Shown: positions 1 through 64,000 of the stretch, piece by piece | How the letters are laid out: every line of letters starts with the position of its first letter | How positions within the stretch are numbered: the first letter of the stretch is position 1 | DNA from: Sminthopsis crassicaudata | Taxonomy: Eukaryota | DNA length: 64,000 nucleotides | NCBI RefSeq assembly: GCF_048593235.1 | Contig: NC_133619.1 | Location: 637,772,558 to 637,836,557 of the forward strand | Direction of reading: 5' to 3' | Position numbers and translations under genes: made by a program | Notes under the pieces: generated by a model | Databases searched by the model: none | What the model saw: only the letters and a program-made list of their open reading frames with translations | What the model was told of the DNA's origin: nothing

Positions 1-706
1 ATAGGATGGAGGGAGCAAATATGGAGGAGGATTGGGGAAATGATAGGTAGGGAGATGGGAAAAGTTGGGAGAGGGAGAAAGAGGAAGAGGGAAAAGAGTT
101 AGGGGGAGAAGAAAGAGAGGGAAGGGATCAGAAGAAGAAGAGGCGGAACCAGAGAGAAAGATGAGGAGAGAGAAACAGAGACAAAGGGGGAAGAACAGAG
201 AGAACAGGGGATAGAAAGAGATAAGAGAAGACAGGAATGGAGGGGGAGGAGGACAGAAAAATGATGGGTCGGTCCAAAAAGGAAGTATAATATAGAGATG
301 GAGGAAGAGATGAGAATAGGCCGGGAGGGAGGGGAAGAGAAAGGTGCTGGGGAAGGGAAAAGAGACAGGGAAAATTGATCTAAATAGAGAAGGTAAGGGA
401 AAGATTTGGAGAAAATTTGGTAGGGTAAGAAAGGGGAGAAAGAAGAAGCTGAGAGTAAAAGATTGGAGGGGAGACGGAGGAAAAAGGGAGAGATGCGCTG
501 GAGAAGGAGAGCCGGCATAAAGAGATCCAAGGGAGAAAGAAGGGAAGGAAAAGGGGGCGTGTTGGAAGGAAAGGGGGAGATGTGCCGGGAAGAGGCCGCG
601 AGGAGGGAAGTTGCGCACCCGGGGCGAGCTCAGGAGCTGCTGCTTTTGTGGAACCACTGGCTACAAGAGCCGCTTGCTGTCAACCTCCCTTAGGCTGAAC
701 CTTGCT

Positions 707-839
707 CTTTCAGTTTCCCTTTCCTGGTACCCCCCTTCTTACCTGAAGACACCTGGCCCCGCCCCTTCCGCAGCGGGATTTTTGGAATCTGTTTCCACTT
801 TTCATACATCAGAGGATTATCCGGCTCTGCCGCTTAAAA
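707..839 (+). promoter_or_regulatory. Proximal promoter of IFNL copy 1: ISRE/IRF element, GC box, TATA-like TTAAAA
   Basis: ctttcAGTTTCccTTTCc at 707-724 reads GAAA-GG-GAAA-CT-GAAA on the - strand. A GC box ccccgcccc lies near 757-765 and ttaaaa at 834-839. Confidence 0.7.
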
Positions 840-893
840 GTGCAGGGATGAAGCGGTCTCCTGCATCACTTGTCACCTCACTTCTCCAAGGCC

Positions 894-2211
894 ATGAGGA
901 CTCCGCAGACTCTCCCGCTGCTGCTTTGTGCCCTGATGTCAGGGGCGATTTCGAAGTCCCTGGCCCCGACTCCCAGCAGCCTTCCCCCCGAGAGGAGCTT
1001 CCAGATCAGCCACTTCAAGTCTCTTTCGCCTCGGGAGCTGGAAACCTTCAAGGTGGCCCAGAATGCCTACGTGAGTTCCTGGAGTGATTTTTGTACCCCA
1101 CTCCTCCCATCCCTCACTTCCCGGGGTCTAACCTCGACCTCTTTTACTGCGCTCTAATATTATCTCTGGCACTGAGATCTAACCTTCATTTTTCCTTCTT
1201 GAACTCTGTCGCTTTCTCTGTTTCTAACCTCCGTCCTACATCGCAAGGACCTAGAAGAGTCACAAGCCTTTAACTCTTTCCTCTTCATCCCCCAAAGGAG
1301 AAGATCATGATTCAGACGGAGAGGAAATGTAGCTCCCGATTCTTCCACAGAAACTGGGACCTTCGGCAGCTGCCGGTAAGAAGGGGCGCTCCCCACCTGT
1401 CAGTCCCCCATCGCCTGTCTCCGAAATCTGTAGCCTCCCCATTTCTCTTCCCCCATCTGTCGGTCCTCCCCGTCTCCTTCCCCTGTCCCCTTCATCAGCC
1501 TCTCCCTCACATCGCCTCTCATCTCTCCCCTCACAGCCGTCCGTCCGGCCCCTGGTCTTACAGGCTGAGCTGAAATTGACTCTGAACGTCTTGAAAGCCG
1601 TAACCAAGCCTGAGCTGGACAGAGTTCTGGCTCAACCCCTACAAACGCTCAGCCACATCTACCAAGAGATCCAAAGCTGTGTGAGTACTGGAGGATGGGC
1701 GGGGCTCCCCTGGACCAATGGGCATGGAGCTGTTCCCTGTCTCTCAGGCGCCTCTGTCCCTTGCAGTGAGGCTGAGAGGCTGCAATACCTGGATTCCTCC
1801 CTCTCCCCCCACCCATCAAGTACCCGAGTTCCCCTTCTCTTTTATCAAGTCCATCCTCTCCCTACACAGGTTACTTCCAGGCCCTCTAAGGAACACAGGC
1901 CTCCAGGCCGCCTGAAGAATTGGCTGAACAAGCTCAGTGAGGCCAGAAAGGTGAGTCAGGAAAGCTTCAGATCTACGGAGGGCACCCGGGGATGGAGGGG
2001 AGGAGTCAGAGGGGACCCCAGAGCCTGGGCAGCAAGAGACTCTGCCCACCCCCCAGAGAGGAGGAGGACTCTGGATTGCCCAGAGGAACCTTACCCCTGT
2101 GTCTCTTCTCTTTAGGAGCCTTACAATTGCCTAGAAGCATCGATCATGCTCAATCTCTCCGGAATCCTGATCCAAGACCTCCGATGTGTAGCCTATGGGG
2201 ACCTCTGTTGA
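894..2211 (+). CDS. IFNL: Interferon lambda (type III IFN) copy 1, 5 exons, 191 aa; divergent A-type (Cys36Phe, helix F NLSGILI)
   Basis: Exons 894-1070, 1298-1375, 1537-1680, 1870-1950 and 2116-2211 have GT-AG phase-0 introns. The product has a hydrophobic signal peptide and the IFN-lambda motifs HFKSLSPREL, WDLRQL, AELKLTL..L, QPLQTLSHI, GRLKNWL..L.EA and CLEASIMLNL...DLRCVA.GDLC*. Exon sizes match the human IFNL architecture. Confidence 0.95.
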
Positions 2212-2261
2212 AGATGCAGACTCAACCTGATGTCTGAGCCTGGACTTTTGCACTCCAAACT

Positions 2262-2385
2262 TTATTTATGGACCAATACCCTTCTAATATATTTATTCCT
2301 TCCACCCCCCAACAACCACATACTTTATATGCCACAGGATAGTTTTGTGCTTTTGTATTTTTTTTTCTATATTTTGTTAAATAAA
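2262..2385 (+). terminator. IFNL copy 1 3'UTR AU-rich elements and poly(A) signal
   Basis: ttatttat at 2262-2269, a second tatttatt near 2290 and AATAAA at 2380-2385. The same arrangement follows all five copies. Confidence 0.7.
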
Positions 2386-2439
2386 TAAGAAAACACAAAA
2401 AAATCGAAGGCCTGTCTGTTGTTTTGTAGTTGTTTTCTG

Positions 2440-2760
2440 TGTGACAGTTTGTGGCTATGAGCTAGTGTGGTTGTGGATTTCTGTGTATCTGTGAGCAGGT
2501 GGGATTGTGGATTTGTGGGTTTGTGTGTGTACTTGAGGATCTGTGTATGGCTGTGAACAGGTAGGGTTATGGATTTGTGAGCACAGTTGTGGGTTTGTGT
2601 ATATAGTCAAAAGGTCTGAGTATGGCCGTGAGCTGTTGGGATTGTGAGTCTGTCTATGTGTGTGTATGTAGTTGTAGGTTTGTGTATGGCTGTGAGCTGG
2701 TGGGATTATGGATTTGTATGTATGGCTATAATGTGGGAATGTGGGAATGTGTTCAGTGAC
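2440..2760. repeat. Degenerate TG-rich minisatellite downstream of IFNL
   Basis: Recurrent units like gtatggctgtgagctggtgggattgtg. Paralogous arrays of different length lie near 21240-21420, 29490-29810, 48290-48470 and 56530-56860. Confidence 0.7.
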
Positions 2761-3789
2761 CTGGATCTCAGTGTGGGTGCAGTCTGGGTCTCCTTTGACC
2801 TTTCTTGTGGGCTCCACTTTGCTGGGAAAGTAGTACCTGGGATGGAAAATTAGATGATTGCATCGAATAGGGTCTCAAGTCAATCAATACTGGCTGACTC
2901 TGAGTGAGCCCCTTGGGCATAGGTGATAGGGACCGGGCAGTCAGGGTGCCCTCTTAGAGGAGCCAGCTGGATGCTGGAGTTGGGAGACCATTAGACATAA
3001 GGAGACTTCTTGATTCAGTGTCCTCCCATCAGAAAGAAGACAGTCCATGGGATTTGTGCAGAACAAAGACCTTATGGTATTTACACACTAATTTGGTTCT
3101 TCCTCTTCCCCAATCAGATCAATTGAAGATAGAGCATAAAGTAAGGGGGGAGCAGAAAACAGAGTAATGAAGGAAATGCTTATTAAATAACAAATTATTG
3201 CAGAGATTTCTGACCTTACCCAGAATATGGGCTACCTATCATGTCAAGTTGCAGTTGTTTCCCCATCCAAATAGAAAAACCTTTCAAAGAGATTCTAGTC
3301 CCAAGAAATCCAATCTTCTCTGTTTTAGTCTGCCAAAACTGAGTAGAGGCAGACCCCCTTTTGTCAAGACTTCCCATGTAGGGGTAGTTTGGATAAGAGT
3401 GAAGTCCCTTTGTCTAATACTGAGTGATCCAATCAAGTTTCCCCATTCCCTCATTAGAATAAGCCCACCTCTCATTATAATATTCATTCTTCTCATTAAT
3501 TGTTAACCTATCACAGTTATTGCCATCCTTAAGAACAACTAGTCTTCCAAGTGTATATGAGCATTGACTGGATTCTATAAGTGGTCTCTGGCACTCAGAA
3601 ATGCTTCTGACCTAAAGGGCAAAGACCACTTTAAAATAATTAGCTGCTATATGTATATGTGTGTGTGTGTGGGCGGTGAGTGTGAATATATATATCTGTG
3701 CTTACCAGTAGCTTACTTGGGAAAGGTGTAGGGAGAATAAAAGTGTAACCTACAGGGAACCAAAGGTAAACCCTCATGAATATTTTTTC

Positions 3790-5040
3790 AATGGTTATAT
3801 ATGCTTTCTTGAAATGAAAATTTTCTACATTTTGAATCTCTCTGATGTTCTGCTGGGCACATGTTTTGTTTTGTTTTTTTACTTTCCTTTTTTGTCCTTT
3901 TTCTTTATGTTAAAATACATATTAAATCCAATATATATATTTATACAATATATGTATTTATACATATATTTATACAGTTATCTTGTTGCACAAGAAAAAT
4001 TAGATCAAGAAGGAAGAAATAGAAAAACTGAGGAAGAAAACAAAATGCAAGCAAATAATGACAGAGAAAGTGAGAATGCTATGTTGGGGTCCACACTCTG
4101 CTCCCACAGTTCTCTCTCTAGTGTAGGTGGGTCTCTACATCACTGAACAAGTGGAACTGGTTTGAATCATCTCATTGTTGAAGAGAGCCACATCCATCAG
4201 AATTGATCATGGTATAGTCTTGTATAATTATCTCCTGGTTCTGCTCATTTCACTCAGCATTAGTTCATGTAAGTCTCTCCAAGTCTCTCTGAAATCATAC
4301 TGCTGATCATTTCTTACAGAACACTCATATTCCATAACATTCAGATACCACAATTTATTCAGTCATTCTTTAATTGATGGCCATCCACTCAGTTTCCATT
4401 TTCTGGCCACTATGAAAAGAGCTGCCACAAACATTTTTGCAAATGTGGGTCCCTTTCCCTCCTTTATGATCTCTTTGGAATATAAGCCCAGTAGTAACAC
4501 TGCTGAATCAAAGGATATGCACAGTTTATAATTTTTTTGAGAATAGTTCCAAAGTGCTCTCCAGAATGGTTGGATTTGTCCACATTTCCAACAATATGGT
4601 AACAATATGGTATCAGTGTCCCAATTTTTCCAAATCCCCTTCACCATTCAACATCATCTTTTCCTGTCATCTTGGCTAATCTAGAGGTATGTAGTGTTAT
4701 CTCAGAATTGTCTTAATTTGCTTTTCTCTGATCAATAGTGATTTGGAGCACCTTTTCATGTGACTGCAAATAATTTCAATTTCTTCATCTGAAAATTGTC
4801 TGTTCATATCCTTTGACCATTTATCACTTGAAGAATGACTTGAACTATTATAAATTTGAGTCAATTCTCTATATATTTTAAAAATAAGGCCTTTATCATA
4901 TTCTTTGTATGTGAAGATGTTTTCCCAGTTTATTGCTTCCCTTCTAATCTTGTCTGCATTAGTTTTGTTTTATCCAATAACTTTTTAACTTAATTTAATG
5001 AAAATTATTTATTTTGTAATCAATAATGATCTTCAATTCT
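3790..5040 (-). mobile_element. Old L1 3' fragment (ORF2 C-terminus plus 3'UTR)
   Basis: Degenerate ORF2 C-terminal peptides ([53 protein letters not shown]) in broken frames. Paralogues lie near 22480-23645, 30850-32090 and 49530-50695. Ends are approximate. Confidence 0.85.
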
Positions 5041-5848
5041 TTGGTCTTCTGTCCTCTTTCTAGATTTTTAAAAATTATTTTGTATTTAGGTCAATAAAAA
5101 AGATGTGCTAGCAATAATCTAATTATTAATTACCCAGAAGCTAAGTCTGTTGAACTTTTTATGTCATAGTAAGCAGGTAATAAGACATCATCAGAGTGAA
5201 AGTCACTGTATCCTATTATCTCTTTAGGAAGTGTGAAGGGTCCCTGATTAAATTGGAAGGGAATCCAAGCATTGGATACTTGAAAATCGGATATGACCTC
5301 GGTATCTCTGAGAAGACAAAGCCTGCTGCCTTTGATGAGAGCTAAGCAGTTCTAGGAAGAAGTTTGATTCCCAACTTTGTGAATCACAGCACTTTCACTT
5401 CTACCAGAGGAAAGGGCAGGGCCATAGTGGAGCCAGTGATTGATTTTTTCCCTCCCTCCATCATCAAGCCATGACTTTTTGCAGAGGCACTATTAATATA
5501 GGAGGATATGCCATAACCAATTCAAAATCTGGTTTAGCCCACAACTCCCTGGGTTGCTTCTGGACTCAGTCAGTCTTCCACCATGAAATGGCCTTTTTCA
5601 CTCTAAATGTTTCACAGGTAGTCAGTAACCATTTATTAAATGCTTACTGGATTTCAGGCATTAAGCTCTAGAAATTAAAAAAAAAAAAAAAAAGGTAAGG
5701 AATAATCATCTGATGGATGAATTCATCACTGAATCTTTTTTTTCAGGAAACACCAGTGCCACCCAAGCTGATTTTAAAATTTATTTTAATAGTATTTTAT
5801 TTTTTCCAAATACATGCAAAGATAGTTTGGTTCCCCCCCCCCCCCAAG

Positions 5849-5974
5849 TTGGGGTTAAGTGACTTGCCCAGGGTCACACAGCTAGGAAGTGTTAAGTGTC
5901 TGAGACCACATTTGAACTCCGGTCCTCCTGAATTCAAGGCTGGTGCTCTATCCACTTCACCACCTAGCTGCCCC
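5849..5974 (-). mobile_element. tRNA-derived marsupial SINE (WSINE1-like)
   Basis: The reverse complement reads ggggcagctaggtgg...gagttcaaatgtggtctcagacacttaacacttcctagctgtgtgaccctgggcaagtcacttaacccc. Direct repeats gatagttt flank it at 5821-5828 and 5975-5982. A copy lies at ~32893-33018. Confidence 0.85.
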
Positions 5975-6009
5975 GATAGTTTTTTTTTTAATTAAAATTT
6001 TTTATTTTC

Positions 6010-7784
6010 TCCAAAGAGATCTTAAAGGAGGGAAAGGACCCACAGGTTAAAAAAAATGTGTGTACTATCCCTTTTAGTAGTAGCAAAAAACTGGAAATTG
6101 AGTAGATGGATGCCCATCAATTGCAGAATGGCTGAATAAATTGTGGTATATAAATGTTATGGAATGTCATTGTTCTGTAAAAAATGACCAGCAGGATGAT
6201 TTCAGAGACGTCTGGAGAGACTTACATGAACTGATGCTGAGGGAAGTAGAAGTAGGAGATCATTGTACACATTGATCAATTCTGATGGTAGTGGCTCTCT
6301 TCAACAATGAGATGACTCAAACCAGTTCCAATGATCTTGTGATAGAGAGAGCCATTTGCCCTCAGAGAAGGGACTGTGGGAATTGAGTGTGGATCACAAC
6401 ATAGTGTTTTCACTCTTTGTTTGTTGTTTACTTGCATTTTATTTTCTTAAAGTTTTTTTCCTTTTTATTATGCCCAAAAAGTTATCAAACTGTGTATATC
6501 CTTTGATCCAGCACTGCTACTACTGGGCTTATATCCCAAGGAAATAATACTAAAGAAGGGAAAGGGACCTGTATGTGCCAAAATGTTTGTGGCAGCCCTT
6601 TTTGAAGTGGCTAGAAACTGGAAAATGAATGGATGCCCCTTAATTGGAGAATGGTTGGGTAAATTATGGTATATAAATGTTATGGAATGTTATTGTTCTG
6701 TAAGAAATGACCAGCAGGATGAATACACGGAGGCTTGGAGAGACTGACAGGAACTGATGCTGAGTGAAATGAGCAGAACTGGGAGATCATTATACACTTC
6801 AACAACAATACTATATGAGGATGTATTCTGATGGAAGTGGATATCTTCAACATAGAGAAGATCTAATCCAGTTCCAATTGATCAATGATGGACAGATTCA
6901 GCTACACCCAGAGAAGGAACACTGGGATATGAATGTAAACTGTTTGCATTTTTTTTTTTTGCTCCCCAGCTTATTTTTACCCTCCGAATCCAATTCTTCC
7001 TTTGCAACAACAACAACAACAAAAATTTGGTTCTGCACACATATATTGTACCTAGGATATACTATAACATATTTAATATGTATAGGAGTGCCTGCCATCT
7101 AGGGGAGGGGGTGGAGGGAAGGATGTGAAAAATTCGGAACAGAAGGGAGTACAAGGGATAATGTTGTAAAAAATCTGTGCATATGTACTGTCAAAAAAAG
7201 TTATAATTATAAAATTAATTTAAAAAAATAAATAAATAAAAGTTTTTTCTTTTTGATTTGATTTTTCTTGTGTGTGAAGCAAGATAATTGTATAAGTATG
7301 TATGCATATATTGAATTTAATGTATATTTTACATGCTTAACATATATTAGATTACTTGCCATCTAGGGGAGAGGATGGAGGAAACAGGGGGGGAAACTGA
7401 AACACAAGATTTTCAAGGGTTAATGTGGAAAAATAATCCAACCATATATTTTTTCTTTTTTTCCCCCAAGCATATATTTTTAAAAAGCTTTAATAAAAAA
7501 CTTTTTATTTTCAAAATATATGCCTATCGTTTCAACAATGAGTTGATTTGGGCCATTTCCAATGATCTTGTGATAGAGACAGTCATTTGCACCTAGTGAA
7601 AGGACTGTGAGAAATCAGATTGCATCACAACATAGTGTTTTCACTCTTTTTGTTGTTGTTTGCTTGCATTTTGTTTTCTTTCATATTTTTTTCCTTTTTG
7701 ATCTGGTTTTTCTTGTGCAGTATGATCATTGTGGAAATAAGTATAGAAAAATTACACATGTTTAACATATATTGGATTGCTTGC
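6010..7784 (+). mobile_element. Nested L1 3' fragments
   Basis: Several ORF2 C-terminal and 3'UTR pieces. A younger piece (~6478-7240, ending in an A-rich tail) sits inside an older L1 3'UTR. Duplicated at ~33055-34825. Confidence 0.8.
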
Positions 7785-8348
7785 TGTGAGGGATGTAGAA
7801 GACTCTTATCCAAAATGATTACTCAGAAATCACTCAGTAGAAGGCAGAAAAGTTGTTTATTGAAAACCTCCAGAGGATGACCCGTCCCATCAAGAGATAA
7901 GAAAAAGAAAGCTCAAGGTAAGAGGGCTAAAGAAGTAGTAAAGATACATAGCTTTTCGACAAGAAATTACATCACAAGGAAGAGAGCATTGAGAAGGGGA
8001 GGAGGAGGCATCTAATTGGTTATTGCTATTTGGAGAGATTGGAACGGAAGGTTTCTCTTTCCTAAAAAACTCCTGATTTCTAGAAAATAGAAAATTAGTC
8101 CTTCAGGCTCAATCAAGCAGATAGTAGTCCAGCTAATAGACTAAATATCGATAAATGTCAAATACTGATAAATGTCATCAGTTCAGCTTAAGTAAATACG
8201 GTTATAGCTGGCCAAGGCTCAAGTAAATATGGGCCTGCACATATTATACAGGTCATAGGGGAAACACAGAAATAATGAAAATGAAATACAGAAAAAGAAT
8301 TCACATATTCTTGTAAGTTCTTCACCTTATCTTGCTCTATTCCCCACA
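7785..8348 (-). mobile_element. Solo LTR (564 bp) inserted in an old L1 3'UTR
   Basis: TG...CA termini with imperfect inverted repeats (tgtgaggga / ttccccaca) and a 5-bp TSD cttgc (7780-7784) / tttgc (8349-8353). AATAAA is on the - strand near 7855. The flanks rejoin as the L1 motif ttgccatctagggg. Confidence 0.8.
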
Positions 8349-9629
8349 TTTGCCATCTAGGGGAGGGGGTAAAGAAAAGGAAGGGAAGAAAATTTGAAAC
8401 ACGAGTTTTTGCAAGGGTAAATGTTGAAAATCATCTATGCATATGTTTTGCAAATAAAAGTTTTAATAACAAAAGAAAATAATTAAAAACATACATGCAT
8501 AATTAGTATTAATATTCACCCTTGCAAAATGCAAAGATAACTTTCAACATTCACTTCTGTAAAATTTTGTCCAAATTTTTCTTCCTGTCTTCCCCTCTCT
8601 CCCGACCCAAGAGAGTAAGCAATCTGATACAGATTAAACATGAGCAATTTTCTAAACATATTTCCACATTTTTCATCTTTTCCAAGAAAAAACAGATAAA
8701 AAGGTAAAAAAAAAAAAATGAGAAAAAACAAGGAAACAAACAATAATAACAACAAAAAGATGAAAATAATCTCCTTTCATTCATATTCAGTCTTCATAGT
8801 TCTCTCTCTGGACGCACATGGTATTTTCTATCCCAAGTCTATTGGAATTGCCTGGAATCTGCGCATTATTTAGAAGAGCCAAATCCAGGACAGTTGACCA
8901 TGACATAATCTTGTTGTTACTGTGTGCAGTGTTACTCCAGTTCTGCTCATTTCCCTTAGAATCAGTTCATAAGTCTTTCCAGATCAAATACTATTCAAAT
9001 CAGATTCTAGCCCCTGACTCCCCAGGCTCTTTCCAGATTTCTTGCTTGGAGTACCTCCTGCCCATATTTTTAGCCACTCTCCCCTACTCCACTTTCCCTA
9101 GTTGTCTTCCCTCTTTAGAAGAGAAGCTTCCAGAGGGCAGGGACTTCCTTTTATTTTGTTTATATTTAGCACTAGGTCTGACACCTAGTAAACACTTAAT
9201 AAATGTTATTTCCCCCCTAGCTATTGCTTTTTCTTTTAGTAATTTGGATTTTTTTCATATCTCTGTTGATAACTTGGTTTCTTTCCTTTGAGAACTGCCT
9301 GTTCATATCAATGGGCCACTTCTTAATAGGGGAAGAAATTCACCATTTTTCTTTACAATACTGTTCAGGATATACAATGATTCTTTTTGGAAAAAAAATA
9401 GATTGGTAACTTTTGTTTTAATATCACTTATGTTTTCCCATGTACCTTTCATCCTGTCCTTTCCAGAGAGTCATATATGAACATTTTTTTTTAAGAGAAA
9501 GGAAAAAAATCAAAAGTGATTATGGAATCACTTGAAAAATCTGACTGTGCAAGCATTGCTCTACACCCTTGGCCTCCCAGGCTTGTTCTTTGCAATGCTG
9601 GACTATTTTTTCATGATTGTGGCAGTTCT

Positions 9630-10160
9630 TTTCATTTACTCTGTGTTGTCAACCCAACAGGCCCTTTTAAGCTGCTCTGTCAGGCAGTGTACTAAGCACT
9701 GGGGATACAAAGAAAAACAAAAGACAGTCCTTCAAGGATCTCACAGTCTACTGACTATAGGGAACAAGAAGCAAATGACCAGCTAAAAATAAGCTAGTCA
9801 CAAGTTGAATTAAAGATAATCAACAGAAGAAAAGCACCTGGTTTTAAGGAAAGGCTCCTTAGAGAAAGTGAGATTTTAGCTTTGACTTGAAGGAAGCCAG
9901 TCAAGCCAAGAAGCAGAGATGAGGAGGTAGAAAGTTCCAGACATGGGGAAGGATGCCCAATGAAAATGCCAGAGAACATAGATTACCTGCTTGAAAGAAG
10001 AGCAAGGAAAACTGTCAGTGGAAAACAAAGCAAAGGGAAGGGAGAAATATGTAGTAAGTCTAGAAAGGGAAGCAGACACCAGGTTAGGAAAGCCTTCAAA
10101 CAGAGGATTTTATCATTGATCCTGGAGAAAACAGGAAACCTCAGATTCATTGTCCTTTAG
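9630..10160 (+). mobile_element. Ancient L2-like fragment
   Basis: Degenerate motifs such as actaagcactggggatacaaag...gacagtcc...tcacagtcta, recognised by pattern only. Confidence 0.45.
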
Positions 10161-10269
10161 TATATTTTTTCCTTGACTCTGCTTGTTTTAGTCTGCCTCC
10201 ATTCATTTAAGTTATAAGGCAGTTAAAGTCCATTATATTCATGTACCATATTGTATTTAGCCATTCCAT

Positions 10270-10550
10270 GATTAATGGGCAGGGACAGTTGGGTAGGGAA
10301 GCAGATAGAATATTTGGTTTGGAATCAGGAAGACTCATCATAAATTCATTTGAAATACCTACTGGCTGTGTGACCTCAAACAAGTCATTTACCTTGTTTG
10401 CCTTGTTTGCCTTTGTTCGTCTATAAAATGATCTGGAAAAGGAAATGGCAAACTGATATCTTTGCCAAGAAAAAAAAAAAAAACGCAAAATAGGGTCACA
10501 GAGAGTCAGAATGAAACATTTAACAAAAGTCAATGGACATTTATTTTGTT
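10270..10550 (+). mobile_element. MAR1/MIR-like CORE-SINE
   Basis: ggaatcaggaagac...tgtgtgacctcaaacaagtcattt...ctataaaatga...tggaaaaggaaatggcaaac...tctttgccaagaaa...gggtcacagagagtcaga. Confidence 0.65.
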
Positions 10551-10584
10551 TCCAGTTATTTTTTACTACCAAAAAAAGTGAAAA

Positions 10585-10728
10585 GTAGCTGGATGGTATA
10601 GTAGTTAAAGTATGGTTCTTGGAGTCAGTAGGACCTGAGTTCAAATGTGACCAGACACTTAACACTTCCTAGCTATGTGACCCTAGGTAAGTCACTTAAC
10701 CCTAACTTTTTCAAGAAAAAAAAAAAAG
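10585..10728 (+). mobile_element. WSINE1-like SINE
   Basis: ggacctgagttcaaatgtgaccagacacttaacacttcctagctatgtgaccctaggtaagtcacttaaccc followed by an A tail. A copy lies at ~37626-37769. Confidence 0.8.
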
Positions 10729-13298
10729 ATGTAATATTTTGGTGTATATAAATCCTTATTTCATATCAATGAAATCTCTGGGGTATATGTCTAGCAATGG
10801 ACTCTGGGTCAAAGAGCATGGACTAAAAGCTAAAAAGCTTAATTTGCATAAAACACAGTTGCTCTTTTAAATGGTTGTACTAATTCACAACTCCACCAAC
10901 AATGCATTTATGTACTATCTAATACTTGTCCAAAAACTGACTTTTTCCAGTTGTTGTCATCTTTGACAGATCTCTGGAGAGGAAGTAAAACCTCAGAGTT
11001 GTTTTGAATTGCCTTCTACTTAAATAGTGATTTGAGGAATTTTCTTATGTGATTGTATTTATTTGTAATTTTTCTTCTGAGAACTGTGCACTGTTCTAAG
11101 AACTTTTGACCATGTATCTGTTGGAGAACTGTCTATTAAAGTTAAGTACACTGGTGGGGGTTGGTGAGCTATAGTTTTTGAAGAGCAAATCCATAGGCAG
11201 TTCTGTGAATCTGAAGTAGTAGCCACTTCCTTCTCCACCTTCCAACTTTTATTCCCAGCCTGAGATCTATCCTGATACCTGCAAGTACCAAATTGGGAAG
11301 AATCAACTAAAGAAGTGTAGATTCCATAGAAAGGAGATTACTGTGACATTTTTACTTTCTCGGGATGATGTCTACACAACAGGGTAGTAGCACAAGTCTT
11401 GAGGAGATTGGGTGACCCTGAAAACAACATCAAATTCAGATCTTTTCCATTAAGAGATGTTGGGTTTTCTCTTTCTGCACTGGTTTATTTAGCATTTTAT
11501 GTGTGTTTTCTACATGATCAAATAAAAGTCACCTCATCCCTACAGTTCATATTATACATTAAATATCTGTATGAGTTGGGGACTGTATACATTTAGAGAA
11601 ACTGAGTCATGGGCTATGATTTATTTTGGAGTCTTTCCTGGATTAATTCCAGGAATGTGTGTGGGGAAGATTAAAGAAAAGAAAGTGAATTCTTTGGAGT
11701 TCTTCAGAATAGGAATATTTCATGTGAGTTTATAATTTTCATGGGGGAGTGAGGAAAGGGTTCACATGTTACAAATACACATGAAGATTAAATTATTTAA
11801 AATTAGGAAAAGATATAATGGGCAATTAAAGTAGTTTCCTCAATTTGAGTTATTGACATCCCCAAATAGAAAATGGATGAAGGAACAGATATTGACTCAG
11901 ATAATAACAGTTTCTTACAGAAGTTTAGCCTCTGTAAATCAAAGGAGTCTATAAACCACTTGAGTCCATCTCATTGTCTGATCTATTTGCCAAGTAGAGA
12001 GATGTAGTAGCTAAGGGCAGTGCCAATTTTACAATAGAAAAGTGTAAAATGGTAAGGAAGAGTTTGAACAGTATCAATTCAGCAAAGCAAAGAAATTTCA
12101 AGAAAGCTTGGCAAGATATTGGCAACTAAAAACATTCATCCTGAGGACATTTAAAGATAAAAGTGGAAGATAACAAAAGATTAAAGTTGAGAGAGAGGTA
12201 CATATTTTCATGTAACACTTATTGACTGTGTGTGACACTTGGTGAGTACTCCATGTGTCAACTGGGCCACAGCAGCTAGGTAAGAAGTCTAAGTCATCAA
12301 TTTTAGTGTCATCATCCTGTGAAACCCCCATCAAATCAGTATCCCTTGATTCATCGGGGGAAGGGAGAGGACAGCATATTTGAATGGTCCACCAGATGGT
12401 GCTATATTCAAGTCACCAACCAAGTGGTCTCATCAGGGTCTCTTTGGCACCAAGCCTCCCCTACTGCACCAAGCAGTCTGGCTCTAAACAAATGGGCAAG
12501 TAAGCCAAAACAAAACTTGACCAAAAGTTGGATCTATTCTGAATAGATTCTGAATTTAAATTAGAGAATTATGAAATATTAAAACATTAAAATCTGAAAT
12601 CATTGGTCTTCACAGAACTCAAAGTCCTCCAACCCTTCTCCTGGACTTTAGTTTATCAGCTGAAACATCCTCTTTTCTCTCAATTCATAACACTATGGCC
12701 ACATAACAAAAAATGTAGGGAAAAGGATTCAGAGTGCTGTCTTGATTTTAACCCCATTTAGATTCCCAAACTTTCTTTTCATTGCCTTTATTGCCATTTT
12801 TTTTTTTTTTGAGTTGTCAGAGGGATAATTTCAAAAAACTTGTATTCTGATCCTGCAGGTCATGGGAAAGACCAAGTATGTATTTGTGGGAAATATTGGG
12901 GAGGGAAGTTGTATGTCTGAGACCCCACTTCCTCAACAGAACTATGATTAGTGGAAGATGGGGAAAGAGAGGTTGGTAGATGGGTGTTGGTATCTCTTTC
13001 CCGACCAAAGGGATTTTCAAAAGTTGAACCTTCTAGCCACTAGTCTGTCATTACCATGGGTCTTGATTATTCCAACTGCTGTAGTTGTCTAATTTGGTGG
13101 GCCCAGTTCTCCCAGGACAGCCCTGATTATAGCAAGTCCCTTCAACCTGCCCCTCTCCCCACATCTTCAAAGGGTATCAGGAAATATCTCTTGAGATCAA
13201 AGGGGAACACAAGGGAGAAAATCAATTTTATGCCAAAGCAACAGTCTCTCTTCCTTTCTCCAATGTTAGGCTTGCCCTCTTGTCATGGAGATCTAATT

Positions 13299-16200
13299 TT
13301 TTTTTTCTTTTTTTTTATTTATTTAATTTAATTTTTAAAAATTTTTAAATTTTATAATTATAAAATTTTTGACAGTAAAAATGCATGAGTAATTTTTTAT
13401 AACATTATCCTTTGTATTAATTTTTCCAAATTTTCCCCTCCCTCCCTCTACTTTTTTTTTTTTTCATTTTTATTTTATAATTATAACATTTTTTTGACAG
13501 TACATATGCATGGGTAATTTTTTACAACATTATCCCTTGCACTTACTTCTATTCAGATTTTTTCCCTTCCTCCCCCAACCCCCTCCCCCAGATGGCAATC
13601 AGTCTTATATATGTTAAATATATTACAGTATATTCTAGATACAATATATGTGTGTAGAACCGAATTTCTTGTTGCACAGGAAGAATTGGATTCAGAAGGT
13701 AAAAATAACAGTTTACACTCATTTCCCAGTGTTCCTTTCCCGGATGTAGCTGGTTCTGTCCATCATTAATCAATTGGAATTGGATTAGCTCTTCTCTATG
13801 TTGAAGAAATCCACTTCCATCAGCATACATCCTCGTACAGTATCATTGTTGAAGTGTATAATGATCTTCTGGTTCTGCTCGTTTCACTCAGCATCAGTTG
13901 ATGTAAGTCTCTCCAAGCCTCTCTGTATTTCTCCTGTTGGTCATTTCTTATAGAACAATAATATTCCATAACATTCATATACCATAGTTTACCCAACCAT
14001 TCTCCAATTGATGGACATCCATTCATCTTCCAGCTTCTAGCCACTATGAAAAGGGCTGCCACAAACATTTTGGCACATACAGGTCCCTTTCCCTTCTTTA
14101 GTAGTTCCTTGGGGTATAAGCCCAGTAGTAGTATGGCTGGGTCAAAGGGTATGCACATTTTGATAACTTTTTGAGCATAATTCCAGATTGCTCTCCAGAA
14201 TGGTTGGATTCTTTCACAACTCCACCAACAATGCATCAGTGTCCCAGTGTTCCCACAGCCCCTCCAACATTCATCATTATTTGTTCCTGTCATCTCAGCC
14301 AATCTGACAGGTGTGTAATGATACCTCAGAGTTATCTTAATTTGCATTTCTCTGATCAATAGTGATTTGGAACACTCTTTCATATGAGTGGAAATAGTTT
14401 TAATTTCATCATCTGAAAATTGTCTGTTCATATCCTTTGACCATTTATCAATTGGAGAATGGCTTGATTTCTTATAAATTAAAGTTAATTCTCTGTATAT
14501 TTTGGAGATGAGGCCTTTATCAGAACCTTTAACTGTAAAAAATTTTTCCCAATTTGTTACTTCCCTTCTAATCTTGTTTGCATTAGTTTTGTTTGTGCAG
14601 AAACTTTTTAATTTGGTGTAATCAAAATGTTCTATTTTGTGATCAATAATGGTCTCTAGTTCTCCCTTGGACACAAACTCCTTCCTCCTCCACAAGTCTG
14701 AGAGGTAAACCATCCCATGTTCCTCCAATTTATTTATGATTTCGTTTTTTATGCCTAAATCTTGGACCCATTTTGATCTAATCTTAGTATGTGGTGTTAA
14801 ATGTGGGTCCATGCCTAGTTTCTGCCATACTAATTTCCAGTTTTCCCAGCAGTTTTTGTCAAATAATGAATTCTTATCCCAAAATTTGGGATCTTTGGGT
14901 TTGTCAAAGATTAGATTGCTATTTTTATTCACTATCTTGCCCTGTGAACCTAACCTATGCCACTGATCAACTAGTCTATTTCTTAGCCAATACCAAATGG
15001 TTCTGGTGACTGTTGCTTTATAATATAGCTTTAAATCAGGTACACTTAGACCACCTTCCTCTGGCTTTTTTTTCATTAGTTCCCTTGCAATTCTCGACCT
15101 TTTATTCTTCCATATGAATTTTGTTGTTGTTTTTTCTAGGTCATTAAAATAGTTTCTTGGGAGTCTGATTGGTATAGCACTAAATAAATAGATTAGTTTG
15201 GGGAGTATTGTCATCTTTATTATATTCTCTCGGCCTATCCAAGAACACTGAATGTCTTTCCAATTATTTAAATCTGACTTTATTTTTGTGGCAAGTGTTT
15301 TGTAATTTTGCTCATATAATTCCTGACTCTCCTTTGGTAGATATATTCCCAAATATTTTATACTATCGACTGTTATTTTGAATGGAATTTCTCTTTGTAT
15401 CTCTTGCTGTTGGATTGTGTTGGTAATGTATAAAAATCCTGAGGATTTATGTGGATTTATTTTGTATCCTGCGACTTTGCTAAAATTCTGAATTATTTCT
15501 AATAGCTTTTTAGCAGAGTCTTTGGGGTTCTCTAAGTATACCATCATGTCATCTGCGAAAAGTGACAATTTGATTTCTTCATTTCCTACTCTAATTCCTT
15601 GAATCTCTTTCTCGGCTCTTATTGCCGAAGCTAGAGTTTCTAGTACTATATTGAATAGTAATGGTGATAGTGGGCAACCTTGTTTCACTCCTGATCTTAC
15701 AGGGAAAGGTTCTAGTTTATCACCATTACATATGATGTTTACTGAAGGTTTTAAATATATGCTCCTTATTATTTTAAGGAATAGTCCATTTATTCCTATA
15801 CTCTCAAGCGTTTTTAGTAGGAATGGATGTTGGATTTTATCAAATGCCTTTTCTGCATCTATTGAGATGATCATATGGTTTTTATTAATTTGATTATTAA
15901 TATGGTCAATTATATTAATAGTTTTCCTAATATTAAACCAGCCTAATATTAAATCCCACTTGGTCATAGTGCATTATCCTGGGGATGATTTTCTGAAGTC
16001 TATTTGCTAATATCTTATTTAAGATTTTAGCATCAATATTCATTAAGGAAATTGGTCTATAGTTTTCTTTCTCAGTTTTTGATCTACCTGGTTTAGGTAT
16101 CAGTACCATGTCTGTGTCATAGAAGGAATTTGGTAGGACTCCTTCAATCCCTATTTTTTCAAATAGTTTACATAGCATTGGAGTTAGTTGTTCTTTAAAT

Positions 16201-18339
16201 GTTTGGTAGAATTCACCTGTAAATCCATCTGGTCCTGGGGACTTTTTCTTAGGAAGTTGGTTAATAGCTTGGTCTATTTCTTTTTCTGAGATGGGACTAT
16301 TTAGACTACTTACTTCTTCCTCTGTTAATCTGGGCAAGCTATATTTTTGGAGGTATTCTTCCATTTCATTTAAGTTATCGAATTTATCGGCATAAAGTTG
16401 AGCAAAGTAGCTCCTAACTATTGTTCTAATTTCCTCTTCATTAGTGGTGAGTTCACCCTTTTCATTTTCAAGACTATCAATTTGCTTTTTCTCTTTCCTT
16501 TTTTTAATCAGGTTTACTAAGGGTTTGTCTATTTTGTTGGTTTTTTCATAAAACCAACTCTTAGTTTTATTAATTAATTCAATAGTTTTTTTACTTTCAA
16601 TTTTATTAATCTCACCTTTTATTTTTTGAATTTCAAGTTTTGTGTTTGTCTGGGGGATTTTAATTTGTTCCTTTTCTAGCAATTTTAGTTGTAAGCCCAG
16701 TTCGTTGGCCCTCTCTTTCTCTATTTTATGCAAGTAGGCCTGTAGAGATATAAAACTTCCCCTTATTACTGCTTTGGCTGTATCCCACACATTTTGGTAT
16801 GATGTCTCATTATTGTCATTTTCTTGGGTGAAGTTATTAATTATGTCTATGATTTGCTGTTTTACCCAATCATTCTTTAGTATAAGATTATTTAGTTTCC
16901 AATTATTTTTTGGTCTATTTTCCCCTGGCTTTTTATTAAATGTTATTTTGATTGCATTATGGTCTGAAAAGGATGCATTTACTATTTCTGCCTTGCTGCA
17001 TTTGATTTTGAGGTTTTTATGCCCTAGTATATGATCAATTTTTGTATAGGTTCCATGAACTGCTGAGAAGAAAGTATATTCCTTTCTGTCTCCATTTAGC
17101 TTTCGCCAAAGATCTATCATATCAAACTTTTCTAGTATTCTATTTACCTCTTTGACTTCTTTCTTATTTATTTTGTGGTTTGATTTATCTAATTCTGAGA
17201 GTGCAAGGTTGAGATCTCCTGCTATTATAGTTTTGCTATCTATTTCCTCTTGCAGCTCTCTTAATTTCTCTTTTAAGAATTTAGATGCTGCACCACTTGG
17301 TGCATACATGTTTAATATTGATACTGCTTCACTATTGATGCTGCCCTTTAGCAGGATATAATGCCCTTCCTTATCTCTTTTAATTAGATCGATTTTTGTT
17401 TTTGCTTGATCTGAGATGAGGATGGTTACTCCTGCTTTTTTTGCTTTTGCCTGAAGCATAATAGATTCTGCTCCACCCTTTTACTTTTAGTTTGAATGTC
17501 TCACCCTGTTTCAGGTGTGTTTCCTGTAAACAACATATAGTAGGACTCTGACTTTTAATCCAGTCTGCTAACTGCTTCCTCTTTATGAGGCAGTTTGCCC
17601 CATTCACATTTATGGTTAGAAGGACTAATTCTATATTGCTTGCCATCCTATTAACCCCTGCTTATGCTTTTCCCCTTTCCTTCCCTTTTACCCTCCTATC
17701 CAGTATTAAACTGGTGAACACCACTTGCTTTTCACAGCCCTCCCTTTTTAGGATCCCTCCCCCACCTTAAAGATCCTCCCCTTATTTTACCCCTTTTCCT
17801 CGAAATTACTGTATTCCCTTGCCCTTAGCTTACTCCTTCCCTTTCACTTTTCAATGAAGTGGAAGAAGTTTCACCATAAATCGAATATGTCTATTGATAC
17901 ACGCTATGTTCATCTCCCTCCTTTCTTTCTCTCAGATATAATAGGTTACCTTTGCCTCTTCATGAGATGTAGTACCACCACTTTACACTTTTTTATGATA
18001 TAATCTCCTTTCCACCTCTAGTTGCTAAGACAAATTGTACATATGTTCTTTACATATTTTTTTGACAGAAGTATAGTTCTCAAGATTTCTTTTTACCTTT
18101 TTAGAAATCTCTTGAGTTCTGTATTTGAAGATCAAACCTTTTATGTAGGTCTGGTTTTTTCATCAAAAATAGATGGAATTCATTTATTTCGTTAAATGTC
18201 CATCTTCTTCCCTGGAAAACGATGCTCATTCTTGCTGGGTAAGTTATTCTTGGCTGCATACCAAGTTCCTTAGCCTTTCGGAATATCATGATCCAGGCCC
18301 TTCGTTCTTTTAATGTGGACGCTGCTAGATCCTGGGTTA
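13299..18339 (-). mobile_element. 5'-truncated young LINE-1 (ORF1 C-terminus, spacer, ORF2, 3'UTR, double A-tail), unit 1 copy
   Basis: TSD atggag(a/c)tctaatt at 13285-13298 and 18340-18353, and an ORF1 tail at 18101-18338 (AKELGMQPRITYPARMS). ORF2 EN, RT and C-terminal domains are present. An empty paralogous site atggaactctaattcaacaa lies at 25421-25440. Confidence 0.97.
13820..17646 (-). pseudogene. L1 ORF2 (endonuclease / reverse transcriptase), disrupted by two frameshifts
   Basis: The N-terminus 17646-~17450 (INVNG, CCLQETH) is separated by a +1 frameshift at the T-run 17445-17448. A second, net -8 bp lesion lies at 15944-15950 in the [14 protein letters not shown] motif. The RT motifs [10 protein letters not shown] and LFADDM are intact. 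Confidence 0.93.
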
Positions 18340-19503
18340 ATGGAGCTCTAATTCAACAATATATTATCCCACAGCACTGTGATGATGTTTCTCCACACTC
18401 ATGGGGATGTTGTTGATGAGCAAAGCTCCTCCCTCTTTTCCATCCTCAAACAGTCAAACCCAAAGGCACTGTGTGGGCCACAGGTTAAATCTTTTCACTC
18501 TCAAGGATAGTAGAGATGCCATATCTGGACTCTAACAACATAGGCCCAGATGTGCTAAAAGAGGGGAAGATATTTGGCTAAAGAGTCACTGGGTAGAGGG
18601 ACAGCTCAATGGCAGTAGATAGAGCACCGGCCCTGAAGTGAGGATGACCTGAGTTAAAATCCAGCCTCAGACACTTATCACTTCCTAATTGACTCAAGTC
18701 AATTAATACCAAATGTAACTCCTGTGGACTGTGTGTGACACTTCGTGAGTGTGCCATGTGTCACCTGGATCACAGCAGCTGTGTAAGAAGTCTAAGTCAT
18801 CAATTTTAGTGTCATCATCCTGAAAACCCCCAGAAAATCAGTGTCCCTTGATTCATTGGGGGGGAGGGGAGAGGGAGGATCCAGCCTCAGACACTTACCA
18901 CTTCCTACTTGTGTGGGCAAGTCAATTAATACCAAATGCCTCTGTAAAAAGGGAAAAGTTAATTAAGAATCTTGGGTAAAGCAGAGGAAAGATGTGGAGG
19001 AAATTGATAGGTTAAGAAAAGGGAGAAGGAGGAAGTTGAGAGTGAAAGATTGGAAAGGAGACAGAGGAAAAAGAGAGAGATGCGCTGGAGGAGGAGGAGT
19101 GGCAGAGACAGATCCAAGGGAGAAAGTAGGGGGGGGGGAAAGTGGGGGTGATGGGTACCGGGGAGGCGGTGTGTCCTCTTAGAGCAGCCAGCTGGATGCT
19201 GGGGTTGGGAGAGCCAGTCAAGTTATAACTCCCAGGTGCTGGAATCCCATTGCCCACCCCTGCCCCTTATCTCTTCCTGGCCAGGTTTTCCCCTTCCCAC
19301 AAGGGAAGAAAGAAGGGGCGAAAAAAAGGAGGGGATGTGTGGACAGGGACAGGCTGGAGGTCTGAAAGGGGAGATGAGCCGGAAAGAGGCCAGGAGAAGG
19401 GAAGGTGCGCCCCAACCTGAGCGAGCGCAGGAGCTGCTGCTTTTGTGGAACCACTGGCTACAAGAGCCGCTTGCTGTCAGTCTGCCTTGGGCTGGACCTT
19501 GCT

Positions 19504-19640
19504 CTTTCAGTTTTCCTTTCCTGGTACCCGCCCTTCTTACCTGCAGACACCTGGCCCCGCCCCTTTCGCAGCGGGATTTTTGGAATCTGTTTCCACTTTT
19601 CATACATCAGGGGAATCTCCGGCTCGGCCGCTTAAAACTG
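19504..19640 (+). promoter_or_regulatory. Proximal promoter of IFNL copy 2: PRDIII-like IRF site, NF-kB site, TATA-like element
   Basis: ctttcagttttcctttcc at 19504-19521 contains GAAAACTGAAAG on the - strand. GGGAATCTCC at 19611-19620 fits GGGRNNYYCC, and ttaaaa follows. Identical motifs occur in copy 3 (27750-27767, 27857-27866), copy 4 (46554-46571, 46661-46670) and copy 5 (54800-54817, 54907-54916). Confidence 0.75.
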
Positions 19641-19691
19641 CAGGGATGAAGCGGTCTCCTGCATCACTTGCCACCTCCCTTCTCCAAGGCC

Positions 19692-21014
19692 ATGAGGACT
19701 CCGCAGACTCTCTCGCTGCTGCTTTGTGCCCTGATGTCAGGGGCGATTTCGAAGTCCCTGGCCCCGACTCCCAGCAGCCTTCCCCCCGAGAGGAGCTGCC
19801 AGATCAGCCACTTCAAGTCTCTTTCGCCTCGGGAGCTGGAAACCTTCAAGGTGGCCCAGAATGCCTACGTGAGTTCCTGGAGTGATTTTTGTACCCCACT
19901 CCTCCCATCCCTCACTTCCCGGGGTCTAACCTCGATCTCTTTTACTGGGCTCTAATACTCATCTCTCGCACTGAGATCTAACCTTCATCCTTCCTTCTTG
20001 AGCTGTCGCTTTCTCTGTTCTAACCTCCGTCCTACATCGCAAGGATCTAGAAGGGTCACAAGCCTTTAACTCCTTCCTCTTCATCCCCCAAAGGAGAAGA
20101 TCATGATTCAGACGGAGAGGAAATGTAGCTCCCGATTCTTCCACAGAAACTGGGACCTTCGGCAGCTGCCGGTAAGAAGGGGCGCTCCCCACCTCTCAGT
20201 CCCCCATCGCCTGTCTCCGAAATCTGTAGCCTCCCCATTTCTCTTCCCCCATCTGTGGGTCCTCCCCGCCTTCCCCTGTCCCCTTCATTAGCCTCTCCCT
20301 CACATCGCCTCTCATCTCTCCCCTCACAGCCGTCCGTCCGGCCCCTGGTCTTACAGGCTGAGCTGAAATTGACTCTGGACGTCTTGAAAGCCGTAACCAA
20401 GCCTGAGCTGGACAGAGTTCTGGCTCAACCCCTACAAACGCTCAGCCACATCTACCAAGAGATCCAAAGCTGTGTGAGTACTGGAGGATGGGCGGGGCTC
20501 CCCTGGACCAATGGGCATGGAGCTGTTCCCTGTCTCTCAGGCGCCTCTGTCCCTTGCAGTGAGGCTGAGAGGCTGCAATACCTGGATTCCTCCCTCTCCC
20601 CCCACCCATCAAGTACCCGAGTTCCCCTTCTCTTTTATCAAGTCCACCCTCTCCCTACACAGGTTACTTCCAGGCCCTCTAAGGAACACAGGCCTCCAGG
20701 CCGCCTGAAGAATTGGCTGAACAAGCTCAGTGAGGCCAGAAAGGTGAGTCAGGAAAGCTTCAGATCTACGGAGGGCACCCGGGGATGGAGGGGAGAAGTC
20801 AGAGGGGACCCCAGAGCCTGGGCAGCAAGAGACTCTGCCCACCCCACCCCCACCCCGAGAGAGGAGCAGGACTCAGAATTCCCCAGAGGACCCTTACCCC
20901 TGTGTCTCTTCTCTTCAGGAGCCTCACAATTGCCTAGAAGCATCGATCATGCTCAATCTCTTCAGACTCCTGACCCAAGACCTCCGATGTGTAGCCTATG
21001 GGGACCTCTGTTGA
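19692..21014 (+). CDS. IFNL: Interferon lambda copy 2, 5 exons, 191 aa; canonical B-type
   Basis: Exons 19692-19868, 20094-20171, 20330-20473, 20663-20743 and 20919-21014 have GT-AG introns. It retains SCQISHF and the canonical helix F LNLFRLLTQDLRCVAYGDLC*. Confidence 0.96.
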
Positions 21015-24000
21015 AGATGCAGACCCAGCCTGAAGTCTGAGCCTGGACTTTTGCACTCCAAACTTTATTTATGGACCAATACCCTTCTAGTATATTTATT
21101 CCCTCCATCCCAACAACCACATACTTTATATGCCAGAGGATAGTTTTGTACTTTTGTATTTTTCTATATTTTGTTAAATAAATAAGAAAACACAAAGAAA
21201 TTGAAGGCCTGTCTGTTGTTTTGTAGTTGTTTTCTGTGTTACAGTTTATGGCTATAAGCAAGTGTGATTGTGGGTTTTTTTGTGTAGCTGTGAGCAGGCA
21301 GGATTGTGAGTGTTTATATGTGTATGTAGTTGTAGGTTTGGGTATGGCTGTGAGCTGGTGGGATTATGGATTTGTATGTATGGCTATAAGGGGGAATGGG
21401 GGAATGTGTTCAGTGACCTGTATCTCAGTGTGGGTGCAGTCTGGGTCTCCTTTGACCTTGTGTGTGGGCTGCACTTAGCTGGGAAGATAGTACCTGGGAT
21501 GGAAAATTAGATGATTGCATCGAATAGGGTCTCTAGAAAATCAATACTGGCTGACTCTGAGTGAGCCCCTTGGGCATAGGTAATAGGGACCGGGCAGTCA
21601 GGGTGCCCTCTTAGACGAACCAGCTGGATGCTGGGGTTGGGAGACCATTAGACATAAGGAGACTTCTTGATTCAGTGTCCTCCCATCAGAAAGAAGACAG
21701 TCCATGGGATTTGTGCATATTGCCTCCCTTGCAGAACAAAGACCTTATGGTATTTACACATAACTTGGTTCTTCCTCTTCCCCAATCAGATCAATTGAAG
21801 ATAGAGCATAAAGTAAGGGGGGAGCAGAAAACAGGGTAATGAGGGAAATGCTTATTAAATAACAAATTAATGCAGAGATTTCTGACCTTACCCAGAATAT
21901 GGACTACCTATCATGTCAAGTTGCAGTTGTTTCCCCATCCAAATAGAAAAACCTTTCAAAGAGATTCTAGTCCCAAGAAATCCAACCTTCTCTGTTTTAG
22001 TCTGCCAAAACTGAGTAGAGGCAGACCCCCTTTTGTCAAGACTTCCCATGTAGAGGTAGTTTGGATAAGAGTGAAGTCCCTTTGTCTAAGACCAAGTGAT
22101 CCAATCAAGTTCCCCCATTCTCTCATTAGAATAAGCCCACCTCTCATTATAATATTCATTCTTCTCATTAATTGTTTCCTATCACAGTTATTGCCATCAT
22201 TAAGAACAACTAGTCTTCCAAGTTTATATGAGCATTGATTCAGTTCCATGAGCAGTCTTTGGCACTCAGTAATGCCACTGACCCAAATGTGAAAGGCCAC
22301 TTTTAAATCATTAGTTGTTTTATATATGTGTGTATTGGGGGGGGAGTGGGGGTGTGAATATATACATATATATATATATATCTATATATATATATATATC
22401 TATATATATCTATCTTGATTGACAGTAGCTTACTTGGGAGAGGTGAAGGGAGAATAAAAGTGTAACCTATAGGGAAACAAAGATAAACCCTCATGAATAT
22501 ATTTTCTATTGTTATATATGCCTTTTCGAAATGAAAATGTATTATTCTATATTTTGAATCCTCACTGATGTTCTGCTGAGTACATGACAATGTGTTTTTT
22601 CTTTTTCTGTCCTTTTTCTTTTTTAAGTTAAAGTACATGTTAAATCCGATATATGTGTACATATTTATACTGTTATCTTGCTACACAAGAAAAATCAGAT
22701 CAAGAGGGAAGAAAAAGAAAAACTGAGAAAGAAAACAAAATGCAAGCAAATAACAACAGAGAGAGTGAGAATGCTATGCTGTGGTCCATACTCTGCTCCC
22801 ACAGTCTTCTCTCTAGTGTAGATGGGTTCTCTTCATCACTGAACAAGTGGAACTGGTTTGAATCATCTCATTGTTGAAGAGAGCCAGGTCCATCAGAATT
22901 GATCATCCAATAATCTTGTTGTTGCCATGTATGATGATCTCCTGGTTCTGCTCATTTTTCCCAGCATCAGTTCATGTAAGTCTCTCCAAGCCTCTCTGGC
23001 ATCAACTTGGTGGTCGTTTCTTGCAGAACAATAATATTCCAAAACATTCATACACCATAAATTATTCAGCCATTCTCCACCTGACGCACATCTGCTCAGT
23101 TTCCAGTTTCTTCCCACTATGAAAGGGCTGTCCCAAACCTTTTTGCACACGTGGGTCTCTTTTCCTCCTTTAAGCCCTCCTTGGGATATAAGTCCAGTAG
23201 AAACACTGCTGGGTCAAAGAATATGCACAGTTTGATAACTTTTGGACCATAGATCCTAATTTTTCTCCAGAATGGTTACATTTATTTACAGTTCCACCAA
23301 CAATGCTTCAGTGTCCCAGTTTCCCACATCCCCTCCAACATTCATCATTATCTTTTCCTGTCATCTTAGCAAATCTGAGAGGTGTGTAGAGGTATCTCAG
23401 AGTCATCTTAATTTGCTTTTCTCTGATCAATTGTGATTTGGAGTACCTTTTTATGTGACTAGAAATAGTTTTAATTTTTTCATCTGAAAATTGTTCATAT
23501 CCTTTGACCATTTATCAATAGAGGAATGGCTTGAACTATTATAAATTTGAGTCAATTCTCTATATATTTTAGAAATGAGGCCTTTATCAGAACTTTTGGA
23601 TGTAAAAATATTTTCCCAATTTATTGATTCCCTTCTAATCTTATGATCGATTTTCTCTTTCTGTATTGGTTTATTCACTTCTACAGGTCTTTAGCATCTT
23701 ATCTGTGTTTTCTACATGATGAAATACAAGTTGCCTCATCCCTAAAGTTTATATTATACATTAAATATCTCTATGAGTTGGGGGCTGTATTGCCTACATT
23801 TAGAGGAAATGAGTCATGGGCTATGTTTTATTTTGGAGTTTTTCCTGAATTAAATCTGGATGTCTGGGGTAAGATTAAAGTAAAGAAACTGATTTCTTTG
23901 GAGTCCTTCAGATTAGTTATATGTAGATTAAATCATTTAAAATTAGGAAAAAATATGATGGGCAATCAAAGCAGTCTTCCCCATTGAAAAGAGTTATTGA

Positions 24001-25740
24001 CATCCCCAAATAGAAAATGGATGGAGGAACAGATATTGACTCAGATAATAACACATTGTTTTAGAAGTTTAGCCTGTGTAAATCAAAGGAGTCAACAAAC
24101 CACTTGAGTCAGCAAATGTTTGAGCTATTTGCCAAGTGGAGAGATGTAGTAGCTAAGGAATGTATCATTTTTACAACAGAAAACTGTAAAATGGTAAGGA
24201 AGAGTTTGAACAGTATCAATTCAGCAAAGCAAAGAAATTTCAAGAAAGCTTGGCAAGATATTGGCAACTAAAAACATTCATCCTGAGGACATTTAAAGAT
24301 AAAAGTGGAAGATAACAAAAGATTAAAGTTGAGAGAGAGGTACATATTTTCATGTAACACTTATTGACTGTGTGTGACACTTGGTGAGTACTCCATGTGT
24401 CAACTGGGCCACAGCAGCTAGGTAAGAAGTCTAAGTCATCAATTTTAGTGTCATCATCCTGTGAAACCCCCATCAAATCAGTATCCCTTGATTCATTGGG
24501 GGAAGGGAGAGGACAGCATATTTGAATTGTCCACCAGATGGTGCTATATTCAAGTCACCAACCAAGTGGTCTCATCAGGGTCTCTTTGGCACCAAGCCTC
24601 CCCTACTGCACCAAGCAGTCTGGCTCTAAACAAATGGGCAAGTAAGCCAAAACAAAACTTGACCAAAAGTTGGATCTATTCTGAATAGATTCTGAATTTA
24701 AATTAGAGAATTATGAATTATTAAAACATTAAAATCTGAAATCATTGGTCTTTAAAGAACTCAAAGTCCTCCAACCCTTCTCCTAGACTTTAGTTTATCA
24801 GCTGAAACATCCTCTTTTCTCTTAATTCATAACACTATGGCCACATAACAAAAAATGTAGGGAAAAGGATTCAGAGTGCTGTCTTGATTTTAACCCCATT
24901 TAGATTCCCAAACTTTCTTTTCATTGCCTTTATTGCCATTTTTTTTTGAGTTGTCAGAGGGATAATTTCAAAAAACTTGTATTCTGATCCTGCAGGTCAT
25001 AGGAAAGACCAAGTGTGTATTTGTGGGAAATATTGGGAAAGGGAGTTGTATGTCTGAGACCTCACCTCAGGGACAGAACTATGATCAGTGGAAGGTGTGG
25101 AAAGAGAAGGTGGTAGATGGGTGTTGGTATCTCTTTCCTGAACAAAGGGATTTTCAAAAGCTGAACATTCTAGCCACTAGTCTGTCATTATCATGGCTCC
25201 TGATTGTTCCAACTGCTGTAGCTGTCCAATCTGGTAGTCCAGCTTTGCCAGGACAATCCTGATTATAGCAAGTCCCTTCAACCTGCCCCACTCCCCACAT
25301 CTTCAAAGGGTATCAGGAAATGTCTCTTGAGATCAAAGGGAAACATAAGGGAGAAAGTAAATTTTAGGTAAAACCACCAGTCTCCCTTCCTTTCTCCAAT
25401 GTTAGGCTTACCTTCTTGTCATGGAACTCTAATTCAACAAGATATTATACCACAGCAGTGTAATGTTGTTTCCTCACACTCATGGACATGTTATTGGTGA
25501 GCAATGCTCCTCCCTCTTTTCTATCCTCAAACAGTCAAACCCAAAGGCACTGTGTGGGCCACAGGTTAAATCTTTTCACTGTTAAGGACAGTAGAGATGC
25601 CATATCTGGACTCTAACAGCAAAGGCCCAGATGTGCTAAGAGAGGAAATGGTAATAGCAAAGAAGAAACCAGAGATTTGCATTAGAGGCAGCCCAATTAT
25701 GAAGATGTTGAAAGTTTATTCCCAGAGTATGTGAAACCAA

Positions 25741-26567
25741 GGGTGCCATTTGTTATGGGAGTCTCTTGTTAGTGGCTGCTGGGAATATATTCCCCCTTTT
25801 TTGTTTTATGGGAACACAGTTATTTTTCCCCCAACAATATGGTCAGTAAGTTTGTCGAGTATTGTGAAGGGCTGTTATTTGAGTCTGAATGTTGAGGAAT
25901 ATAAACAGCATTATCAAAATTTTTCTGTCTTGTTCTTCTGCCTGGTTGCAGAGTGAGTCATTATACTAGGTATTGAATCTCGTGAGATGTCATGGAGGTA
26001 AACTTTCTGACAAATGGAGAAGTAGGACTGCAGTCAGAACAGACATTTTTCATAAGTCTCTCATCAGTCTCCTGGCTCAACACTTTGGTATGTTGGCCCA
26101 TTTTAATTACCCCAACAGATAAAAGTGTTACCAGGTCTCTTTTCCCTTTCCTTCCCCACAGGTTACAGCAGGAACTCTCCTGGGAAGATCCCATTTACCA
26201 ACAGCTTTCAAGCACTGCTGCTGCTGTTACTGCTTTTTTGTTTCTTATGCCTCTTGTGCCCCACATTGGGCGCCATTTGTTACTGAAGCCTCTTGTTAGT
26301 GGTTGCTGGGGATCTACTTCTGACCAGCAGGATAGATCCTTTCATGTGAGTGGATGATAACAACACAAGGAGACTGAGAAGCGATTGCAATCTCTGATCT
26401 CCCTCCTTTTCTCTTTTGTCTCCATTTTATTTCATTCCCAATCCACAAGCAACATCTGTGTTAATAAAAACTGATTTGCAATTGCTTCAGTCATGTTATG
26501 ATTCACAGTTGTGGGGGCTTTCTGGAGAACTGATCTTCCCCTTTAAACTTAGGCATAATCCTTAACA
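25741..26567 (-). mobile_element. Endogenous retrovirus remnant: ~290 bp LTR, tRNA-Lys primer binding site, leader and possible gag start
   Basis: The element 26278-26567 has tgtta...taaca termini. On the - strand it ends CA-aa-TGGCGCCCAATGTGGGGC (PBS 26258-26275, 17/18 match to the tRNA-Lys1,2 PBS), with ATGGGCCAA (MGQ) downstream. A second LTR end plus PBS remnant lies at 25741-25795. No TSD was found. Confidence 0.6.
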
Positions 26568-27086
26568 AATGCCCAGTTTTTTTTTTTGTTTTTTTGTTTT
26601 TTGTTTTTTTGCTTCAAGTGACAGGTTATTGCAGCCTTATAGATAAATTCCATAGTCTCTTCAAAGATGATCTATAATTATTGGTCAAGGTAATGTGTAA
26701 TTGGACATACAATGTATAAAACTTGTTTTGCAGTATACATATTTTGTACTTCCATTGCAAATAGACAAAGAGCTGGGTCCATAATTGTAAAGGAAAAAGA
26801 AAGCAGAAACAATATATTTGGGAAATTACAATATTATTTTAATAATTTAAGCTTCTCCCAGAAACAAAGGCTTCGAAGAACAGTAACATTTATATGTTTA
26901 TAAGGAATGCAAAACAGTTTATATACATTGATTTGATTCTCCCAAAAACGTTGTGAATAAAGTATTACAAGTATTATGAGCTCCATTTTATACATGAGAG
27001 AATTAAGGAGAGAGGAATTAAATAATTTGCTCTAGTTCCCACAGATTCACAGAGGGGAAGATATTTGGCTAAAGAGTCACTAGGTG

Positions 27087-27248
27087 GGGGGCAACTAGGT
27101 GGCACAGTGTATAGAACACCAGCCCTGAATTCAGGAGGACCAGAGTTCAAATCTGATCTCTGACACTTAACACTTCCTAGCTGTGTGACCCTGGGCAAGT
27201 CACTTAACCCCAGCCTCAGGGGGAAAAAAAAAAAAAAGAAAAAAAAAA
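27087..27248 (+). mobile_element. Young WSINE1-like SINE immediately upstream of an older SINE (~27262-27380)
   Basis: ggggcaactaggtggcacagtg...gagttcaaatctgatctctgacacttaacacttcctagctgtgtgaccctgggcaagtcacttaacccc plus an A tail, with TSD-like agtcact(a/g)ggtgg. It is absent at the paralogous site ~18585-18600. Confidence 0.88.
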
Positions 27249-27937
27249 GTCACTGGGTGGAGCGGCAGCTCAATGTCAGTGAATAGAGCATGGGCCTTGA
27301 AGTCAGGATAACCTGAGTTCAGATCCCGCCTCAGATACTTAACACTTCCTACCTGTGTGGGCTAGTCAATTAACCCCAAATGGCTCTGTAAAAAGGGAAA
27401 AGCTAATTAAGTCTTGAGTGGAGAAGAGGAAAGATGTGGGGGAAATTGATAGGGTAAGAAAGGGGAGAAGGAGGAAGCTGAGAGTAAAAGATTAGAGGGG
27501 AGACAGAGGAAAAAGGAAGAGATGCGTTGGAGGAGGAGTGCCGGCATAAAGAGATCCTAGGGAGAAAGAAGGGAAGGAAAAGGAGGAGGGGTGTGGGCAG
27601 GAATACCCTGGAGATCTGAAAAGGAAATCTGAAAGTCGGGAGGAGAGAAGGTGCGCCCCAACCTGAGCGAGCGCAGGAGCTGCTGCTTTTGTGGAATCAC
27701 TGGCTACAAGAGCCGCTTGCTGTCAGTCTGCCTTGGGCTGGACCTTGCTCTTTCAGTTTTCCTTTCCTGGTACCCGCCCTTCTTACCTGCAGACACCTGG
27801 CCCCGCCCCTTTCGCAGCGGGATTTTTGGAATCTGTTTCCACTTTTCATACATCAGGGGAATCTCCGGCTCTGCCGCTTAAAAGTGCAGGGATGAAGCGG
27901 TCTCCTGCATCACTTGTCACCTCACTTCTCCAAGGCC

Positions 27938-29264
27938 ATGAGGACTCCGCAGGCTCTCCCGCTGCTGCTTTGTGCCCTGATGTCAGGGGCAATTTCGAAG
28001 TCCCTGGCCCCGACTCCCAGCAGCCTTCCCCCCGAGAGGAGCTGCCAGATCAGCCACTTCAAGTCTCTTTCGCCTCGGGAGCTGGAAACCTTCAAGGTGG
28101 CCCAAAATGCCTACGTGAGTTCCTGGAGTAATTTTTGTACCCCACTCCTTCCATCCCTCACTTCCCGGGGTCTAACCTCGATCTCTTTTACTGGGCTCTA
28201 ATACTCATCTCTCGCACTGAGACCTAACCTTCATCCTTCCTTCTTGAGCTGTCGCTTTCTCTGTTTCTAACCTCCGTTCTACATCGCAAGGATCTAGAAG
28301 GGTCACAAGCCTTTAACTCCTTCCTCTTCATCCCCCAAAGGAGAAGATCATGATTCAGACGGAGAGGAAATGTAGCTCCCGATTCTTCCACAGAAACTGG
28401 GACCTTCGGCAGCTGCCGGTAAGAAGGGGCGCTCCCCACCTCTCAGTCCCCCATCGCCTGCCTCCGAAATCTGTAGCCTCCCCATTTCTCTTCCCCCATC
28501 TGTGGGTCCTCCCCGTCTCCTTCCCCTGTCCCCTTCATCAGCCTCTCCCTCACATCGCCTCTCATCTCTCTCCTCACAGCCGTCCGTCCGGCCCCTGGTC
28601 TTACAGGCTGAGCTGAAATTGACTCTGGACGTCTTGAAAGCCGTAACCAAGCCTGAGCTGGACAGAGTTCTGGCTCAACCCCTACAAACGCTCAGCCACA
28701 TCTACCAAGAGATCCAAAGCTGTGTGAGTACTGGAGGATGGGCGGGGCTCCCCTGGACCAATGGGCATGGAGCTGTTCCCTGTCTCTCAGGCGCCTCTGT
28801 CCCTTGCAGTGAGGCTGAGAGGCTGCAATACCTGGATTCCTCCCTCTCCCCCCACCCATCAAGTACCCGAGTTCCCCTTCTCTTTTATCAAGTCCACCCT
28901 CTCCCTACACAGGTTACTTCCAGGCCCTCTAAGGAACACAGGCCTCCAGGCCGCCTGAAGAATTGGCTGAACAAGCTCAGTGAGGCCAGAAAGGTGAGTC
29001 AGGAAAGCTTCAGATCTACGGAGGGCACCCGGGGATGGAGGGGAGGAGTCAGAGGGGACCCCAGAGCCTGGGCAGCAAGAGACTCTGCCCACCCCACCCC
29101 CACCCCGAGGGAGGAGCAGGACTCAGAATTCCCCAGAGGACCCTTACCCCTGTGTCTCTTCTCTTTAGGAGCCTCACAATTGCCTAGAAGCATCGATCAT
29201 GCTCAATCTCTCCGGAATCCTGATCCAAGACCTCCGATGTGTAGCCTATGGGGACCTCTGTTGA
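27938..29264 (+). CDS. IFNL: Interferon lambda copy 3, 5 exons, 191 aa; chimeric (exons 1-4 like copy 5, exon 5 like copy 1)
   Basis: Exons 27938-28114, 28341-28418, 28580-28723, 28913-28993 and 29169-29264. It has SCQISHF but helix F LNLSGILIQDL. Confidence 0.95.
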
Positions 29265-32200
29265 AGATGCAGACTCAGCCTGAGGTCTGAGCTGGACTTT
29301 TGCACTCCAAACTTTATTTATGGACCAACACCCTTCTAATATATTTATTCCTTCCACTCCCCAACAACCACATACTTTATATGCCACAGGATAGTTTTGT
29401 GCTTTTGTATTTTTTTTTCTATATTTTGTTAAATAAATAAGAAAACACAAAAAAAATGAAGGCCTGTCTGTTGTTTTGTAGTTGTTTTCTGTGTGACAGT
29501 TTGTGGCTATAAGCTAGTGTGGTTGTGGATTTCTGTGTATCTGTGAGCAGGTGGGATTGTGGATTTGTGGGTTTGTGTGTGTAATTGAGGATCTGTGTAT
29601 GGCTGTGAACAGGTAGGGTTATGGATTTGTGAGCACAGTTGTGGGTTTGTGTATATAGTCAAAAGGTCTGAGTATGGCCGTGAGCTGTTGGGATTGTGAG
29701 TCTGTCTATGTGTGTGTATGTAGTTGTAGGTTTGTGTATGGCTGTGAGCTGGTGGGATTATGGATTTGTATGTATGGCTATAATGTGGGAATGTGGGAAT
29801 GTGTTCAGTGACCTGGATCTCAGTGTGGGTGCAGTCTGGGTCTCCTTTGACCTTTCTTGTGGGCTCCACTTTGCTGGGAAAGTAGTAGCTGGGATGGAAA
29901 ATTAGATGATTGCATCGAATAGGGTCTCAAGTCAATCAATACTGGCTGACTCTGAGTGAGCCCCTTGGGCATAGGTGATAGGGACCGGGCAGTCAGGGTG
30001 TCCTCTTAGACGAACCAGCTGATTGCTGGAGTTGGGAGACCATTAGACATAAGGAGACTTCTTGATTCAGTGTCCTCCCATCAGAAAGAAGACAGTCCAT
30101 GGGATTTGTGCAGAACAAAGACCTTATGGTATTTACACACTAATTTGGTTCTTCCTCTTCCCCAATCAGATCAATTGAAGATAGAGCATAAAGTAAGGGG
30201 GGAGCAGAAAAGAGTAATGACGGAAATGCTTATTAAATAACAAATTATTGCAGAGATTTCTGACCTTACCCAGAATATGGGCTACCTATCATGTCAAGTT
30301 GCAGTTGTTTCCCCATCCAAATAGAAAAACCTTTCAAAGAGATTCTAGTCCCAAGAAATCCAACCTCTCTGTTTTAGTCTGCCAAAACTGAGTAGAGGCA
30401 GACCCCCTTTTGTCAAGACTTCCCATGTAGGGGTAGTTTGGATAAGAGTGAAGTCCCTTTGTCTAATACTGAGTGATCCAATCAAGTTTCCCCATTCCCT
30501 CATTAGAATAAGCCCACCTCTCATTATAATATTCATTCTTCTCATTAATTGTTAACCTATCACAGTTATTGCCATCCTTAAGAACAACTAGTCTTCCAAG
30601 TGTATATGAGCATTGACTGGATTCTATAAGTGGTCTCTGGCACTCAGAAATGCTTCTGACCCAAAGGGCAAAGACCACTTTAAAATAATTAGCTGCTATA
30701 TGTATATGTGTGTGTGTGTGGGGGGGTGAGTGTGAATATATATATCTGTGCTTACCAGTAGCTTACTTGGGAAAGGTGTAGGGAGAATAAAAGTGTAACC
30801 TACAGGGAACCAAAGGTAAACCCTCATGAATATTTTTTCAATGGTTATATATGCTTTCTTGAAATGAAAATTTTCTACATTTTGAATCTCTCTGATGTTC
30901 TGCTGGGCACATGTTTTGTTTTGTTTTTTACTTTCCTTTTTTGTCCTTTTTCTTTATGTTAAAATACATATTAAATCCAATATATATATTTATACAATAT
31001 ATGTATTTACACATATATTTATACAGTTATCTTGTTGCACAAGAAAAATTAGATCAAGAAGGAAGAAATAGAAAAACTGAGGAAGAAAACAAAATGCAAG
31101 CAAATAATGACAGAGAAAGTGAGAATGCTATGTTGGGGTCCATACTCTGCTCCCACAGTTCTCTCTCTAGTGTAGGTGGGTCTCTACATCACTGAACAAG
31201 TGGAACTGGTTTGAATCATCTCATTGTTGAAGAGAGCCACATCCATCAGAATTGATCATGGTATAGTCTTGTATAATTATCTCCTGGTTCTGCTCATTTC
31301 ACTCAGCATTAGTTCATGTAAGTCTCTCCAAGTCTCTCTGAAATCATACTGCTGATCATTTCTTACAGAACACTCATATTCCATAACATTCAGATACCAC
31401 AATTTATTCAGTCATTCTTTAATTGATGGCCATCCACTCAGTTTCCATTTTCTGGCCACTATGAAAAGAGCTGCCACAAACATTTTTGCAAATGTGGGTC
31501 CCTTTCCCTCCTTTATGATCTCTTTGGAATATAAGCCCAGTAGTAACACTGCTGAATCAAAGGATATGCACAGTTTATAATTTTTTGAGAATAGTTCCAA
31601 AGTGCTCTCCAGAATGGTTGGATTTGTCCACATTTCCAACAATATGGTAACAATATGGTATCAGTGTCCCAATTTTTCCAAATCCCCTTCACCATTCAAC
31701 ATCATCTTTTCCTGTCATCTTGGCTAATCTAGAGGTATGTAGTGTTATCTCAGAATTGTCTTAATTTGCTTTTCTCTGATCAATAGTGATTTGGAGCACC
31801 TTTTCATGTGACTGCAAATAATTTCAATTTCTTCATCTGAAAATTGTCTGTTCATATCCTTTGACCATTTATCACTTGAAGAATGACTTGAACTATTATA
31901 AATTTGAGTCAATTCTCTATATATTTTAAAAATAAGGCCTTTATCATATTCTTTGTATGTGAAGATGTTTTCCCAGTTTATTGCTTCCCTTCTAATCTTG
32001 TCTGCATTAGTTTTGTTTTATCCAATAACTTTTTAACTTAATTTAATGAAAATTATTTATTTTGTAATCAATAATGATCTTCAATTCTTTGGTCTTCTGT
32101 CCTCTTTCTAGATTTTAAAAAATTATTTTGTATTTAGGTCAATAAAAAAGATGTGCTAGCAATAATCTAATTATTAATTACCCAGAAGCTAAGTCTGTTG

Positions 32201-34825
32201 AACTTTTTATGTCATAGTAAGCAGGTAATAAGACATCATCAGAGTGAAAGTCACTGTATCCTATTATCTCTTTAGGAAGTGTGAAGGGTCCCTGATTAAA
32301 TTGGAAGGGAATCCAAGCATTGGATACTTGAAAATCGGATATGACCTCGGTATCTCTGAGAAGACAAAGCCTGCTGCCTTTGATGAGAGCTAAGCAGTTC
32401 TAGGAAGAAGTTTGATTCCCAACTTTGTGAATCACAGCACTTTCACTTCTACCAGAGGAAAGGGCAGGGCCATAGTGGAGCCAGTGATTGATTTTTTCCC
32501 TCCCTCCATCATCAAGCCATGACTTTTTGCAGAGGCACTATTAATATAGGAGGATATGCCATAACCAATTCAAAATCTGGTTTAGCCCACAACTCCCTGG
32601 GTTGCTTCTGGACTCAGTCAGTCTTCCACCATGAAATGGCCTTTTTCACTCTAAATGTTTCACAGGTAGTCAGTAACCATTTATTAAATGCTTACTGGAT
32701 TTCAGGCATTAAGCTCTAGAAATTAAAAAAAAAAAAAAAAAGGTAAGGAATAATCATCTGATGGATGAATTCATCACTGAATCTTTTTTTCAGGAAACAC
32801 CAGTGCCACCCAAGCTGATTTTAAAATTTATTTTAATAGTATTTTATTTTTTCCAAATACATGCAAAGATAGTTTGGTTCCCCCCCCCCAAGTTGGGGTT
32901 AAGTGACTTGCCCAGGGTCACACAGCTAGGAAGTGTTAAGTGTCTGAGACCACATTTGAACTCCGGTCCTCCTGAATTCAAGGCTGGTGCTCTATCCACT
33001 TCACCACCTAGCTGCCCCGATAGTTTTTTTTTTAATTAAAATTTTTTATTTTCTCCAAAGAGATCTTAAAGGAGGGAAAGGACCCACAGGTTAAAAAAAA
33101 TGTGTGTACTATCCCTTTTAGTAGTAGCAAAAAACTGGAAATTGAGTAGATGGATGCCCATCAATTGCAGAATGGCTGAATAAATTGTGGTATATAAATG
33201 TTATGGAATGTCATTGTTCTGTAAAAAATGACCAGCAGGATGATTTCAGAGACGTCTGGAGAGACTTACATGAACTGATGCTGAGGGAAGTAGAAGTAGG
33301 AGATCATTGTACACATTGATCAATTCTGATGGTAGTGGCTCTCTTCAACAATGAGATGACTCAAACCAGTTCCAATGATCTTGTGATAGAGAGAGCCATT
33401 TGCCCTCAGAGAAGGGACTGTGGGAATTGAGTGTGGATCACAACATAGTGTTTTCACTCTTTGTTTGTTGTTTACTTGCATTTTATTTTCTTAAAGTTTT
33501 TTTCCTTTTTATTATGCCCAAAAAGTTATCAAACTGTGTATATCCTTTGATCCAGCACTGCTACTACTGGGCTTATATCCCAAGGAAATAATACTAAAGA
33601 AGGGAAAGGGACCTGTATGTGCCAAAATGTTTGTGGCAGCCCTTTTTGAAGTGGCTAGAAACTGGAAAATGAATGGATGCCCCTTAATTGGAGAATGGTT
33701 GGGTAAATTATGGTATATAAATGTTATGGAATGTTATTGTTCTGTAAGAAATGACCAGCAGGATGAATACACGGAGGCTTGGAGAGACTGACAGGAACTG
33801 ATGCTGAGTGAAATGAGCAGAACTGGGAGATCATTATACACTTCAACAACAATACTATATGAGGATGTATTCTGATGGAAGTGGATATCTTCAACATAGA
33901 GAAGATCTAATCCAGTTCCAATTGATCAATGATGGACAGATTCAGCTACACCCAGAGAAGGAACACTGGGATATGAATGTAAACTGTTTGCATTTTTTTT
34001 TTGCTCCCCAGCTTATTTTTACCTTCAGAATCCAATTCTTCCTTTGCAACAACAACAACAACAAAAATTTGGTTCTGCACACATATATTGTACCTAGGAT
34101 ATACTATAACATATTTAATATGTATAGGAGTGCCTGCCATCTAGGGGAGGGGGTGGAGGGAAGGATGTGAAAAATTCGGAACAGAAGGGAGTACAAGGGA
34201 TAATGTTGTAAAAAATCTGTGCATATGTACTGTCAAAAAAAGTTATAATTATAAAATTAATTTAAAAAATAAATAAATAAAAGTTTTTTCTTTTTGATTT
34301 GATTTTTCTTGTGTGTGAAGCAAGATAATTGTATAAGTATGTATGCATATATTGAATTTAATGTATATTTTACATGCTTAACATATATTAGATTACTTGC
34401 CATCTAGGGGAGAGGATGGAGGAAACAGGGGGGGAAACTGAAACACAAGATTTTCAAGGGTTAATGTGGAAAAATAATCCAACCATATATTTTTTCTTTT
34501 TTTCCCCCAAGCATATATTTTTAAAAAGCTTTAATAAAAAACTTTTTATTTTCAAAATATATGCCTATCGTTTCAACAATGAGTTGATTTGGGCCATTTC
34601 CAATGATCTTGTGATAGAGACAGTCATTTGCACCTAGTGAAAGGACTGTGAGAAATCAGATTGCATCACAACATAGTGTTTTCACTCTTTTTGTTGTTGT
34701 TTGCTTGCATTTTGTTTTCTTTCATATTCTTTTCCTTTTTGATCTGGTTTTTCTTGTGCAGTATGATCATTGTGGAAATAAGTATAGAAAAATTACACAT
34801 GTTTAACATATATTGGATTGCTTGC

Positions 34826-35389
34826 TGTGAGGGATGTAGAAGACTCTTATCCAAAATGATTACTCAGAAATCACTCAGTAGAAGGCAGAAAAGTTGTTTA
34901 TTGAAAACCTCCAGAGGATGACCCGTCCCATCAAGAGATAAGAAAAAGAAAGCTCAAGGTAAGAGGGCTAAAGAAGTAGTAAAGATACATAGCTTTTCGA
35001 CAAGAAATTACATCACAAGGAAGAGAGCATTGAGAAGGGGAGGAGGAGGCATCTAATTGGTTATTGCTATTTGGAGAGATTGGAACGGAAGGTTTCTCTT
35101 TCCTAAAAAACTCCTGATTTCTAGAAAATAGAAAATTAGTCCTTCAGGCTCAATCAAGCAGATAGTAGTCCAGCTAATAGACTAAGTATCGATAAATGTC
35201 AAATTCTGATAAATGTCATCAGCTCAGCTTAAGTAAATACGGTTATAGCTGGCCAAGGCTCAAGTAAATATGGGCCTGCACATATTATACAGGTCATAGG
35301 GGAAACACAGAAATAATGAAAATGAAATACAGAAAAAGAATTCACATATTCTTGTAAGTTCTTCACCTTATCTTGCTCTATTCCCCACA
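34826..35389 (-). mobile_element. Solo LTR, unit 2 copy
   Basis: Duplicate of 7785-8348 with the same TG...CA termini and cttgc/tttgc TSD. Confidence 0.8.
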
Positions 35390-38300
35390 TTTGCCATCTA
35401 GGGGAGGGGGTAAAGAAAAGGAAGGGAAGAAAATTTGAAACACGAGTTTTTGCAAGGGTAAATGTTGAAAATCATCTATGCATATGTTTTGCAAATAAAA
35501 GTTTTAATAACAAAAGAAAATAATTAAAAACATACATGCATAATTAGTATTAATATTCACCCTTGCAAAATGCAAAGATAACTTTCAACATTCACGTCTG
35601 TAAAATTTTGTCCAAATTTTTCTTCCTGTCTTCCCCTCTCTCCCGACCCAAGAGAGTAAGCAATCTGATACAGATTAAACATGAGCAATTTTCTAAACAT
35701 ATTTCCACATTTTTCATCTTTTCCAAGAAAAAACAGATAAAAAGGTAAAAAAAAAAAAATGAGAAAAAACAAGGAAACAAACAATAATAACAACAAAAAG
35801 ATGAAAATAATCTCCTTTCATTCATATTCAGTCTTCATAGTTCTCTCTCTGGACGCACATGGTATTTTCTATCCCAAGTCTATTGGAATTGCCTGGAATC
35901 TGCGCATTATTTAGAAGAGCCAAATCCAGGACAGTTGACCATGACATAATCTTGTTGTTACTGTGTGCAGTGTTACTCCAGTTCTGCTCATTTCCCTTAG
36001 AATCAGTTCATAAGTCTTTCCAGATCAAATACTATTCAAATCAGATTCTAGCCCCTGACTCCCCAGGCTCTTTCCAGATTTCTTGCTTGGAGTACCTCCT
36101 GCCCATATTTTTAGCCACTCTCCCCTACTCCACTTTCCCTAGTTGTCTTCCCTCTTTAGAAGAGAAGCTTCCAGAGGGCAGGGACTTCCTTTTATTTTGT
36201 TTATATTTAGCACTAGGTCTGACACCTAGTAAACACTTAATAAATGTTATTTCCCCCCTAGCTATTGCTTTTTCTTTTAGTAATTTGGATTTTTTTCATA
36301 TCTCTGTTGATAACTTGGTTTCTTTCCTTTGAGAACTGCCTGTTCATATCAATGGGCCACTTCTTAATAGGGGAAGAAATTCACCATTTTTCTTTACAAT
36401 ACTGTTCAGGATATACAATGATTCTTTTTGGAAAAAAAATAGATTGGTAACTTTTGTTTTAATATCACTTATGTTTTCCCATGTACCTTTCATCCTGTCC
36501 TTTCCAGAGAGTCATATATGAACATTTTTTTTTAAGAGAAAGGAAAAAAATCAAAAGTGATTATGGAATCACTTGAAAAATCTGACTGTGCAAGCATTGC
36601 TCTACACCCTTGGCCTCCCAGGCTTGTTCTTTGCAATGCTGGACTATTTTTTCATGATTGTGGCAGTTCTTTTCATTTACTCTGTGTTGTCAACCCAACA
36701 GGCCCTTTTAAGCTGCTCTGTCAGGCAGTGTACTAAGCACTGGGGATACAAAGAAAAACAAAAGACAGTCCTTCAAGGATCTCACAGTCTACTGACTATA
36801 GGGAACAAGAAGCAAATGACCAGCTAAAAATAAGCTAGTCACAAGTTGAATTAAAGATAATCAACAGAAGAAAAGCACCTGGTTTTAAGGAAAGGCTCCT
36901 TAGAGAAAGTGAGATTTTAGCTTTGACTTGAAGGAAGCCAGTCAAGCCAAGAAGCAGAGATGAGGAGGTAGAAAGTTCCAGACATGGGGAAGGATGCCCA
37001 ATGAAAATGCCAGAGAACATAGATTACCTGCTTGAAAGAAGAGCAAGGAAAACTGTCAGTGGAAAACAAAGCAAAGGGAAGGGAGAAATATGTAGTAAGT
37101 CTAGAAAGGGAAGCAGACACCAGGTTAGGAAAGCCTTCAAACAGAGGATTTTATCATTGATCCTGGAGAAAACAGGAAACCTCAGATTCATTGTCCTTTA
37201 GTATATTTTTTCCTTGACTCTGCTTGTTTTAGTCTGCCTCCATTCATTTAAGTTATAAGGCAGTTAAAGTCCATTATATTCATGTACCATATTGTATTTA
37301 GCCATTCCATGATTAATGGGCAGGGACAGTTGGGTAGGGAAGCAGATAGAATATTTGGTTTGGAATCAGGAAGACTCATCATAAATTCATTTGAAATACC
37401 TACTGGCTGTGTGACCTCAAACAAGTCATTTACCTTGTTTGCCTTGTTTGCCTTTGTTCGTCTATAAAATGATCTGGAAAAGGAAATGGCAAACTGATAT
37501 CTTTGCCAAGAAAAAAAAAAAAAACGCAAAATAGGGTCACAGAGAGTCAGAATGAAACATTTAACAAAAGTCAATGGACATTTATTTTGTTTCCAGTTAT
37601 TTTTTACTACCAAAAAAAGTGAAAAGTAGCTGGATGGTATAGTAGTTAAAGTATGGTTCTTGGAGTCAGTAGGACCTGAGTTCAAATGTGACCAGACACT
37701 TAACACTTCCTAGCTATGTGACCCTAGGTAAGTCACTTAACCCTAACTTTTTCAAGAAAAAAAAAAAAGATGTAATATTTTGGTGTATATAAATCCTTAT
37801 TTCATATCAATGAAATCTCTGGGGTATATGTCTAGCAATGGACTCTGGGTCAAAGAGCATGGACTAAAAGCTAAAAAGCTTAATTTGCATAAAACACAGT
37901 TGCTCTTTTAAATGGTTGTACTAATTCACAACTCCACCAACAATGCATTTATGTACTATCTAATACTTGTCCAAAAACTGACTTTTTCCAGTTGTTGTCA
38001 TCTTTGACAGATCTCTGGAGAGGAAGTAAAACCTCAGAGTTGTTTTGAATTGCCTTCTACTTAAATAGTGATTTGAGGAATTTTCTTATGTGATTGTATT
38101 TATTTGTAATTTTTCTTCTGAGAACTGTGCACTGTTCTAAGAACTTTTGACCATGTATCTGTTGGAGAACTGTCTATTAAAGTTAAGTACACTGGTGGGG
38201 GTTGGTGAGCTATAGTTTTTGAAGAGCAAATCCATAGGCAGTTCTGTGAATCTGAAGTAGTAGCCACTTCCTTCTCCACCTTCCAACTTTTATTCCCAGC

Positions 38301-40340
38301 CTGAGATCTATCCTGATACCTGCAAGTACCAAATTGGGAAGAATCAACTAAAGAAGTGTAGATTCCATAGAAAGGAGATTACTGTGACATTTTTACTTTC
38401 TCGGGATGATGTCTACACAACAGGGTAGTAGCACAAGTCTTGAGGAGATTGGGTGACCCTGAAAACAACATCAAATTCAGATCTTTTCCATTAAGAGATG
38501 TTGGGTTTTCTCTTTCTGCACTGGTTTATTTAGCATTTTATGTGTGTTTTCTACATGATCAAATAAAAGTCACCTCATCCCTACAGTTCATATTATACAT
38601 TAAATATCTGTATGAGTTGGGGACTGTATACATTTAGAGAAACTGAGTCATGGGCTATGATTTATTTTGGAGTCTTTCCTGGATTAATTCCAGGAATGTG
38701 TGTGGGGAAGATTAAAGAAAAGAAAGTGAATTCTTTGGAGTTCTTCAGAATAGGAATATTTCATGTGAGTTTATAATTTTCATGGGGGAGTGAGGAAAGG
38801 GTTCACATGTTACAAATACACATGAAGATTAAATTATTTAAAATTAGGAAAAGATATAATGGGCAATTAAAGTAGTTTCCTCAATTTGAGTTATTGACAT
38901 CCCCAAATAGAAAATGGATGAAGGAACAGATATTGACTCAGATAATAACAGTTTCTTACAGAAGTTTAGCCTCTGTAAATCAAAGGAGTCTATAAACCAC
39001 TTGAGTCCATCTCATTGTCTGATCTATTTGCCAAGTAGAGAGATGTAGTAGCTAAGGGCAGTGCCAATTTTACAATAGAAAAGTGTAAAATGGTAAGGAA
39101 GAGTTTGAACAGTATCAATTCAGCAAAGCAAAGAAATTTCAAGAAAGCTTGGCAAGATATTGGCAACTAAAAACATTCATCCTGAGGACATTTAAAGATA
39201 AAAGTGGAAGATAACAAAAGATTAAAGTTGAGAGAGAGGTACATATTTTCATGTAACACTTATTGACTGTGTGTGACACTTGGTGAGTACTCCATGTGTC
39301 AACTGGGCCACAGCAGCTAGGTAAGAAGTCTAAGTCATCAATTTTAGTGTCATCATCCTGTGAAACCCCCATCAAATCAGTATCCCTTGATTCATCGGGG
39401 GAAGGGAGAGGACAGCATATTTGAATGGTCCACCAGATGGTGCTATATTCAAGTCACCAACCAAGTGGTCTCATCAGGGTCTCTTTGGCACCAAGCCTCC
39501 CCTACTGCACCAAGCAGTCTGGCTCTAAACAAATGGGCAAGTAAGCCAAAACAAAACTTGACCAAAAGTTGGATCTATTCTGAATAGATTCTGAATTTAA
39601 ATTAGAGAATTATGAAATATTAAAACATTAAAATCTGAAATCATTGGTCTTCACAGAACTCAAAGTCCTCCAACCCTTCTCCTGGACTTTAGTTTATCAG
39701 CTGAAACATCCTCTTTTCTCTCAATTCATAACACTATGGCCACATAACAAAAAATGTAGGGAAAAGGATTCAGAGTGCTGTCTTGATTTTAACCCCATTT
39801 AGATTCCCAAACTTTCTTTTCATTGCCTTTATTGCCTTTTTTTTTTTTTTTTGAGTTGTCAGAGGGATAATTTCAAAAAACTTGTATTCTGATCCTGCAG
39901 GTCATGGGAAAGACCAAGTATGTATTTGTGGGAAATATTGGGGAGGGAAGTTGTATGTCTGAGACCCCACTTCCTCAACAGAACTATGATTAGTGGAAGA
40001 TGGGGAAAGAGAGGTTGGTAGATGGGTGTTGGTATCTCTTTCCCGACCAAAGGGATTTTCAAAAGTTGAACCTTCTAGCCACTAGTCTGTCATTACCATG
40101 GGTCTTGATTATTCCAACTGCTGTAGTTGTCTAATTTGGTGGGCCCAGTTCTCCCAGGACAGCCCTGATTATAGCAAGTCCCTTCAACCTGCCCCTCTCC
40201 CCACATCTTCAAAGGGTATCAGGAAATATCTCTTGAGATCAAAGGGGAACACAAGGGAGAAAATCAATTTTATGCCAAAGCAACAGTCTCTCTTCCTTTC
40301 TCCAATGTTAGGCTTGCCCTCTTGTCATGGAGATCTAATT

Positions 40341-43300
40341 TTTTTTTTCTTTTTTTTTATTTATTTAATTTAATTTTTAAAAATTTTTAAATTTTATAAT
40401 TATAAAATTTTTGACAGTAAAAATGCATGAGTAATTTTTTATAACATTATCCTTTGTATTAATTTTTCCAAATTTTCCCCTCCCTCCCTCTACTTTTTTT
40501 TTTTTTCATTTTTATTTTATAATTATAACATTTTTTTGACAGTACATATGCATGGGTAATTTTTTACAACATTATCCCTTGCACTTACTTCTATTCAGAT
40601 TTTTTCCCTTCCTCCCCCAACCCCCTCCCCCAGATGGCAATCAGTCTTATATATGTTAAATATATTACAGTATATTCTAGATACAATATATGTGTGTAGA
40701 ACCGAATTTCTTGTTGCACAGGAAGAATTGGATTCAGAAGGTAAAAATAACAGTTTACATTCATTTCCCAGTGTTCCTTTCCCGGATGTAGCTGGTTCTG
40801 TCCATCATTAATCAATTGGAATTGGATTAGCTCTTCTCTATGTTGAAGAAATCCACTTCCATCAGCATACATCCTCGTACAGTATCATTGTTGAAGTGTA
40901 TAATGATCTTCTGGTTCTGCTCGTTTCACTCAGCATCAGTTGATGTAAGTCTCTCCAAGCCTCTCTGTATTTCTCCTGTTGGTCATTTCTTATAGAACAA
41001 TAATATTCCATAACATTCATATACCATAGTTTACCCAACCATTCTCCAATTGATGGACATCCATTCATCTTCCAGCTTCTAGCCACTATGAAAAGGGCTG
41101 CCACAAACATTTTGGCACATACAGGTCCCTTTCCCTTCTTTAGTAGTTCCTTGGGGTATAAGCCCAGTAGTAGTATGGCTGGGTCAAAGGGTATGCACAT
41201 TTTGATAACTTTTTGAGCATAATTCCAGATTGCTCTCCAGAATGGTTGGATTCTTTCACAACTCCACCAACAATGCATCAGTGTCCCAGTGTTCCCACAG
41301 CCCCTCCAACATTCATCATTATTTGTTCCTGTCATCTCAGCCAATCTGACAGGTGTGTAATGATACCTCAGAGTTATCTTAATTTGCATTTCTCTGATCA
41401 ATAGTGATTTGGAACACTCTTTCATATGAGTGGAAATAGTTTTAATTTCATCATCTGAAAATTGTCTGTTCATATCCTTTGACCATTTATCAATTGGAGA
41501 ATGGCTTGATTTCTTATAAATTAAAGTTAATTCTCTGTATATTTTGGAGATGAGGCCTTTATCAGAACCTTTAACTGTAAAAAATTTTTCCCAATTTGTT
41601 ACTTCCCTTCTAATCTTGTTTGCATTAGTTTTGTTTGTGCAGAAACTTTTTAATTTGGTGTAATCAAAATGTTCTATTTTGTGATCAATAATGGTCTCTA
41701 GTTCTCCCTTGGACACAAACTCCTTCCTCCTCCACAAGTCTGAGAGGTAAACCATCCCATGTTCCTCCAATTTATTTATGATTTCGTTTTTTATGCCTAA
41801 ATCTTGGACCCATTTTGATCTAATCTTAGTATGTGGTGTTAAATGTGGGTCCATGCCTAGTTTCTGCCATACTAATTTCCAGTTTTCCCAGCAGTTTTTG
41901 TCAAATAATGAATTCTTATCCCAAAATTTGGGATCTTTGGGTTTGTCAAAGATTAGATTGCTATTTTTATTCACTATCTTGCCCTGTGAACCTAACCTAT
42001 GCCACTGATCAACTAGTCTATTTCTTAGCCAATACCAAATGGTTCTGGTGACTGTTGCTTTATAATATAGCTTTAAATCAGGTACACTTAGACCACCTTC
42101 CTCTGGCTTTTTTTTCATTAGTTCCCTTGCAATTCTCGACCTTTTATTCTTCCATATGAATTTTGTTGTTGTTTTTTCTAGGTCATTAAAATAGTTTCTT
42201 GGGAGTCTGATTGGTATAGCACTAAATAAATAGATTAGTTTGGGGAGTATTGTCATCTTTATTATATTCTCTCGGCCTATCCAAGAACACTGAATGTCTT
42301 TCCAATTATTTAAATCTGACTTTATTTTTGTGGCAAGTGTTTTGTAATTTTGCTCATATAATTCCTGACTCTCCTTTGGTAGATATATTCCCAAATATTT
42401 TATACTATCGACTGTTATTTTGAATGGAATTTCTCTTTGTATCTCTTGCTGTTGGATTGTGTTGGTAATGTATAAAAATCCTGAGGATTTATGTGGATTT
42501 ATTTTGTATCCTGCGACTTTGCTAAAATTCTGAATTATTTCTAATAGCTTTTTAGCAGAGTCTTTGGGGTTCTCTAAGTATACCATCATGTCATCTGCGA
42601 AAAGTGACAATTTGATTTCTTCATTTCCTACTCTAATTCCTTGAATCTCTTTCTCGGCTCTTATTGCCGAAGCTAGAGTTTCTAGTACTATATTGAATAG
42701 TAATGGTGATAGTGGGCAACCTTGTTTCACTCCTGATCTTACAGGGAAAGGTTCTAGTTTATCACCATTACATATGATGTTTACTGAAGGTTTTAAATAT
42801 ATGCTCCTTATTATTTTAAGGAATAGTCCATTTATTCCTATACTCTCAAGCGTTTTTAGTAGGAATGGATGTTGGATTTTATCAAATGCCTTTTCTGCAT
42901 CTATTGAGATGATCATATGGTTTTTATTAATTTGATTATTAATATGGTCAATTATATTAATAGTTTTCCTAATATTAAACCAGCCCTGCATTCCTGGTAT
43001 AAATCCCACTTGGTCATAGTGCATTATCCTGGGGATGATTTTCTGAAGTCTATTTGCTAATATCTTATTTAAGATTTTAGCATCAATATTCATTAAGGAA
43101 ATTGGTCTATAGTTTTCTTTCTCAGTTTTTGATCTACCTGGTTTAGGTATCAGTACCATGTCTGTGTCATAGAAGGAATTTGGTAGGACTCCTTCAATCC
43201 CTATTTTTTCAAATAGTTTACATAGCATTGGAGTTAGTTGTTCTTTAAATGTTTGGTAGAATTCACCTGTAAATCCATCTGGTCCTGGGGACTTTTTCTT

Positions 43301-45389
43301 AGGAAGTTGGTTAATAGCTTGGTCTATTTCTTTTTCTGAGATGGGACTATTTAGACTACTTACTTCTTCCTCTGTTAATCTGGGCAAGCTATATTTTTGG
43401 AGGTATTCTTCCATTTCATTTAAGTTATCGAATTTATCGGCATAAAGTTGAGCAAAGTAGCTCCTAACTATTGTTCTAATTTCCTCTTCATTAGTGGTGA
43501 GTTCACCCTTTTCATTTTCAAGACTATCAATTTGCTTTTTCTCTTTCCTTTTTTTAATCAGGTTTACTAAGGGTTTGTCTATTTTGTTGGTTTTTTCATA
43601 AAACCAACTCTTAGTTTTATTAATTAATTCAATAGTTTTTTTACTTTCAATTTTATTAATCTCACCTTTTATTTTTTGAATTTCAAGTTTTGTGTTTGTC
43701 TGGGGGATTTTAATTTGTTCCTTTTCTAGCAATTTTAGTTGTAAGCCCAGTTCGTTGGCCCTCTCTTTCTCTATTTTATGCAAGTAGGCCTGTAGAGATA
43801 TAAAACTTCCCCTTATTACTGCTTTGGCTGTATCCCACACATTTTGGTATGATGTCTCATTATTGTCATTTTCTTGGGTGAAGTTATTAATTATGTCTAT
43901 GATTTGCTGTTTTACCCAATCATTCTTTAGTATAAGATTATTTAGTTTCCAATTATTTTTTGGTCTATTTTCCCCTGGCTTTTTATTAAATGTTATTTTG
44001 ATTGCATTATGGTCTGAAAAGGATGCATTTACTATTTCTGCCTTGCTGCATTTGATTTTGAGGTTTTTATGCCCTAGTATATGATCAATTTTTGTATAGG
44101 TTCCATGAACTGCTGAGAAGAAAGTATATTCCTTTCTGTCTCCATTTAGCTTTCGCCAAAGATCTATCATATCAAACTTTTCTAGTATTCTATTTACCTC
44201 TTTGACTTCTTTCTTATTTATTTTGTGGTTTGATTTATCTAATTCTGAGAGTGCAAGGTTGAGATCTCCTGCTATTATAGTTTTGCTATCTATTTCCTCT
44301 TGCAGCTCTCTTAATTTCTCTTTTAAGAATTTAGATGCTGCACCACTTGGTGCATACATGTTTAATATTGATACTGCTTCACTATTGATGCTGCCCTTTA
44401 GCAGGATATAATGCCCTTCCTTATCTCTTTTAATTAGATCGATTTTTGTTTTTGCTTGATCTGAGATGAGGATGGTTACTCCTGCTTTTTTTGCTTTTGC
44501 CTGAAGCATAATAGATTCTGCTCCACCCTTTTACTTTTAGTTTGAATGTCTCACCCTGTTTCAGGTGTGTTTCCTGTAAACAACATATAGTAGGACTCTG
44601 ACTTTTAATCCAGTCTGCTAACTGCTTCCTCTTTATGAGGCAGTTTGCCCCATTCACATTTATGGTTAGAAGGACTAATTCTATATTGCTTGCCATCCTA
44701 TTAACCCCTGCTTATGCTTTTCCCCTTTCCTTCCCTTTTACCCTCCTATCCAGTATTAAACTGGTGAACACCACTTGCTTTTCACAGCCCTCCCTTTTTA
44801 GGATCCCTCCCCCACCTTAAAGATCCTCCCCTTATTTTACCCCTTTTCCTCGAAATTACTGTATTCCCTTGCCCTTAGCTTACTCCTTCCCTTTCACTTT
44901 TCAATGAAGTGGAAGAAGTTTCACCATAAATCGAATATGTCTATTGATACACGCTATGTTCATCTCCCTCCTTTCTTTCTCTCAGATATAATAGGTTACC
45001 TTTGCCTCTTCATGAGATGTAGTACCACCACTTTACACTTTTTTATGATATAATCTCCTTTCCACCTCTAGTTGCTAAGACAAATTGTACATATGTTCTT
45101 TACATATTTTTTTGACAGAAGTATAGTTCTCAAGATTTCTTTTTACCTTTTTAGAAATCTCTTGAGTTCTGTATTTGAAGATCAAACCTTTTATGTAGGT
45201 CTGGTTTTTTCATCAAAAATAGATGGAATTCATTTATTTCGTTAAATGTCCATCTTCTTCCCTGGAAAACGATGCTCATTCTTGCTGGGTAAGTTATTCT
45301 TGGCTGCATACCAAGTTCCTTAGCCTTTCGGAATATCATGATCCAGGCCCTTCGTTCTTTTAATGTGGACGCTGCTAGATCCTGGGTTA
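40341..45389 (-). mobile_element. 5'-truncated young LINE-1, unit 2 copy
   Basis: TSD at 40327-40340 and 45390-45403. Duplicate of the unit 1 L1 but without the RT-domain lesion. Confidence 0.97.
40862..44696 (-). pseudogene. L1 ORF2, intact except for one +1 frameshift near the N-terminus
   Basis: A 1215-aa open frame runs 44509-40862, and the N-terminal endonuclease part (from 44696) is in another frame. One extra A in the run at 44495-44498 breaks YYASG-KAKKAGV. Confidence 0.92.
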
Positions 45390-46741
45390 ATGGAGCTCTA
45401 ATTCAACAATATATTATCCCACAGCACTGTGATGATGTTTCTCCACACTCATGGGGATGTTGTTGATGAGCAAAGCTCCTCCCTCTTTTCCATCCTCAAA
45501 CAGTCAAACCCAAAGGCACTGTGTGGGCCACAGGTTAAATCTTTTCACTCTCAAGGATAGTAGAGATGCCATATCTGGACTCTAACAACATAGGCCCAGA
45601 TGTGCTAAAAGAGGGGAAGATATTTGGCTAAAGAGTCACTGGGTAGAGGGACAGCTCAATGGCAGTAGATAGAGCACCGGCCCTGAAGTGAGGATGACCT
45701 GAGTTAAAATCCAGCCTCAGACACTTATCACTTCCTAATTGACTCAAGTCAATTAATACCAAATGTAACTCCTGTGGACTGTGTGTGACACTTCGTGAGT
45801 GTGCCATGTGTCACCTGGATCACAGCAGCTGTGTAAGAAGTCTAAGTCATCAATTTTAGTGTCATCATCCTGAAAACCCCCAGAAAATCAGTGTCCCTTG
45901 ATTCATTGGGGGGGAGGGGAGAGGGAGGATCCAGCCTCAGACACTTACCACTTCCTACTTGTGTGGGCAAGTCAATTAATACCAAATGCCTCTGTAAAAA
46001 GGGAAAAGTTAATTAAGAATCTTGGGTAAAGCAGAGGAAAGATGTGGAGGAAATTGATAGGTTAAGAAAAGGGAGAAGGAGGAAGTTGAGAGTGAAAGAT
46101 TGGAAAGGAGACAGAGGAAAAAGAGAGAGATGCGCTGGAGGAGGAGGAGTGGCAGAGACAGATCCAAGGGAGAAAGTAGGGGGGGGGGAAAGTGGGGGTG
46201 ATGGGTACCGGGGAGGCGGTGTGTCCTCTTAGAGCAGCCAGCTGGATGCTGGGGTTGGGAGAGCCAGTCAAGTTATAACTCCCAGGTGCTGGAATCCCAT
46301 TGCCCACCCCTGCCCCTTATCTCTTCCTGGCCAGGTTTTCCCCTTCCCACAAGGGAAGAAAGAAGGGGCGAAAAAAAGGAGGGGATGTGTGGACAGGGAC
46401 AGGCTGGAGGTCTGAAAGGGGAGATGAGCCGGAAAGAGGCCAGGAGAAGGGAAGGTGCGCCCCAACCTGAGCGAGCGCAGGAGCTGCTGCTTTTGTGGAA
46501 CCACTGGCTACAAGAGCCGCTTGCTGTCAGTCTGCCTTGGGCTGGACCTTGCTCTTTCAGTTTTCCTTTCCTGGTACCCGCCCTTCTTACCTGCAGACAC
46601 CTGGCCCCGCCCCTTTCGCAGCGGGATTTTTGGAATCTGTTTCCACTTTTCATACATCAGGGGAATCTCCGGCTCGGCCGCTTAAAACTGCAGGGATGAA
46701 GCGGTCTCCTGCATCACTTGCCACCTCCCTTCTCCAAGGCC

Positions 46742-48064
46742 ATGAGGACTCCGCAGACTCTCTCGCTGCTGCTTTGTGCCCTGATGTCAGGGGCGATTTC
46801 GAAGTCCCTGGCCCCGACTCCCAGCAGCCTTCCCCCCGAGAGGAGCTGCCAGATCAGCCACTTCAAGTCTCTTTCGCCTCGGGAGCTGGAAACCTTCAAG
46901 GTGGCCCAGAATGCCTACGTGAGTTCCTGGAGTGATTTTTGTACCCCACTCCTCCCATCCCTCACTTCCCGGGGTCTAACCTCGATCTCTTTTACTGGGC
47001 TCTAATACTCATCTCTCGCACTGAGATCTAACCTTCATCCTTCCTTCTTGAGCTGTCGCTTTCTCTGTTCTAACCTCCGTCCTACATCGCAAGGATCTAG
47101 AAGGGTCACAAGCCTTTAACTCCTTCCTCTTCATCCCCCAAAGGAGAAGATCATGATTCAGACGGAGAGGAAATGTAGCTCCCGATTCTTCCACAGAAAC
47201 TGGGACCTTCGGCAGCTGCCGGTAAGAAGGGGCGCTCCCCACCTCTCAGTCCCCCATCGCCTGTCTCCGAAATCTGTAGCCTCCCCATTTCTCTTCCCCC
47301 ATCTGTGGGTCCTCCCCGCCTTCCCCTGTCCCCTTCATTAGCCTCTCCCTCACATCGCCTCTCATCTCTCCCCTCACAGCCGTCCGTCCGGCCCCTGGTC
47401 TTACAGGCTGAGCTGAAATTGACTCTGGACGTCTTGAAAGCCGTAACCAAGCCTGAGCTGGACAGAGTTCTGGCTCAACCCCTACAAACGCTCAGCCACA
47501 TCTACCAAGAGATCCAAAGCTGTGTGAGTACTGGAGGATGGGCGGGGCTCCCCTGGACCAATGGGCATGGAGCTGTTCCCTGTCTCTCAGGCGCCTCTGT
47601 CCCTTGCAGTGAGGCTGAGAGGCTGCAATACCTGGATTCCTCCCTCTCCCCCCACCCATCAAGTACCCGAGTTCCCCTTCTCTTTTATCAAGTCCACCCT
47701 CTCCCTACACAGGTTACTTCCAGGCCCTCTAAGGAACACAGGCCTCCAGGCCGCCTGAAGAATTGGCTGAACAAGCTCAGTGAGGCCAGAAAGGTGAGTC
47801 AGGAAAGCTTCAGATCTACGGAGGGCACCCGGGGATGGAGGGGAGAAGTCAGAGGGGACCCCAGAGCCTGGGCAGCAAGAGACTCTGCCCACCCCACCCC
47901 CACCCCGAGAGAGGAGCAGGACTCAGAATTCCCCAGAGGACCCTTACCCCTGTGTCTCTTCTCTTCAGGAGCCTCACAATTGCCTAGAAGCATCGATCAT
48001 GCTCAATCTCTTCAGACTCCTGACCCAAGACCTCCGATGTGTAGCCTATGGGGACCTCTGTTGA
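46742..48064 (+). CDS. IFNL: Interferon lambda copy 4, 5 exons, 191 aa; same as copy 2 in ORF translations and spot checks
   Basis: Exons 46742-46918, 47144-47221, 47380-47523, 47713-47793 and 47969-48064 (copy 2 + 27050). Confidence 0.96.
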
Positions 48065-51000
48065 AGATGCAGACCCAGCCTGAAGTCTGAGCCTGGACTT
48101 TTGCACTCCAAACTTTATTTATGGACCAATACCCTTCTAGTATATTTATTCCCTCCATCCCAACAACCACATACTTTATATGCCAGAGGATAGTTTTGTA
48201 CTTTTGTATTTTTCTATATTTTGTTAAATAAATAAGAAAACACAAAGAAATTGAAGGCCTGTCTGTTGTTTTGTAGTTGTTTTCTGTGTTACAGTTTATG
48301 GCTATAAGCAAGTGTGATTGTGGGTTTTTTTGTGTAGCTGTGAGCAGGCAGGATTGTGAGTGTTTATATGTGTATGTAGTTGTAGGTTTGGGTATGGCTG
48401 TGAGCTGGTGGGATTATGGATTTGTATGTATGGCTATAAGGGGGAATGGGGGAATGTGTTCAGTGACCTGTATCTCAGTGTGGGTGCAGTCTGGGTCTCC
48501 TTTGACCTTGTGTGTGGGCTGCACTTAGCTGGGAAGATAGTACCTGGGATGGAAAATTAGATGATTGCATCGAATAGGGTCTCTAGAAAATCAATACTGG
48601 CTGACTCTGAGTGAGCCCCTTGGGCATAGGTAATAGGGACCGGGCAGTCAGGGTGCCCTCTTAGACGAACCAGCTGGATGCTGGGGTTGGGAGACCATTA
48701 GACATAAGGAGACTTCTTGATTCAGTGTCCTCCCATCAGAAAGAAGACAGTCCATGGGATTTGTGCATATTGCCTCCCTTGCAGAACAAAGACCTTATGG
48801 TATTTACACATAACTTGGTTCTTCCTCTTCCCCAATCAGATCAATTGAAGATAGAGCATAAAGTAAGGGGGGAGCAGAAAACAGGGTAATGAGGGAAATG
48901 CTTATTAAATAACAAATTAATGCAGAGATTTCTGACCTTACCCAGAATATGGACTACCTATCATGTCAAGTTGCAGTTGTTTCCCCATCCAAATAGAAAA
49001 ACCTTTCAAAGAGATTCTAGTCCCAAGAAATCCAACCTTCTCTGTTTTAGTCTGCCAAAACTGAGTAGAGGCAGACCCCCTTTTGTCAAGACTTCCCATG
49101 TAGAGGTAGTTTGGATAAGAGTGAAGTCCCTTTGTCTAAGACCAAGTGATCCAATCAAGTTCCCCCATTCTCTCATTAGAATAAGCCCACCTCTCATTAT
49201 AATATTCATTCTTCTCATTAATTGTTTCCTATCACAGTTATTGCCATCATTAAGAACAACTAGTCTTCCAAGTTTATATGAGCATTGATTCAGTTCCATG
49301 AGCAGTCTTTGGCACTCAGTAATGCCACTGACCCAAATGTGAAAGGCCACTTTTAAATCATTAGTTGTTTTATATATGTGTGTATTGGGGGGGGAGTGGG
49401 GGTGTGAATATATACATATATATATATATATCTATATATATATATATATCTATATATATCTATCTTGATTGACAGTAGCTTACTTGGGAGAGGTGAAGGG
49501 AGAATAAAAGTGTAACCTATAGGGAAACAAAGATAAACCCTCATGAATATATTTTCTATTGTTATATATGCCTTTTCGAAATGAAAATGTATTATTCTAT
49601 ATTTTGAATCCTCACTGATGTTCTGCTGAGTACATGACAATGTGTTTTTTCTTTTTCTGTCCTTTTTCTTTTTTAAGTTAAAGTACATGTTAAATCCGAT
49701 ATATGTGTACATATTTATACTGTTATCTTGCTACACAAGAAAAATCAGATCAAGAGGGAAGAAAAAGAAAAACTGAGAAAGAAAACAAAATGCAAGCAAA
49801 TAACAACAGAGAGAGTGAGAATGCTATGCTGTGGTCCATACTCTGCTCCCACAGTCTTCTCTCTAGTGTAGATGGGTTCTCTTCATCACTGAACAAGTGG
49901 AACTGGTTTGAATCATCTCATTGTTGAAGAGAGCCAGGTCCATCAGAATTGATCATCCAATAATCTTGTTGTTGCCATGTATGATGATCTCCTGGTTCTG
50001 CTCATTTTTCCCAGCATCAGTTCATGTAAGTCTCTCCAAGCCTCTCTGGCATCAACTTGGTGGTCGTTTCTTGCAGAACAATAATATTCCAAAACATTCA
50101 TACACCATAAATTATTCAGCCATTCTCCACCTGACGCACATCTGCTCAGTTTCCAGTTTCTTCCCACTATGAAAGGGCTGTCCCAAACCTTTTTGCACAC
50201 GTGGGTCTCTTTTCCTCCTTTAAGCCCTCCTTGGGATATAAGTCCAGTAGAAACACTGCTGGGTCAAAGAATATGCACAGTTTGATAACTTTTGGACCAT
50301 AGATCCTAATTTTTCTCCAGAATGGTTACATTTATTTACAGTTCCACCAACAATGCTTCAGTGTCCCAGTTTCCCACATCCCCTCCAACATTCATCATTA
50401 TCTTTTCCTGTCATCTTAGCAAATCTGAGAGGTGTGTAGAGGTATCTCAGAGTCATCTTAATTTGCTTTTCTCTGATCAATTGTGATTTGGAGTACCTTT
50501 TTATGTGACTAGAAATAGTTTTAATTTTTTCATCTGAAAATTGTTCATATCCTTTGACCATTTATCAATAGAGGAATGGCTTGAACTATTATAAATTTGA
50601 GTCAATTCTCTATATATTTTAGAAATGAGGCCTTTATCAGAACTTTTGGATGTAAAAATATTTTCCCAATTTATTGATTCCCTTCTAATCTTATGATCGA
50701 TTTTCTCTTTCTGTATTGGTTTATTCACTTCTACAGGTCTTTAGCATCTTATCTGTGTTTTCTACATGATGAAATACAAGTTGCCTCATCCCTAAAGTTT
50801 ATATTATACATTAAATATCTCTATGAGTTGGGGGCTGTATTGCCTACATTTAGAGGAAATGAGTCATGGGCTATGTTTTATTTTGGAGTTTTTCCTGAAT
50901 TAAATCTGGATGTCTGGGGTAAGATTAAAGTAAAGAAACTGATTTCTTTGGAGTCCTTCAGATTAGTTATATGTAGATTAAATCATTTAAAATTAGGAAA

Positions 51001-52790
51001 AAATATGATGGGCAATCAAAGCAGTCTTCCCCATTGAAAAGAGTTATTGACATCCCCAAATAGAAAATGGATGGAGGAACAGATATTGACTCAGATAATA
51101 ACACATTGTTTTAGAAGTTTAGCCTGTGTAAATCAAAGGAGTCAACAAACCACTTGAGTCAGCAAATGTTTGAGCTATTTGCCAAGTGGAGAGATGTAGT
51201 AGCTAAGGAATGTATCATTTTTACAACAGAAAACTGTAAAATGGTAAGGAAGAGTTTGAACAGTATCAATTCAGCAAAGCAAAGAAATTTCAAGAAAGCT
51301 TGGCAAGATATTGGCAACTAAAAACATTCATCCTGAGGACATTTAAAGATAAAAGTGGAAGATAACAAAAGATTAAAGTTGAGAGAGAGGTACATATTTT
51401 CATGTAACACTTATTGACTGTGTGTGACACTTGGTGAGTACTCCATGTGTCAACTGGGCCACAGCAGCTAGGTAAGAAGTCTAAGTCATCAATTTTAGTG
51501 TCATCATCCTGTGAAACCCCCATCAAATCAGTATCCCTTGATTCATTGGGGGAAGGGAGAGGACAGCATATTTGAATTGTCCACCAGATGGTGCTATATT
51601 CAAGTCACCAACCAAGTGGTCTCATCAGGGTCTCTTTGGCACCAAGCCTCCCCTACTGCACCAAGCAGTCTGGCTCTAAACAAATGGGCAAGTAAGCCAA
51701 AACAAAACTTGACCAAAAGTTGGATCTATTCTGAATAGATTCTGAATTTAAATTAGAGAATTATGAATTATTAAAACATTAAAATCTGAAATCATTGGTC
51801 TTTAAAGAACTCAAAGTCCTCCAACCCTTCTCCTAGACTTTAGTTTATCAGCTGAAACATCCTCTTTTCTCTTAATTCATAACACTATGGCCACATAACA
51901 AAAAATGTAGGGAAAAGGATTCAGAGTGCTGTCTTGATTTTAACCCCATTTAGATTCCCAAACTTTCTTTTCATTGCCTTTATTGCCATTTTTTTTTGAG
52001 TTGTCAGAGGGATAATTTCAAAAAACTTGTATTCTGATCCTGCAGGTCATAGGAAAGACCAAGTGTGTATTTGTGGGAAATATTGGGAAAGGGAGTTGTA
52101 TGTCTGAGACCTCACCTCAGGGACAGAACTATGATCAGTGGAAGGTGTGGAAAGAGAAGGTGGTAGATGGGTGTTGGTATCTCTTTCCTGAACAAAGGGA
52201 TTTTCAAAAGCTGAACATTCTAGCCACTAGTCTGTCATTATCATGGCTCCTGATTGTTCCAACTGCTGTAGCTGTCCAATCTGGTAGTCCAGCTTTGCCA
52301 GGACAATCCTGATTATAGCAAGTCCCTTCAACCTGCCCCACTCCCCACATCTTCAAAGGGTATCAGGAAATGTCTCTTGAGATCAAAGGGAAACATAAGG
52401 GAGAAAGTAAATTTTAGGTAAAACCACCAGTCTCCCTTCCTTTCTCCAATGTTAGGCTTACCTTCTTGTCATGGAACTCTAATTCAACAAGATATTATAC
52501 CACAGCAGTGTAATGTTGTTTCCTCACACTCATGGACATGTTATTGGTGAGCAATGCTCCTCCCTCTTTTCTATCCTCAAACAGTCAAACCCAAAGGCAC
52601 TGTGTGGGCCACAGGTTAAATCTTTTCACTGTTAAGGACAGTAGAGATGCCATATCTGGACTCTAACAGCAAAGGCCCAGATGTGCTAAGAGAGGAAATG
52701 GTAATAGCAAAGAAGAAACCAGAGATTTGCATTAGAGGCAGCCCAATTATGAAGATGTTGAAAGTTTATTCCCAGAGTATGTGAAACCAA

Positions 52791-53617
52791 GGGTGCCATT
52801 TGTTATGGGAGTCTCTTGTTAGTGGCTGCTGGGAATATATTCCCCCTTTTTTGTTTTATGGGAACACAGTTATTTTTCCCCCAACAATATGGTCAGTAAG
52901 TTTGTCGAGTATTGTGAAGGGCTGTTATTTGAGTCTGAATGTTGAGGAATATAAACAGCATTATCAAAATTTTTCTGTCTTGTTCTTCTGCCTGGTTGCA
53001 GAGTGAGTCATTATACTAGGTATTGAATCTCGTGAGATGTCATGGAGGTAAACTTTCTGACAAATGGAGAAGTAGGACTGCAGTCAGAACAGACATTTTT
53101 CATAAGTCTCTCATCAGTCTCCTGGCTCAACACTTTGGTATGTTGGCCCATTTTAATTACCCCAACAGATAAAAGTGTTACCAGGTCTCTTTTCCCTTTC
53201 CTTCCCCACAGGTTACAGCAGGAACTCTCCTGGGAAGATCCCATTTACCAACAGCTTTCAAGCACTGCTGCTGCTGTTACTGCTTTTTTGTTTCTTATGC
53301 CTCTTGTGCCCCACATTGGGCGCCATTTGTTACTGAAGCCTCTTGTTAGTGGTTGCTGGGGATCTACTTCTGACCAGCAGGATAGATCCTTTCATGTGAG
53401 TGGATGATAACAACACAAGGAGACTGAGAAGCGATTGCAATCTCTGATCTCCCTCCTTTTCTCTTTTGTCTCCATTTTATTTCATTCCCAATCCACAAGC
53501 AACATCTGTGTTAATAAAAACTGATTTGCAATTGCTTCAGTCATGTTATGATTCACAGTTGTGGGGGCTTTCTGGAGAACTGATCTTCCCCTTTAAACTT
53601 AGGCATAATCCTTAACA
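52791..53617 (-). mobile_element. ERV remnant with tRNA-Lys PBS, unit 2 copy
   Basis: Duplicate of 25741-26567, with the PBS at 53308-53325. Confidence 0.6.
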
Positions 53618-54136
53618 AATGCCCAGTTTTTTTTTTTGTTTTTTTGTTTTTTGTTTTTTTGCTTCAAGTGACAGGTTATTGCAGCCTTATAGATAAATTC
53701 CATAGTCTCTTCAAAGATGATCTATAATTATTGGTCAAGGTAATGTGTAATTGGACATACAATGTATAAAACTTGTTTTGCAGTATACATATTTTGTACT
53801 TCCATTGCAAATAGACAAAGAGCTGGGTCCATAATTGTAAAGGAAAAAGAAAGCAGAAACAATATATTTGGGAAATTACAATATTATTTTAATAATTTAA
53901 GCTTCTCCCAGAAACAAAGGCTTCGAAGAACAGTAACATTTATATGTTTATAAGGAATGCAAAACAGTTTATATACATTGATTTGATTCTCCCAAAAACT
54001 TTGTGAATAAAGTATTACAAGTATTATGAGCTCCATTTTATACATGAGAGAATTAAGGAGAGAGGAATTAAATAATTTGCTCTAGTTCCCACAGATTCAC
54101 AGAGGGGAAGATATTTGGCTAAAGAGTCACTAGGTG

Positions 54137-54298
54137 GGGGGCAACTAGGTGGCACAGTGTATAGAACACCAGCCCTGAATTCAGGAGGACCAGAGTTCAA
54201 ATCTGATCTCTGACACTTAACACTTCCTAGCTGTGTGACCCTGGGCAAGTCACTTAACCCCAGCCTCAGGGGGAAAAAAAAAAAAAAGAAAAAAAAAA
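54137..54298 (+). mobile_element. Young WSINE1-like SINE, unit 2 copy
   Basis: Duplicate of 27087-27248. Confidence 0.88.
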
Positions 54299-54987
54299 GT
54301 CACTGGGTGGAGCGGCAGCTCAATGTCAGTGAATAGAGCATGGGCCTTGAAGTCAGGATAACCTGAGTTCAGATCCCGCCTCAGATACTTAACACTTCCT
54401 ACCTGTGTGGGCTAGTCAATTAACCCCAAATGGCTCTGTAAAAAGGGAAAAGCTAATTAAGTCTTGAGTGGAGAAGAGGAAAGATGTGGGGGAAATTGAT
54501 AGGGTAAGAAAGGGGAGAAGGAGGAAGCTGAGAGTAAAAGATTAGAGGGGAGACAGAGGAAAAAGGAAGAGATGCGTTGGAGGAGGAGTGCCGGCATAAA
54601 GAGATCCTAGGGAGAAAGAAGGGAAGGAAAAGGAGGAGGGGTGTGGGCAGGAATACCCTGGAGATCTGAAAAGGAAATCTGAAAGTCGGGAGGAGAGAAG
54701 GTGCGCCCCAACCTGAGCGAGCGCAGGAGCTGCTGCTTTTGTGGAATCACTGGCTACAAGAGCCGCTTGCTGTCAGTCTGCCTTGGGCTGGACCTTGCTC
54801 TTTCAGTTTTCCTTTCCTGGTACCCGCCCTTCTTACCTGCAGACACCTGGCCCCGCCCCTTTCGCAGCGGGATTTTTGGAATCTGTTTCCACTTTTCATA
54901 CATCAGGGGAATCTCCGGCTCTGCCGCTTAAAAGTGCAGGGATGAAGCGGTCTCCTGCATCACTTGTCACCTCACTTCTCCAAGGCC

Positions 54988-56313
54988 ATGAGGACTCCGC
55001 AGGCTCTCCCGCTGCTGCTTTGTGCCCTGATGTCAGGGGCAATTTCGAAGTCCCTGGCCCCGACTCCCAGCAGCCTTCCCCCCGAGAGGAACTGCCAGAT
55101 CAGCCACTTCAAGTCTCTTTCGCCTCGGGAGCTGGAAACCTTCAAGGTGGCCCAAAATGCCTACGTGAGTTCCTGGAGTAATTTTTGTACCCCACTCCTT
55201 CCATCCCTCACTTCCCGGGGTCTAACCTCGATCTCTTTTACTGGGCTCTAATACTCATCTCTCGCACTGAGACCTAACCTTCATCCTTCCTTCTTGAGCT
55301 GTCGCTTTCTCTGTTTCTAACCTCCGTTCTACATCGCAAGGATCTAGAAGGGTCACAAGCCTTTAACTCCTTCCTCTTCATCCCCCAAAGGAGAAGATCA
55401 TGATTCAGACGGAGAGGAAATGTAGCTCCCGATTCTTCCACAGAAACTGGGACCTTCGGCAGCTGCCGGTAAGAAGGGGCGCTCCCCACCTCTCAGTCCC
55501 CCATCGCCTGCCTCCGAAATCTGTAGCCTCCCCATTTCTCTTCCCCCATCTGTGGGTCCTCCCCGTCTCCTTCCCCTGTCCCCTTCATCAGCCTCTCCCT
55601 CACATCGCCTCTCATCTCTCTCCTCACAGCCGTCCGTCCGGCCCCTGGTCTTACAGGCTGAGCTGAAATTGACTCTGGACGTCTTGAAAGCCGTAACCAA
55701 GCCTGAGCTGGACAGAGTTCTGGCTCAACCCCTACAAACGCTCAGCCACATCTACCAAGAGATCCAAAGCTGTGTGAGTACTGGAGGATGGGCGGGGCTC
55801 CCCTGGACCAATGGGCATGGAGCTGTTCCCTGTCTCTCAGGCGCCTCTGTCCCTTGCAGTGAGGCTGAGAGGCTGCAATACCTGGATTCCTCCCTCTCCC
55901 CCCACCATCAAATACCCGAGTTCCCCTTCGCTTTTATCAAGTCCACCCTCTCCCTACACAGGTTACTTCCAGGCCCTCTAAGGAACACAGGCCTCCAGGC
56001 CGCCTGAAGAATTGGCTGAACAAGCTCAGTGAGGCCAGAAAGGTGAGTCAGGAAAGCTTCAGATCTACGGAGGGCACCCGGGGATGGAGGGGAGGAGTCA
56101 GAGGGGACCCCAGAGCCTGGGCAGCAAGAGACTCTGCCCACCCCACCCCCACCCCGAGGGAGGAGCAGGACTCAGAATTCCCCAGAGGACCCTTACCCCT
56201 GTGTCTCTTCTCTTCAGGAGCCTCACAATTGCCTAGAAGCAGCGATCATGCTCAATCTCTTCAGACTCCTGACCCAAGACCTCCGATGTGTAGCCTATGG
56301 GGACCTCTGTTGA
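54988..56313 (+). CDS. IFNL: Interferon lambda copy 5, 5 exons, 191 aa; SYCN-proximal gene with canonical helix F
   Basis: Exons 54988-55164, 55391-55468, 55630-55773, 55962-56042 and 56218-56313. It reads ERNCQISHF and EPHNCLEAAIMLNLFRLLTQDLRCVAYGDLC*. Confidence 0.96.
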
Positions 56314-57137
56314 AGATGCAGACTCAGCCTGAAGTCTGAGCCTGGACTTTTGCACTCCAAACTTTATTTATGGACCAATACCCTTCTAGTATATTTATTC
56401 CCTCCATCCCAACAACCACATACTTTATATGCCAGAGGATAGTTTTGTACTTTTGTATTTTTCTATATTTTGTTAAATAAATAAGAAAACACAAAAAATT
56501 TGAAGGCCCGTCTGTTGTTTTGTAGTTGTTTTCTGCGTGACAGTTTGTGGCTATAAGCCAGTGTGGTTGTGGGTTTCTGTGTGTAGCTGTGAGCAGGTGG
56601 GATTGTGGATTTCTGGGTTTGTGTGTGTAATTGTAAATCAGTGTATGGCTGTGAACGGGTAGGGTTATGGATTTGTGAGCCCAGTTGTGGGTTTGTGTAT
56701 TTAGTCATAGGTCTGTGTATGGCTATGAGTTGGTGGGATTGTGAGTGTCCATGTGTGTGTGTGTGTACTTGCAGGGTTGTGCATGGCTGTGAGCTGGTGG
56801 GATTGTGGGTTTGTAATGTGGCTATAAGTGGGACTGTAGAATATAGGTGTCTGTGTGCAGTGACCTGGATCTCAGTGCTCAGAGGCAGGGGTGCAGTCTG
56901 GGTCTCCTCTGACCTTGCTTGTGGGCTCCATTTTGCTGGGAAGGTAGCACCTGGCCTGGAAGATTAGATTGCAGGGAATAGGGGTTCCAGTCAATCAATA
57001 CTGGCTGACCCTGAGTGAGCACCTTGGGCACAGGTGATGGGTACTGGGGAGGCGGTGTGCCCTCTTAGAGGAGCCAGCTGGATGCTGGGGTTGGGAGAGC
57101 CAGTCAGGAGGGGTCAAGTTAAGACTACCAGGTGCTT

Positions 57138-57377
57138 CTACTGTCTATCTACCCAGGTTACTTATACCTTCGGAATCTAATACTTATGTGCAACAAGAAA
57201 ATGGTATTTACACACATATATTGTATCTGGGTTATATTGTAACACATGTAAAATGTATGGGATTGCCTGTCATCGGGGGGAGGGAGTGGAGGGAGGGAGG
57301 GGATAATTTGGAAAAATGGATACAAGGGATAATGTTATAAAAAAAAATTACTTATGCATATATACTGTGGAAAAAAA
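57138..57377 (+). mobile_element. Short L1 3'UTR fragment inserted in the SYCN promoter
   Basis: Perfect 17-bp TSD aagactaccaggtgctt at 57121-57137 and 57378-57394, with L1 3'UTR-like sequence and an A tail. Confidence 0.9.
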
Positions 57378-57394
57378 AAGACTACCAGGTGCTT

Positions 57395-57477
57395 GAATCC
57401 CATTGCCCACCCCTGCCCCTTATCTCTTCCTGGCCAGGTTTTGCTCTTCCCACAATCTCTCCCACGGCTCTTATAAG
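57395..57477 (+). promoter_or_regulatory. SYCN proximal promoter: GATA motif, RBPJ-type TTCCCACA, TATA box
   Basis: ttatct near 57420, cttcccacaa near 57446-57455 and TATAAG at 57472-57477, about 55 bp before the ATG. Confidence 0.6.
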
Positions 57478-57528
57478 GAGGCTGGGGAGCAAGGAGGACA
57501 GGTGCCTGTGTGATCTCTGCCTTTAACT

Positions 57529-57939
57529 ATGGCACCATTTCTCTTGCCTTCGCTCCTCCTGTTGGCCCTTCTGAGGGCTCTGCCAGGCACCTGGGCTGCG
57601 TGTCCGGTCCCTGCCACCCTGAAGCCCACCGAGGGACCCCGAGAATGTGCCCGCCTTTATGAGAAGAGTGACGCCTACTATGAGAATTGCTGTGCCGGAG
57701 CTCAGCTGAGCCTGGAGCCCGGGGTCGACCTGCCGTACCTGCCCTCCGACTGGTACCACAAAGCGTCCTCCCTGGTGGTGGGTCCCCGCTGTGAGCTCAC
57801 AGTCTGGTCTCGCTCCGGCAAAGGTGGCAAGACCCGAAAGTTCTCATCCGGAGCCTACCCTCGGCTGGCGGAGTTTCGCCTCGGAATATTTGGCGATTGG
57901 AATAACGCCATAGGGGCTCTCTACTGCAAGTGCTACTAA
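57529..57939 (+). CDS. SYCN: Syncollin, 136 aa, single coding exon
   Basis: Signal peptide plus the recognisable syncollin sequence ([31 protein letters not shown]...[16 protein letters not shown]...GKT.KFS.G.YPRL...R.GI.GDW.NAI.ALYC.C). It is syntenic with IFNL and NCCRP1. Confidence 0.97.
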
Positions 57940-58484
57940 ACTGGCCTGGGACCCCTCCTCATCCATCGCAGCCCAAGCCTTGCACCTTAACCCCATGCCC
58001 TCCTCATTGCCACCTCTGACTGCTGACTGGCCAAATGCCCAGGTGAGCACCTGGCCCTACTCTGGTGCCCCGAGACTATTAACCATCAACTTCAGGGATC
58101 CAGGAGACTAAGTTCCCACAGCTCCACTTCCAAGAGCCCCGGAGTTCAGCCCATTAGCCTTCTAGGGCTAGAGGAGTCCACTCTAACCCCAGAATCCTAA
58201 AGTTAGCTGAGGTCCTGTATCCCTTTCAGGAGTCCCACCTGGGCCCCTTGTTCTGTCCCATATGCCATCATCTGGACCCCAGAGCTGACCTGGACTGCAG
58301 AGCCTGAGCTAAAAAGTCAGGAAACCAGGCACGTAACTTGGACCCAGCCAGGAAGCCCATAGGAAGCTCACCTGACCCTTCTTCCTTTTCCTCCTCACTC
58401 CAGGTCCTTCGCCCTATTTTTCTGTCCCATCACCCACTCCTGCTCATAAGCTGGAGACAGTCTCAGATGCAGGCTCACCCTCTC

Positions 58485-58490
58485 AATAAA
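58485..58490 (+). terminator. SYCN poly(A) signal
   Basis: AATAAA downstream of a putative 3'UTR intron (58043-58403). Confidence 0.6.
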
Positions 58491-59553
58491 GAGCTTTTGT
58501 GAAAATATCCAATACCTTCTCTTCCTTTTTAGGGGAGTGGGGCTCAGTGTCAAAACTCATTCAAAGTTTGAGAGTTCTGTAGAGTATGGTCCCCATGGGA
58601 TAGTCAAAATCAGGGACCAGAGACAAATACAGAAATAGGGACAAAGTCACACAGCACAACTTTAATCGAGACATTTCTATAGGAAAAGAAGATGAGGAAA
58701 AAACATTGAGAGACTATCCCACGAAACAGAACCCAGGGAGATGTCTAGGGATGGCACTGGTGTCCCCAAGGAATATACTGGGGTGACTATGAAGGGTCTT
58801 CAGGGAATACTGAGGAAATATGGGGTTCTTAAGGAAGATATTATTTGGGATGTGAGGAGTGTTTAGGGAGATATTAGGGGTTTCTGGGAAATATTTGGGA
58901 GAGAGAAGGGATTCCTAAAAGATTTAGAGCAATGATTTTGAGGGATGAGATGACCCTATGTGGATTTTTTTTATTTTTTTAAACAAAGCATTCGTTAGTT
59001 TGAGAATGGCATGGGAATCCTTGAGGGGATACTCTCCTGGAGAAGAGACATTCTTAAGGGGGATATTTAGGAGAAAAGGCAGGGTCCCCAGGGCATATCT
59101 GAGAAGATATTTTGGAATTCCCAGAATATGTTTGGGAGAGAGAAATTCCTAGGGAGGATATGTGAGGAGAGTTGAGGGATTCCTAGAAATTTTAGGAGAT
59201 GGGAGTTCCCTTTTGGTGGAGGTGTTTGGGATGAATTGATTTTGGTTTCCTGGGAAAATATATTTGGGAAGAGAGGAGGTGTCTTTAAATGGGGCAAGCA
59301 GGAGCTAAGAAAGTGTGGCCCGGCCTTCAGGGTCAAGTTCTAACTCTGATACACATTAGCTGTATGACCCCAGATAAGTCATCCTCTCCTGAGGTTACAC
59401 AACATAGGCAGAGGGAGTGTCCATAAGGGGAGAGAAGATCCTTCCCAGAAAGTGAGGGAGGTCACCTGAAAGTTCCTTGTCACCTGCATGAGGGATCAAG
59501 GACTGGAGGGAGAGAAGGGGTCCCTGGGGCAGAGATGTACGAGGGGTGACAGG

Positions 59554-61805
59554 CTATGTCTGTAGCTGCACGGACACTGAGGAGTCAGTCACCCGAGTTC
59601 TCCAGAACCCTTCGGGGCCCAGGCGGTTCTTCGATTTGTGCAAGAAGTGAACGAATCTCACTCCCGGGCCATAGCATTTGAATACATGAGACACCTGGAA
59701 GGGCAGGGCAACAGAGTGAGGGATCCTTCTCTGGTTGGGAAAGACAAGGCACTTTCCAACCTTCCCTCCCTACTCATTCCTTCCCCAGTTAATTGAGAGT
59801 GGGATGTGAAGGAGGACTTAAGGAGAGGAAATTCGGGACATTGGGAGGGAACTCTGTGGGGTCACTGGGAGAAGACACTAGGGAACATTGGGAAGGAACA
59901 CTAGGAGACTCTGGGAGATGACACTGGAGCACTGAGAGGGCATGGGGGCACATTAGGAGGGAGCACTGTGGGGTCACTGGGAGGAGACAGTAGGGAACAT
60001 TGGGAAGGAATACTAAGAGACACTGGGAGAAGACAGTAGGGGACATGGGGAAAGAACCCTGTGGGGTCACTGGGAAAAAGAATTAGGGGGCATTGGGAGA
60101 AGACAATACGAGGTACTGGAGAAAGGTTGGAAGGCATCAGGAGGAAACACTGGGAGATGTTGTAAGACACTGGGAGGGAATTGAGATATTGGAATAGAAA
60201 TGGAAATATTGGTAGATCCTGGGAAGAAGGTTTTGGGGAAACTTTAGGGGGAAGATTGGGAGGGAAGGCTCATATATAACATTGGAAGAGAGAAAGGAAA
60301 CACTGGAGAACATTTGGGGAACAAGGTGTGATCTTTGCAGAAGGCACTGGAGAATCCTGGGGGGGGTGTAAGAAGTATGGGGGAAAGAAGGTGATATTTG
60401 GGGTCAGTCAGTTGTGTCCAACTGTTTATCAAGCCCGCGGGCCATATCACCCCAATATTGTCCATGGGATTTTCTTGATAAAGTCACTGGAATGGTTTTC
60501 CTTTCCCTTCTCCAGCTCATTTTACAGTTGAGGAAACTGAGGCAAACCCAGCTTCGGTGACTTGTTCAGGGTCACACAGTGAGTGAATGCCTGAGACTGG
60601 ATTTGAAGTCAGGTCTTCCTGATCCTGAGCTGGGCACTCTAGACACTGAGCCACCTAATTTCCCAAATCAGAGACGCTGAGTTCAAATCCCGGCTATTTA
60701 CTCATTGCATCCCTTTGCACCTCTTTAAAGTGAGAAGCTTTCGCTTCAATGGCTCACAGCTCTAAGTCACCGGCCAAGACTGAAGAACAGTGAAAAAAGA
60801 CTGGTGAGGACACTGGAGGTGCACCTGGGGAGGAGAGGGGAGGGGAGGGGAGGGTCCCAAGCACATGAGAGAAGGAGATGCAGGTGCCCGCTAGCAGATG
60901 GCAGAGGGCAAGCCCGGGCTCTCAGAGGCTCACCTGGCACCACCGTCCTCCTGGGCCCCGGGGAGAGGGTCGGGGAGCAGTGTGGTACTGCCGGAGGATG
61001 GTCCGTCTGTCAGCCGCCAGGAGCCACACGTGCAGCTCATACACACACACGTCCAAGCGGCTGTCCTCAAACCTTGGAGGGGGAATTTGGGGGGAGAAAG
61101 GCTCTAGGCACCTGGCTCTCTGGCCCCAGCAGGGGAGGCAGGGCCCCAGGGGGCCCCCCTTCCTCAGCCCCCAGCCCTGCACTCCCTGCCCCCATACCAG
61201 TCCATGACGGTGATGTCCGGCTGCTCATCATCCAGCAGCTCCTCCCAGAGCCCCTCGGCCAGGAGGTCCACACACTGCTGCTTCACTGTCCAGCTGGCGA
61301 CAGGAGGAGGATGGGAGGGGACTGGGGTCAGAGGCCCGTCCTCCCCCTCCCCTATTCCCTGGGAGATGAGAACCCCAGCATTTGGCCTCTTTGCCATTTG
61401 CCCTTCTCCCCAAGCCCTCCAGCCCAGACAAAGGCGGGCACTAGGACAGCCCCTAAAGGAAGCACCCTGATGTCTGAGCTCTCGCCTGCCGGGCCCCAGA
61501 GTCCTCAGGCGTCACCCTCACCTGAAGTGGGGGAGCAGTTTCTCAGTGCTGATTTGCCATCCACTAAAGTTACCTGAGGGAGGAAGGCAGGGGTTAGAGG
61601 CAGGCGCCATGCCCGGCAGCACCTAAGCCTCCCCTCCTCCCCCTTCCTGGAGGCTGTTTCTGGGCTGGGGACAGTGGAGGGTGACAAAGTGAGCTCTCCT
61701 CCCTCTCCCAGCCCCACAGTGTCCGCCAGGGCGCGGGATCCTTACCCAGGGTCTCCAGGGGCCGAGCAGGGCCACAGGGCGGGGGCGGCTCATAGATGTT
61801 GATGC
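59554..61805 (-). CDS. NCCRP1: NCCRP1 (FBA/F-box-associated domain protein, FBXO50), exons 2-6; exon 1 not found in this window
   Basis: Exons 61805-61746, 61573-61522, 61293-61198, 61072-60934 and 59694-59554 splice in frame with GT-AG. They give GINIYEPPPPCGPARPLETLGNFSGWQISTEKLLPHFSWTVKQQCVDLLAEGLWEELLDDEQPDITVMDWFEDSRLDVCVYELHVWLLAADRR...RWCQVSHVFKCYGPGVRFVHFLHKSKNR...RTRVTDSSVSVQLQT*. A candidate ATTAAA lies on the - strand at 58661-58666. Confidence 0.93.
59830..60190. repeat. Degenerate minisatellite in NCCRP1 intron 5
   Basis: Repeated cactggga/cattggga-containing units with a higher-order ctgtggggtcactggga repeat. Confidence 0.7.
60515..60660 (-). mobile_element. MIR/MAR1-like SINE in NCCRP1 intron 5
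   Basis: cattttacagttgaggaaactgaggc...gtgacttgttcagggtcacacag...ggatttgaagtcaggtcttcctga. Confidence 0.7.
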
Positions 61806-62557
61806 CTGAAATAGAGGGGGAGGGGTCAACCTCTCAGACACCCCCTCCTGCTATATACCCTGGCGGATGCCCCCCAACATTCACTGACCCCCATCTCTCT
61901 CTCTTTGACTTTTACAGCTCTCCGGTCACCTCAGCTTTCCACTAGCGCCAGATCCCAGGGATCCCTTCATCCTTGGCTTATTGCCCATGGATTCCCCGGT
62001 CACTGACCCCTATGCTTCTACTTTCCCCCAAACCTCTCCCAGACAGTCCTTCTCACAGCTCCTCTGACCCCCTCCTTCCCACTCCCTCCGAGGGTTAGCC
62101 ACCCCCCCAGAAAAACCCCACACTCCTCCGGCTCTTCCCTGGGGTGAGGCAAGACAGGCCGGCCCAGGCTGAGTCAGGGCCCAGGGCCTGAGTCAGAGAA
62201 ACAACTCCCCTCCGAGGGGAGGGATTAGGAGCCGAGCTTCCAGAGAAAGAGGCGGGAGAGCATCAGAACCTTGCAGTTCCCTTCCTGGGGCAGAGCAGAA
62301 AGTCGAGAACCAGAATTAGAGGGAGACAAAGGGAGGAGGAGAGAGACAGAGGGGGACAGACAAGGGCGTAGGAACGGGGTCAGAGATGGATCCGGCATGT
62401 TTAGCTCTTCTCTTTGTCGAAGATATTCACTTCCATCAGAATACATCCTCATACAGTATCATTGTTGAAGTGTATAATGACTCTCTGCATTTTACTCAGC
62501 ATCAGTTCATGTAAGTCTCTCCAAGCCTCTCTGTATTCCTCCTGCTGGTCATTTCTT

Positions 62558-62558
62558 T

Positions 62559-62590
<32 letters not shown>

Positions 62591-64000
62591 TTTTTTTTCT
62601 TTTATTTTTATAATTATAACATTTTTTTTGACAGTACATAATGCATGGATAATTTTTTACAACATTATCCCTTGCACTTACTTCTATTCAGATTTTTTTC
62701 CCTTCCTCCCCCAACCCCCTCCCCCAGATGGCAAGCAGTCTTATATATGTTAAATATATTACAGTATATTCTAGATACAAAAATATATGTGTGTAGAACC
62801 GAATTTTTTGTTGCACAGAAAGAATTGGATTCAGAAGGTAAAAATAACACTTTACATTCATTTCCCAGTGTTCCTTTTCTGGATGTAGCTGGTTCTGTCC
62901 ATCATTAATCAATTGGAATTGGATTAGCTCTTCTCTATGTTGAAGAAATCCACTTCCATCAGCATACATCCTCGTACAGTATCATTGTTGAAGTGTATAA
63001 TGATCTTCTGGTTCTGCTCGTTTCACTCAGCATCAGTTGATGTAAGTCTCTCCAAGCCTCTCTGTATTTCTCCTGTTGGTAATTTCTTACAGAACAATAA
63101 TATTCCATAACATTCATATACCATAGTTTACCCAACCATTCTCCAATTGATGGACATCCATTCATCTTCCAGCTTCTAGCCACTATGAAAAGGGCTGCCA
63201 CAAACATTTTGGCACATACAGGACCCTTTCCCTTCTTTAGTAGTTCCTTGGGGTATAAGCCCAGTAGTAGTATGGCTGGGTCAAAGGGTATGCACATTTT
63301 GATAACTTTTTGGGCATAATTCCAGATTGCTCTCCAGAATGGTTGGATTCTTTCACAACTCCACCAACAATGCATCAGTGTCCCAGTTTTCCCACAGCCC
63401 CTCCAACATTCATCGTTATTTGTTCCTGTCATCTTAGCCAATCTGACAGGTGTGTAATGATACCTCAGAGTTGTCTTAATTTGCATTTCTCTGATCAATA
63501 GTGATTTGGAACACTCTTTCATATGAGTGGAAATAGTTTTAATTTCATCATCTGAAAATTGTCTGTTCATATCCTTTGACCACTTATCAATGGGAGAGTG
63601 GCTTGATTTCTTATAAATTAGAGTTAATTCTCTATGTATTTTGGAAATGAGGCCTTTATCAGAACTTTTAACTGTAAAAATGTTTTCCCAGTTTGTTGCT
63701 TCCCTTCTAATCTTGTCTGCATTAGTTTTGTTTGTACAAAGCCTTTTTAATTTGATGTAATCAACATTTTCTATTTCGTAATCAATCATGATCTCTAGTT
63801 CTTCTTTTGTCACAAATTCCTTCCTCCTTCACAAGTCTGAGAGGTAAACTGTCCTATGTTCCTCTAATTTATTTATGATCTCGTTCTTTATGCCTAAATC
63901 TTGGACCCATTTTGATCTTATCTTGGTGTACAGTGTTAAGTGTGGGTCCATGCCTAATTTCTGCCATACTAATTTCTAGTTTTCCCAGAAGTTTTTGTCA
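62558..64000 (-). mobile_element. Young L1 3' end (ORF2 C-terminus 62959-63813, 3'UTR, poly(A)), running off the window; an older L1 fragment lies at ~62395-62557
   Basis: A 284-aa ORF2 C-terminal frame is closely similar, but not identical, to the cluster L1. The poly(T) tail starts at ~62558. Confidence 0.95.

What the first reader, a model, noticed from the sequence alone, without database searches (positions are those of the whole stretch)
707..822. Reciprocal promoter switch in IFNL copy 1: ISRE gained, NF-kB site lost
Seen: copy 1 has AGTTTCCCTTTCC (712-724), a full ISRE consensus, where copies 2-5 have AGTTTTCCTTTCC (PRDIII-like GAAAACTGAAAG). Copies 2-5 carry a perfect kB site GGGAATCTCC, whereas copy 1 has AGGATTATCC (813-822): three substitutions inside the 10-mer with conserved flanks. 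Established: IFN-lambda promoters are driven by IRF3/7 plus NF-kB, and ISREs bind ISGF3. Inference: copy 1 behaves like a second-wave, interferon-induced gene rather than a primary virus-induced gene.
Basis: partly seen in the sequence, partly recalled or inferred. Interest (0 to 1): 0.7.

Follow-up and report, generated by a model that had tools for sequence, protein, structure and literature searches.

The report
Dunnart interferon-lambda promoter lost NF-kB site
One of the tandem interferon-lambda genes of the fat-tailed dunnart has lost the NF-kB site next to its start but keeps the ancestral interferon-regulatory-factor element, so the "gained ISRE" is old and the story is complementary decay among redundant gene copies, of modest interest.

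Summary
Copy 1 has AGTTTCCCTTTCC at 712-724 and AGGATTATCC at 813-822. Copies 2-5 have AGTTTTCCTTTCC and GGGAATCTCC.

Two corrections change the meaning:
- The five copies are only three independent promoters, because a recent 27,050-bp duplication made copy 2 equal to copy 4 and copy 3 equal to copy 5.
- Promoters fetched from Tasmanian devil, antechinus and koala show that copy 1's "ISRE" C is ancestral. Koala and one antechinus copy have the identical 13-mer. The T in copies 2-5 is the derived state, and it breaks the middle GAAA of a three-part IRF element.

The kB loss is derived and specific to copy 1. The 10-mer is invariant in 8 devil and antechinus promoters and still fits the consensus in koala. 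Copy 1 also lost a GC box by a one-base deletion and a conserved disulphide cysteine (Cys36Phe). It keeps an intronic kB-consensus motif.

I read this as complementary degeneration of the IRF and kB modules among redundant paralogues, not a gain-plus-loss switch. "Second-wave, ISGF3-driven" is untested, and the motif cannot separate IRF3/7 from ISGF3.

Caveats: no RNA data were available. Logan contigs could not confirm the kB variant independently, because they collapse the paralogues at that place.

The parts
705..724 (-). Three-part IRF element of copy 1. The minus strand reads GGAAAGGGAAACTGAAAGAG, with GAAA half-sites at 720-723, 714-717 and 708-711. It contains GAAANNGAAACT.
   Evidence: The 13-mer is identical in koala and antechinus copy d. 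The central GAAA is kept in every outgroup copy that still has this element: 3 devil, 3 antechinus and koala.
717..717 (+). C in copy 1 (ancestral) against T in copies 2-5 (derived). The T turns the central GAAA into AAAA and removes both strict GAAANNGAAA matches.
729..735 (+). Degenerate GC box. A one-base G deletion after 732 turns CCCGCCC into CCCCCC, and this is derived in copy 1.
   Evidence: G is present in copies 2-5, in 3 devil and 3 antechinus copies and in koala. Antechinus copy d has A and devil copy d lacks the stretch.
757..765 (+). Second GC box CCCCGCCCC, kept in copy 1. The derived T>C change at 768 lies just after it.
791..803 (-). Second IRF-like element. The minus strand reads GAAAAGTGGAAAC, it is conserved among dasyurids, and it is unchanged in copy 1.
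   Evidence: Alignments. Function is inferred from the motif only.
813..822 (+). Degenerate proximal kB site AGGATTATCC, at -81 from the ATG. It has three derived substitutions (813 G>A, 817 A>T, 819 C>A) and two mismatches to GGGRNWYYCC in every register.
   Evidence: No donor sequence exists in the window.
834..840 (+). TATA-like TTAAAAG, conserved in all copies and species.
894..2211 (+). Copy 1 coding region with five exons (894-1070, 1298-1375, 1537-1680, 1870-1950, 2116-2211). It is intact, encodes 191 aa, and equals NCBI XP_074158689.1, 'interferon lambda-3-like'.
   Evidence: Pfam PF15177 was precomputed.
999..1001 (+). Codon 36, TTC (Phe) in copy 1 against TGC (Cys) in the other copies. 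The Cys is present in all 12 other marsupial proteins aligned.
   Evidence: Position 1000 T/G is also seen.
1701..1710 (+). Intron 3 kB-consensus motif GGGGCTCCCC, kept in copy 1 and in all other copies.
   Evidence: It is also present as GGGGCTTCCC in two devil and three antechinus copies.
19509..19620 (+). Copy 2 promoter (identical to copy 4 at 46559-46670). It has the weakened IRF element AGTTTTCCTTTCC and the intact kB site GGGAATCTCC.
27755..27866 (+). Copy 3 promoter (identical to copy 5 at 54805-54916). It has the weakened IRF element and the intact kB site.

Best explanation
The window is the interferon-lambda-3-like tandem array of the fat-tailed dunnart.

Shown:
- The ancestral marsupial promoter, about 190 bp, carried a three-part IRF element at about -185, two GC boxes, a second IRF-like element, a kB site at -81 and a TATA-like box.
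- Copy 1 is the copy nearest IFNL4 according to an earlier scan note that I did not check.
- Copy 1 is an old duplicate. Its gene body and proximal promoter were later homogenised with the other copies by gene conversion.
- Copy 1 keeps the ancestral IRF element. On its own lineage it lost the proximal kB site (three substitutions in 7 bp) and one GC box (a 1-bp deletion).
- The other two promoter lineages (copies 2/4 and 3/5) keep the kB site. They carry a derived change that destroys the middle GAAA of the IRF element.

The pattern is therefore complementary degeneration of two modules of one virus-response promoter among redundant paralogues.

Inferred: copy 1 transcription would rest on IRFs (IRF3, IRF7, IRF1) with little NF-kB synergy at the promoter. 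That resembles IRF-only interferon-alpha genes, so induction would be weaker or more dependent on IRF7.

Not shown: any difference in expression.
For: Identity:
- The window is 100% identical to GCA_048593235.1 of Sminthopsis crassicaudata over 12,211 bp.
- NCBI models all five genes as interferon lambda-3-like.

Polarity:
- Alignments with 4 devil, 4 antechinus and 1 koala promoter show 717C is ancestral.
- The same alignments show 732delG, 746, 768, 813, 817 and 819 are derived in copy 1.

kB status:
- No kB match with <=1 mismatch exists in copy 1's proximal 300 bp.
- The other copies each have exactly one, at -81.

IRF element:
- Copy 1 alone has GAAANNGAAACT and two overlapping GAAANNGAAA matches.

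Old duplicate with later conversion:
- Copy 1's distal upstream is 81% identical to copy 3's.
- The gene body shows 0-9 differences per 100 bp.

Module loss is common in these arrays:
- Devil copy d lost about 125 bp holding the IRF element and GC boxes but keeps kB.
- Antechinus copy a is broken inside the IRF element and keeps kB.

Literature:
- IFN-lambda promoters bind IRF1/3/7 and NF-kB, and paralogue-specific architectures exist in humans (PMC8066714; PMC13288807; PMC6893776).
Against: - There are no expression or binding data. No RNA run held the gene.
- The kB variant is not confirmed outside the assembly.
- Copy 1 keeps an intronic kB-consensus motif. It also has one perfect distal kB match at -2341, so NF-kB input may persist.
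- In human IFN-lambda1 reporters, mutating a single IRF or kB site did not abolish activation by RIG-I (PMC6893776). The effect of copy 1's loss may therefore be small.
- The substitution count on the copy 1 promoter lineage (6) against the other lineage (2) is not significantly different by my own arithmetic.
Confidence: 0.6

Rival explanations
1. Neutral decay. Copy 1 is a redundant paralogue under relaxed constraint and on its way to becoming a pseudogene. The kB and GC-box losses have no adaptive or regulatory meaning.
For: - Copy 1 alone lost Cys36, which is present in the 12 other marsupial proteins aligned. From memory, this Cys is the partner of a conserved disulphide in human IFN-lambda3.
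- It also carries an altered helix F.
- Other dasyurid arrays hold copies with broken promoters, such as devil copy d, whose product is also truncated to 169 aa.
Against: - The reading frame and all splice sites are intact.
- The ancestral IRF element, the second GC box, the TATA-like box and the flanks of the kB site are untouched.
- Gene conversion keeps overwriting the gene, which hides any signal of relaxed constraint.
Confidence: 0.22
2. One reading: copy 1 gained an ISGF3-type ISRE, lost kB, and is a second-wave, interferon-induced gene.
For: - The copy 1 element fits GAAANNGAAACT, a form enriched at IRF9-dominant sites, and 15 of 16 positions of the detailed ISGF3 consensus WBVGGAAANNGAAACT.
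- The proximal kB site is gone.
Against: - The element is ancestral, not gained. Any ISGF3 response would then be an old property of marsupial IFNL3-like promoters.
- It is three-part and begins GGAAA, both features reported to favour IRF3, and no variant is exclusive.
- No GAS motif lies nearby.
Confidence: 0.1
3. Assembly or consensus error at 813-819 in a region of five near-identical paralogues.
For: None of four runs laid as contigs showed the copy 1 kB letters.
Against: - The contigs collapse paralogues here. Run X1 lacks the copy 2/4 version, and X4, X5 and X7 lack the copy 3/5 version, though both exist. Absence is therefore uninformative.
- The variant sequence occurs nowhere else in the window, whereas mis-polishing would copy a paralogue.
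- Neighbouring copy 1-specific letters at 653-798 are confirmed in two studies.
Confidence: 0.07

Closest known systems
Paralogue-specific promoter architecture of human IFNL1, IFNL2/3 and IFNL4
   Same: Tandem IFN-lambda paralogues differ in which IRF and NF-kB sites they carry, and therefore in how they are induced (PMC13288807; PMC8066714).
   Different: Here the paralogues are marsupial-specific duplicates. The difference is a few point changes inside an otherwise homogenised 190-bp promoter, and no expression data exist.
Interferon-alpha genes (IRF-only) versus interferon-beta (IRF plus NF-kB enhanceosome)
   Same: Copy 1 would resemble an IRF-only interferon promoter, and copies 2-5 the IRF-plus-kB type (PMC8066714, and general knowledge).
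   Different: Copy 1 still has an intronic kB-consensus motif. The IRF and kB sites lie about 100 bp apart rather than adjacent, and no ATF2/c-Jun site was looked for.
Duplication-degeneration-complementation (subfunctionalisation of regulatory modules)
   Same: Complementary degenerative changes lie in different modules of duplicated promoters.
   Different: Partition of expression is not shown. Gene conversion is still active, and copy 1 also carries protein changes that suggest decay or a new function.
PRDIII-I element of the interferon-beta promoter
   Same: Copies 2-5 read GAAAACTGAAAG on the minus strand, which I recall as matching PRDIII.
   Different: In the dunnart it arose by weakening a stronger three-part element.

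Membership tests
NF-kB site | Fits GGGRNWYYCC | tested here: not met
   Copy 1's AGGATTATCC has 2 mismatches in every register. Copies 2-5 and 8 devil and antechinus promoters have 0 mismatches, and koala has 0.
NF-kB site | Binds RELA/p50 | not testable with these tools
   Needs EMSA or CUT&RUN.
ISRE (ISGF3 type) | GAAANNGAAACT core | tested here: met
   Copy 1's minus strand reads GAAAGGGAAACT. It is absent from copies 2-5.
ISRE (ISGF3 type) | Detailed consensus WBVGGAAANNGAAACT (PMC6954429) | tested here: not met
   15 of 16 positions fit. The first position is C, not W (read; consensus).
ISRE (ISGF3 type) | Newly gained in copy 1 | tested here: not met
   The 13-mer is identical in koala and antechinus copy d. 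C is present in 7 of 7 outgroup copies that have the position.
Tripartite ISRE / IRF element | Three GAAA half-sites spaced by 2 nt | tested here: met
   The copy 1 sequence is GAAAGGGAAACTGAAA. Devil has GAAAGGGAAATGGAAA and antechinus b/c has GAGAGGGAAACGGAAA.
Interferon lambda (Pfam PF15177, IL28A) | Protein matches the family, with a five-exon gene next to SYCN | tested here: met
   Precomputed PF15177 on P0003 and on the genes called in the loci. Exon structure. SYCN lies downstream in devil and koala.
Subfunctionalised duplicates (DDC) | Complementary loss of regulatory modules | tested here: met
   kB is lost in copy 1 only, and the central IRF half-site is lost in copies 2-5 only.
Subfunctionalised duplicates (DDC) | Partitioned expression | not testable with these tools
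   No RNA holder was found.

The most novel reading that the evidence does not exclude
Dasyurid marsupials have split the virus-response promoter of their expanded IFN-lambda array into an IRF-driven copy without the proximal kB site and kB-retaining copies with a weakened IRF element. The IRF-driven copy also has a changed receptor-binding helix and a lost disulphide. It would act as a separately timed, weaker or modulatory ligand, giving a marsupial parallel to the eutherian IFNL1 versus IFNL2/3 division of labour.
Probability: 0.12. Interest if true: 0.6.

Novelty: new member of a known kind. Interest (0 to 1): 0.3.

Why it matters
If the kB loss changes induction, the dunnart would give an independent, recent example of how tandem interferon genes divide regulatory inputs. 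The dunnart is a laboratory marsupial. The divergent sites sit in an almost identical background, which suits site-swap reporters. As it stands, the finding is a small cis-regulatory difference with no functional data. Its most useful outcome is the corrected direction of change.

Tried and rejected
- I looked for a donor of the copy 1 kB variant, which would indicate microconversion, and found none in the window.
- I tried to confirm the variant and find expression in public runs. Only Logan contigs were served. They collapse the paralogues, and no RNA holder exists.
- I tried wallaby, brushtail possum and sugar glider as further outgroups. Their genes were located but no DNA was served.
- I looked for one-to-one orthology of copy 1 with a devil or antechinus copy using unconverted flanks. 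All are about equally distant at 79-84%, so orthology is unresolved.
- I checked for compensating kB sites. There is one perfect distal match at -2341, which is at chance level (my arithmetic gives about 0.7 expected per 6 kb on both strands), and one intronic match shared by all copies.
- A relative-rate comparison of promoter changes (6 against 2) is not significant.
- No PWM scoring was done, because no matrices were available offline.
One search used a by-reference open frame spanning exons 3-4. All later steps used database protein ids.
- No human sequence was used.

Full report
**What is in the window**

The window holds five plus-strand, five-exon interferon-lambda genes, with ATGs at 894, 19692, 27938, 46742 and 54988. 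The first 12,211 bases of the window are identical to the part of locus L006 that overlaps it. L006 is from Sminthopsis crassicaudata assembly GCA_048593235.1. NCBI names all five products "interferon lambda-3-like", and copy 1 is XP_074158689.1.

All five reading frames and splice sites are intact. One search used a by-reference open frame spanning exons 3-4, and later steps used database protein ids.

**Check of the observation**

The letters are as described.
- AGTTTCCCTTTCC lies at 712-724 in copy 1.
- AGTTTTCCTTTCC occurs in the other four copies.
- GGGAATCTCC occurs four times, at -81 of copies 2-5.
- Copy 1 has AGGATTATCC at 813-822 between identical flanks.
- Both motifs are far more frequent than in shuffled sequence.

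The four "other" copies are only two independent promoters. A 27,050-bp segmental duplication made copy 2 equal to copy 4 and copy 3 equal to copy 5, with no differences in the promoter. The duplication junction lies inside the gene, so copy 3 has a copy 5-type 5' part and a copy 1-type 3' part.

**Direction of the changes**

I fetched outgroup promoters: four from Tasmanian devil (L001, L004), four from antechinus (L002, L003) and one from koala (L005).

In the alignments, the C at 717 is present in all seven outgroup copies that have this position. Koala and antechinus copy d carry the identical 13-mer. The "ISRE" is therefore ancestral to Australian marsupials, and the T of copies 2-5 is the novelty.

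On the minus strand the ancestral element reads GGAAAGGGAAACTGAAAG, three GAAA half-sites. The T turns the middle one into AAAA and removes both strict GAAANNGAAA matches.

The kB 10-mer is invariant in all eight devil and antechinus promoters. In koala it reads GGGATTCTCC, which still fits GGGRNWYYCC. Copy 1's version is therefore a derived loss. Two of its three substitutions break the consensus, and no register with fewer than two mismatches exists in copy 1's proximal 300 bp.

Copy 1 has three more derived changes:
- a 1-bp deletion that destroys a conserved GC box, after position 732;
- a substitution at 746;
- a substitution at 768.

**Is the kB cluster more than chance?**

Six changes are derived on the copy 1 lineage in 204 bp, and three fall in the kB 10-mer. 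For the pre-named site the simulation gives p of about 0.002. For any 10-bp window it gives about 0.09.

Two of the three changes are transversions within 7 bp. From general knowledge, a single multinucleotide mutation is a plausible origin. No donor sequence exists in the window.

**History of copy 1**

Copy 1's distal upstream (-3057 to -1697) is only 81% identical to the matching part of copy 3. It is about equally distant from the devil and antechinus copies. The gene body shows only 0-9 differences per 100 bp.

Copy 1 is therefore an old duplicate whose gene and proximal promoter were later homogenised by gene conversion. The 7-bp island of difference inside a homogenised tract is best read as a later mutation.

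**Independent support from reads**

Only Logan contigs were served, and no RNA holder was found.

The copy 1-specific stretch 653-798, which includes 717C, the deletion, 746A and 768C, was found:
- exactly in run X1;
- in X5 and X7, from another study, with three other letters (692G, 698G, 761T).

No contig carried the copy 1 kB letters. Each run shows just one paralogue version at that place: X1 lacks the copy 2/4 version, and X4, X5 and X7 lack the copy 3/5 version. The absence therefore has no weight. The kB variant rests on the assembly.

**How it most likely works**

IFN-lambda promoters bind IRF1, IRF3, IRF7 and NF-kB (PMC8066714). The site called ISRE in the IFN-lambda1 promoter is used as the IRF3 site, and single-site mutants were still activated by RIG-I (PMC6893776).

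ChIP-seq work reported the following (PMC6954429):
- GAAANNGAAACT is enriched at IRF9-dominant sites.
- GGAAANNGAAA, the tripartite form and nearby kB motifs favour IRF3.
- No ISRE variant is exclusive to one factor.

The copy 1 element has features of both classes, so sequence cannot decide between them.

My reading is complementary degeneration among redundant paralogues. Copy 1 is an IRF-dependent promoter with reduced NF-kB input. Copies 2-5 are kB-retaining promoters with a weakened IRF element.

This fits a wider pattern in dasyurid arrays:
- Devil copy d lost about 125 bp holding the IRF element and both GC boxes but keeps kB.
- Antechinus copy a is broken inside the IRF element and keeps kB.

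Two things temper "kB lost":
- All five dunnart copies, copy 1 included, share an intron 3 kB-consensus motif (1701-1710). It is also present in two devil and three antechinus copies.
- Copy 1 has one perfect distal match at -2341, which is at chance level.

**Is copy 1 decaying?**

Copy 1 alone has Phe in place of Cys36, which is Cys in the 12 other marsupial proteins aligned. From memory, this is one partner of a conserved disulphide in human IFN-lambda3. Copy 1 also shares a variant helix F with copy 3. These features support either decay or a new function, and the data cannot separate the two.

**Comparison with what is known**

Different IRF and kB site content among IFN-lambda paralogues is established for human IFNL1, IFNL2/3 and IFNL4 (PMC13288807). 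For marsupials I found only a gene inventory of the devil, which reported no interferon expression (PMC4662006). No paper held both the dunnart and interferon lambda.

This is therefore a new example of a known kind of divergence.

**Verdict**

- Interest is modest, at 0.3.

Noticed in passing
window 999-1001: Copy 1 alone encodes Phe instead of Cys at residue 36. The Cys is present in all 12 other marsupial IFNL3-like proteins aligned and probably forms a disulphide.
   Followed up: partly
window 1701-1710, 20494-20503, 28744-28753, 47544-47553, 55794-55803: A kB-consensus motif, GGGGCTCCCC, lies in intron 3 of all five copies. It is present as GGGGCTTCCC at the same place in two devil and three antechinus copies, and absent in koala.
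   Followed up: partly
L004:9880-9920: Devil copy d, the copy next to SYCN with a 169-aa product, has a deletion of about 125 bp. It removes the IRF element and both GC boxes but keeps the kB site and the TATA-like box.
   Followed up: partly
L002:880-900: The antechinus copy a promoter is broken inside the IRF element. Unrelated sequence lies upstream, and the kB site is kept.
   Followed up: no
L006:7660-7669 (-2341 from copy 1 ATG, outside the window): One perfect kB consensus, GGGGCTTTCC, and three one-mismatch matches lie between -3106 and -2053 upstream of copy 1. The region is 81% similar to copy 3's upstream. The count is at chance level, and it may relate to an earlier scan note on LTR-borne kB sites.
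   Followed up: partly
window 688-798: Runs X5 and X7 carry a second copy 1-type promoter haplotype (692G, 698G, 761T, with 717C, the deletion, 746A and 768C). Run X4 showed no copy 1-type contig here.
   Followed up: no
window about 2079-29150 and 29150-56200: A 27,050-bp tandem segmental duplication is near 100% identical, with its junction inside an IFNL gene. Copy 3 is therefore a chimera of a copy 5-type 5' part and a copy 1-type 3' part.
   Followed up: partly
window 2152-2172 and 29205-29225: Helix F reads NLSGILIQ in copies 1 and 3, against NLFRLLTQ in copies 2, 4 and 5 and in most of the other marsupial proteins aligned (antechinus has NLFRLLLQ).
   Followed up: no

What the first reader, a model, noticed from the sequence alone, without database searches (positions are those of the whole stretch)
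2152..2172. A second class of IFN-lambda with a rewritten receptor-binding helix F and a new N-glycosylation sequon
Seen: copies 2, 4 and 5 encode NLFRLLT (aat ctc ttc aga ctc ctg acc). Copies 1 (2152-2172) and 3 (29205-29225) encode NLSGILI (aat ctc tcc gga atc ctg atc). That is four single-base changes in 21 nt, all non-synonymous (F>S, R>G, L>I, T>I), and F>S creates an N-L-S sequon. The ORF and splice sites stay intact. Established: the FNLFRLLT motif of helix F contacts IFNLR1 in human IFN-lambda structures, and this Phe (Phe158 in IFN-lambda3) is critical for activity. Inference: these copies are attenuated, receptor-retargeted, decoy or viral-antagonist-evading interferons, or early pseudogenes.
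Basis: partly seen in the sequence, partly recalled or inferred. Interest (0 to 1): 0.8.

Follow-up and report, generated by a model that had tools for sequence, protein, structure and literature searches.

The report
Dasyurid second interferon-lambda type
Two of the five interferon-lambda genes in this fat-tailed dunnart region carry an altered receptor-binding helix, and Tasmanian devil and antechinus share part of that change, so it looks like an undescribed, probably weaker-binding variant of a known antiviral cytokine rather than a one-off mutation.

Summary
The window comes from Sminthopsis crassicaudata and holds five intact five-exon, 191-aa IFN-lambda genes, all already annotated by NCBI as "interferon lambda-3-like".

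- **The variant:** Copies 1 and 3 encode NLSGILI. Copies 2, 4 and 5 encode NLFRLLT.
- **Not independent:** Copy 3 is a crossover hybrid. It is copy-5-like up to intron 4 and copy-1-like from three bases before exon 5.
- **Two ages of change:** R176G and L177I use the same nucleotides in the first-in-array IFNL gene of devil and antechinus (NLLGILTR). A shared intron site and a shared promoter site go with them, and all four states are derived relative to koala. F175S, T179I and the N-L-S sequon are dunnart-only.
- **Rarity:** In 131 other IFN-lambda proteins, Gly and Ile at these positions occur only in dasyurids, and Ser at the Phe position never occurs.
- **Receptor contacts:** Three of the four positions touch IFNLR1 in the human IFN-lambda3 complex. 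They include the hot-spot Phe and the Arg that forms a salt bridge.
- **Selection:** The devil-antechinus variant pair has dN/dS 0.43, like the canonical genes.
- **Caveat on copy 1:** It alone has lost an otherwise invariant disulfide cysteine (C36F).

My best reading is an old or convergently evolved class with weakened receptor binding. Copy 1 may be decaying. Function was not tested.

The parts
894..2211 (+). IFNL copy 1 (class 2, first gene of the array). Exons are 894-1070, 1298-1375, 1537-1680, 1870-1950 and 2116-2211. The protein is P0053 / XP_074158689.
   Evidence: Gene model and intact ORF. Pfam IL28A hits every exon. The protein is identical to an NCBI model.
2152..2172 (+). Helix-F motif N173-I179 (NLSGILI) of copy 1, carrying F175S, R176G, L177I, T179I and the N-L-S sequon.
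2113..2113 (+). Intron 4 position -3 (T). This non-coding state is shared by copy 1, copy 3, devil D1 and antechinus A1. Every canonical gene and koala have C.
768..768 (+). Promoter site (C) shared by copy 1 with the devil and antechinus class-2 genes. All canonical genes, copy 3 and koala have T.
999..1001 (+). Codon 36 of copy 1 is TTC (Phe). The other 76 of 77 aligned IFN-lambda proteins have Cys here. This is the N-terminal partner of the disulfide to the end of helix D.
   Evidence: Disulfide description from PMC4034011.
27938..29264 (+). IFNL copy 3, a hybrid gene with copy-5-like promoter and exons 1-4 and a class-2 exon 5. Exons are 27938-28114, 28341-28418, 28580-28723, 28913-28993 and 29169-29264. 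The protein is P0054 / XP_074158691.
29141..29166 (+). Crossover interval in intron 4 of copy 3 (copy-1 coordinates 2088-2113). Upstream, copy 3 follows copy 5. Downstream, it follows copy 1.
   Evidence: 121 of 125 informative sites are copy-5-like from 398 to 2088, then copy-1-like from 2113 to 2987.
29205..29225 (+). Helix-F motif NLSGILI of copy 3.
19692..21014 (+). IFNL copy 2 (canonical, NLFRLLT at 20955-20975). The protein is P0055.
46742..48064 (+). IFNL copy 4 (canonical). It is 100% identical to copy 2 over 1823 nt.
54988..56313 (+). IFNL copy 5 (canonical, NLFRLLT at 56254-56274). It lies next to SYCN, as the single koala and bilby IFNL3-like gene does. The protein is P0001.
395..57102 (+). 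Tandem duplication of about 27 kb. Region 395-30042 matches 27424-57102 at 99.06%. It carries copies 1-2, copies 3-4 and the start of a third unit with copy 5.
57601..57933 (+). Syncollin (SYCN) coding region downstream of copy 5. It marks the ancestral end of the array.
   Evidence: tblastn with koala SYCN gives 78% identity, E = 1e-57.

Best explanation
NLSGILI is the dunnart version of a second type of IFN-lambda found in dasyurid marsupials. Its defining changes are Arg to Gly and Leu to Ile in helix F. These are followed by loss of the neighbouring hot-spot Phe, which became Ser in the dunnart and Leu in devil and antechinus.

The resident gene is copy 1. It is the first gene of the array, on the IFNL4 side. 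Gene conversion has made most of copy 1 resemble the dunnart's canonical copies, but the helix-F codons were spared. Copy 3 is not a second origin. An unequal crossover in intron 4, at the edge of a 27-kb tandem duplication, joined a canonical promoter and exons 1-4 to this exon 5.

Inferred mechanism: the protein keeps the IFN-lambda fold and the IL10RB side. It lacks the Arg that salt-bridges to IFNLR1 and the Phe that matters most for activity. It should therefore bind IFNLR1 more weakly and act as a low-potency or differently tuned agonist.

Shown: the sequence facts, the hybrid structure, the sharing across three genera, and purifying selection on the devil/antechinus pair. Inferred: single origin rather than convergence, weaker binding, and any use of the sequon. 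Copy 1 itself has also lost a conserved disulfide cysteine and may be decaying.
For: - **Shared codons:** All three class-2 genes have GGA ATC. The Phe codon changed differently, to TCC in dunnart and TTA in devil and antechinus.
- **Derived states:** With koala as outgroup, the class-2 states at 768, 2113, 2161 and 2164 are derived, and two of these sites are non-coding.
- **Site counts:** 3 strict class-split sites plus 2161, against 0 sites of the opposite (control) grouping. The chance expectation is 0.15-0.4 coincidences, giving P(>=4) between 2e-5 and 8e-4.
- **Array position:** The class-2 gene is first in the array in devil, antechinus and dunnart.
- **Orthology in Dasyurinae:** Devil D1 and antechinus A1 are orthologous along the whole gene (distance 7.0% vs 7.6-10.8% to same-species canonical genes; ML support 99).
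- **Selection:** D1 vs A1 has dN/dS 0.43, below 1 at P = 0.02, like the canonical pair at 0.35.
- **Conversion mosaic:** Copy 1 vs copy 2 divergence is 7.8% / 1.9% / 7.3% / 0.8% / 6.0% across five successive blocks (chi-square P = 4e-9).
- **Hybrid copy 3:**
- **Survey of 131 other IFNLs:** Gly159 and Ile160 occur only in dasyurid class 2, and Ser158 never occurs.
- **Human IFNL3:IFNLR1 interface:** It includes Phe146, Arg147 and Thr150, which correspond to three of the four changed positions (PMC11742915 supplement). The Arg-180/Asp-91 salt bridge and Phe-179 as the top alanine-scan hit come from PMC7689341.
- **Fold retained:** The AF2 model of copy 3 places helix F at 165-190. Foldseek's best matches are IFN-lambda3 and IFN-lambda1, TM 0.86-0.88.
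Against: - The whole-gene ML tree puts all dunnart copies together (support 100). In no block is copy 1 closer to devil D1 than to dunnart copy 2. A single origin therefore needs concerted evolution that spared only a few sites.
- 54 sites support the species split, against 4 for the class split.
- Leu at the Phe position is tolerated elsewhere. Human IFN-lambda4 has NLLRLLT and binds IFNLR1 more tightly than IFN-lambda3. Ten other proteins in the survey also have Leu. Ile at the Thr position is common (18 of 131).
- The dunnart's own receptor is unknown and may compensate.
- Copy-1-lineage coding changes are 5 non-synonymous to 0 synonymous. They include C36F, which fits relaxed constraint as well as it fits adaptation.
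- No expression data were found. One study reported that no interferon was expressed in the devil transcriptomes it examined (PMC4662006).
Confidence: 0.55

Rival explanations
1. Convergent origin. The class-2 duplication happened only in the devil-antechinus lineage. Dunnart copy 1 is an independent, younger duplicate that acquired the same Arg>Gly and Leu>Ile changes, and lost the Phe, in parallel.
For: - The whole-gene ML tree has the dunnart copies monophyletic (support 100), with D1+A1 sister to the canonical devil and antechinus genes.
- 54 species-split sites.
- Copy 1 is nearer to copy 2 than to D1 in every block, including 2100-2180.
- The canonical Arg codon differs between lineages (AGA in dunnart, CGA in devil and antechinus). 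GGA could therefore have arisen by different steps.
Against: - It needs four identical parallel substitutions, and two of them are non-coding (768 and 2113).
- The chance expectation is 0.15-0.4, with P(>=4) below 1e-3. Even if both coding changes were driven by selection, P(>=2) is 0.01-0.06.
- There are zero sites of the control grouping.
- The gene sits in the same first-in-array position in all three species.
- Leu>Ile is too conservative to be an obvious target for parallel selection.
Confidence: 0.25
2. Decay in the dunnart. Whatever the class once did, the dunnart class-2 exon 5, and copy 1 in particular, is under relaxed constraint and on the way to becoming a pseudogene. F175S, the sequon and C36F are damage, not design.
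For: - C36F removes a Cys present in 76 of 77 aligned IFNLs. Its partner Cys133 is invariant.
- Ser at the Phe position is unseen in 131 other proteins.
- Copy-1-lineage coding changes are 5 non-synonymous to 0 synonymous. That outcome has probability about 0.25 under neutrality and about 0.055 at the family's usual dN/dS (my own calculation, not from a tool).
- The copy 1 branch is 1.4-1.9 times longer than the canonical branches.
- The sequon Asn is invariant and almost buried in the solved IFN-lambda4 complex (accessible area 17 square angstroms). A glycan there would more likely harm folding.
Against: - All ORFs and splice sites are intact.
- Copy 3 carries the same exon 5 with all cysteines present.
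- The copy 1 and copy 3 exon-5 blocks have diverged by about 1.8% since they separated. Exon 5 has only one further replacement and no stop or frameshift.
- The class is conserved under purifying selection in devil and antechinus.
Confidence: 0.3
3. Retargeting or antagonism. The altered helix F fits a co-evolved or duplicated dasyurid IFNLR1 or another receptor chain. Alternatively, the protein occupies IL10RB without productive IFNLR1 engagement and damps signalling. A further possibility is that it escapes a viral IFN-lambda-binding protein.
For: - The changes are confined to the IFNLR1 face. The rest of the protein, including the helix A and D regions, is canonical.
- Devil and antechinus class 2 gained an Arg one turn further along (Q180R, LGILTR). 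This looks like a re-positioned contact.
- The class has persisted for a long time.
Against: - No receptor sequence could be examined here.
- IL10RB is the low-affinity chain for IFN-lambdas (PMC7689341). A ligand with a weak IFNLR1 site is therefore a poor competitor.
- No second receptor for IFN-lambda is established.
Confidence: 0.1
4. Copy 3 is an assembly artefact. The 27-kb repeat is a false duplication of two haplotypes, so the dunnart has only one NLSGILI gene.
For: - Copies 2 and 4 are 100% identical, and the middle 18 kb of the units differ by about 0.03%.
- Only one assembly carries these proteins.
- Divergence from the parent copies is uneven: 0.24% for the 5' part of copy 3 vs copy 5, and about 1.8% for the 3' part vs copy 1.
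Against: - Copy 3 has unique states that neither copy 1 nor copy 5 has. For example, 2231 is G, the ancestral state, where copy 1 has T and copies 2, 4 and 5 have A. It also has nine private sites.
- Its flanks are those expected of a real unequal crossover.
- NCBI annotates all five genes.
Confidence: 0.12

Closest known systems
Human IFN-lambda3 / IFN-lambda1 (IFNL3, IFNL1; PDB 3HHC, 5T5W, 9BPV, 3OG6)
   Same: - Pfam IL28A family and a five-exon gene.
- Same fold (Foldseek TM 0.86-0.88, 47-50% identity).
- Same cysteine pattern in copy 3.
- Same genomic neighbourhood, between IFNL4 and SYCN.
   Different: - Helix F has Ser-Gly-Ile in place of Phe-Arg-Leu, and Ile in place of Thr.
- Three of these four positions are IFNLR1 contacts in the human complex.
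- There is a sequon on the invariant Asn.
- Copy 1 lacks Cys36.
Devil and antechinus first-in-array IFNL genes (XP_031817462.1, XP_051845002.1; NLLGILTR)
   Same: - Gly and Ile at the same two positions, encoded by the same codons GGA ATC.
- The same T at intron 4 position -3 and the same C at the promoter site.
- The same first position in the array.
- The hot-spot Phe is lost.
   Different: - They have Leu, not Ser, at the Phe position.
- They keep Thr, have Arg instead of Gln one turn further along, and have no sequon.
- They are distinct from canonical genes along the whole gene. Dunnart copy 1 is mostly homogenised with its neighbours.
Human IFN-lambda4
   Same: It is a natural IFN-lambda with a non-Phe residue at this position (NLLRLLT). 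It still signals through IFNLR1/IL10RB.
   Different: - IFN-lambda4 keeps the Arg (Arg163) and the Thr.
- It is only about 30% identical to IFN-lambda1-3.
- The dunnart genes are IFNL3-like throughout. A separate IFNL4 gene lies upstream of the window, according to an earlier scan note.
Naturally attenuated or low-affinity interferons (human IFN-lambda2 vs lambda3; IFN-lambda4 K154; type I IFN-epsilon and IFN-kappa)
   Same: These are paralogues or alleles of an interferon whose potency is lowered by a few residues (PMC7689341, PMC6181419). This is what I infer for class 2.
   Different: Those cases were measured, and this one has not been. None of them removes the helix-F Arg.

Membership tests
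Type III interferon (IFN-lambda1-3 type; Pfam IL28A, PF15177) | Sequence match to the IL28A family profile | tested here: met
   Each of the five exons of copy 1 hits PF15177 in order along the profile (E from 5e-4 to 1.6e-13). Exon 5 scores 27.6 bits, against 39.3 bits for canonical exon 5. The full-length proteins carry PF15177 in the database.
Type III interferon (IFN-lambda1-3 type; Pfam IL28A, PF15177) | Five-exon gene with intact ORF and splice sites | tested here: met
   Exons of 177/78/144/81/96 nt, AG/GT at every junction, and a 191-aa ORF in all five copies. The same structure is present in devil and antechinus genes.
Type III interferon (IFN-lambda1-3 type; Pfam IL28A, PF15177) | Helical class II cytokine fold matching solved IFN-lambda structures | tested here: met
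   The AF2 model of the copy 3 protein has mean pLDDT 78.8 and helices at 46-64, 89-105, 110-135, 146-158 and 165-190. The top seven Foldseek PDB hits are IFN-lambda3 or IFN-lambda1, E from 3e-10 to 6e-8.
Type III interferon (IFN-lambda1-3 type; Pfam IL28A, PF15177) | Conserved cysteines forming the three disulfides (36-133, 70-165, 184-191 in dunnart numbering) | tested here: inconclusive
   Copy 3 and all canonical copies have all six cysteines. Copy 1 has Phe36, the only non-Cys among 77 aligned proteins. The pairing is taken from PMC4034011, not measured here.
Type III interferon (IFN-lambda1-3 type; Pfam IL28A, PF15177) | Helix-F IFNLR1 contact residues Phe-Arg...Thr (Phe146, Arg147, Thr150 of human IFN-lambda3) | tested here: not met
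   Copies 1 and 3 have Ser, Gly and Ile here. The survey gives Phe in 116/131, Arg in 121/131 and Thr in 93/131. The contact list is from the PMC11742915 supplement.
Type III interferon (IFN-lambda1-3 type; Pfam IL28A, PF15177) | Signals through IFNLR1 + IL10RB and induces interferon-stimulated genes | not testable with these tools
   This needs protein expression, binding assays and cell assays.
Dasyurid class-2 IFN-lambda (defined in this report) | Gly-Ile (GGA ATC) replacing Arg-Leu in helix F, with T at intron 4 position -3 | tested here: met
   Copies 1 and 3, devil D1 and antechinus A1 have these states. All seven other dasyurid genes and koala do not.
Dasyurid class-2 IFN-lambda (defined in this report) | Orthology to devil and antechinus class-2 genes along the gene | tested here: not met
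   Apart from 768, 2113, 2161 and 2164, copy 1 groups with the dunnart canonical copies (ML support 100; block distances). Membership therefore rests on four sites and on array position.
Unprocessed pseudogene | Frameshift, premature stop or lost splice site | tested here: not met
   None in any copy. The only structural red flag is C36F in copy 1.

The most novel reading that the evidence does not exclude
Dasyurid marsupials have kept a dedicated low-affinity or differently tuned IFN-lambda for more than 20 million years. Its receptor-binding helix lacks both the salt-bridging Arg and the hot-spot Phe. Selection has protected those few codons against the gene conversion that homogenises the rest of the gene. 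Alternatively, the same rewrite evolved twice. Either way, this would be a natural experiment in tuning type III interferon potency through the IFNLR1 site. The dunnart has gone one step further, with Ser and a possible glycan. It has also recently placed the variant exon behind a canonical promoter, in copy 3.
Probability: 0.35. Interest if true: 0.75.

Novelty: new variant of a known kind. Interest (0 to 1): 0.55.

Why it matters
IFN-lambda potency is thought to be set by affinity for IFNLR1 and IL10RB (PMC7689341). Engineered high-affinity variants change antiviral strength. A natural paralogue that removes the two best-characterised helix-F contacts, yet stays intact under purifying selection in several genera, would show how evolution lowers or re-shapes type III interferon signalling.

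It would also supply ready-made variants for structure-function work. The dunnart is a laboratory marsupial model, so the question is testable.

The locus is also a clear example of gene conversion and unequal crossover shuffling a functional exon between promoters. If the dunnart copies are instead decaying, the finding becomes an ordinary case of birth-and-death evolution in an immune gene family.

Tried and rejected
- **Donor for the patch inside the window:** None found. Only the two exact copies match within 3 mismatches.
- **Clustering as proof of selection:** Rejected against the whole gene (P = 0.27). It holds only within the coding sequence.
- **Two independent NLSGILI origins in copies 1 and 3:** Rejected by the single-crossover mosaic.
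- **A continuous ancient island around exon 5:** Not supported. Even at 2100-2180, copy 3 is nearer to copy 2 (5 differences) than to devil D1 (10 differences).
- **Primary papers:** Gad 2009, Miknis 2010 and Mendoza 2017 are not held in the library. I used the Walter 2020 review and the supplement of the 2025 cryo-EM paper instead.
- **Bilby as a closer outgroup:** No DNA was available, so I used koala.
- **Literature search for a prior description:** Searches on marsupial or devil IFNL and on dunnart interferon found only a 2015 note of two devil IFNL genes, with no comment on helix F.
- **Receptor co-evolution:** Not testable, because no IFNLR1 sequence was obtainable from the window or the tools.
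- **Full-length window proteins:** They could not be referenced directly because the genes are spliced. I reached them through an exon-3 search that returned copy 5's own protein.
- **Conversion from IFNL4:** Not testable here. Human IFNL4 has NLLRLLT, with no Gly-Ile.
Full report
**What is there.** The NLSGILI coding string is at 2152-2172 and 29205-29225. The NLFRLLT string is at 20955, 48005 and 56254. No other match exists within three mismatches.

Each motif lies in the last exon of a five-exon gene. The exons are 177, 78, 144, 81 and 96 nt, all phase 0, with AG/GT junctions and an intact 191-aa reading frame in all five copies. Every exon matches Pfam IL28A in order along the profile. 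Exon 5 aligns to human IFN-lambda3 (3HHC residues 168-195), so that Ser175 falls on Phe179 in precursor numbering, which is Phe158 of the mature protein.

An exon-3 search returned a protein identical to copy 5. Searching with that protein showed the genome is Sminthopsis crassicaudata, the fat-tailed dunnart. NCBI already annotates all five genes as "interferon lambda-3-like", XP_074158689 to XP_074158693. The residue changes are F175S, R176G, L177I and T179I. N173-L174-S175 is the only N-x-S/T sequon in any of the eleven dasyurid genes I examined.

**Architecture: copies 1 and 3 are one origin.** Region 395-30042 matches 27424-57102 at 99.06% identity, a tandem duplication of about 27 kb. 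Copies 2 and 4 are identical over 1823 nt.

At sites where copies 1 and 5 differ, copy 3 follows copy 5 at 121 of 125 sites from 398 to 2088. It then follows copy 1 from 2113 to 2987. The switch lies in intron 4, at 29141-29166 in copy 3 coordinates. Copy 3 is therefore a crossover hybrid, with a canonical promoter and exons 1-4 joined to the variant exon 5. This agrees with an earlier scan note, which I tested here.

Copy 3 is not a fresh copy of today's copy 1. Their 3' parts differ by about 1.8%. At 2231, copy 3 keeps the ancestral G, where copy 1 has T and the canonical copies have A. SYCN lies just after copy 5 (57601-57933), as it does after the single IFNL3-like gene of koala and bilby. 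Copy 5 therefore holds the ancestral position, and copy 1 is the far, IFNL4-side end of the array.

**The variant is not private to the dunnart.** Among marsupial relatives, the Tasmanian devil (XP_031817462.1) and Antechinus flavipes (XP_051845002.1) each have one gene encoding NLLGILTR. Their other copies, and koala, wombat, glider, wallaby, bilby and opossums, have NLFRLLT-like motifs.

| Gene | Helix-F codons |
|---|---|
| Dunnart canonical | TTC AGA CTC CTG ACC |
| Dunnart class 2 | TCC GGA ATC CTG ATC |
| Devil / antechinus class 2 | TTA GGA ATC CTG ACC |

With koala as outgroup, the ancestral string is TTC CGA CTC CTG ACC. The class-2 states at four sites are all derived: 2161 (G), 2164 (A), the intron site 2113 (T) and the promoter site 768 (C). 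The class-2 gene is the first gene of the array in all three species. All eleven dasyurid genes are intact.

**Single origin or convergence?** In devil and antechinus, the class-2 genes are orthologous along the whole gene. Their distance is 7.0%, against 7.6-10.8% to same-species canonical genes. They share 17 strictly class-specific sites spread over the gene, and the ML tree supports them at 99.

In the dunnart the picture differs. The whole-gene tree groups all dunnart copies together with support 100. There are 54 sites that split by species and only four that split by class. In no block is copy 1 closer to devil D1 than to dunnart copy 2.

Divergence between copy 1 and copy 2 is strongly patchy across five successive blocks: 7.8%, 1.9%, 7.3%, 0.8% and 6.0% (chi-square P = 4e-9). 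That is the signature of gene conversion.

Four shared derived sites, against zero sites of the opposite grouping, is far more than chance predicts. The expectation is 0.15-0.4 coincidences, giving P(>=4) between 2e-5 and 8e-4. I favour one origin before the Dasyurinae-Sminthopsinae split, followed by concerted evolution in the dunnart that spared the helix-F codons (about 0.6). The published range of estimates for that split is 20.6-29.3 Mya (PMC5715987). Independent, parallel evolution remains possible (about 0.25). Either reading implies the helix-F change is not neutral noise.

**How unusual the residues are.** I surveyed 131 IFN-lambda1-3-type proteins from other species.

| Position (mature human numbering) | Residues seen |
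|---|---|
| Phe158 | F 116, L 10, M 2, Y 2, P 1; never S |
| Arg159 | R 121, H 4, G 4; all four G are dasyurid class 2 |
| Leu160 | L 126, I 4; the same four proteins |
| Thr162 | T 93, I 18, and others |

T179I is therefore ordinary, F175S is unique, and R176G with L177I defines the class. No other protein has a sequon here.

**What the residues do in the solved human complexes.**
- The PISA analysis deposited with the 2025 IFN-lambda3 ternary complex lists helix-F interface residues Phe143, Phe146-Arg147, Thr150-Arg151 and Asn154. Buried areas are 62.6 square angstroms for Arg147 and 76.4 for Thr150 (PMC11742915 supplement). Three of the four changed positions are therefore direct IFNLR1 contacts.
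- The Walter review describes Arg-180 (the same Arg) as forming a bivalent salt bridge with IFNLR1 Asp-91. [quoted passage not shown] It also notes that the Arg is kept even in IFN-lambda4 (PMC7689341).
- Human IFN-lambda4 reads NLLRLLT and binds IFNLR1 at 191 nM, against 850 nM for IFN-lambda3. Leu at the Phe position is clearly tolerated, so the loss of the Arg is the more telling change.
- Devil and antechinus class 2 gained an Arg one turn later (Q180R), which could partly compensate. The dunnart did not.
- The model of the copy 3 protein keeps the IFN-lambda fold, with an unbroken helix F at 165-190.

**Selection.**
- Devil versus antechinus class-2 genes give dN/dS 0.43 (13.5 synonymous and 19.5 non-synonymous differences), below 1 at P = 0.02. 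The canonical pair gives 0.35. In that lineage the class is a working gene.
- Within the dunnart, copy 1 versus copy 2 shows 8 non-synonymous and 0 synonymous differences.
- Polarised with the other species, copy 1's own coding changes are C36F, D102N, H163Y, F175S and T179I. Copy 3 shares F175S and T179I.
- Cys36 is Cys in 76 of 77 aligned IFN-lambdas, and its partner Cys133 is invariant. [quoted passage not shown] Copy 1 may therefore be structurally compromised. Copy 3 is not.

**The sequon.** The Asn is nearly invariant. In the IFN-lambda4 complex its accessible area is only about 17 square angstroms. It is also only 18 residues from the C-terminus. From general knowledge of N-glycosylation, which I did not test here, N-x-S sites this close to the C-terminus are used inefficiently. 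Occupancy is therefore uncertain. If a glycan is added, it is as likely to disturb folding as to block the receptor.

**Verdict.** The "second class" reading is supported and broadened. Its functional meaning remains an inference.

The most likely account is a dasyurid IFN-lambda type with a weakened IFNLR1 site. In the dunnart it survives only as a short protected patch, has been further altered there, and has been copied by unequal crossover behind a canonical promoter. Copy 1 may be decaying.

I found no published description of this class. The genes themselves are already annotated. Caveats are the uncertain origin (one event or two), the possibility that the 27-kb duplication is an assembly artefact, the absence of expression data, and the lack of any receptor data.

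Noticed in passing
window 999-1001: Copy 1 alone has TTC (Phe) where 76 of 77 aligned IFN-lambda proteins have Cys36. This leaves the invariant Cys133 without its disulfide partner.
   Followed up: yes
window 57601-57933: A syncollin (SYCN) coding region, 78% identical to koala SYCN, lies just downstream of copy 5. Koala and bilby have the same order, IFNL-SYCN-F-box gene, but with a single IFNL3-like gene. The dasyurid array therefore expanded on the IFNL4 side.
   Followed up: partly
window 2500-27000 vs 29500-54000: Divergence between the two 27-kb units falls in a gradient. It is about 1.1% at 2.5-4 kb, 0.34% at 4-9 kb and about 0.03% from 9 to 27 kb. The 5' part of copy 3 differs from copy 5 by 0.24%, while its 3' part differs from copy 1 by about 1.8%. 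A single clean duplication does not explain this. Later conversion, nested events or haplotype mixing in the assembly are possible.
   Followed up: partly
window 654-665 and L001, L003, L004, L006: All dunnart IFNL promoters share a roughly 12-bp segment with the devil and antechinus class-2 promoters that the canonical devil and antechinus genes lack. In the promoter block, both copy 1 and copy 2 are closer to devil D1 (about 10-11%) than to devil D2 (about 16%).
   Followed up: no
L003 9737-20195 (Antechinus flavipes): NCBI 'isoforms' X2-X5 of antechinus interferon lambda-3 (P0031) match exons 1-3 of the class-2 gene A1 and appear to take exons 4-5 from a downstream canonical copy. Only isoform X1 (P0057) is encoded wholly by A1. 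This is either read-through splicing between tandem genes or a merged gene model.
   Followed up: partly
L001 11442 and L003 11302: Devil and antechinus class-2 genes have Arg instead of Gln one helical turn after the lost Arg (NLLGILTR). They also share K149N and P162A. The new Arg could be a re-positioned receptor contact.
   Followed up: no
window 1-600: A long purine-rich (GA-rich) low-complexity tract runs up to the start of the copy 1 promoter and overlaps the left edge of the tandem duplication, which begins at 395.
   Followed up: no
protein survey (P0052, P0002, P0019, P0154, P0162): Leu at the hot-spot Phe position recurs in unrelated mammals, including Monodelphis, Chinese hamster, pangolin and water buffalo proteins, and in human IFN-lambda4. 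This Phe is less inviolable than the alanine-scan result suggests.
   Followed up: partly

What the first reader, a model, noticed from the sequence alone, without database searches (positions are those of the whole stretch)
19147..19302. SYCN proximal promoter captured into the promoters of IFNL copies 2 and 4
Seen: 19147-19302 (and 46197-46352) matches the SYCN upstream region 57033-57455 minus its L1 insert, stopping just before the SYCN TATA box. It is flanked by imperfect repeats caaggga(a)gaaag and is absent from copies 1, 3 and 5. It brings E-boxes CAGCTG (19189-19194) and CAGGTG (19233-19238), a GATA motif (19267-19272) and an RBPJ-type TTCCCACA to ~400-550 bp upstream of the IFNL ATG. 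It lacks the 240-bp L1 now in the SYCN promoter, so the capture is older than that insertion. Established: SYCN is a pancreatic acinar granule gene, and acinar genes use bHLH (PTF1A), RBPJ/RBPJL and GATA factors. Inference: B-type IFNL may have gained tissue-specific or basal expression by promoter borrowing.
Basis: partly seen in the sequence, partly recalled or inferred. Interest (0 to 1): 0.7.

Follow-up and report, generated by a model that had tools for sequence, protein, structure and literature searches.

The report
Neighbour's promoter piece copied into interferon-lambda promoter
A 156-base piece of the promoter of the pancreatic granule gene SYCN really was copied into the upstream region of one interferon-lambda gene in the dunnart lineage and later doubled by a large duplication, but nothing available shows that it changes where that interferon is made.

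Summary
Window 19147-19302 and 46197-46352 are identical. Both are a copy of the syncollin (SYCN) upstream region, 57033-57137 plus 57395-57457, ending 15 bp before the SYCN TATA box. The copy is a clean insertion relative to IFNL copies 1, 3 and 5. It has a 17/18-bp target-site repeat, 14 filler bases and a 3-bp junction microhomology.

New here:
- Tasmanian devil and antechinus carry the same sequence uninterrupted in their SYCN promoters, so SYCN is the source.
- The devil's positional orthologue of the recipient gene has the empty target site, so the insertion arose on the dunnart lineage.
- Copies 2 and 4 are one event, doubled by a recent 27-kb duplication.
- The SYCN insert is a 5'-truncated LINE-1 tail, absent from three other dasyurids.
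- Independent read contigs reproduce all three junctions.

The copy shares no clear derived change with today's dunnart SYCN promoter, so it is old. It has changed less than a neutral model predicts, which is a weak hint of constraint.

The functional reading is untested. No RNA run was available, and public dunnart RNA-seq has no pancreas or gut. The named E-boxes and TTCCCACA are too far apart for a canonical PTF1 site.

Most likely this is a microhomology-mediated templated insertion with unproven, probably small, regulatory effect. Modest interest.

The parts
19147..19302 (+). Captured copy of the SYCN proximal promoter (source positions about -240 to -75 from the SYCN ATG). It lies -545 to -390 from the ATG of IFNL copy 2 (B type).
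46197..46352 (+). The same block upstream of IFNL copy 4. It is identical because it lies in the second unit of the 27-kb tandem duplication.
19116..19132 (+). Left copy of the duplicated target site, AAGGGAGAAAGTAGGGG (46166-46182 in copy 4).
   Evidence: The single-copy 'empty' site is seen in dunnart copies 1 and 5 and in the devil orthologues.
19133..19146 (+). 14-base filler GGGGGGAAAGTGGG between the left repeat and the block. It resembles a slipped partial third copy of the target.
   Evidence: read-laying table 5c gives the same letters in run X1.
19301..19318 (+). Right copy of the duplicated target site, AAGGGAAGAAAGAAGGGG. Its first bases (C)AA overlap the end of the SYCN homology, giving a 3-bp microhomology.
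57033..57137 (+). Source, distal part of the SYCN proximal promoter. It includes CAGCTG and the first copy of the CAGGTG E-box.
57138..57379 (+). 5'-truncated LINE-1 3' end with an A tail, inserted into the dunnart SYCN promoter. The 15-bp target-site duplication gactaccaggtgctt lies at 57123-57137 and 57380-57394.
   Evidence: homology to 13489-13709 on the minus strand and to 7017-7173. Searches show APE and RT open reading frames in the element at 13820-17459 (minus strand). The insert is absent in devil and antechinus and in run X6 (joint 57123>57381).
57395..57457 (+). Source, proximal part of the SYCN promoter (GATA-type TTATCT and TTCCCACA). The copied stretch ends here, before TATAAG at 57472-57477.
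57529..57939 (+). SYCN (syncollin) single-exon coding sequence, 136 aa.
   Evidence: (PF15138; 86-100% identical to marsupial syncollins)
19692..21011 (+). IFNL copy 2 (B type) coding region, from the ATG to the last codon before the stop. Its exons cover PF15177 profile positions 1-156.
   Evidence: Exons were scanned one by one and not joined.
19403..21200 (+). Tract 96-100% identical per 100-bp window (mostly 98-100%) to copy 5, taken as gene conversion. The flanks are only 80-90% identical. The block lies about 100 bp upstream of this tract, in old flank DNA.
21579..21647 (+). One of four old (81-86%) partial copies of the first 66-70 bp of the same SYCN upstream sequence, each downstream of an IFNL gene. 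The others are at 2922-2990, 29974-30042 and 48629-48697.

Best explanation
This is a single copy-and-paste event, not a transposition. About 166 bp of the SYCN proximal promoter, lying about 11 kb downstream on the same strand, were copied into the distal promoter of the middle interferon-lambda gene (B type). The copied stretch ran up to about 15 bp before the TATA box. The junctions have a 3-bp microhomology (CAA), 14 filler bases that look like a slipped copy of the target, and a 17/18-bp duplication of the target. They lack a poly(A) tail. This fits a replication or repair template switch (FoSTeS/MMBIR-type templated insertion). That mechanism is inferred from the junctions and is not shown directly.

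The insertion happened on the dunnart lineage after its split from the devil/antechinus lineage. It happened before the LINE-1 insertion and before all seven dunnart-specific substitutions in the source promoter. Much later, unequal crossing-over between copy 5 and copy 1 duplicated 27 kb. That made the identical second block (copy 4) and the chimeric copy 3.

The block carries no TATA box or start site. If it acts at all, it can only act as an upstream enhancer-like module about 170 bp 5' of the IRF/NF-kB response elements. My reading is that it is mainly a passenger. I put about 30% on some measurable regulatory effect and about 10-15% on SYCN-like tissue expression of this interferon.
For: Shown:
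- Identity and clean-insertion structure.
- The same sequence is contiguous in the SYCN promoters of devil (L001/L002 9762-9927) and antechinus (L003 9767-9927), and recognisable in koala (L004 9742-9918). The gene order IFNL-SYCN-FBXO is conserved.
- Devil L002 is collinear with dunnart 46438-58000. Its second IFNL gene is therefore the positional orthologue of B, and it has the single, unoccupied target site at 903-924.
- Parsimony over 155 columns gives 2 block-only substitutions plus a 10-bp deletion and 7 changes unique to the dunnart SYCN promoter. There are 5 sites where block and dunnart SYCN differ from devil and antechinus. Four of those are ancestral by the koala outgroup.
- Contigs of run X1 reproduce the three junctions (54623>57033 with GGGGGGAAAGTGGG, 57106>57381 with AGTTATA, 57455>54689), and the depth there is not repeat-like.
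- The 27-kb duplication and the chimeric copy 3.
- The B gene is intact across PF15177.
- There is no Rfam match and no stable fold.

For a possible function: under a neutral rate taken from dunnart-devil intergenic divergence, the joint probability of at most 1 shared derived change and at most 2 block-only substitutions is below 0.01 for any insertion time.
Against: - The template-switch mechanism is inferred from junction anatomy only. Non-homologous end joining that captured a free fragment would look similar.
- The devil B orthology rests on collinearity in one assembly. L002 and the newer L001 differ structurally upstream.
- The antechinus B orthologue lay outside the fetched 10 kb.
- Run X1 may come from the same animal as the assembly.
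- The constraint hint rests on very few substitutions. It assumes a constant promoter rate and a neutral rate taken from gap-containing BLAST identities. A late burst of change in the LINE-disrupted source promoter would mimic it.
- No expression, accessibility or binding data exist for either reading.
Confidence: 0.75

Rival explanations
1. Functional promoter borrowing. The block works as a tissue-specific upstream module that gives B-type IFNL basal or SYCN-like expression in pancreatic acinar cells, gut epithelium or neutrophils.
For: The block is most of a real, conserved proximal promoter of an acinar gene. All four named motifs are intact in it. It has changed less than the three real SYCN promoters did (2 versus 7-9 substitutions) and less than a neutral model predicts. 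The first 400 bp upstream of B and of copy 5 are otherwise nearly identical from 19403 on, so the block is the main upstream difference. Sycn tracks Ptf1a in mouse acini (PMC6778080).
Against: The block has no TATA box or start site. The E-box to TC-box distances (62 and 106 bp) fall outside the one to three turns required for PTF1. CAGCTG is not conserved among dasyurids, and the mouse promoter has no E-box. Motif counts are near chance. A 10-bp deletion removed conserved bases (GTCAGGAGGG). Older 66-70-bp copies of the same promoter behind IFNL copies 1-4 have simply decayed. No RNA run was available, and public dunnart RNA-seq lacks pancreas and gut.
Confidence: 0.15
2. The block is ancestral to IFNL promoters and was deleted from copies 1, 3 and 5 by recombination between the short direct repeats.
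For: Direct repeats flank the block. Such repeats can mediate deletion.
Against: The devil B and C orthologues, dunnart A and C, and the 10 kb upstream of SYCN in antechinus and koala all lack it. The orthologous sites examined carry the single target sequence. The block is 88-93% identical to dasyurid SYCN promoters, whereas the B/C flanks are about 86% identical. This reading would need several independent precise deletions.
Confidence: 0.03
3. The block is a dispersed repeat, a retrocopy or an assembly artefact.
For: The window is rich in LINE-1 and duplications. The first 66-70 bp recur four more times.
Against: Those recurrences sit at the same relative place behind IFNL copies 1-4 and end at one old breakpoint, 57102. 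The depth in X1 over 56967-57093 is about 18, against about 5e5-1e6 over the LINE-1. There is no poly(A), and the copied part lies upstream of the start site. The block differs from its source at 9 substitutions and an indel, so it is not a mis-join of reads. The X1 contigs span the junctions.
Confidence: 0.03

Closest known systems
Microhomology-mediated templated insertions (FoSTeS/MMBIR-type template switching; short local templated insertions at repair junctions)
   Same: A short stretch is copied from a nearby template on the same chromosome and in the same orientation. There are a few bases of microhomology at a junction, filler bases and a short duplication of the target. There is no poly(A) and no transposon ends.
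   Different: Those mechanisms are mostly described from human disease rearrangements and tumour genomes, and from memory rather than from a paper read here. This one is a fixed, old event whose template happens to be a promoter. The mechanism cannot be shown from one junction pair.
Regulatory co-option by inserted DNA (for example transposon-derived promoters and enhancers that gave genes new tissue expression), and enhancer or promoter duplication
   Same: Foreign cis-regulatory DNA is placed upstream of a gene and could add transcription-factor sites.
   Different: The donor is the neighbouring gene's own promoter, not a mobile element. No change in expression has been shown.
PTF1 (PTF1A/E-protein/RBPJ or RBPJL) bipartite sites of acinar gene promoters
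   Same: The block holds E-boxes and one TTCCCA core, and it comes from an acinar gene.
   Different: The spacing rule is not met for the named motifs. The only correctly spaced pair, CAGGTG-N4-GGAATCCCA, has an imperfect TC-box that is not kept in koala.
Passenger promoter fragments carried by the IFNL tandem duplications in the same window
   Same: They have the same source sequence and lie in the same locus.
   Different: Those are 66-70 bp, lie downstream of the genes and have decayed to 81-86%. They arose because a duplication breakpoint fell inside the SYCN promoter, not by insertion.

Membership tests
Templated insertion by template switching (FoSTeS/MMBIR type) | The inserted sequence is a copy of a template elsewhere, and the template is retained | tested here: met
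   The source is still at 57033-57457, and it is orthologous to the devil, antechinus and koala SYCN promoters.
Templated insertion by template switching (FoSTeS/MMBIR type) | Microhomology and/or filler bases at the junctions, with no transposon or retroelement hallmarks | tested here: met
   There is a 3-bp CAA overlap at the right junction, a 1-2-bp G overlap at the left junction, and 14 filler bases. There is no poly(A), no terminal repeats and no L1 sequence.
Templated insertion by template switching (FoSTeS/MMBIR type) | Arises during replication or break repair | not testable with these tools
   This is a historical event. Only the junction anatomy is available.
LINE-1-mediated retrocopy | A 3' poly(A) tail next to the target-site duplication, and derivation from a transcript | tested here: not met
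   There is no A or T run at either end. The copied part lies upstream of the SYCN TATA box and start site.
PTF1 bipartite binding site | An E-box (CANNTG) and a TC-box (TTCCCA core) separated by one to three helical turns (PMC7197352) | tested here: not met
   CAGGTG to TTCCCACA is about 62 bp and CAGCTG to TTCCCACA is about 106 bp. The correctly spaced CAGGTG-N4-GGAATCCCA has ATCCCA instead of TTCCCA and reads ATTCCA in koala.
PTF1 bipartite binding site | Bound and activated by PTF1A plus RBPJ or RBPJL | not testable with these tools
   There are no ChIP or reporter data for any marsupial.
Functional (co-opted) cis-regulatory element | Evolves more slowly than neutral DNA | tested here: inconclusive
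   There are 2 substitutions in 156 bp, against 7-9 in the real SYCN promoters and about 10-13 expected at the intergenic rate. The joint P is below 0.01 for any insertion time. However, the counts are tiny, the rate assumptions are crude, and the block has a 10-bp deletion.
Functional (co-opted) cis-regulatory element | Changes expression or chromatin of the recipient gene | not testable with these tools
   No run on record as RNA holds the region. The laid runs behave as DNA. The public dunnart RNA-seq tissues exclude pancreas and gut.
Syncollin gene (for the donor) | PF15138 domain and conserved IFNL-SYCN-FBXO gene order | tested here: met

The most novel reading that the evidence does not exclude
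The copied SYCN module is a working enhancer. It gives one dunnart interferon-lambda paralogue constitutive expression in SYCN-positive secretory or barrier tissues (pancreatic acini, gut epithelium, neutrophils). That would be a naturally 'pre-armed' type III interferon, created by borrowing the neighbour's promoter and kept under constraint for many millions of years.
Probability: 0.12. Interest if true: 0.65.

Novelty: new member of a known kind. Interest (0 to 1): 0.3.

Why it matters
If the block is active, it would be a clean natural example of a cytokine gene gaining tissue-specific input by copying 156 bp of a neighbouring gene's promoter. Built-in controls exist. Copy 5 has nearly the same proximal promoter without the block, and devil has the empty site. 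That makes it a convenient test case for how small templated insertions rewire regulation, and for whether basal interferon-lambda at secretory epithelia is selectable. If it is inert, which is the more likely case, it is simply a well-dated example of a microhomology-mediated templated insertion in a rearrangement-prone immune gene cluster. It is then useful mainly as a phylogenetic marker for the Sminthopsis lineage.

Tried and rejected
1. I asked whether the block marks the 5' edge of the B/copy-5 gene-conversion tract, which would make it one complex event. This was rejected. The high-identity tract starts at about 19403, and the 100 bp after the block are only about 67% identical to copy 5.
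2. Retrocopy or LINE-1 transduction was rejected. There is no poly(A) and no L1 next to the block.
3. A structured RNA gene was rejected. There is no Rfam hit (best E 0.8) and the fold z-score is +1.45.
4. The expression test failed. The one run search found no holder on record as RNA. Laying X5, X6, X7 and X1 on 54300-58100 showed patchy intergenic coverage typical of DNA. X5 gave one 252-base contig over 57451-57702 that starts upstream of the TATA box, so it is not evidence of an mRNA.
5. I tried to reach more distant IFNL copies in devil and antechinus. This was not possible. Bilby, opossum, Gracilinanus and possum loci returned no DNA because the files were too large.
6. The mouse Sycn promoter was tried as a test of motif conservation. 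It is barely alignable. Only TTATCT...TTCCCA recur and there is no E-box.
7. A flank-based estimate of the dunnart-B lineage rate gave 13/225 against 2/156 (Fisher P = 0.03). I gave it little weight, because the devil B and C flanks in L002 are 94% alike, which points to concerted evolution or an assembly difference.

Full report
**What is there**

The window holds five interferon-lambda (IFNL) genes followed by syncollin (SYCN). The SYCN open reading frame is at 57529-57939. It carries PF15138 and is 86-100% identical to marsupial syncollins. Earlier scan notes name the genome as fat-tailed dunnart. This fits the closest relatives found here, Tasmanian devil and antechinus.

A self-comparison shows a 27-kb tandem duplication. 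Region 395-30042 matches 27424-57102 at 99.06%. Copy 3 matches copy 5 at its 5' end and copy 1 at its 3' end. The duplication therefore arose by unequal crossing-over between copy 5 and copy 1. Before it there were three genes: A (copy 1), B (copies 2 and 4) and C (copy 5, next to SYCN).

**The observation**

- Window 19147-19302 equals 46197-46352 base for base.
- It matches 57033-57106 at 95.9% and 57381-57455 at 94.7%. Overall identity is 93.0% once the insert in the source is removed.
- In the alignment of the five upstream regions, the block is one clean gap in copies 1, 3 and 5.
- The left target copy AAGGGAGAAAGTAGGGG lies at 19116-19132.
- Fourteen filler bases GGGGGGAAAGTGGG follow at 19133-19146, then the block.
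- The right target copy AAGGGAAGAAAGAAGGGG lies at 19301-19318. Its first bases overlap the last bases of the SYCN homology (CAA).
- The 'empty' sites in dunnart A and C and in the devil genes carry the target once.
- The block spans -545 to -390 from the IFNL ATG at 19692.
- The copy stops at 57457, 15 bp before TATAAG at 57472-57477.
- Contigs of an independent run (X1) reproduce all three junctions, including the filler letters. The depth there is ordinary, unlike the LINE-1 nearby.

**Which way the copy went, and when**

I fetched the SYCN loci of Tasmanian devil (L001, L002), Antechinus flavipes (L003) and koala (L004). In all of them an IFNL gene lies upstream and an F-box gene lies downstream of SYCN.

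In devil and antechinus the block sequence is contiguous in the SYCN promoter, at 9762/9767-9927 with the ATG at 10001. Identity to the block is 88-89% by BLAST. Koala is still alignable. SYCN is therefore the ancestral home.

Devil L002 is collinear with dunnart 46438-58000. Its second IFNL gene (971-2551) is thus the positional orthologue of B. That gene has the unoccupied target at 903-924. The insertion therefore belongs to the dunnart lineage.

Site-by-site parsimony over 155 columns gives these counts:
- 2 substitutions and a 10-bp deletion unique to the block;
- 7 substitutions unique to the dunnart SYCN promoter;
- 5 sites where block and dunnart SYCN agree against devil plus antechinus.

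At four of those five sites koala has the dunnart state, so the change is on the devil/antechinus side. The block shares at most one derived change with its present-day source. The copy was therefore made early on the dunnart branch. The block is in fact about as close to the devil promoter (92.4%) as to the dunnart one (93.0%).

**The insert in the source**

Region 57138-57379 ends in an A run. It is flanked by a 15-bp duplication, gactaccaggtgctt, which doubles the CAGGTG E-box. It is homologous to the 3' end of an element at 13452 onward on the minus strand. That element's open reading frames carry apurinic-type endonuclease and reverse transcriptase domains. The insert is thus a 5'-truncated LINE-1.

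The insert is absent from devil, antechinus and a third dasyurid-like genome. In that genome (run X6) a contig joins 57123 to 57381.

**Older relatives of the block**

The first 66-70 bp also occur at 81-86% identity behind IFNL copies 1-4. The downstream flanks of all IFNL copies are homologous to 56714-57102 and stop at the same point. These are passengers of ancient duplications whose breakpoint fell inside the SYCN promoter. They have decayed.

**Mechanism**

The block has no poly(A), no transposon ends and no adjoining L1. The copied DNA lies upstream of the transcription start. A retrocopy or transposition is therefore excluded.

The features that remain are microhomology, filler that resembles a slipped copy of the target, a short target duplication, and a template about 11 kb away in the same orientation. 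These fit a replication or repair template switch. This is an inference from the junctions, and the comparison with FoSTeS/MMBIR is from general knowledge.

I tested whether the insertion was part of the gene conversion that makes B and C mostly 98-100% alike over 19403-21200 (96% in two windows near the ATG). It was not, because the tract starts about 100 bp downstream of the block.

**Function**

B is an intact gene. Its exons, scanned one at a time, cover positions 1-156 of PF15177. This also prevented walking to more distant IFNL genes in other species.

The block lacks a TATA box and a start site, so it could only act as an upstream module.

- Per 156 bp, the window's own frequencies predict 0.72 E-boxes, 0.38 GATA motifs and 0.23 TTCCCA cores.
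- A PTF1 site needs an E-box and a TC-box one to three helical turns apart (PMC7197352). The named pairs are 62 and 106 bp apart.
- CAGCTG is CACCTG in devil, CACTTG in antechinus and CAGCCG in koala.
- The mouse Sycn promoter shares only TTATCT...TTCCCA and has no E-box.

The best-spaced candidate, CAGGTG-N4-GGAATCCCA, has an imperfect TC-box that koala does not keep.

One observation favours some function. The block has changed less (2 substitutions) than any of the three real SYCN promoters (7-9). It has also changed less than the 10-13 substitutions expected at the dunnart-devil intergenic rate. Combined with the lack of shared derived changes, a neutral model has joint probability below 0.01 at every insertion time. 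The counts are small and the rates crude. A late burst of change in the LINE-disrupted source would give the same picture. I treat it as a hint.

**Expression**

The single run search found no holder on record as RNA. The four runs laid on 54300-58100 behave as DNA. The published dunnart RNA-seq covers liver, eye and reproductive, fetal-membrane and neonate samples, but no pancreas or gut (PMC11091235). The functional claim is therefore untested, not refuted.

**Verdict**

It is one old, dunnart-lineage templated insertion of the neighbour's promoter fragment, later doubled. It is a new example of a known kind of event, of modest interest unless expression data show that it matters.

Noticed in passing
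window 57123-57394: The LINE-1 tail in the dunnart SYCN promoter duplicated the conserved CAGGTG E-box in its 15-bp target-site duplication. It also pushed the distal half of the promoter 257 bp away. The dunnart SYCN promoter then shows 7 private substitutions. Whether SYCN regulation changed is unknown.
   Followed up: partly
window 19403-21200 versus 54720-56520: B and copy 5 are mostly 98-100% identical (96% in two windows near the ATG) through the proximal promoter and all exons, but only 80-90% in both flanks. This is a gene-conversion tract that homogenises the IFNL paralogues.
   Followed up: partly
window 27300-30100: Copy 3 is identical to copy 5 up to about 29100 and copy-1-like after that. 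This marks the crossover of the 27-kb unequal exchange. The scan had already noted this.
   Followed up: partly
L003:7477-9560: Antechinus has a long array of a roughly 62-bp tandem repeat between its last IFNL gene and SYCN. The repeat is derived from sequence homologous to dunnart 56576-56821. It is absent from dunnart and devil.
   Followed up: no
L001 versus L002 (devil), about 1-7500: The two devil assemblies differ upstream of SYCN. The flank of the SYCN-adjacent IFNL gene in L002 is 94% like its B-type neighbour but only 85% like the same position in L001. An indel of about 0.5-1.3 kb follows the B orthologue. This could be structural polymorphism, concerted evolution or an assembly difference.
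   Followed up: no
window 13820-17459 (minus strand): A LINE-1 has long open reading frames of 715 and 508 aa, carrying RT and APE endonuclease. It may be a fairly young element. A near-copy of its 3' part lies at 40494-41903 and 62585-64000.
   Followed up: no
L004:9830-9860 (koala SYCN promoter): Where dasyurids have CAGGTGCTGGAATCCCA, koala has CAGGTGCGGGGATTCCA. This contains a kappaB-like GGGGATTCC next to the conserved E-box.
   Followed up: no
window 2990, 21647, 30042, 48697 and 57102: The IFNL downstream flanks of copies 1-4 stop being homologous to the copy-5/SYCN intergenic region at the same base, 57102. This is a shared ancient duplication breakpoint inside the SYCN promoter.
   Followed up: partly

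What the first reader, a model, noticed from the sequence alone, without database searches (positions are those of the whole stretch)
27938..29330. IFNL copy 3 is a chimera created at the duplication junction: canonical promoter plus variant helix F
Seen: the upstream region, exon 1, introns 1, 2 and 4 and exon 3 of copy 3 match copy 5 at diagnostic sites. These include caggct, gcaatt, caaaat, Asp in exon 3 and ccccacccccaccccgaggg. Exon 5 (tccggaatcctgatc) and the 3' flank match copy 1. The switch lies near 29160-29210, with mosaic patches to ~30.4 kb. Inference: unequal crossover between copies 1 and 5 of a three-gene array produced five genes and a new combination. That combination is an NF-kB/IRF promoter, intact Cys and NLSGILI helix F. 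Exon-5 shuffling would be a fast way to reassign receptor-binding variants to different promoters.
Basis: partly seen in the sequence, partly recalled or inferred. Interest (0 to 1): 0.7.

Follow-up and report, generated by a model that had tools for sequence, protein, structure and literature searches.

The report
Hybrid interferon-lambda gene at duplication junction
In the fat-tailed dunnart reference genome, the middle of five interferon-lambda genes is a hybrid made when a 27-kb block was duplicated by unequal crossing-over. It joins the normal promoter and first four exons of one gene to the last exon of another, which encodes an altered receptor-binding helix; this is a textbook mechanism seen in a new place, and no reads confirm it yet.

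Summary
The window holds five intact, same-strand, five-exon IFNL genes of 191 aa. RefSeq already annotates them as Sminthopsis crassicaudata "interferon lambda-3-like", XP_074158689 to XP_074158693.

Window 395-30042 aligns with 27424-57102 at 99.06%, a direct tandem duplication with a unit of about 27.03 kb. Copy 3 sits on the unit junction. From 27424 to 29141 it follows copy 5 at 76 of 79 informative substitutions. From 29166 onward it follows copy 1 at 76 of 81 (Fisher 2e-35; 0 of 2000 permutations). Quartets with copy 2 are incongruent: 11:0:0 on the left, 0:14:2 on the right. The simplest crossover interval is 29142-29165, the last 26 to 3 bases of intron 4.

Copy 3 therefore combines the copy-5 promoter (NF-kB consensus at -81), Cys36, Asp102 and His163 with the copy-1 exon 5 (S-G-I-L-I instead of F-R-L-L-T) and 3' UTR.

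Best reading: a recent unequal crossover of anti-Lepore type turned a three-gene array into five genes. The main rival is an assembly artefact; public contigs neither bridge nor exclude the junction. The mechanism is ordinary. This hybrid appears undescribed; other notes of this scan, on the same window, cover the helix-F variant and the lost copy-1 NF-kB site.

The parts
395..27423 (+). Unit 1 of the direct tandem duplication (copy 1, spacer X, copy 2, spacer Y)
   Evidence: A megablast alignment joins 395-30042 to 27424-57102 at 99.06% over 29,711 columns. Outside the IFNL block the two units differ by 15 mismatches in 23.7 kb.
27424..54473 (+). Unit 2 of the tandem duplication (hybrid copy 3, spacer X', copy 4, spacer Y')
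   Evidence: c4 is 100% identical to c2 across the aligned gene region.
54474..57102 (+). Copy 5 homology block, where the repeat ends; c1/c5 paralogy spans 395-2990 against 54474-57102 at 91.7%
27618..27937 (+). Copy 3 promoter, identical to that of copy 5. It has an NF-kB consensus GGGAATCTCC at 27857-27866 (-81), IRF half-sites at 27751-27765 (- strand) and a TATA-like TTAAAAG at 27878.
   Evidence: Promoter alignment and motif scan. c1 lacks the NF-kB consensus; c2, c4 and c5 have it.
27938..28114 (+). Copy 3 exon 1 (59 codons; Ala6, Pro8, Cys36), copy-5 type
   Evidence: (Pfam IL28A positions 1-27).
28341..28418 (+). Copy 3 exon 2 (26 codons), identical in all five copies
28580..28723 (+). 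Copy 3 exon 3 (48 codons; Asp102 as in c5 and c2, Asn in c1)
28913..28993 (+). Copy 3 exon 4 (27 codons), identical in all five copies
29142..29165 (+). Most likely crossover interval, in the polypyrimidine tract at the end of intron 4. The wider zone of mixed sites runs to 29211.
   Evidence: The last c5-type site is 29141 and the first c1-type site is 29166. Site 29175 is a state private to c1, and 29193 is private to c5.
29169..29264 (+). Copy 3 exon 5 (31 codons plus stop), copy-1 type. Helix F reads N-L-S-G-I-L-I, which creates an N-L-S sequon; His163 is kept where c1 has Tyr.
29265..29437 (+). Copy 3 3' UTR, copy-1 type, with ATTTA at 29316 and 29343 and AATAAA at 29432
   Evidence: The extent of the UTR is inferred.
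894..2211 (+). Copy 1, donor type of the 3' part. It carries C36F, D102N, H163Y and S-G-I-L-I, and has no NF-kB consensus.
54988..56313 (+). Copy 5, donor type of the 5' part. It carries S35N, S169A and the canonical F-R-L-L-T.

Best explanation
Copy 3 is a hybrid gene created by non-allelic homologous recombination (unequal crossing-over) between two same-strand IFNL paralogues about 27 kb apart. These were the last gene (copy-5 type) of one chromatid or homologue and the first gene (copy-1 type) of the other. The exchange turned an A-B-C array into A-B-(C/A)-B-C, duplicating the 27-kb unit.

The crossover fell in the last ~25 bases of intron 4. The hybrid therefore keeps the copy-5 promoter, exons 1-4 and almost all of intron 4, and takes exon 5, the 3' UTR and the downstream flank from copy 1. 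All of this is shown by the sequence.

Inferred: the gene is induced like the canonical copies, because its NF-kB and IRF motifs are the same. It encodes a secreted IFN-lambda with Cys36 intact. By homology with human IFN-lambda this Cys probably forms a disulfide, but I did not check that here. Its helix F lacks the Phe-Arg pair that human IFN-lambda3 uses for IFNLR1 binding, so it probably binds that receptor more weakly or differently.

The event is recent. Unit divergence is 6e-4, at most about 50,000 generations, and less if the crossover was between two different haplotypes.
For: - Tandem duplication of 395-30042 against 27424-57102 at 99.06%.
- ATG spacings are 18798, 8246, 18804 and 8246 bp, so c1-c3, c2-c4 and c3-c5 lie 27,044 to 27,050 bp apart.
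- c2 equals c4.
- c3 equals c5 upstream and through intron 4, and follows c1 from exon 5 into the flank beyond 30042, where c5 is no longer homologous.
- Max-chi-square breakpoint at 29141|29166: 76:3 against 5:76, Fisher 2e-35, 0 of 2000 shuffles.
- Quartet site counts with c2: left 11:0:0 for (c3,c5); right 14 for (c3,c1), 2 for (c3,c2), 0 for (c3,c5).
- All five exons match Pfam IL28A in colinear order.
- Exon-by-exon translations tile the RefSeq proteins XP_074158689 to XP_074158693 exactly.
- The NF-kB consensus is present in c2-c5 and absent in c1.
- F-R of copy 5 aligns with Phe179-Arg180 of human IFN-lambda3; c3 and c1 have S-G there.
- The review PMC7689341 names Phe179 as the most important residue in the alanine scan and Arg180 as the salt-bridge partner of IFNLR1 Asp91.
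Against: - All structural evidence comes from one assembly.
- Public contigs of four samples from three studies, laid at 98% or better, show no listed piece bridging 29141-29212. Three samples show only C at 29166 or no cover, and none of those three covers 29219-29432. Contigs cannot show absence, and the tool filters some records.
- Divergence between the units is far from uniform: 1.7% just right of the switch against 0.009% over 16-27.4 kb. One recent event plus neutral drift does not predict this.
- No RNA run holds the gene, so expression is unknown.
- The effect of helix F is extrapolated from human proteins.
Confidence: 0.72

Rival explanations
1. Assembly artefact. The animal has three genes, and the assembler went twice round the loop formed by the collapsed copy-1/copy-5 repeat, or joined two haplotypes in tandem. 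The middle gene then received a consensus built from copy-5 reads on its 5' side and copy-1 reads on its 3' side.
For: - The two units are nearly identical, with 1 mismatch in 11.4 kb over 16-27.4 kb. Several of the 11 indel differences in the spacer are length changes in short runs of one base. Both are what haplotype or consensus differences would give.
- No independent contig demonstrably bridges the junction.
- The c3/c5-type alleles at 27991, 28105, 28130, 28150, 28278, 28461 and 28571 are absent from the contigs of all four samples laid.
- An earlier dunnart draft was a Flye assembly of noisy long reads from two animals, polished with a third animal's reads (PMC11091235).
Against: - Assemblers usually collapse 99.9% tandem repeats rather than expand them.
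- There is no N run in the window.
- The switch is sharp and in register. It lies where c1 and c5 share only about 24 identical bases, not in the longer identical stretch around 28.6-28.85 kb where a false overlap would be expected.
- c3 carries about 10 private alleles found in no other copy.
- The window lies on a 657-Mb chromosome-scale RefSeq sequence, not on the old draft.
Confidence: 0.17
2. The duplication and the hybrid are real but older, about 1-2% divergence ago. Most of the 27-kb unit was later homogenised by large conversion tracts or by further unequal exchanges between the units, and only the stretch right of the junction keeps the original divergence.
For: Divergence falls with distance from the junction: 1.7% (29.2-30.0 kb), 0.57%, 0.11%, then 0.009%. 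The split of 14 against 1 mismatches between the two halves of the spacer has binomial p 8e-4. Some c3 sites carry the c2/c4 state (30011, 30014, 30364, 30662, 30720, 30724), so conversion is active at this locus.
Against: It needs conversion tracts of more than 10 kb. The left side of the junction (c3 against c5) is also nearly identical at 0.17%. A crossover between two haplotypes with a polymorphic copy-1 3' end explains the same pattern with one event.
Confidence: 0.08
3. There was no crossover. Copy 3 is an old independent gene whose 5' or 3' half was overwritten by interparalogue gene conversion.
For: Gene conversion clearly operates in this family. Exons 2 and 4 are identical in all copies, and paralogues within the species (95-98% identical) are closer to each other than to devil or Antechinus proteins (86-88%).
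Against: Conversion of a gene cannot make 24 kb of flanking non-genic DNA on both sides 99.9% identical to the flanks of two different genes, in tandem register.
Confidence: 0.02

Closest known systems
Haemoglobin anti-Lepore (HBB/HBD) duplication hybrids from unequal crossing-over (own knowledge)
   Same: Two same-strand paralogues recombine out of register. The product is a tandem duplication with an in-frame hybrid gene at the junction and intact parental genes on both sides.
   Different: Here the unit is 27 kb and carries a third gene (copy 2) that is duplicated as a passenger. The family is a cytokine family, and the event is seen in one marsupial assembly, not in patients or pedigrees.
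CYP11B1/CYP11B2 chimeric gene of glucocorticoid-remediable aldosteronism (own knowledge)
   Same: Unequal crossing-over puts the regulatory region and 5' exons of one paralogue in front of the 3' coding exons of the other, and leaves a duplication with both parent genes intact.
   Different: That chimera has a proven expression change and a phenotype. For IFNL copy 3 neither expression nor activity has been measured.
Human IFNL2/IFNL3 segmental duplication (own knowledge)
   Same: A recent duplication within the IFNL locus gives near-identical IFN-lambda genes.
   Different: The human duplication is inverted (head to head) and produced no hybrid gene. The dunnart array is all on one strand, which is the arrangement that allows unequal crossing-over to add or remove genes.
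Dasyurid IFNL proteins with helix F L-G-I-L-T: Sarcophilus XP_031817462.1 and Antechinus XP_051845002.1
   Same: They share Gly-Ile in place of Arg-Leu at the helix-F positions that are S-G-I-L-I in dunnart copies 1 and 3. Like copy 3 they keep Cys36.
   Different: They have Leu, not Ser, at the Phe position, so there is no N-L-S sequon. They have Thr, not Ile, at the fifth position, and they carry further class-specific residues in exon 4 and early exon 5 (RLNNW, KEAHNC) that the dunnart genes lack.

Membership tests
Type III interferon (IFN-lambda; Pfam IL28A, PF15177) | Sequence match to the family profile over the whole protein | tested here: met
   The five exon peptides of copy 3 match profile positions 1-27, 28-52, 56-101, 104-128 and 131-156 of 157, in order. 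Three of them pass the gathering score on their own. The precomputed Pfam domain for the cluster that holds the RefSeq proteins is PF15177.
Type III interferon (IFN-lambda; Pfam IL28A, PF15177) | Five-exon gene with intact reading frame and canonical splice sites | tested here: met
   All introns have GT/AG boundaries and the frame runs for 191 codons. The translation tiles XP_074158691.1 exactly.
Type III interferon (IFN-lambda; Pfam IL28A, PF15177) | Conserved cysteines (Cys36, 70, 133, 165, 184, 191 in dunnart numbering) | tested here: met
   All are present in copy 3, while copy 1 has Phe36. Cys36 is nearly invariant across 16 dasyurid proteins. The disulfide pairing itself was not tested.
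Type III interferon (IFN-lambda; Pfam IL28A, PF15177) | Canonical helix-F receptor-binding motif F-R-L-L-T (Phe179 and Arg180 of human IFN-lambda3) | tested here: not met
   Copy 3 has S-G-I-L-I at the aligned positions, where copy 5 and human IFN-lambda3 have F-R-L-L-T. The gene is still a family member by sequence, but it belongs to a variant helix-F class.
Type III interferon (IFN-lambda; Pfam IL28A, PF15177) | Signalling through IFNLR1/IL10RB and antiviral activity | not testable with these tools
   Requires recombinant protein and marsupial cells.
Hybrid gene from unequal crossing-over at a tandem-duplication junction (anti-Lepore type) | Parental paralogues in direct orientation, with a duplication unit equal to their spacing | tested here: met
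   All copies are on the + strand. c1-c3 spacing is 27,044 bp and c3-c5 is 27,050 bp; the alignment offset is 27,029 bp.
Hybrid gene from unequal crossing-over at a tandem-duplication junction (anti-Lepore type) | A single in-register switch of parentage inside the junction gene, with the flanks switching at the same point | tested here: met
   76:3 against 5:76 informative sites at 29141|29166, incongruent quartets, and flank identities.
Hybrid gene from unequal crossing-over at a tandem-duplication junction (anti-Lepore type) | The junction is supported by reads or an assembly independent of the reference | tested here: inconclusive
   Only contigs were available. No listed piece bridges the junction. 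In sample S1, part of the depth at 29166 (12.2 of 69) carries the copy-3 base without the copy-1 base at 29175.
Hybrid gene from unequal crossing-over at a tandem-duplication junction (anti-Lepore type) | The ancestral (three-gene) or reciprocal (one-gene) haplotype exists in the population or in relatives | not testable with these tools
   Needs long-read genotyping of several animals, or the loci of related species.

The most novel reading that the evidence does not exclude
The variant helix F is an old, selectively maintained second class of dasyurid IFN-lambda: Gly-Ile is shared by dunnart, devil and Antechinus. In the dunnart its original carrier, copy 1, is decaying, having lost Cys36 and its NF-kB site. 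The crossover then rescued the class by grafting its exon 5 onto a healthy canonical gene. If so, the five-gene haplotype would be a young variant, possibly still segregating, on which selection could act, and exon-5 exchange would be a recurrent way of moving receptor-binding variants between promoters. Devil and Antechinus proteins also show 3'-end mosaics.
Probability: 0.15. Interest if true: 0.6.

Novelty: new member of a known kind. Interest (0 to 1): 0.4.

Why it matters
If real, copy 3 is a natural domain swap. It puts a helix F lacking the two residues most tied to IFNLR1 binding in human IFN-lambda3 behind a canonical virus-response promoter, in an otherwise intact protein, next to parental genes that serve as controls.

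The dunnart is becoming a laboratory marsupial with gene editing. This makes it directly testable whether the variant helix gives a weaker agonist, a decoy or a protein with different receptor use. It also shows how a one-strand IFNL array can gain genes in a single step.

The mechanism itself, unequal crossing-over producing a hybrid gene, is textbook. The finding also warns annotators that five 'interferon lambda-3-like' genes here come from three ancestral genes, and that the count may differ between animals.

Tried and rejected
- **Reads.** One sequencing-run run and one read-laying run. Only Logan contigs were available, all short. Depth is one figure per contig, and a filter removes human-like records. 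I tried to infer copy number from contig depths and gave up, because three-gene and five-gene models fit equally badly.
- **Independent assemblies.** The devil and Antechinus loci, their promoters and their gene order could not be fetched, and no second dunnart assembly could be compared.
- **Literature.** Searches for IFNL in marsupials, and for IFNL unequal crossing-over or gene conversion, found nothing on this locus. The method behind GCA_048593235.1 was not found.
- **Gene conversion alone.** Rejected because of the flank identities.
- **A truly mosaic junction (heteroduplex repair).** Considered but not needed. Of the five c5-type sites right of the switch, four (29175, 29278, 29457, 29511) are states private to copy 1 that c2 also lacks. 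The fifth, 29584, falls in a gap of c2, so it cannot be polarised.
- **Joined spliced model.** I did not search with a joined spliced model. Exons were searched one by one by reference. The full-length RefSeq proteins were reached through the exon-3 search and then used by id.
Full report
**What is in the window.** A self-comparison finds five copies of a 2-3 kb gene block, all on the + strand. It also finds one very long direct repeat: 395-30042 aligns with 27424-57102 at 99.06% over 29,711 columns. Because the two spans overlap, this is a tandem duplication with a unit of about 27.03 kb, present 2.1 times. There is no N run in the window.

Each copy is a five-exon gene with GT/AG introns and 191 codons:
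- c1 894-2211
- c2 19692-21014
- c3 27938-29264
- c4 46742-48064
- c5 54988-56313

ATG-to-ATG spacings are 18798, 8246, 18804 and 8246 bp. So c1-c3, c2-c4 and c3-c5 are each 27,044 to 27,050 bp apart.

**Identity of the genes.** The five exon peptides of copy 3, searched one by one by reference, match Pfam IL28A (PF15177) at profile positions 1-27, 28-52, 56-101, 104-128 and 131-156. I did not search a joined spliced model.

Instead, an exon-3 search of the representative library returned a 191-aa protein. Its cluster holds four sequences named 'interferon lambda-3-like [Sminthopsis crassicaudata]', XP_074158689 to XP_074158693, all on one 657-Mb sequence. My exon-by-exon translations tile these proteins exactly: c1 is XP_074158689, c2 and c4 are XP_074158690 and XP_074158692, c3 is XP_074158691 and c5 is XP_074158693. 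The organism is therefore the fat-tailed dunnart, and the genes are already annotated. I found no paper that describes their history.

**The chimera.** In a five-way alignment, c3 is identical to c5 from far upstream through 29141. The only exceptions are four sites where c5 alone differs: 28041, and the cluster 28855, 28863, 28881. From exon 5 onward c3 follows c1, including the flank beyond 30042 where c5 is no longer homologous.

- Among 160 informative substitutions, the maximum-chi-square breakpoint lies between 29141 and 29166. The counts are 76 c5-type to 3 c1-type on the left and 5 to 76 on the right (Fisher 2e-35; none of 2000 shuffles reaches the observed value).
- With c2 as a fourth taxon, parsimony-informative sites split 11:0:0 for (c3,c5) on the left. 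On the right they split 14 for (c3,c1), 2 for (c3,c2) and 0 for (c3,c5).

**Where the exchange happened.** Around the switch, c3 differs from c1 at 29131, 29141 and 29175. It differs from c5 at 29166, 29193, 29212, 29214, 29217 and 29224.

Site 29175 (His163 in c3, c5 and c2; Tyr in c1) is a state private to c1. Site 29193 (Ser in c3, c1 and c2; Ala in c5) is private to c5. One crossover in 29142-29165, the polypyrimidine tract 26 to 3 bases before the exon-5 acceptor, therefore explains everything without a mosaic. The result is almost exactly an exon-5 plus 3'-UTR swap.

Only five are c5-type, and four of those are states private to c1 that c2 also lacks; the fifth, 29584, lies in a gap of c2. 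About ten are private to c3, and six carry the c2/c4 state.

**What the hybrid combines.**
- The c3 promoter is base-for-base that of c5. It has the NF-kB consensus GGGAATCTCC at -81, IRF half-sites at -180 and -187, and a TATA-like box at -60. c1 has three substitutions in the NF-kB site and no longer matches the consensus. These are motif matches only, not evidence of function.
- The protein has Ala6, Pro8, Cys36, Asp102 and His163, all c5-type or ancestral, where c1 has Thr6, Phe36, Asn102 and Tyr163. It has the c1-type helix F, N-L-S-G-I-L-I.
- Exon 5 of c5 aligns with human IFN-lambda3 with F-R-L-L-T identical. In the 3HHC chain numbering, the F-R pair is Phe179-Arg180. c3 has Ser-Gly there.
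[quoted passage not shown] It also states that Phe179 was the most important residue in an alanine scan, and that Arg180 makes a bivalent salt bridge to IFNLR1 Asp91 (PMC7689341).
- I infer weaker or altered IFNLR1 binding. The Ser also creates an N-L-S sequon on that face of the protein.

**The variant helix is not a dunnart oddity.** Thirteen further marsupial IFNL proteins with a normally spliced exon 5 carry F-R-L-L-T, or F-R-L-L-L in one Antechinus protein. Two do not: Antechinus XP_051845002.1 and devil XP_031817462.1 carry L-G-I-L-T. They share Gly-Ile with the dunnart S-G-I-L-I, and both keep Cys36. A second helix-F class thus seems to predate the split of these genera.

Copy 3 (variant helix, Cys36, canonical promoter) may resemble the older state of the variant class more than the present copy 1 does, since copy 1 has lost Cys36 and the NF-kB site.

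**Age and an unexplained gradient.** Outside the IFNL blocks the two units differ by 15 mismatches in 23.7 kb (K = 6.3e-4). A preprint quotes 5.95e-9 mutations per generation, from devil trios, with a one-year generation (10.64898/2026.03.30.708387). At that rate the duplication is at most about 53,000 generations old.

The differences are very unevenly spread:

| Stretch | Comparison | Divergence |
|---|---|---|
| Just right of the switch, 831 bp | c1 against c3 | 1.7% |
| Next 702 bp | c1 against c3 | 0.57% |
| 3.7-16 kb | unit 1 against unit 2 | 0.11% |
| 16-27.4 kb | unit 1 against unit 2 | 0.009% (1 mismatch) |
| Left of the switch | c3 against c5 | 0.17% |

The 14-to-1 split between the two spacer stretches has binomial p 8e-4.

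The simplest account is a crossover between two different haplotypes. The units would then differ by old allelic variation, and the copy-1 3' end would be especially polymorphic. The public contigs do show many variant alleles in that stretch. Later conversion from c2/c4, or consensus noise, could also contribute.

**Independent support.** No RNA run holds it. Contigs from four samples were laid at 98% or better.
- No listed piece bridges 29141-29212.
- At 29166 two samples show only the c2/c5 base and a third has no cover.
- Those three samples have no cover over 29219-29432. Copy-1 contigs would fall just under my 98% threshold in that stretch.
- In sample S1, 12.2 of 69 depth units at 29166 carry the c3/c1 base, and no contig shows the c1 base at 29175. 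This fits either copy 3 or a copy-1 allele that lacks the His-to-Tyr change.
- The c3/c5-type alleles at seven sites between 27991 and 28571 appear in none of the four samples. So none of them seems to be the reference haplotype.

The tool warns that contigs show presence, not absence, and that some records are filtered. I therefore call this test inconclusive.

**Rivals.**
- *Assembly error.* A double pass round the loop formed by the copy-1/copy-5 repeat would yield the same five-gene picture, including a hybrid consensus. An older dunnart draft was built in a way that could allow this (PMC11091235). Against it: the window lies on a chromosome-scale RefSeq sequence, and assemblers tend to collapse such repeats rather than expand them. 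The switch is also sharp and sits where c1 and c5 share only about 24 identical bases, and c3 carries private alleles. I give this 0.17.
- *An older duplication later homogenised.* I give this 0.08.
- *Conversion without crossover.* Excluded by the flanks; 0.02.

**Verdict.** The mechanism is the classical anti-Lepore or CYP11B1/B2 type of unequal exchange (own knowledge), so this is a new member of a known kind.

Its interest lies in the particular combination it creates in an emerging marsupial model, and in the hint that 3'-end exchange is recurrent in dasyurid IFNL genes. Antechinus 'isoforms' differ only from exon 4 onward, and one devil protein mixes class-2 residues in exon 4 with a class-1 helix F. 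Long reads or a second assembly would settle whether the junction is real.

Noticed in passing
window 2160-3692 against 29212-30742: Just right of the junction the two duplication units differ by 0.6-1.7%, against 0.009-0.11% over the rest of the 27-kb unit. About ten alleles private to c3 (for example 29329, 29456, 29888, 30001, 30022-30023) match no copy in the window.
   Followed up: partly
window 27991, 28105, 28130, 28150, 28278, 28461, 28571: The alleles that mark copies 3 and 5 in the reference are seen in none of four public dunnart samples. Their contigs carry the c1/c2 state at these sites. This suggests strong polymorphism or conversion at copy 5 between animals, or loss of records to the tool's filter.
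   Followed up: partly
proteins P0053, P0030 (Antechinus flavipes) and P0062, P0052 (Sarcophilus harrisii): Antechinus 'isoform X1' and 'isoforms X2-X5' share identical exons 1-3 and differ only from exon 4 onward (variant against canonical helix F). One devil protein has class-2 residues in exon 4 and early exon 5 but a canonical helix F. These are further 3'-end mosaics, or merged gene models, in dasyurid IFNL arrays.
   Followed up: no
window 28855-28881 and 28041: Copy 5 alone differs from copies 1, 2 and 3 at three sites within 27 bp of intron 3, and at the Ser35Asn codon. These look like a short conversion patch or allelic differences between the two parental copy-5 genes.
   Followed up: no
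window 28247: In two samples (X1, X5) a contig matches up to 28247 in intron 1 and then runs on for more than 250 unrelated bases. This points to an insertion or another paralogue in those animals.
   Followed up: no
window 19147-19302 and 46197-46352: Copies 2 and 4 carry an insertion of about 200 bp in the distal promoter that copies 1, 3 and 5 lack (alignment).
   Followed up: no
window 57529-57939 (+): A 136-codon single-exon ORF with a signal-peptide-like start lies just downstream of copy 5. It is probably syncollin (SYCN); this is my own recognition plus an earlier scan note, and I ran no family search on it.
   Followed up: no
window 62959-63813 (-): A 284-codon ORF that looks like the C-terminal part of a LINE-1 ORF2. 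Similar repeats occur at 4221-5032, 13855-14655, 31270-32080 and 40897-41697.
   Followed up: no
window 29532-29630 and 29667-29769: A local direct repeat of about 100 bp (77% identity) made of GT-rich motifs lies in the 3' flank of copies 1, 3 and 5.
   Followed up: no
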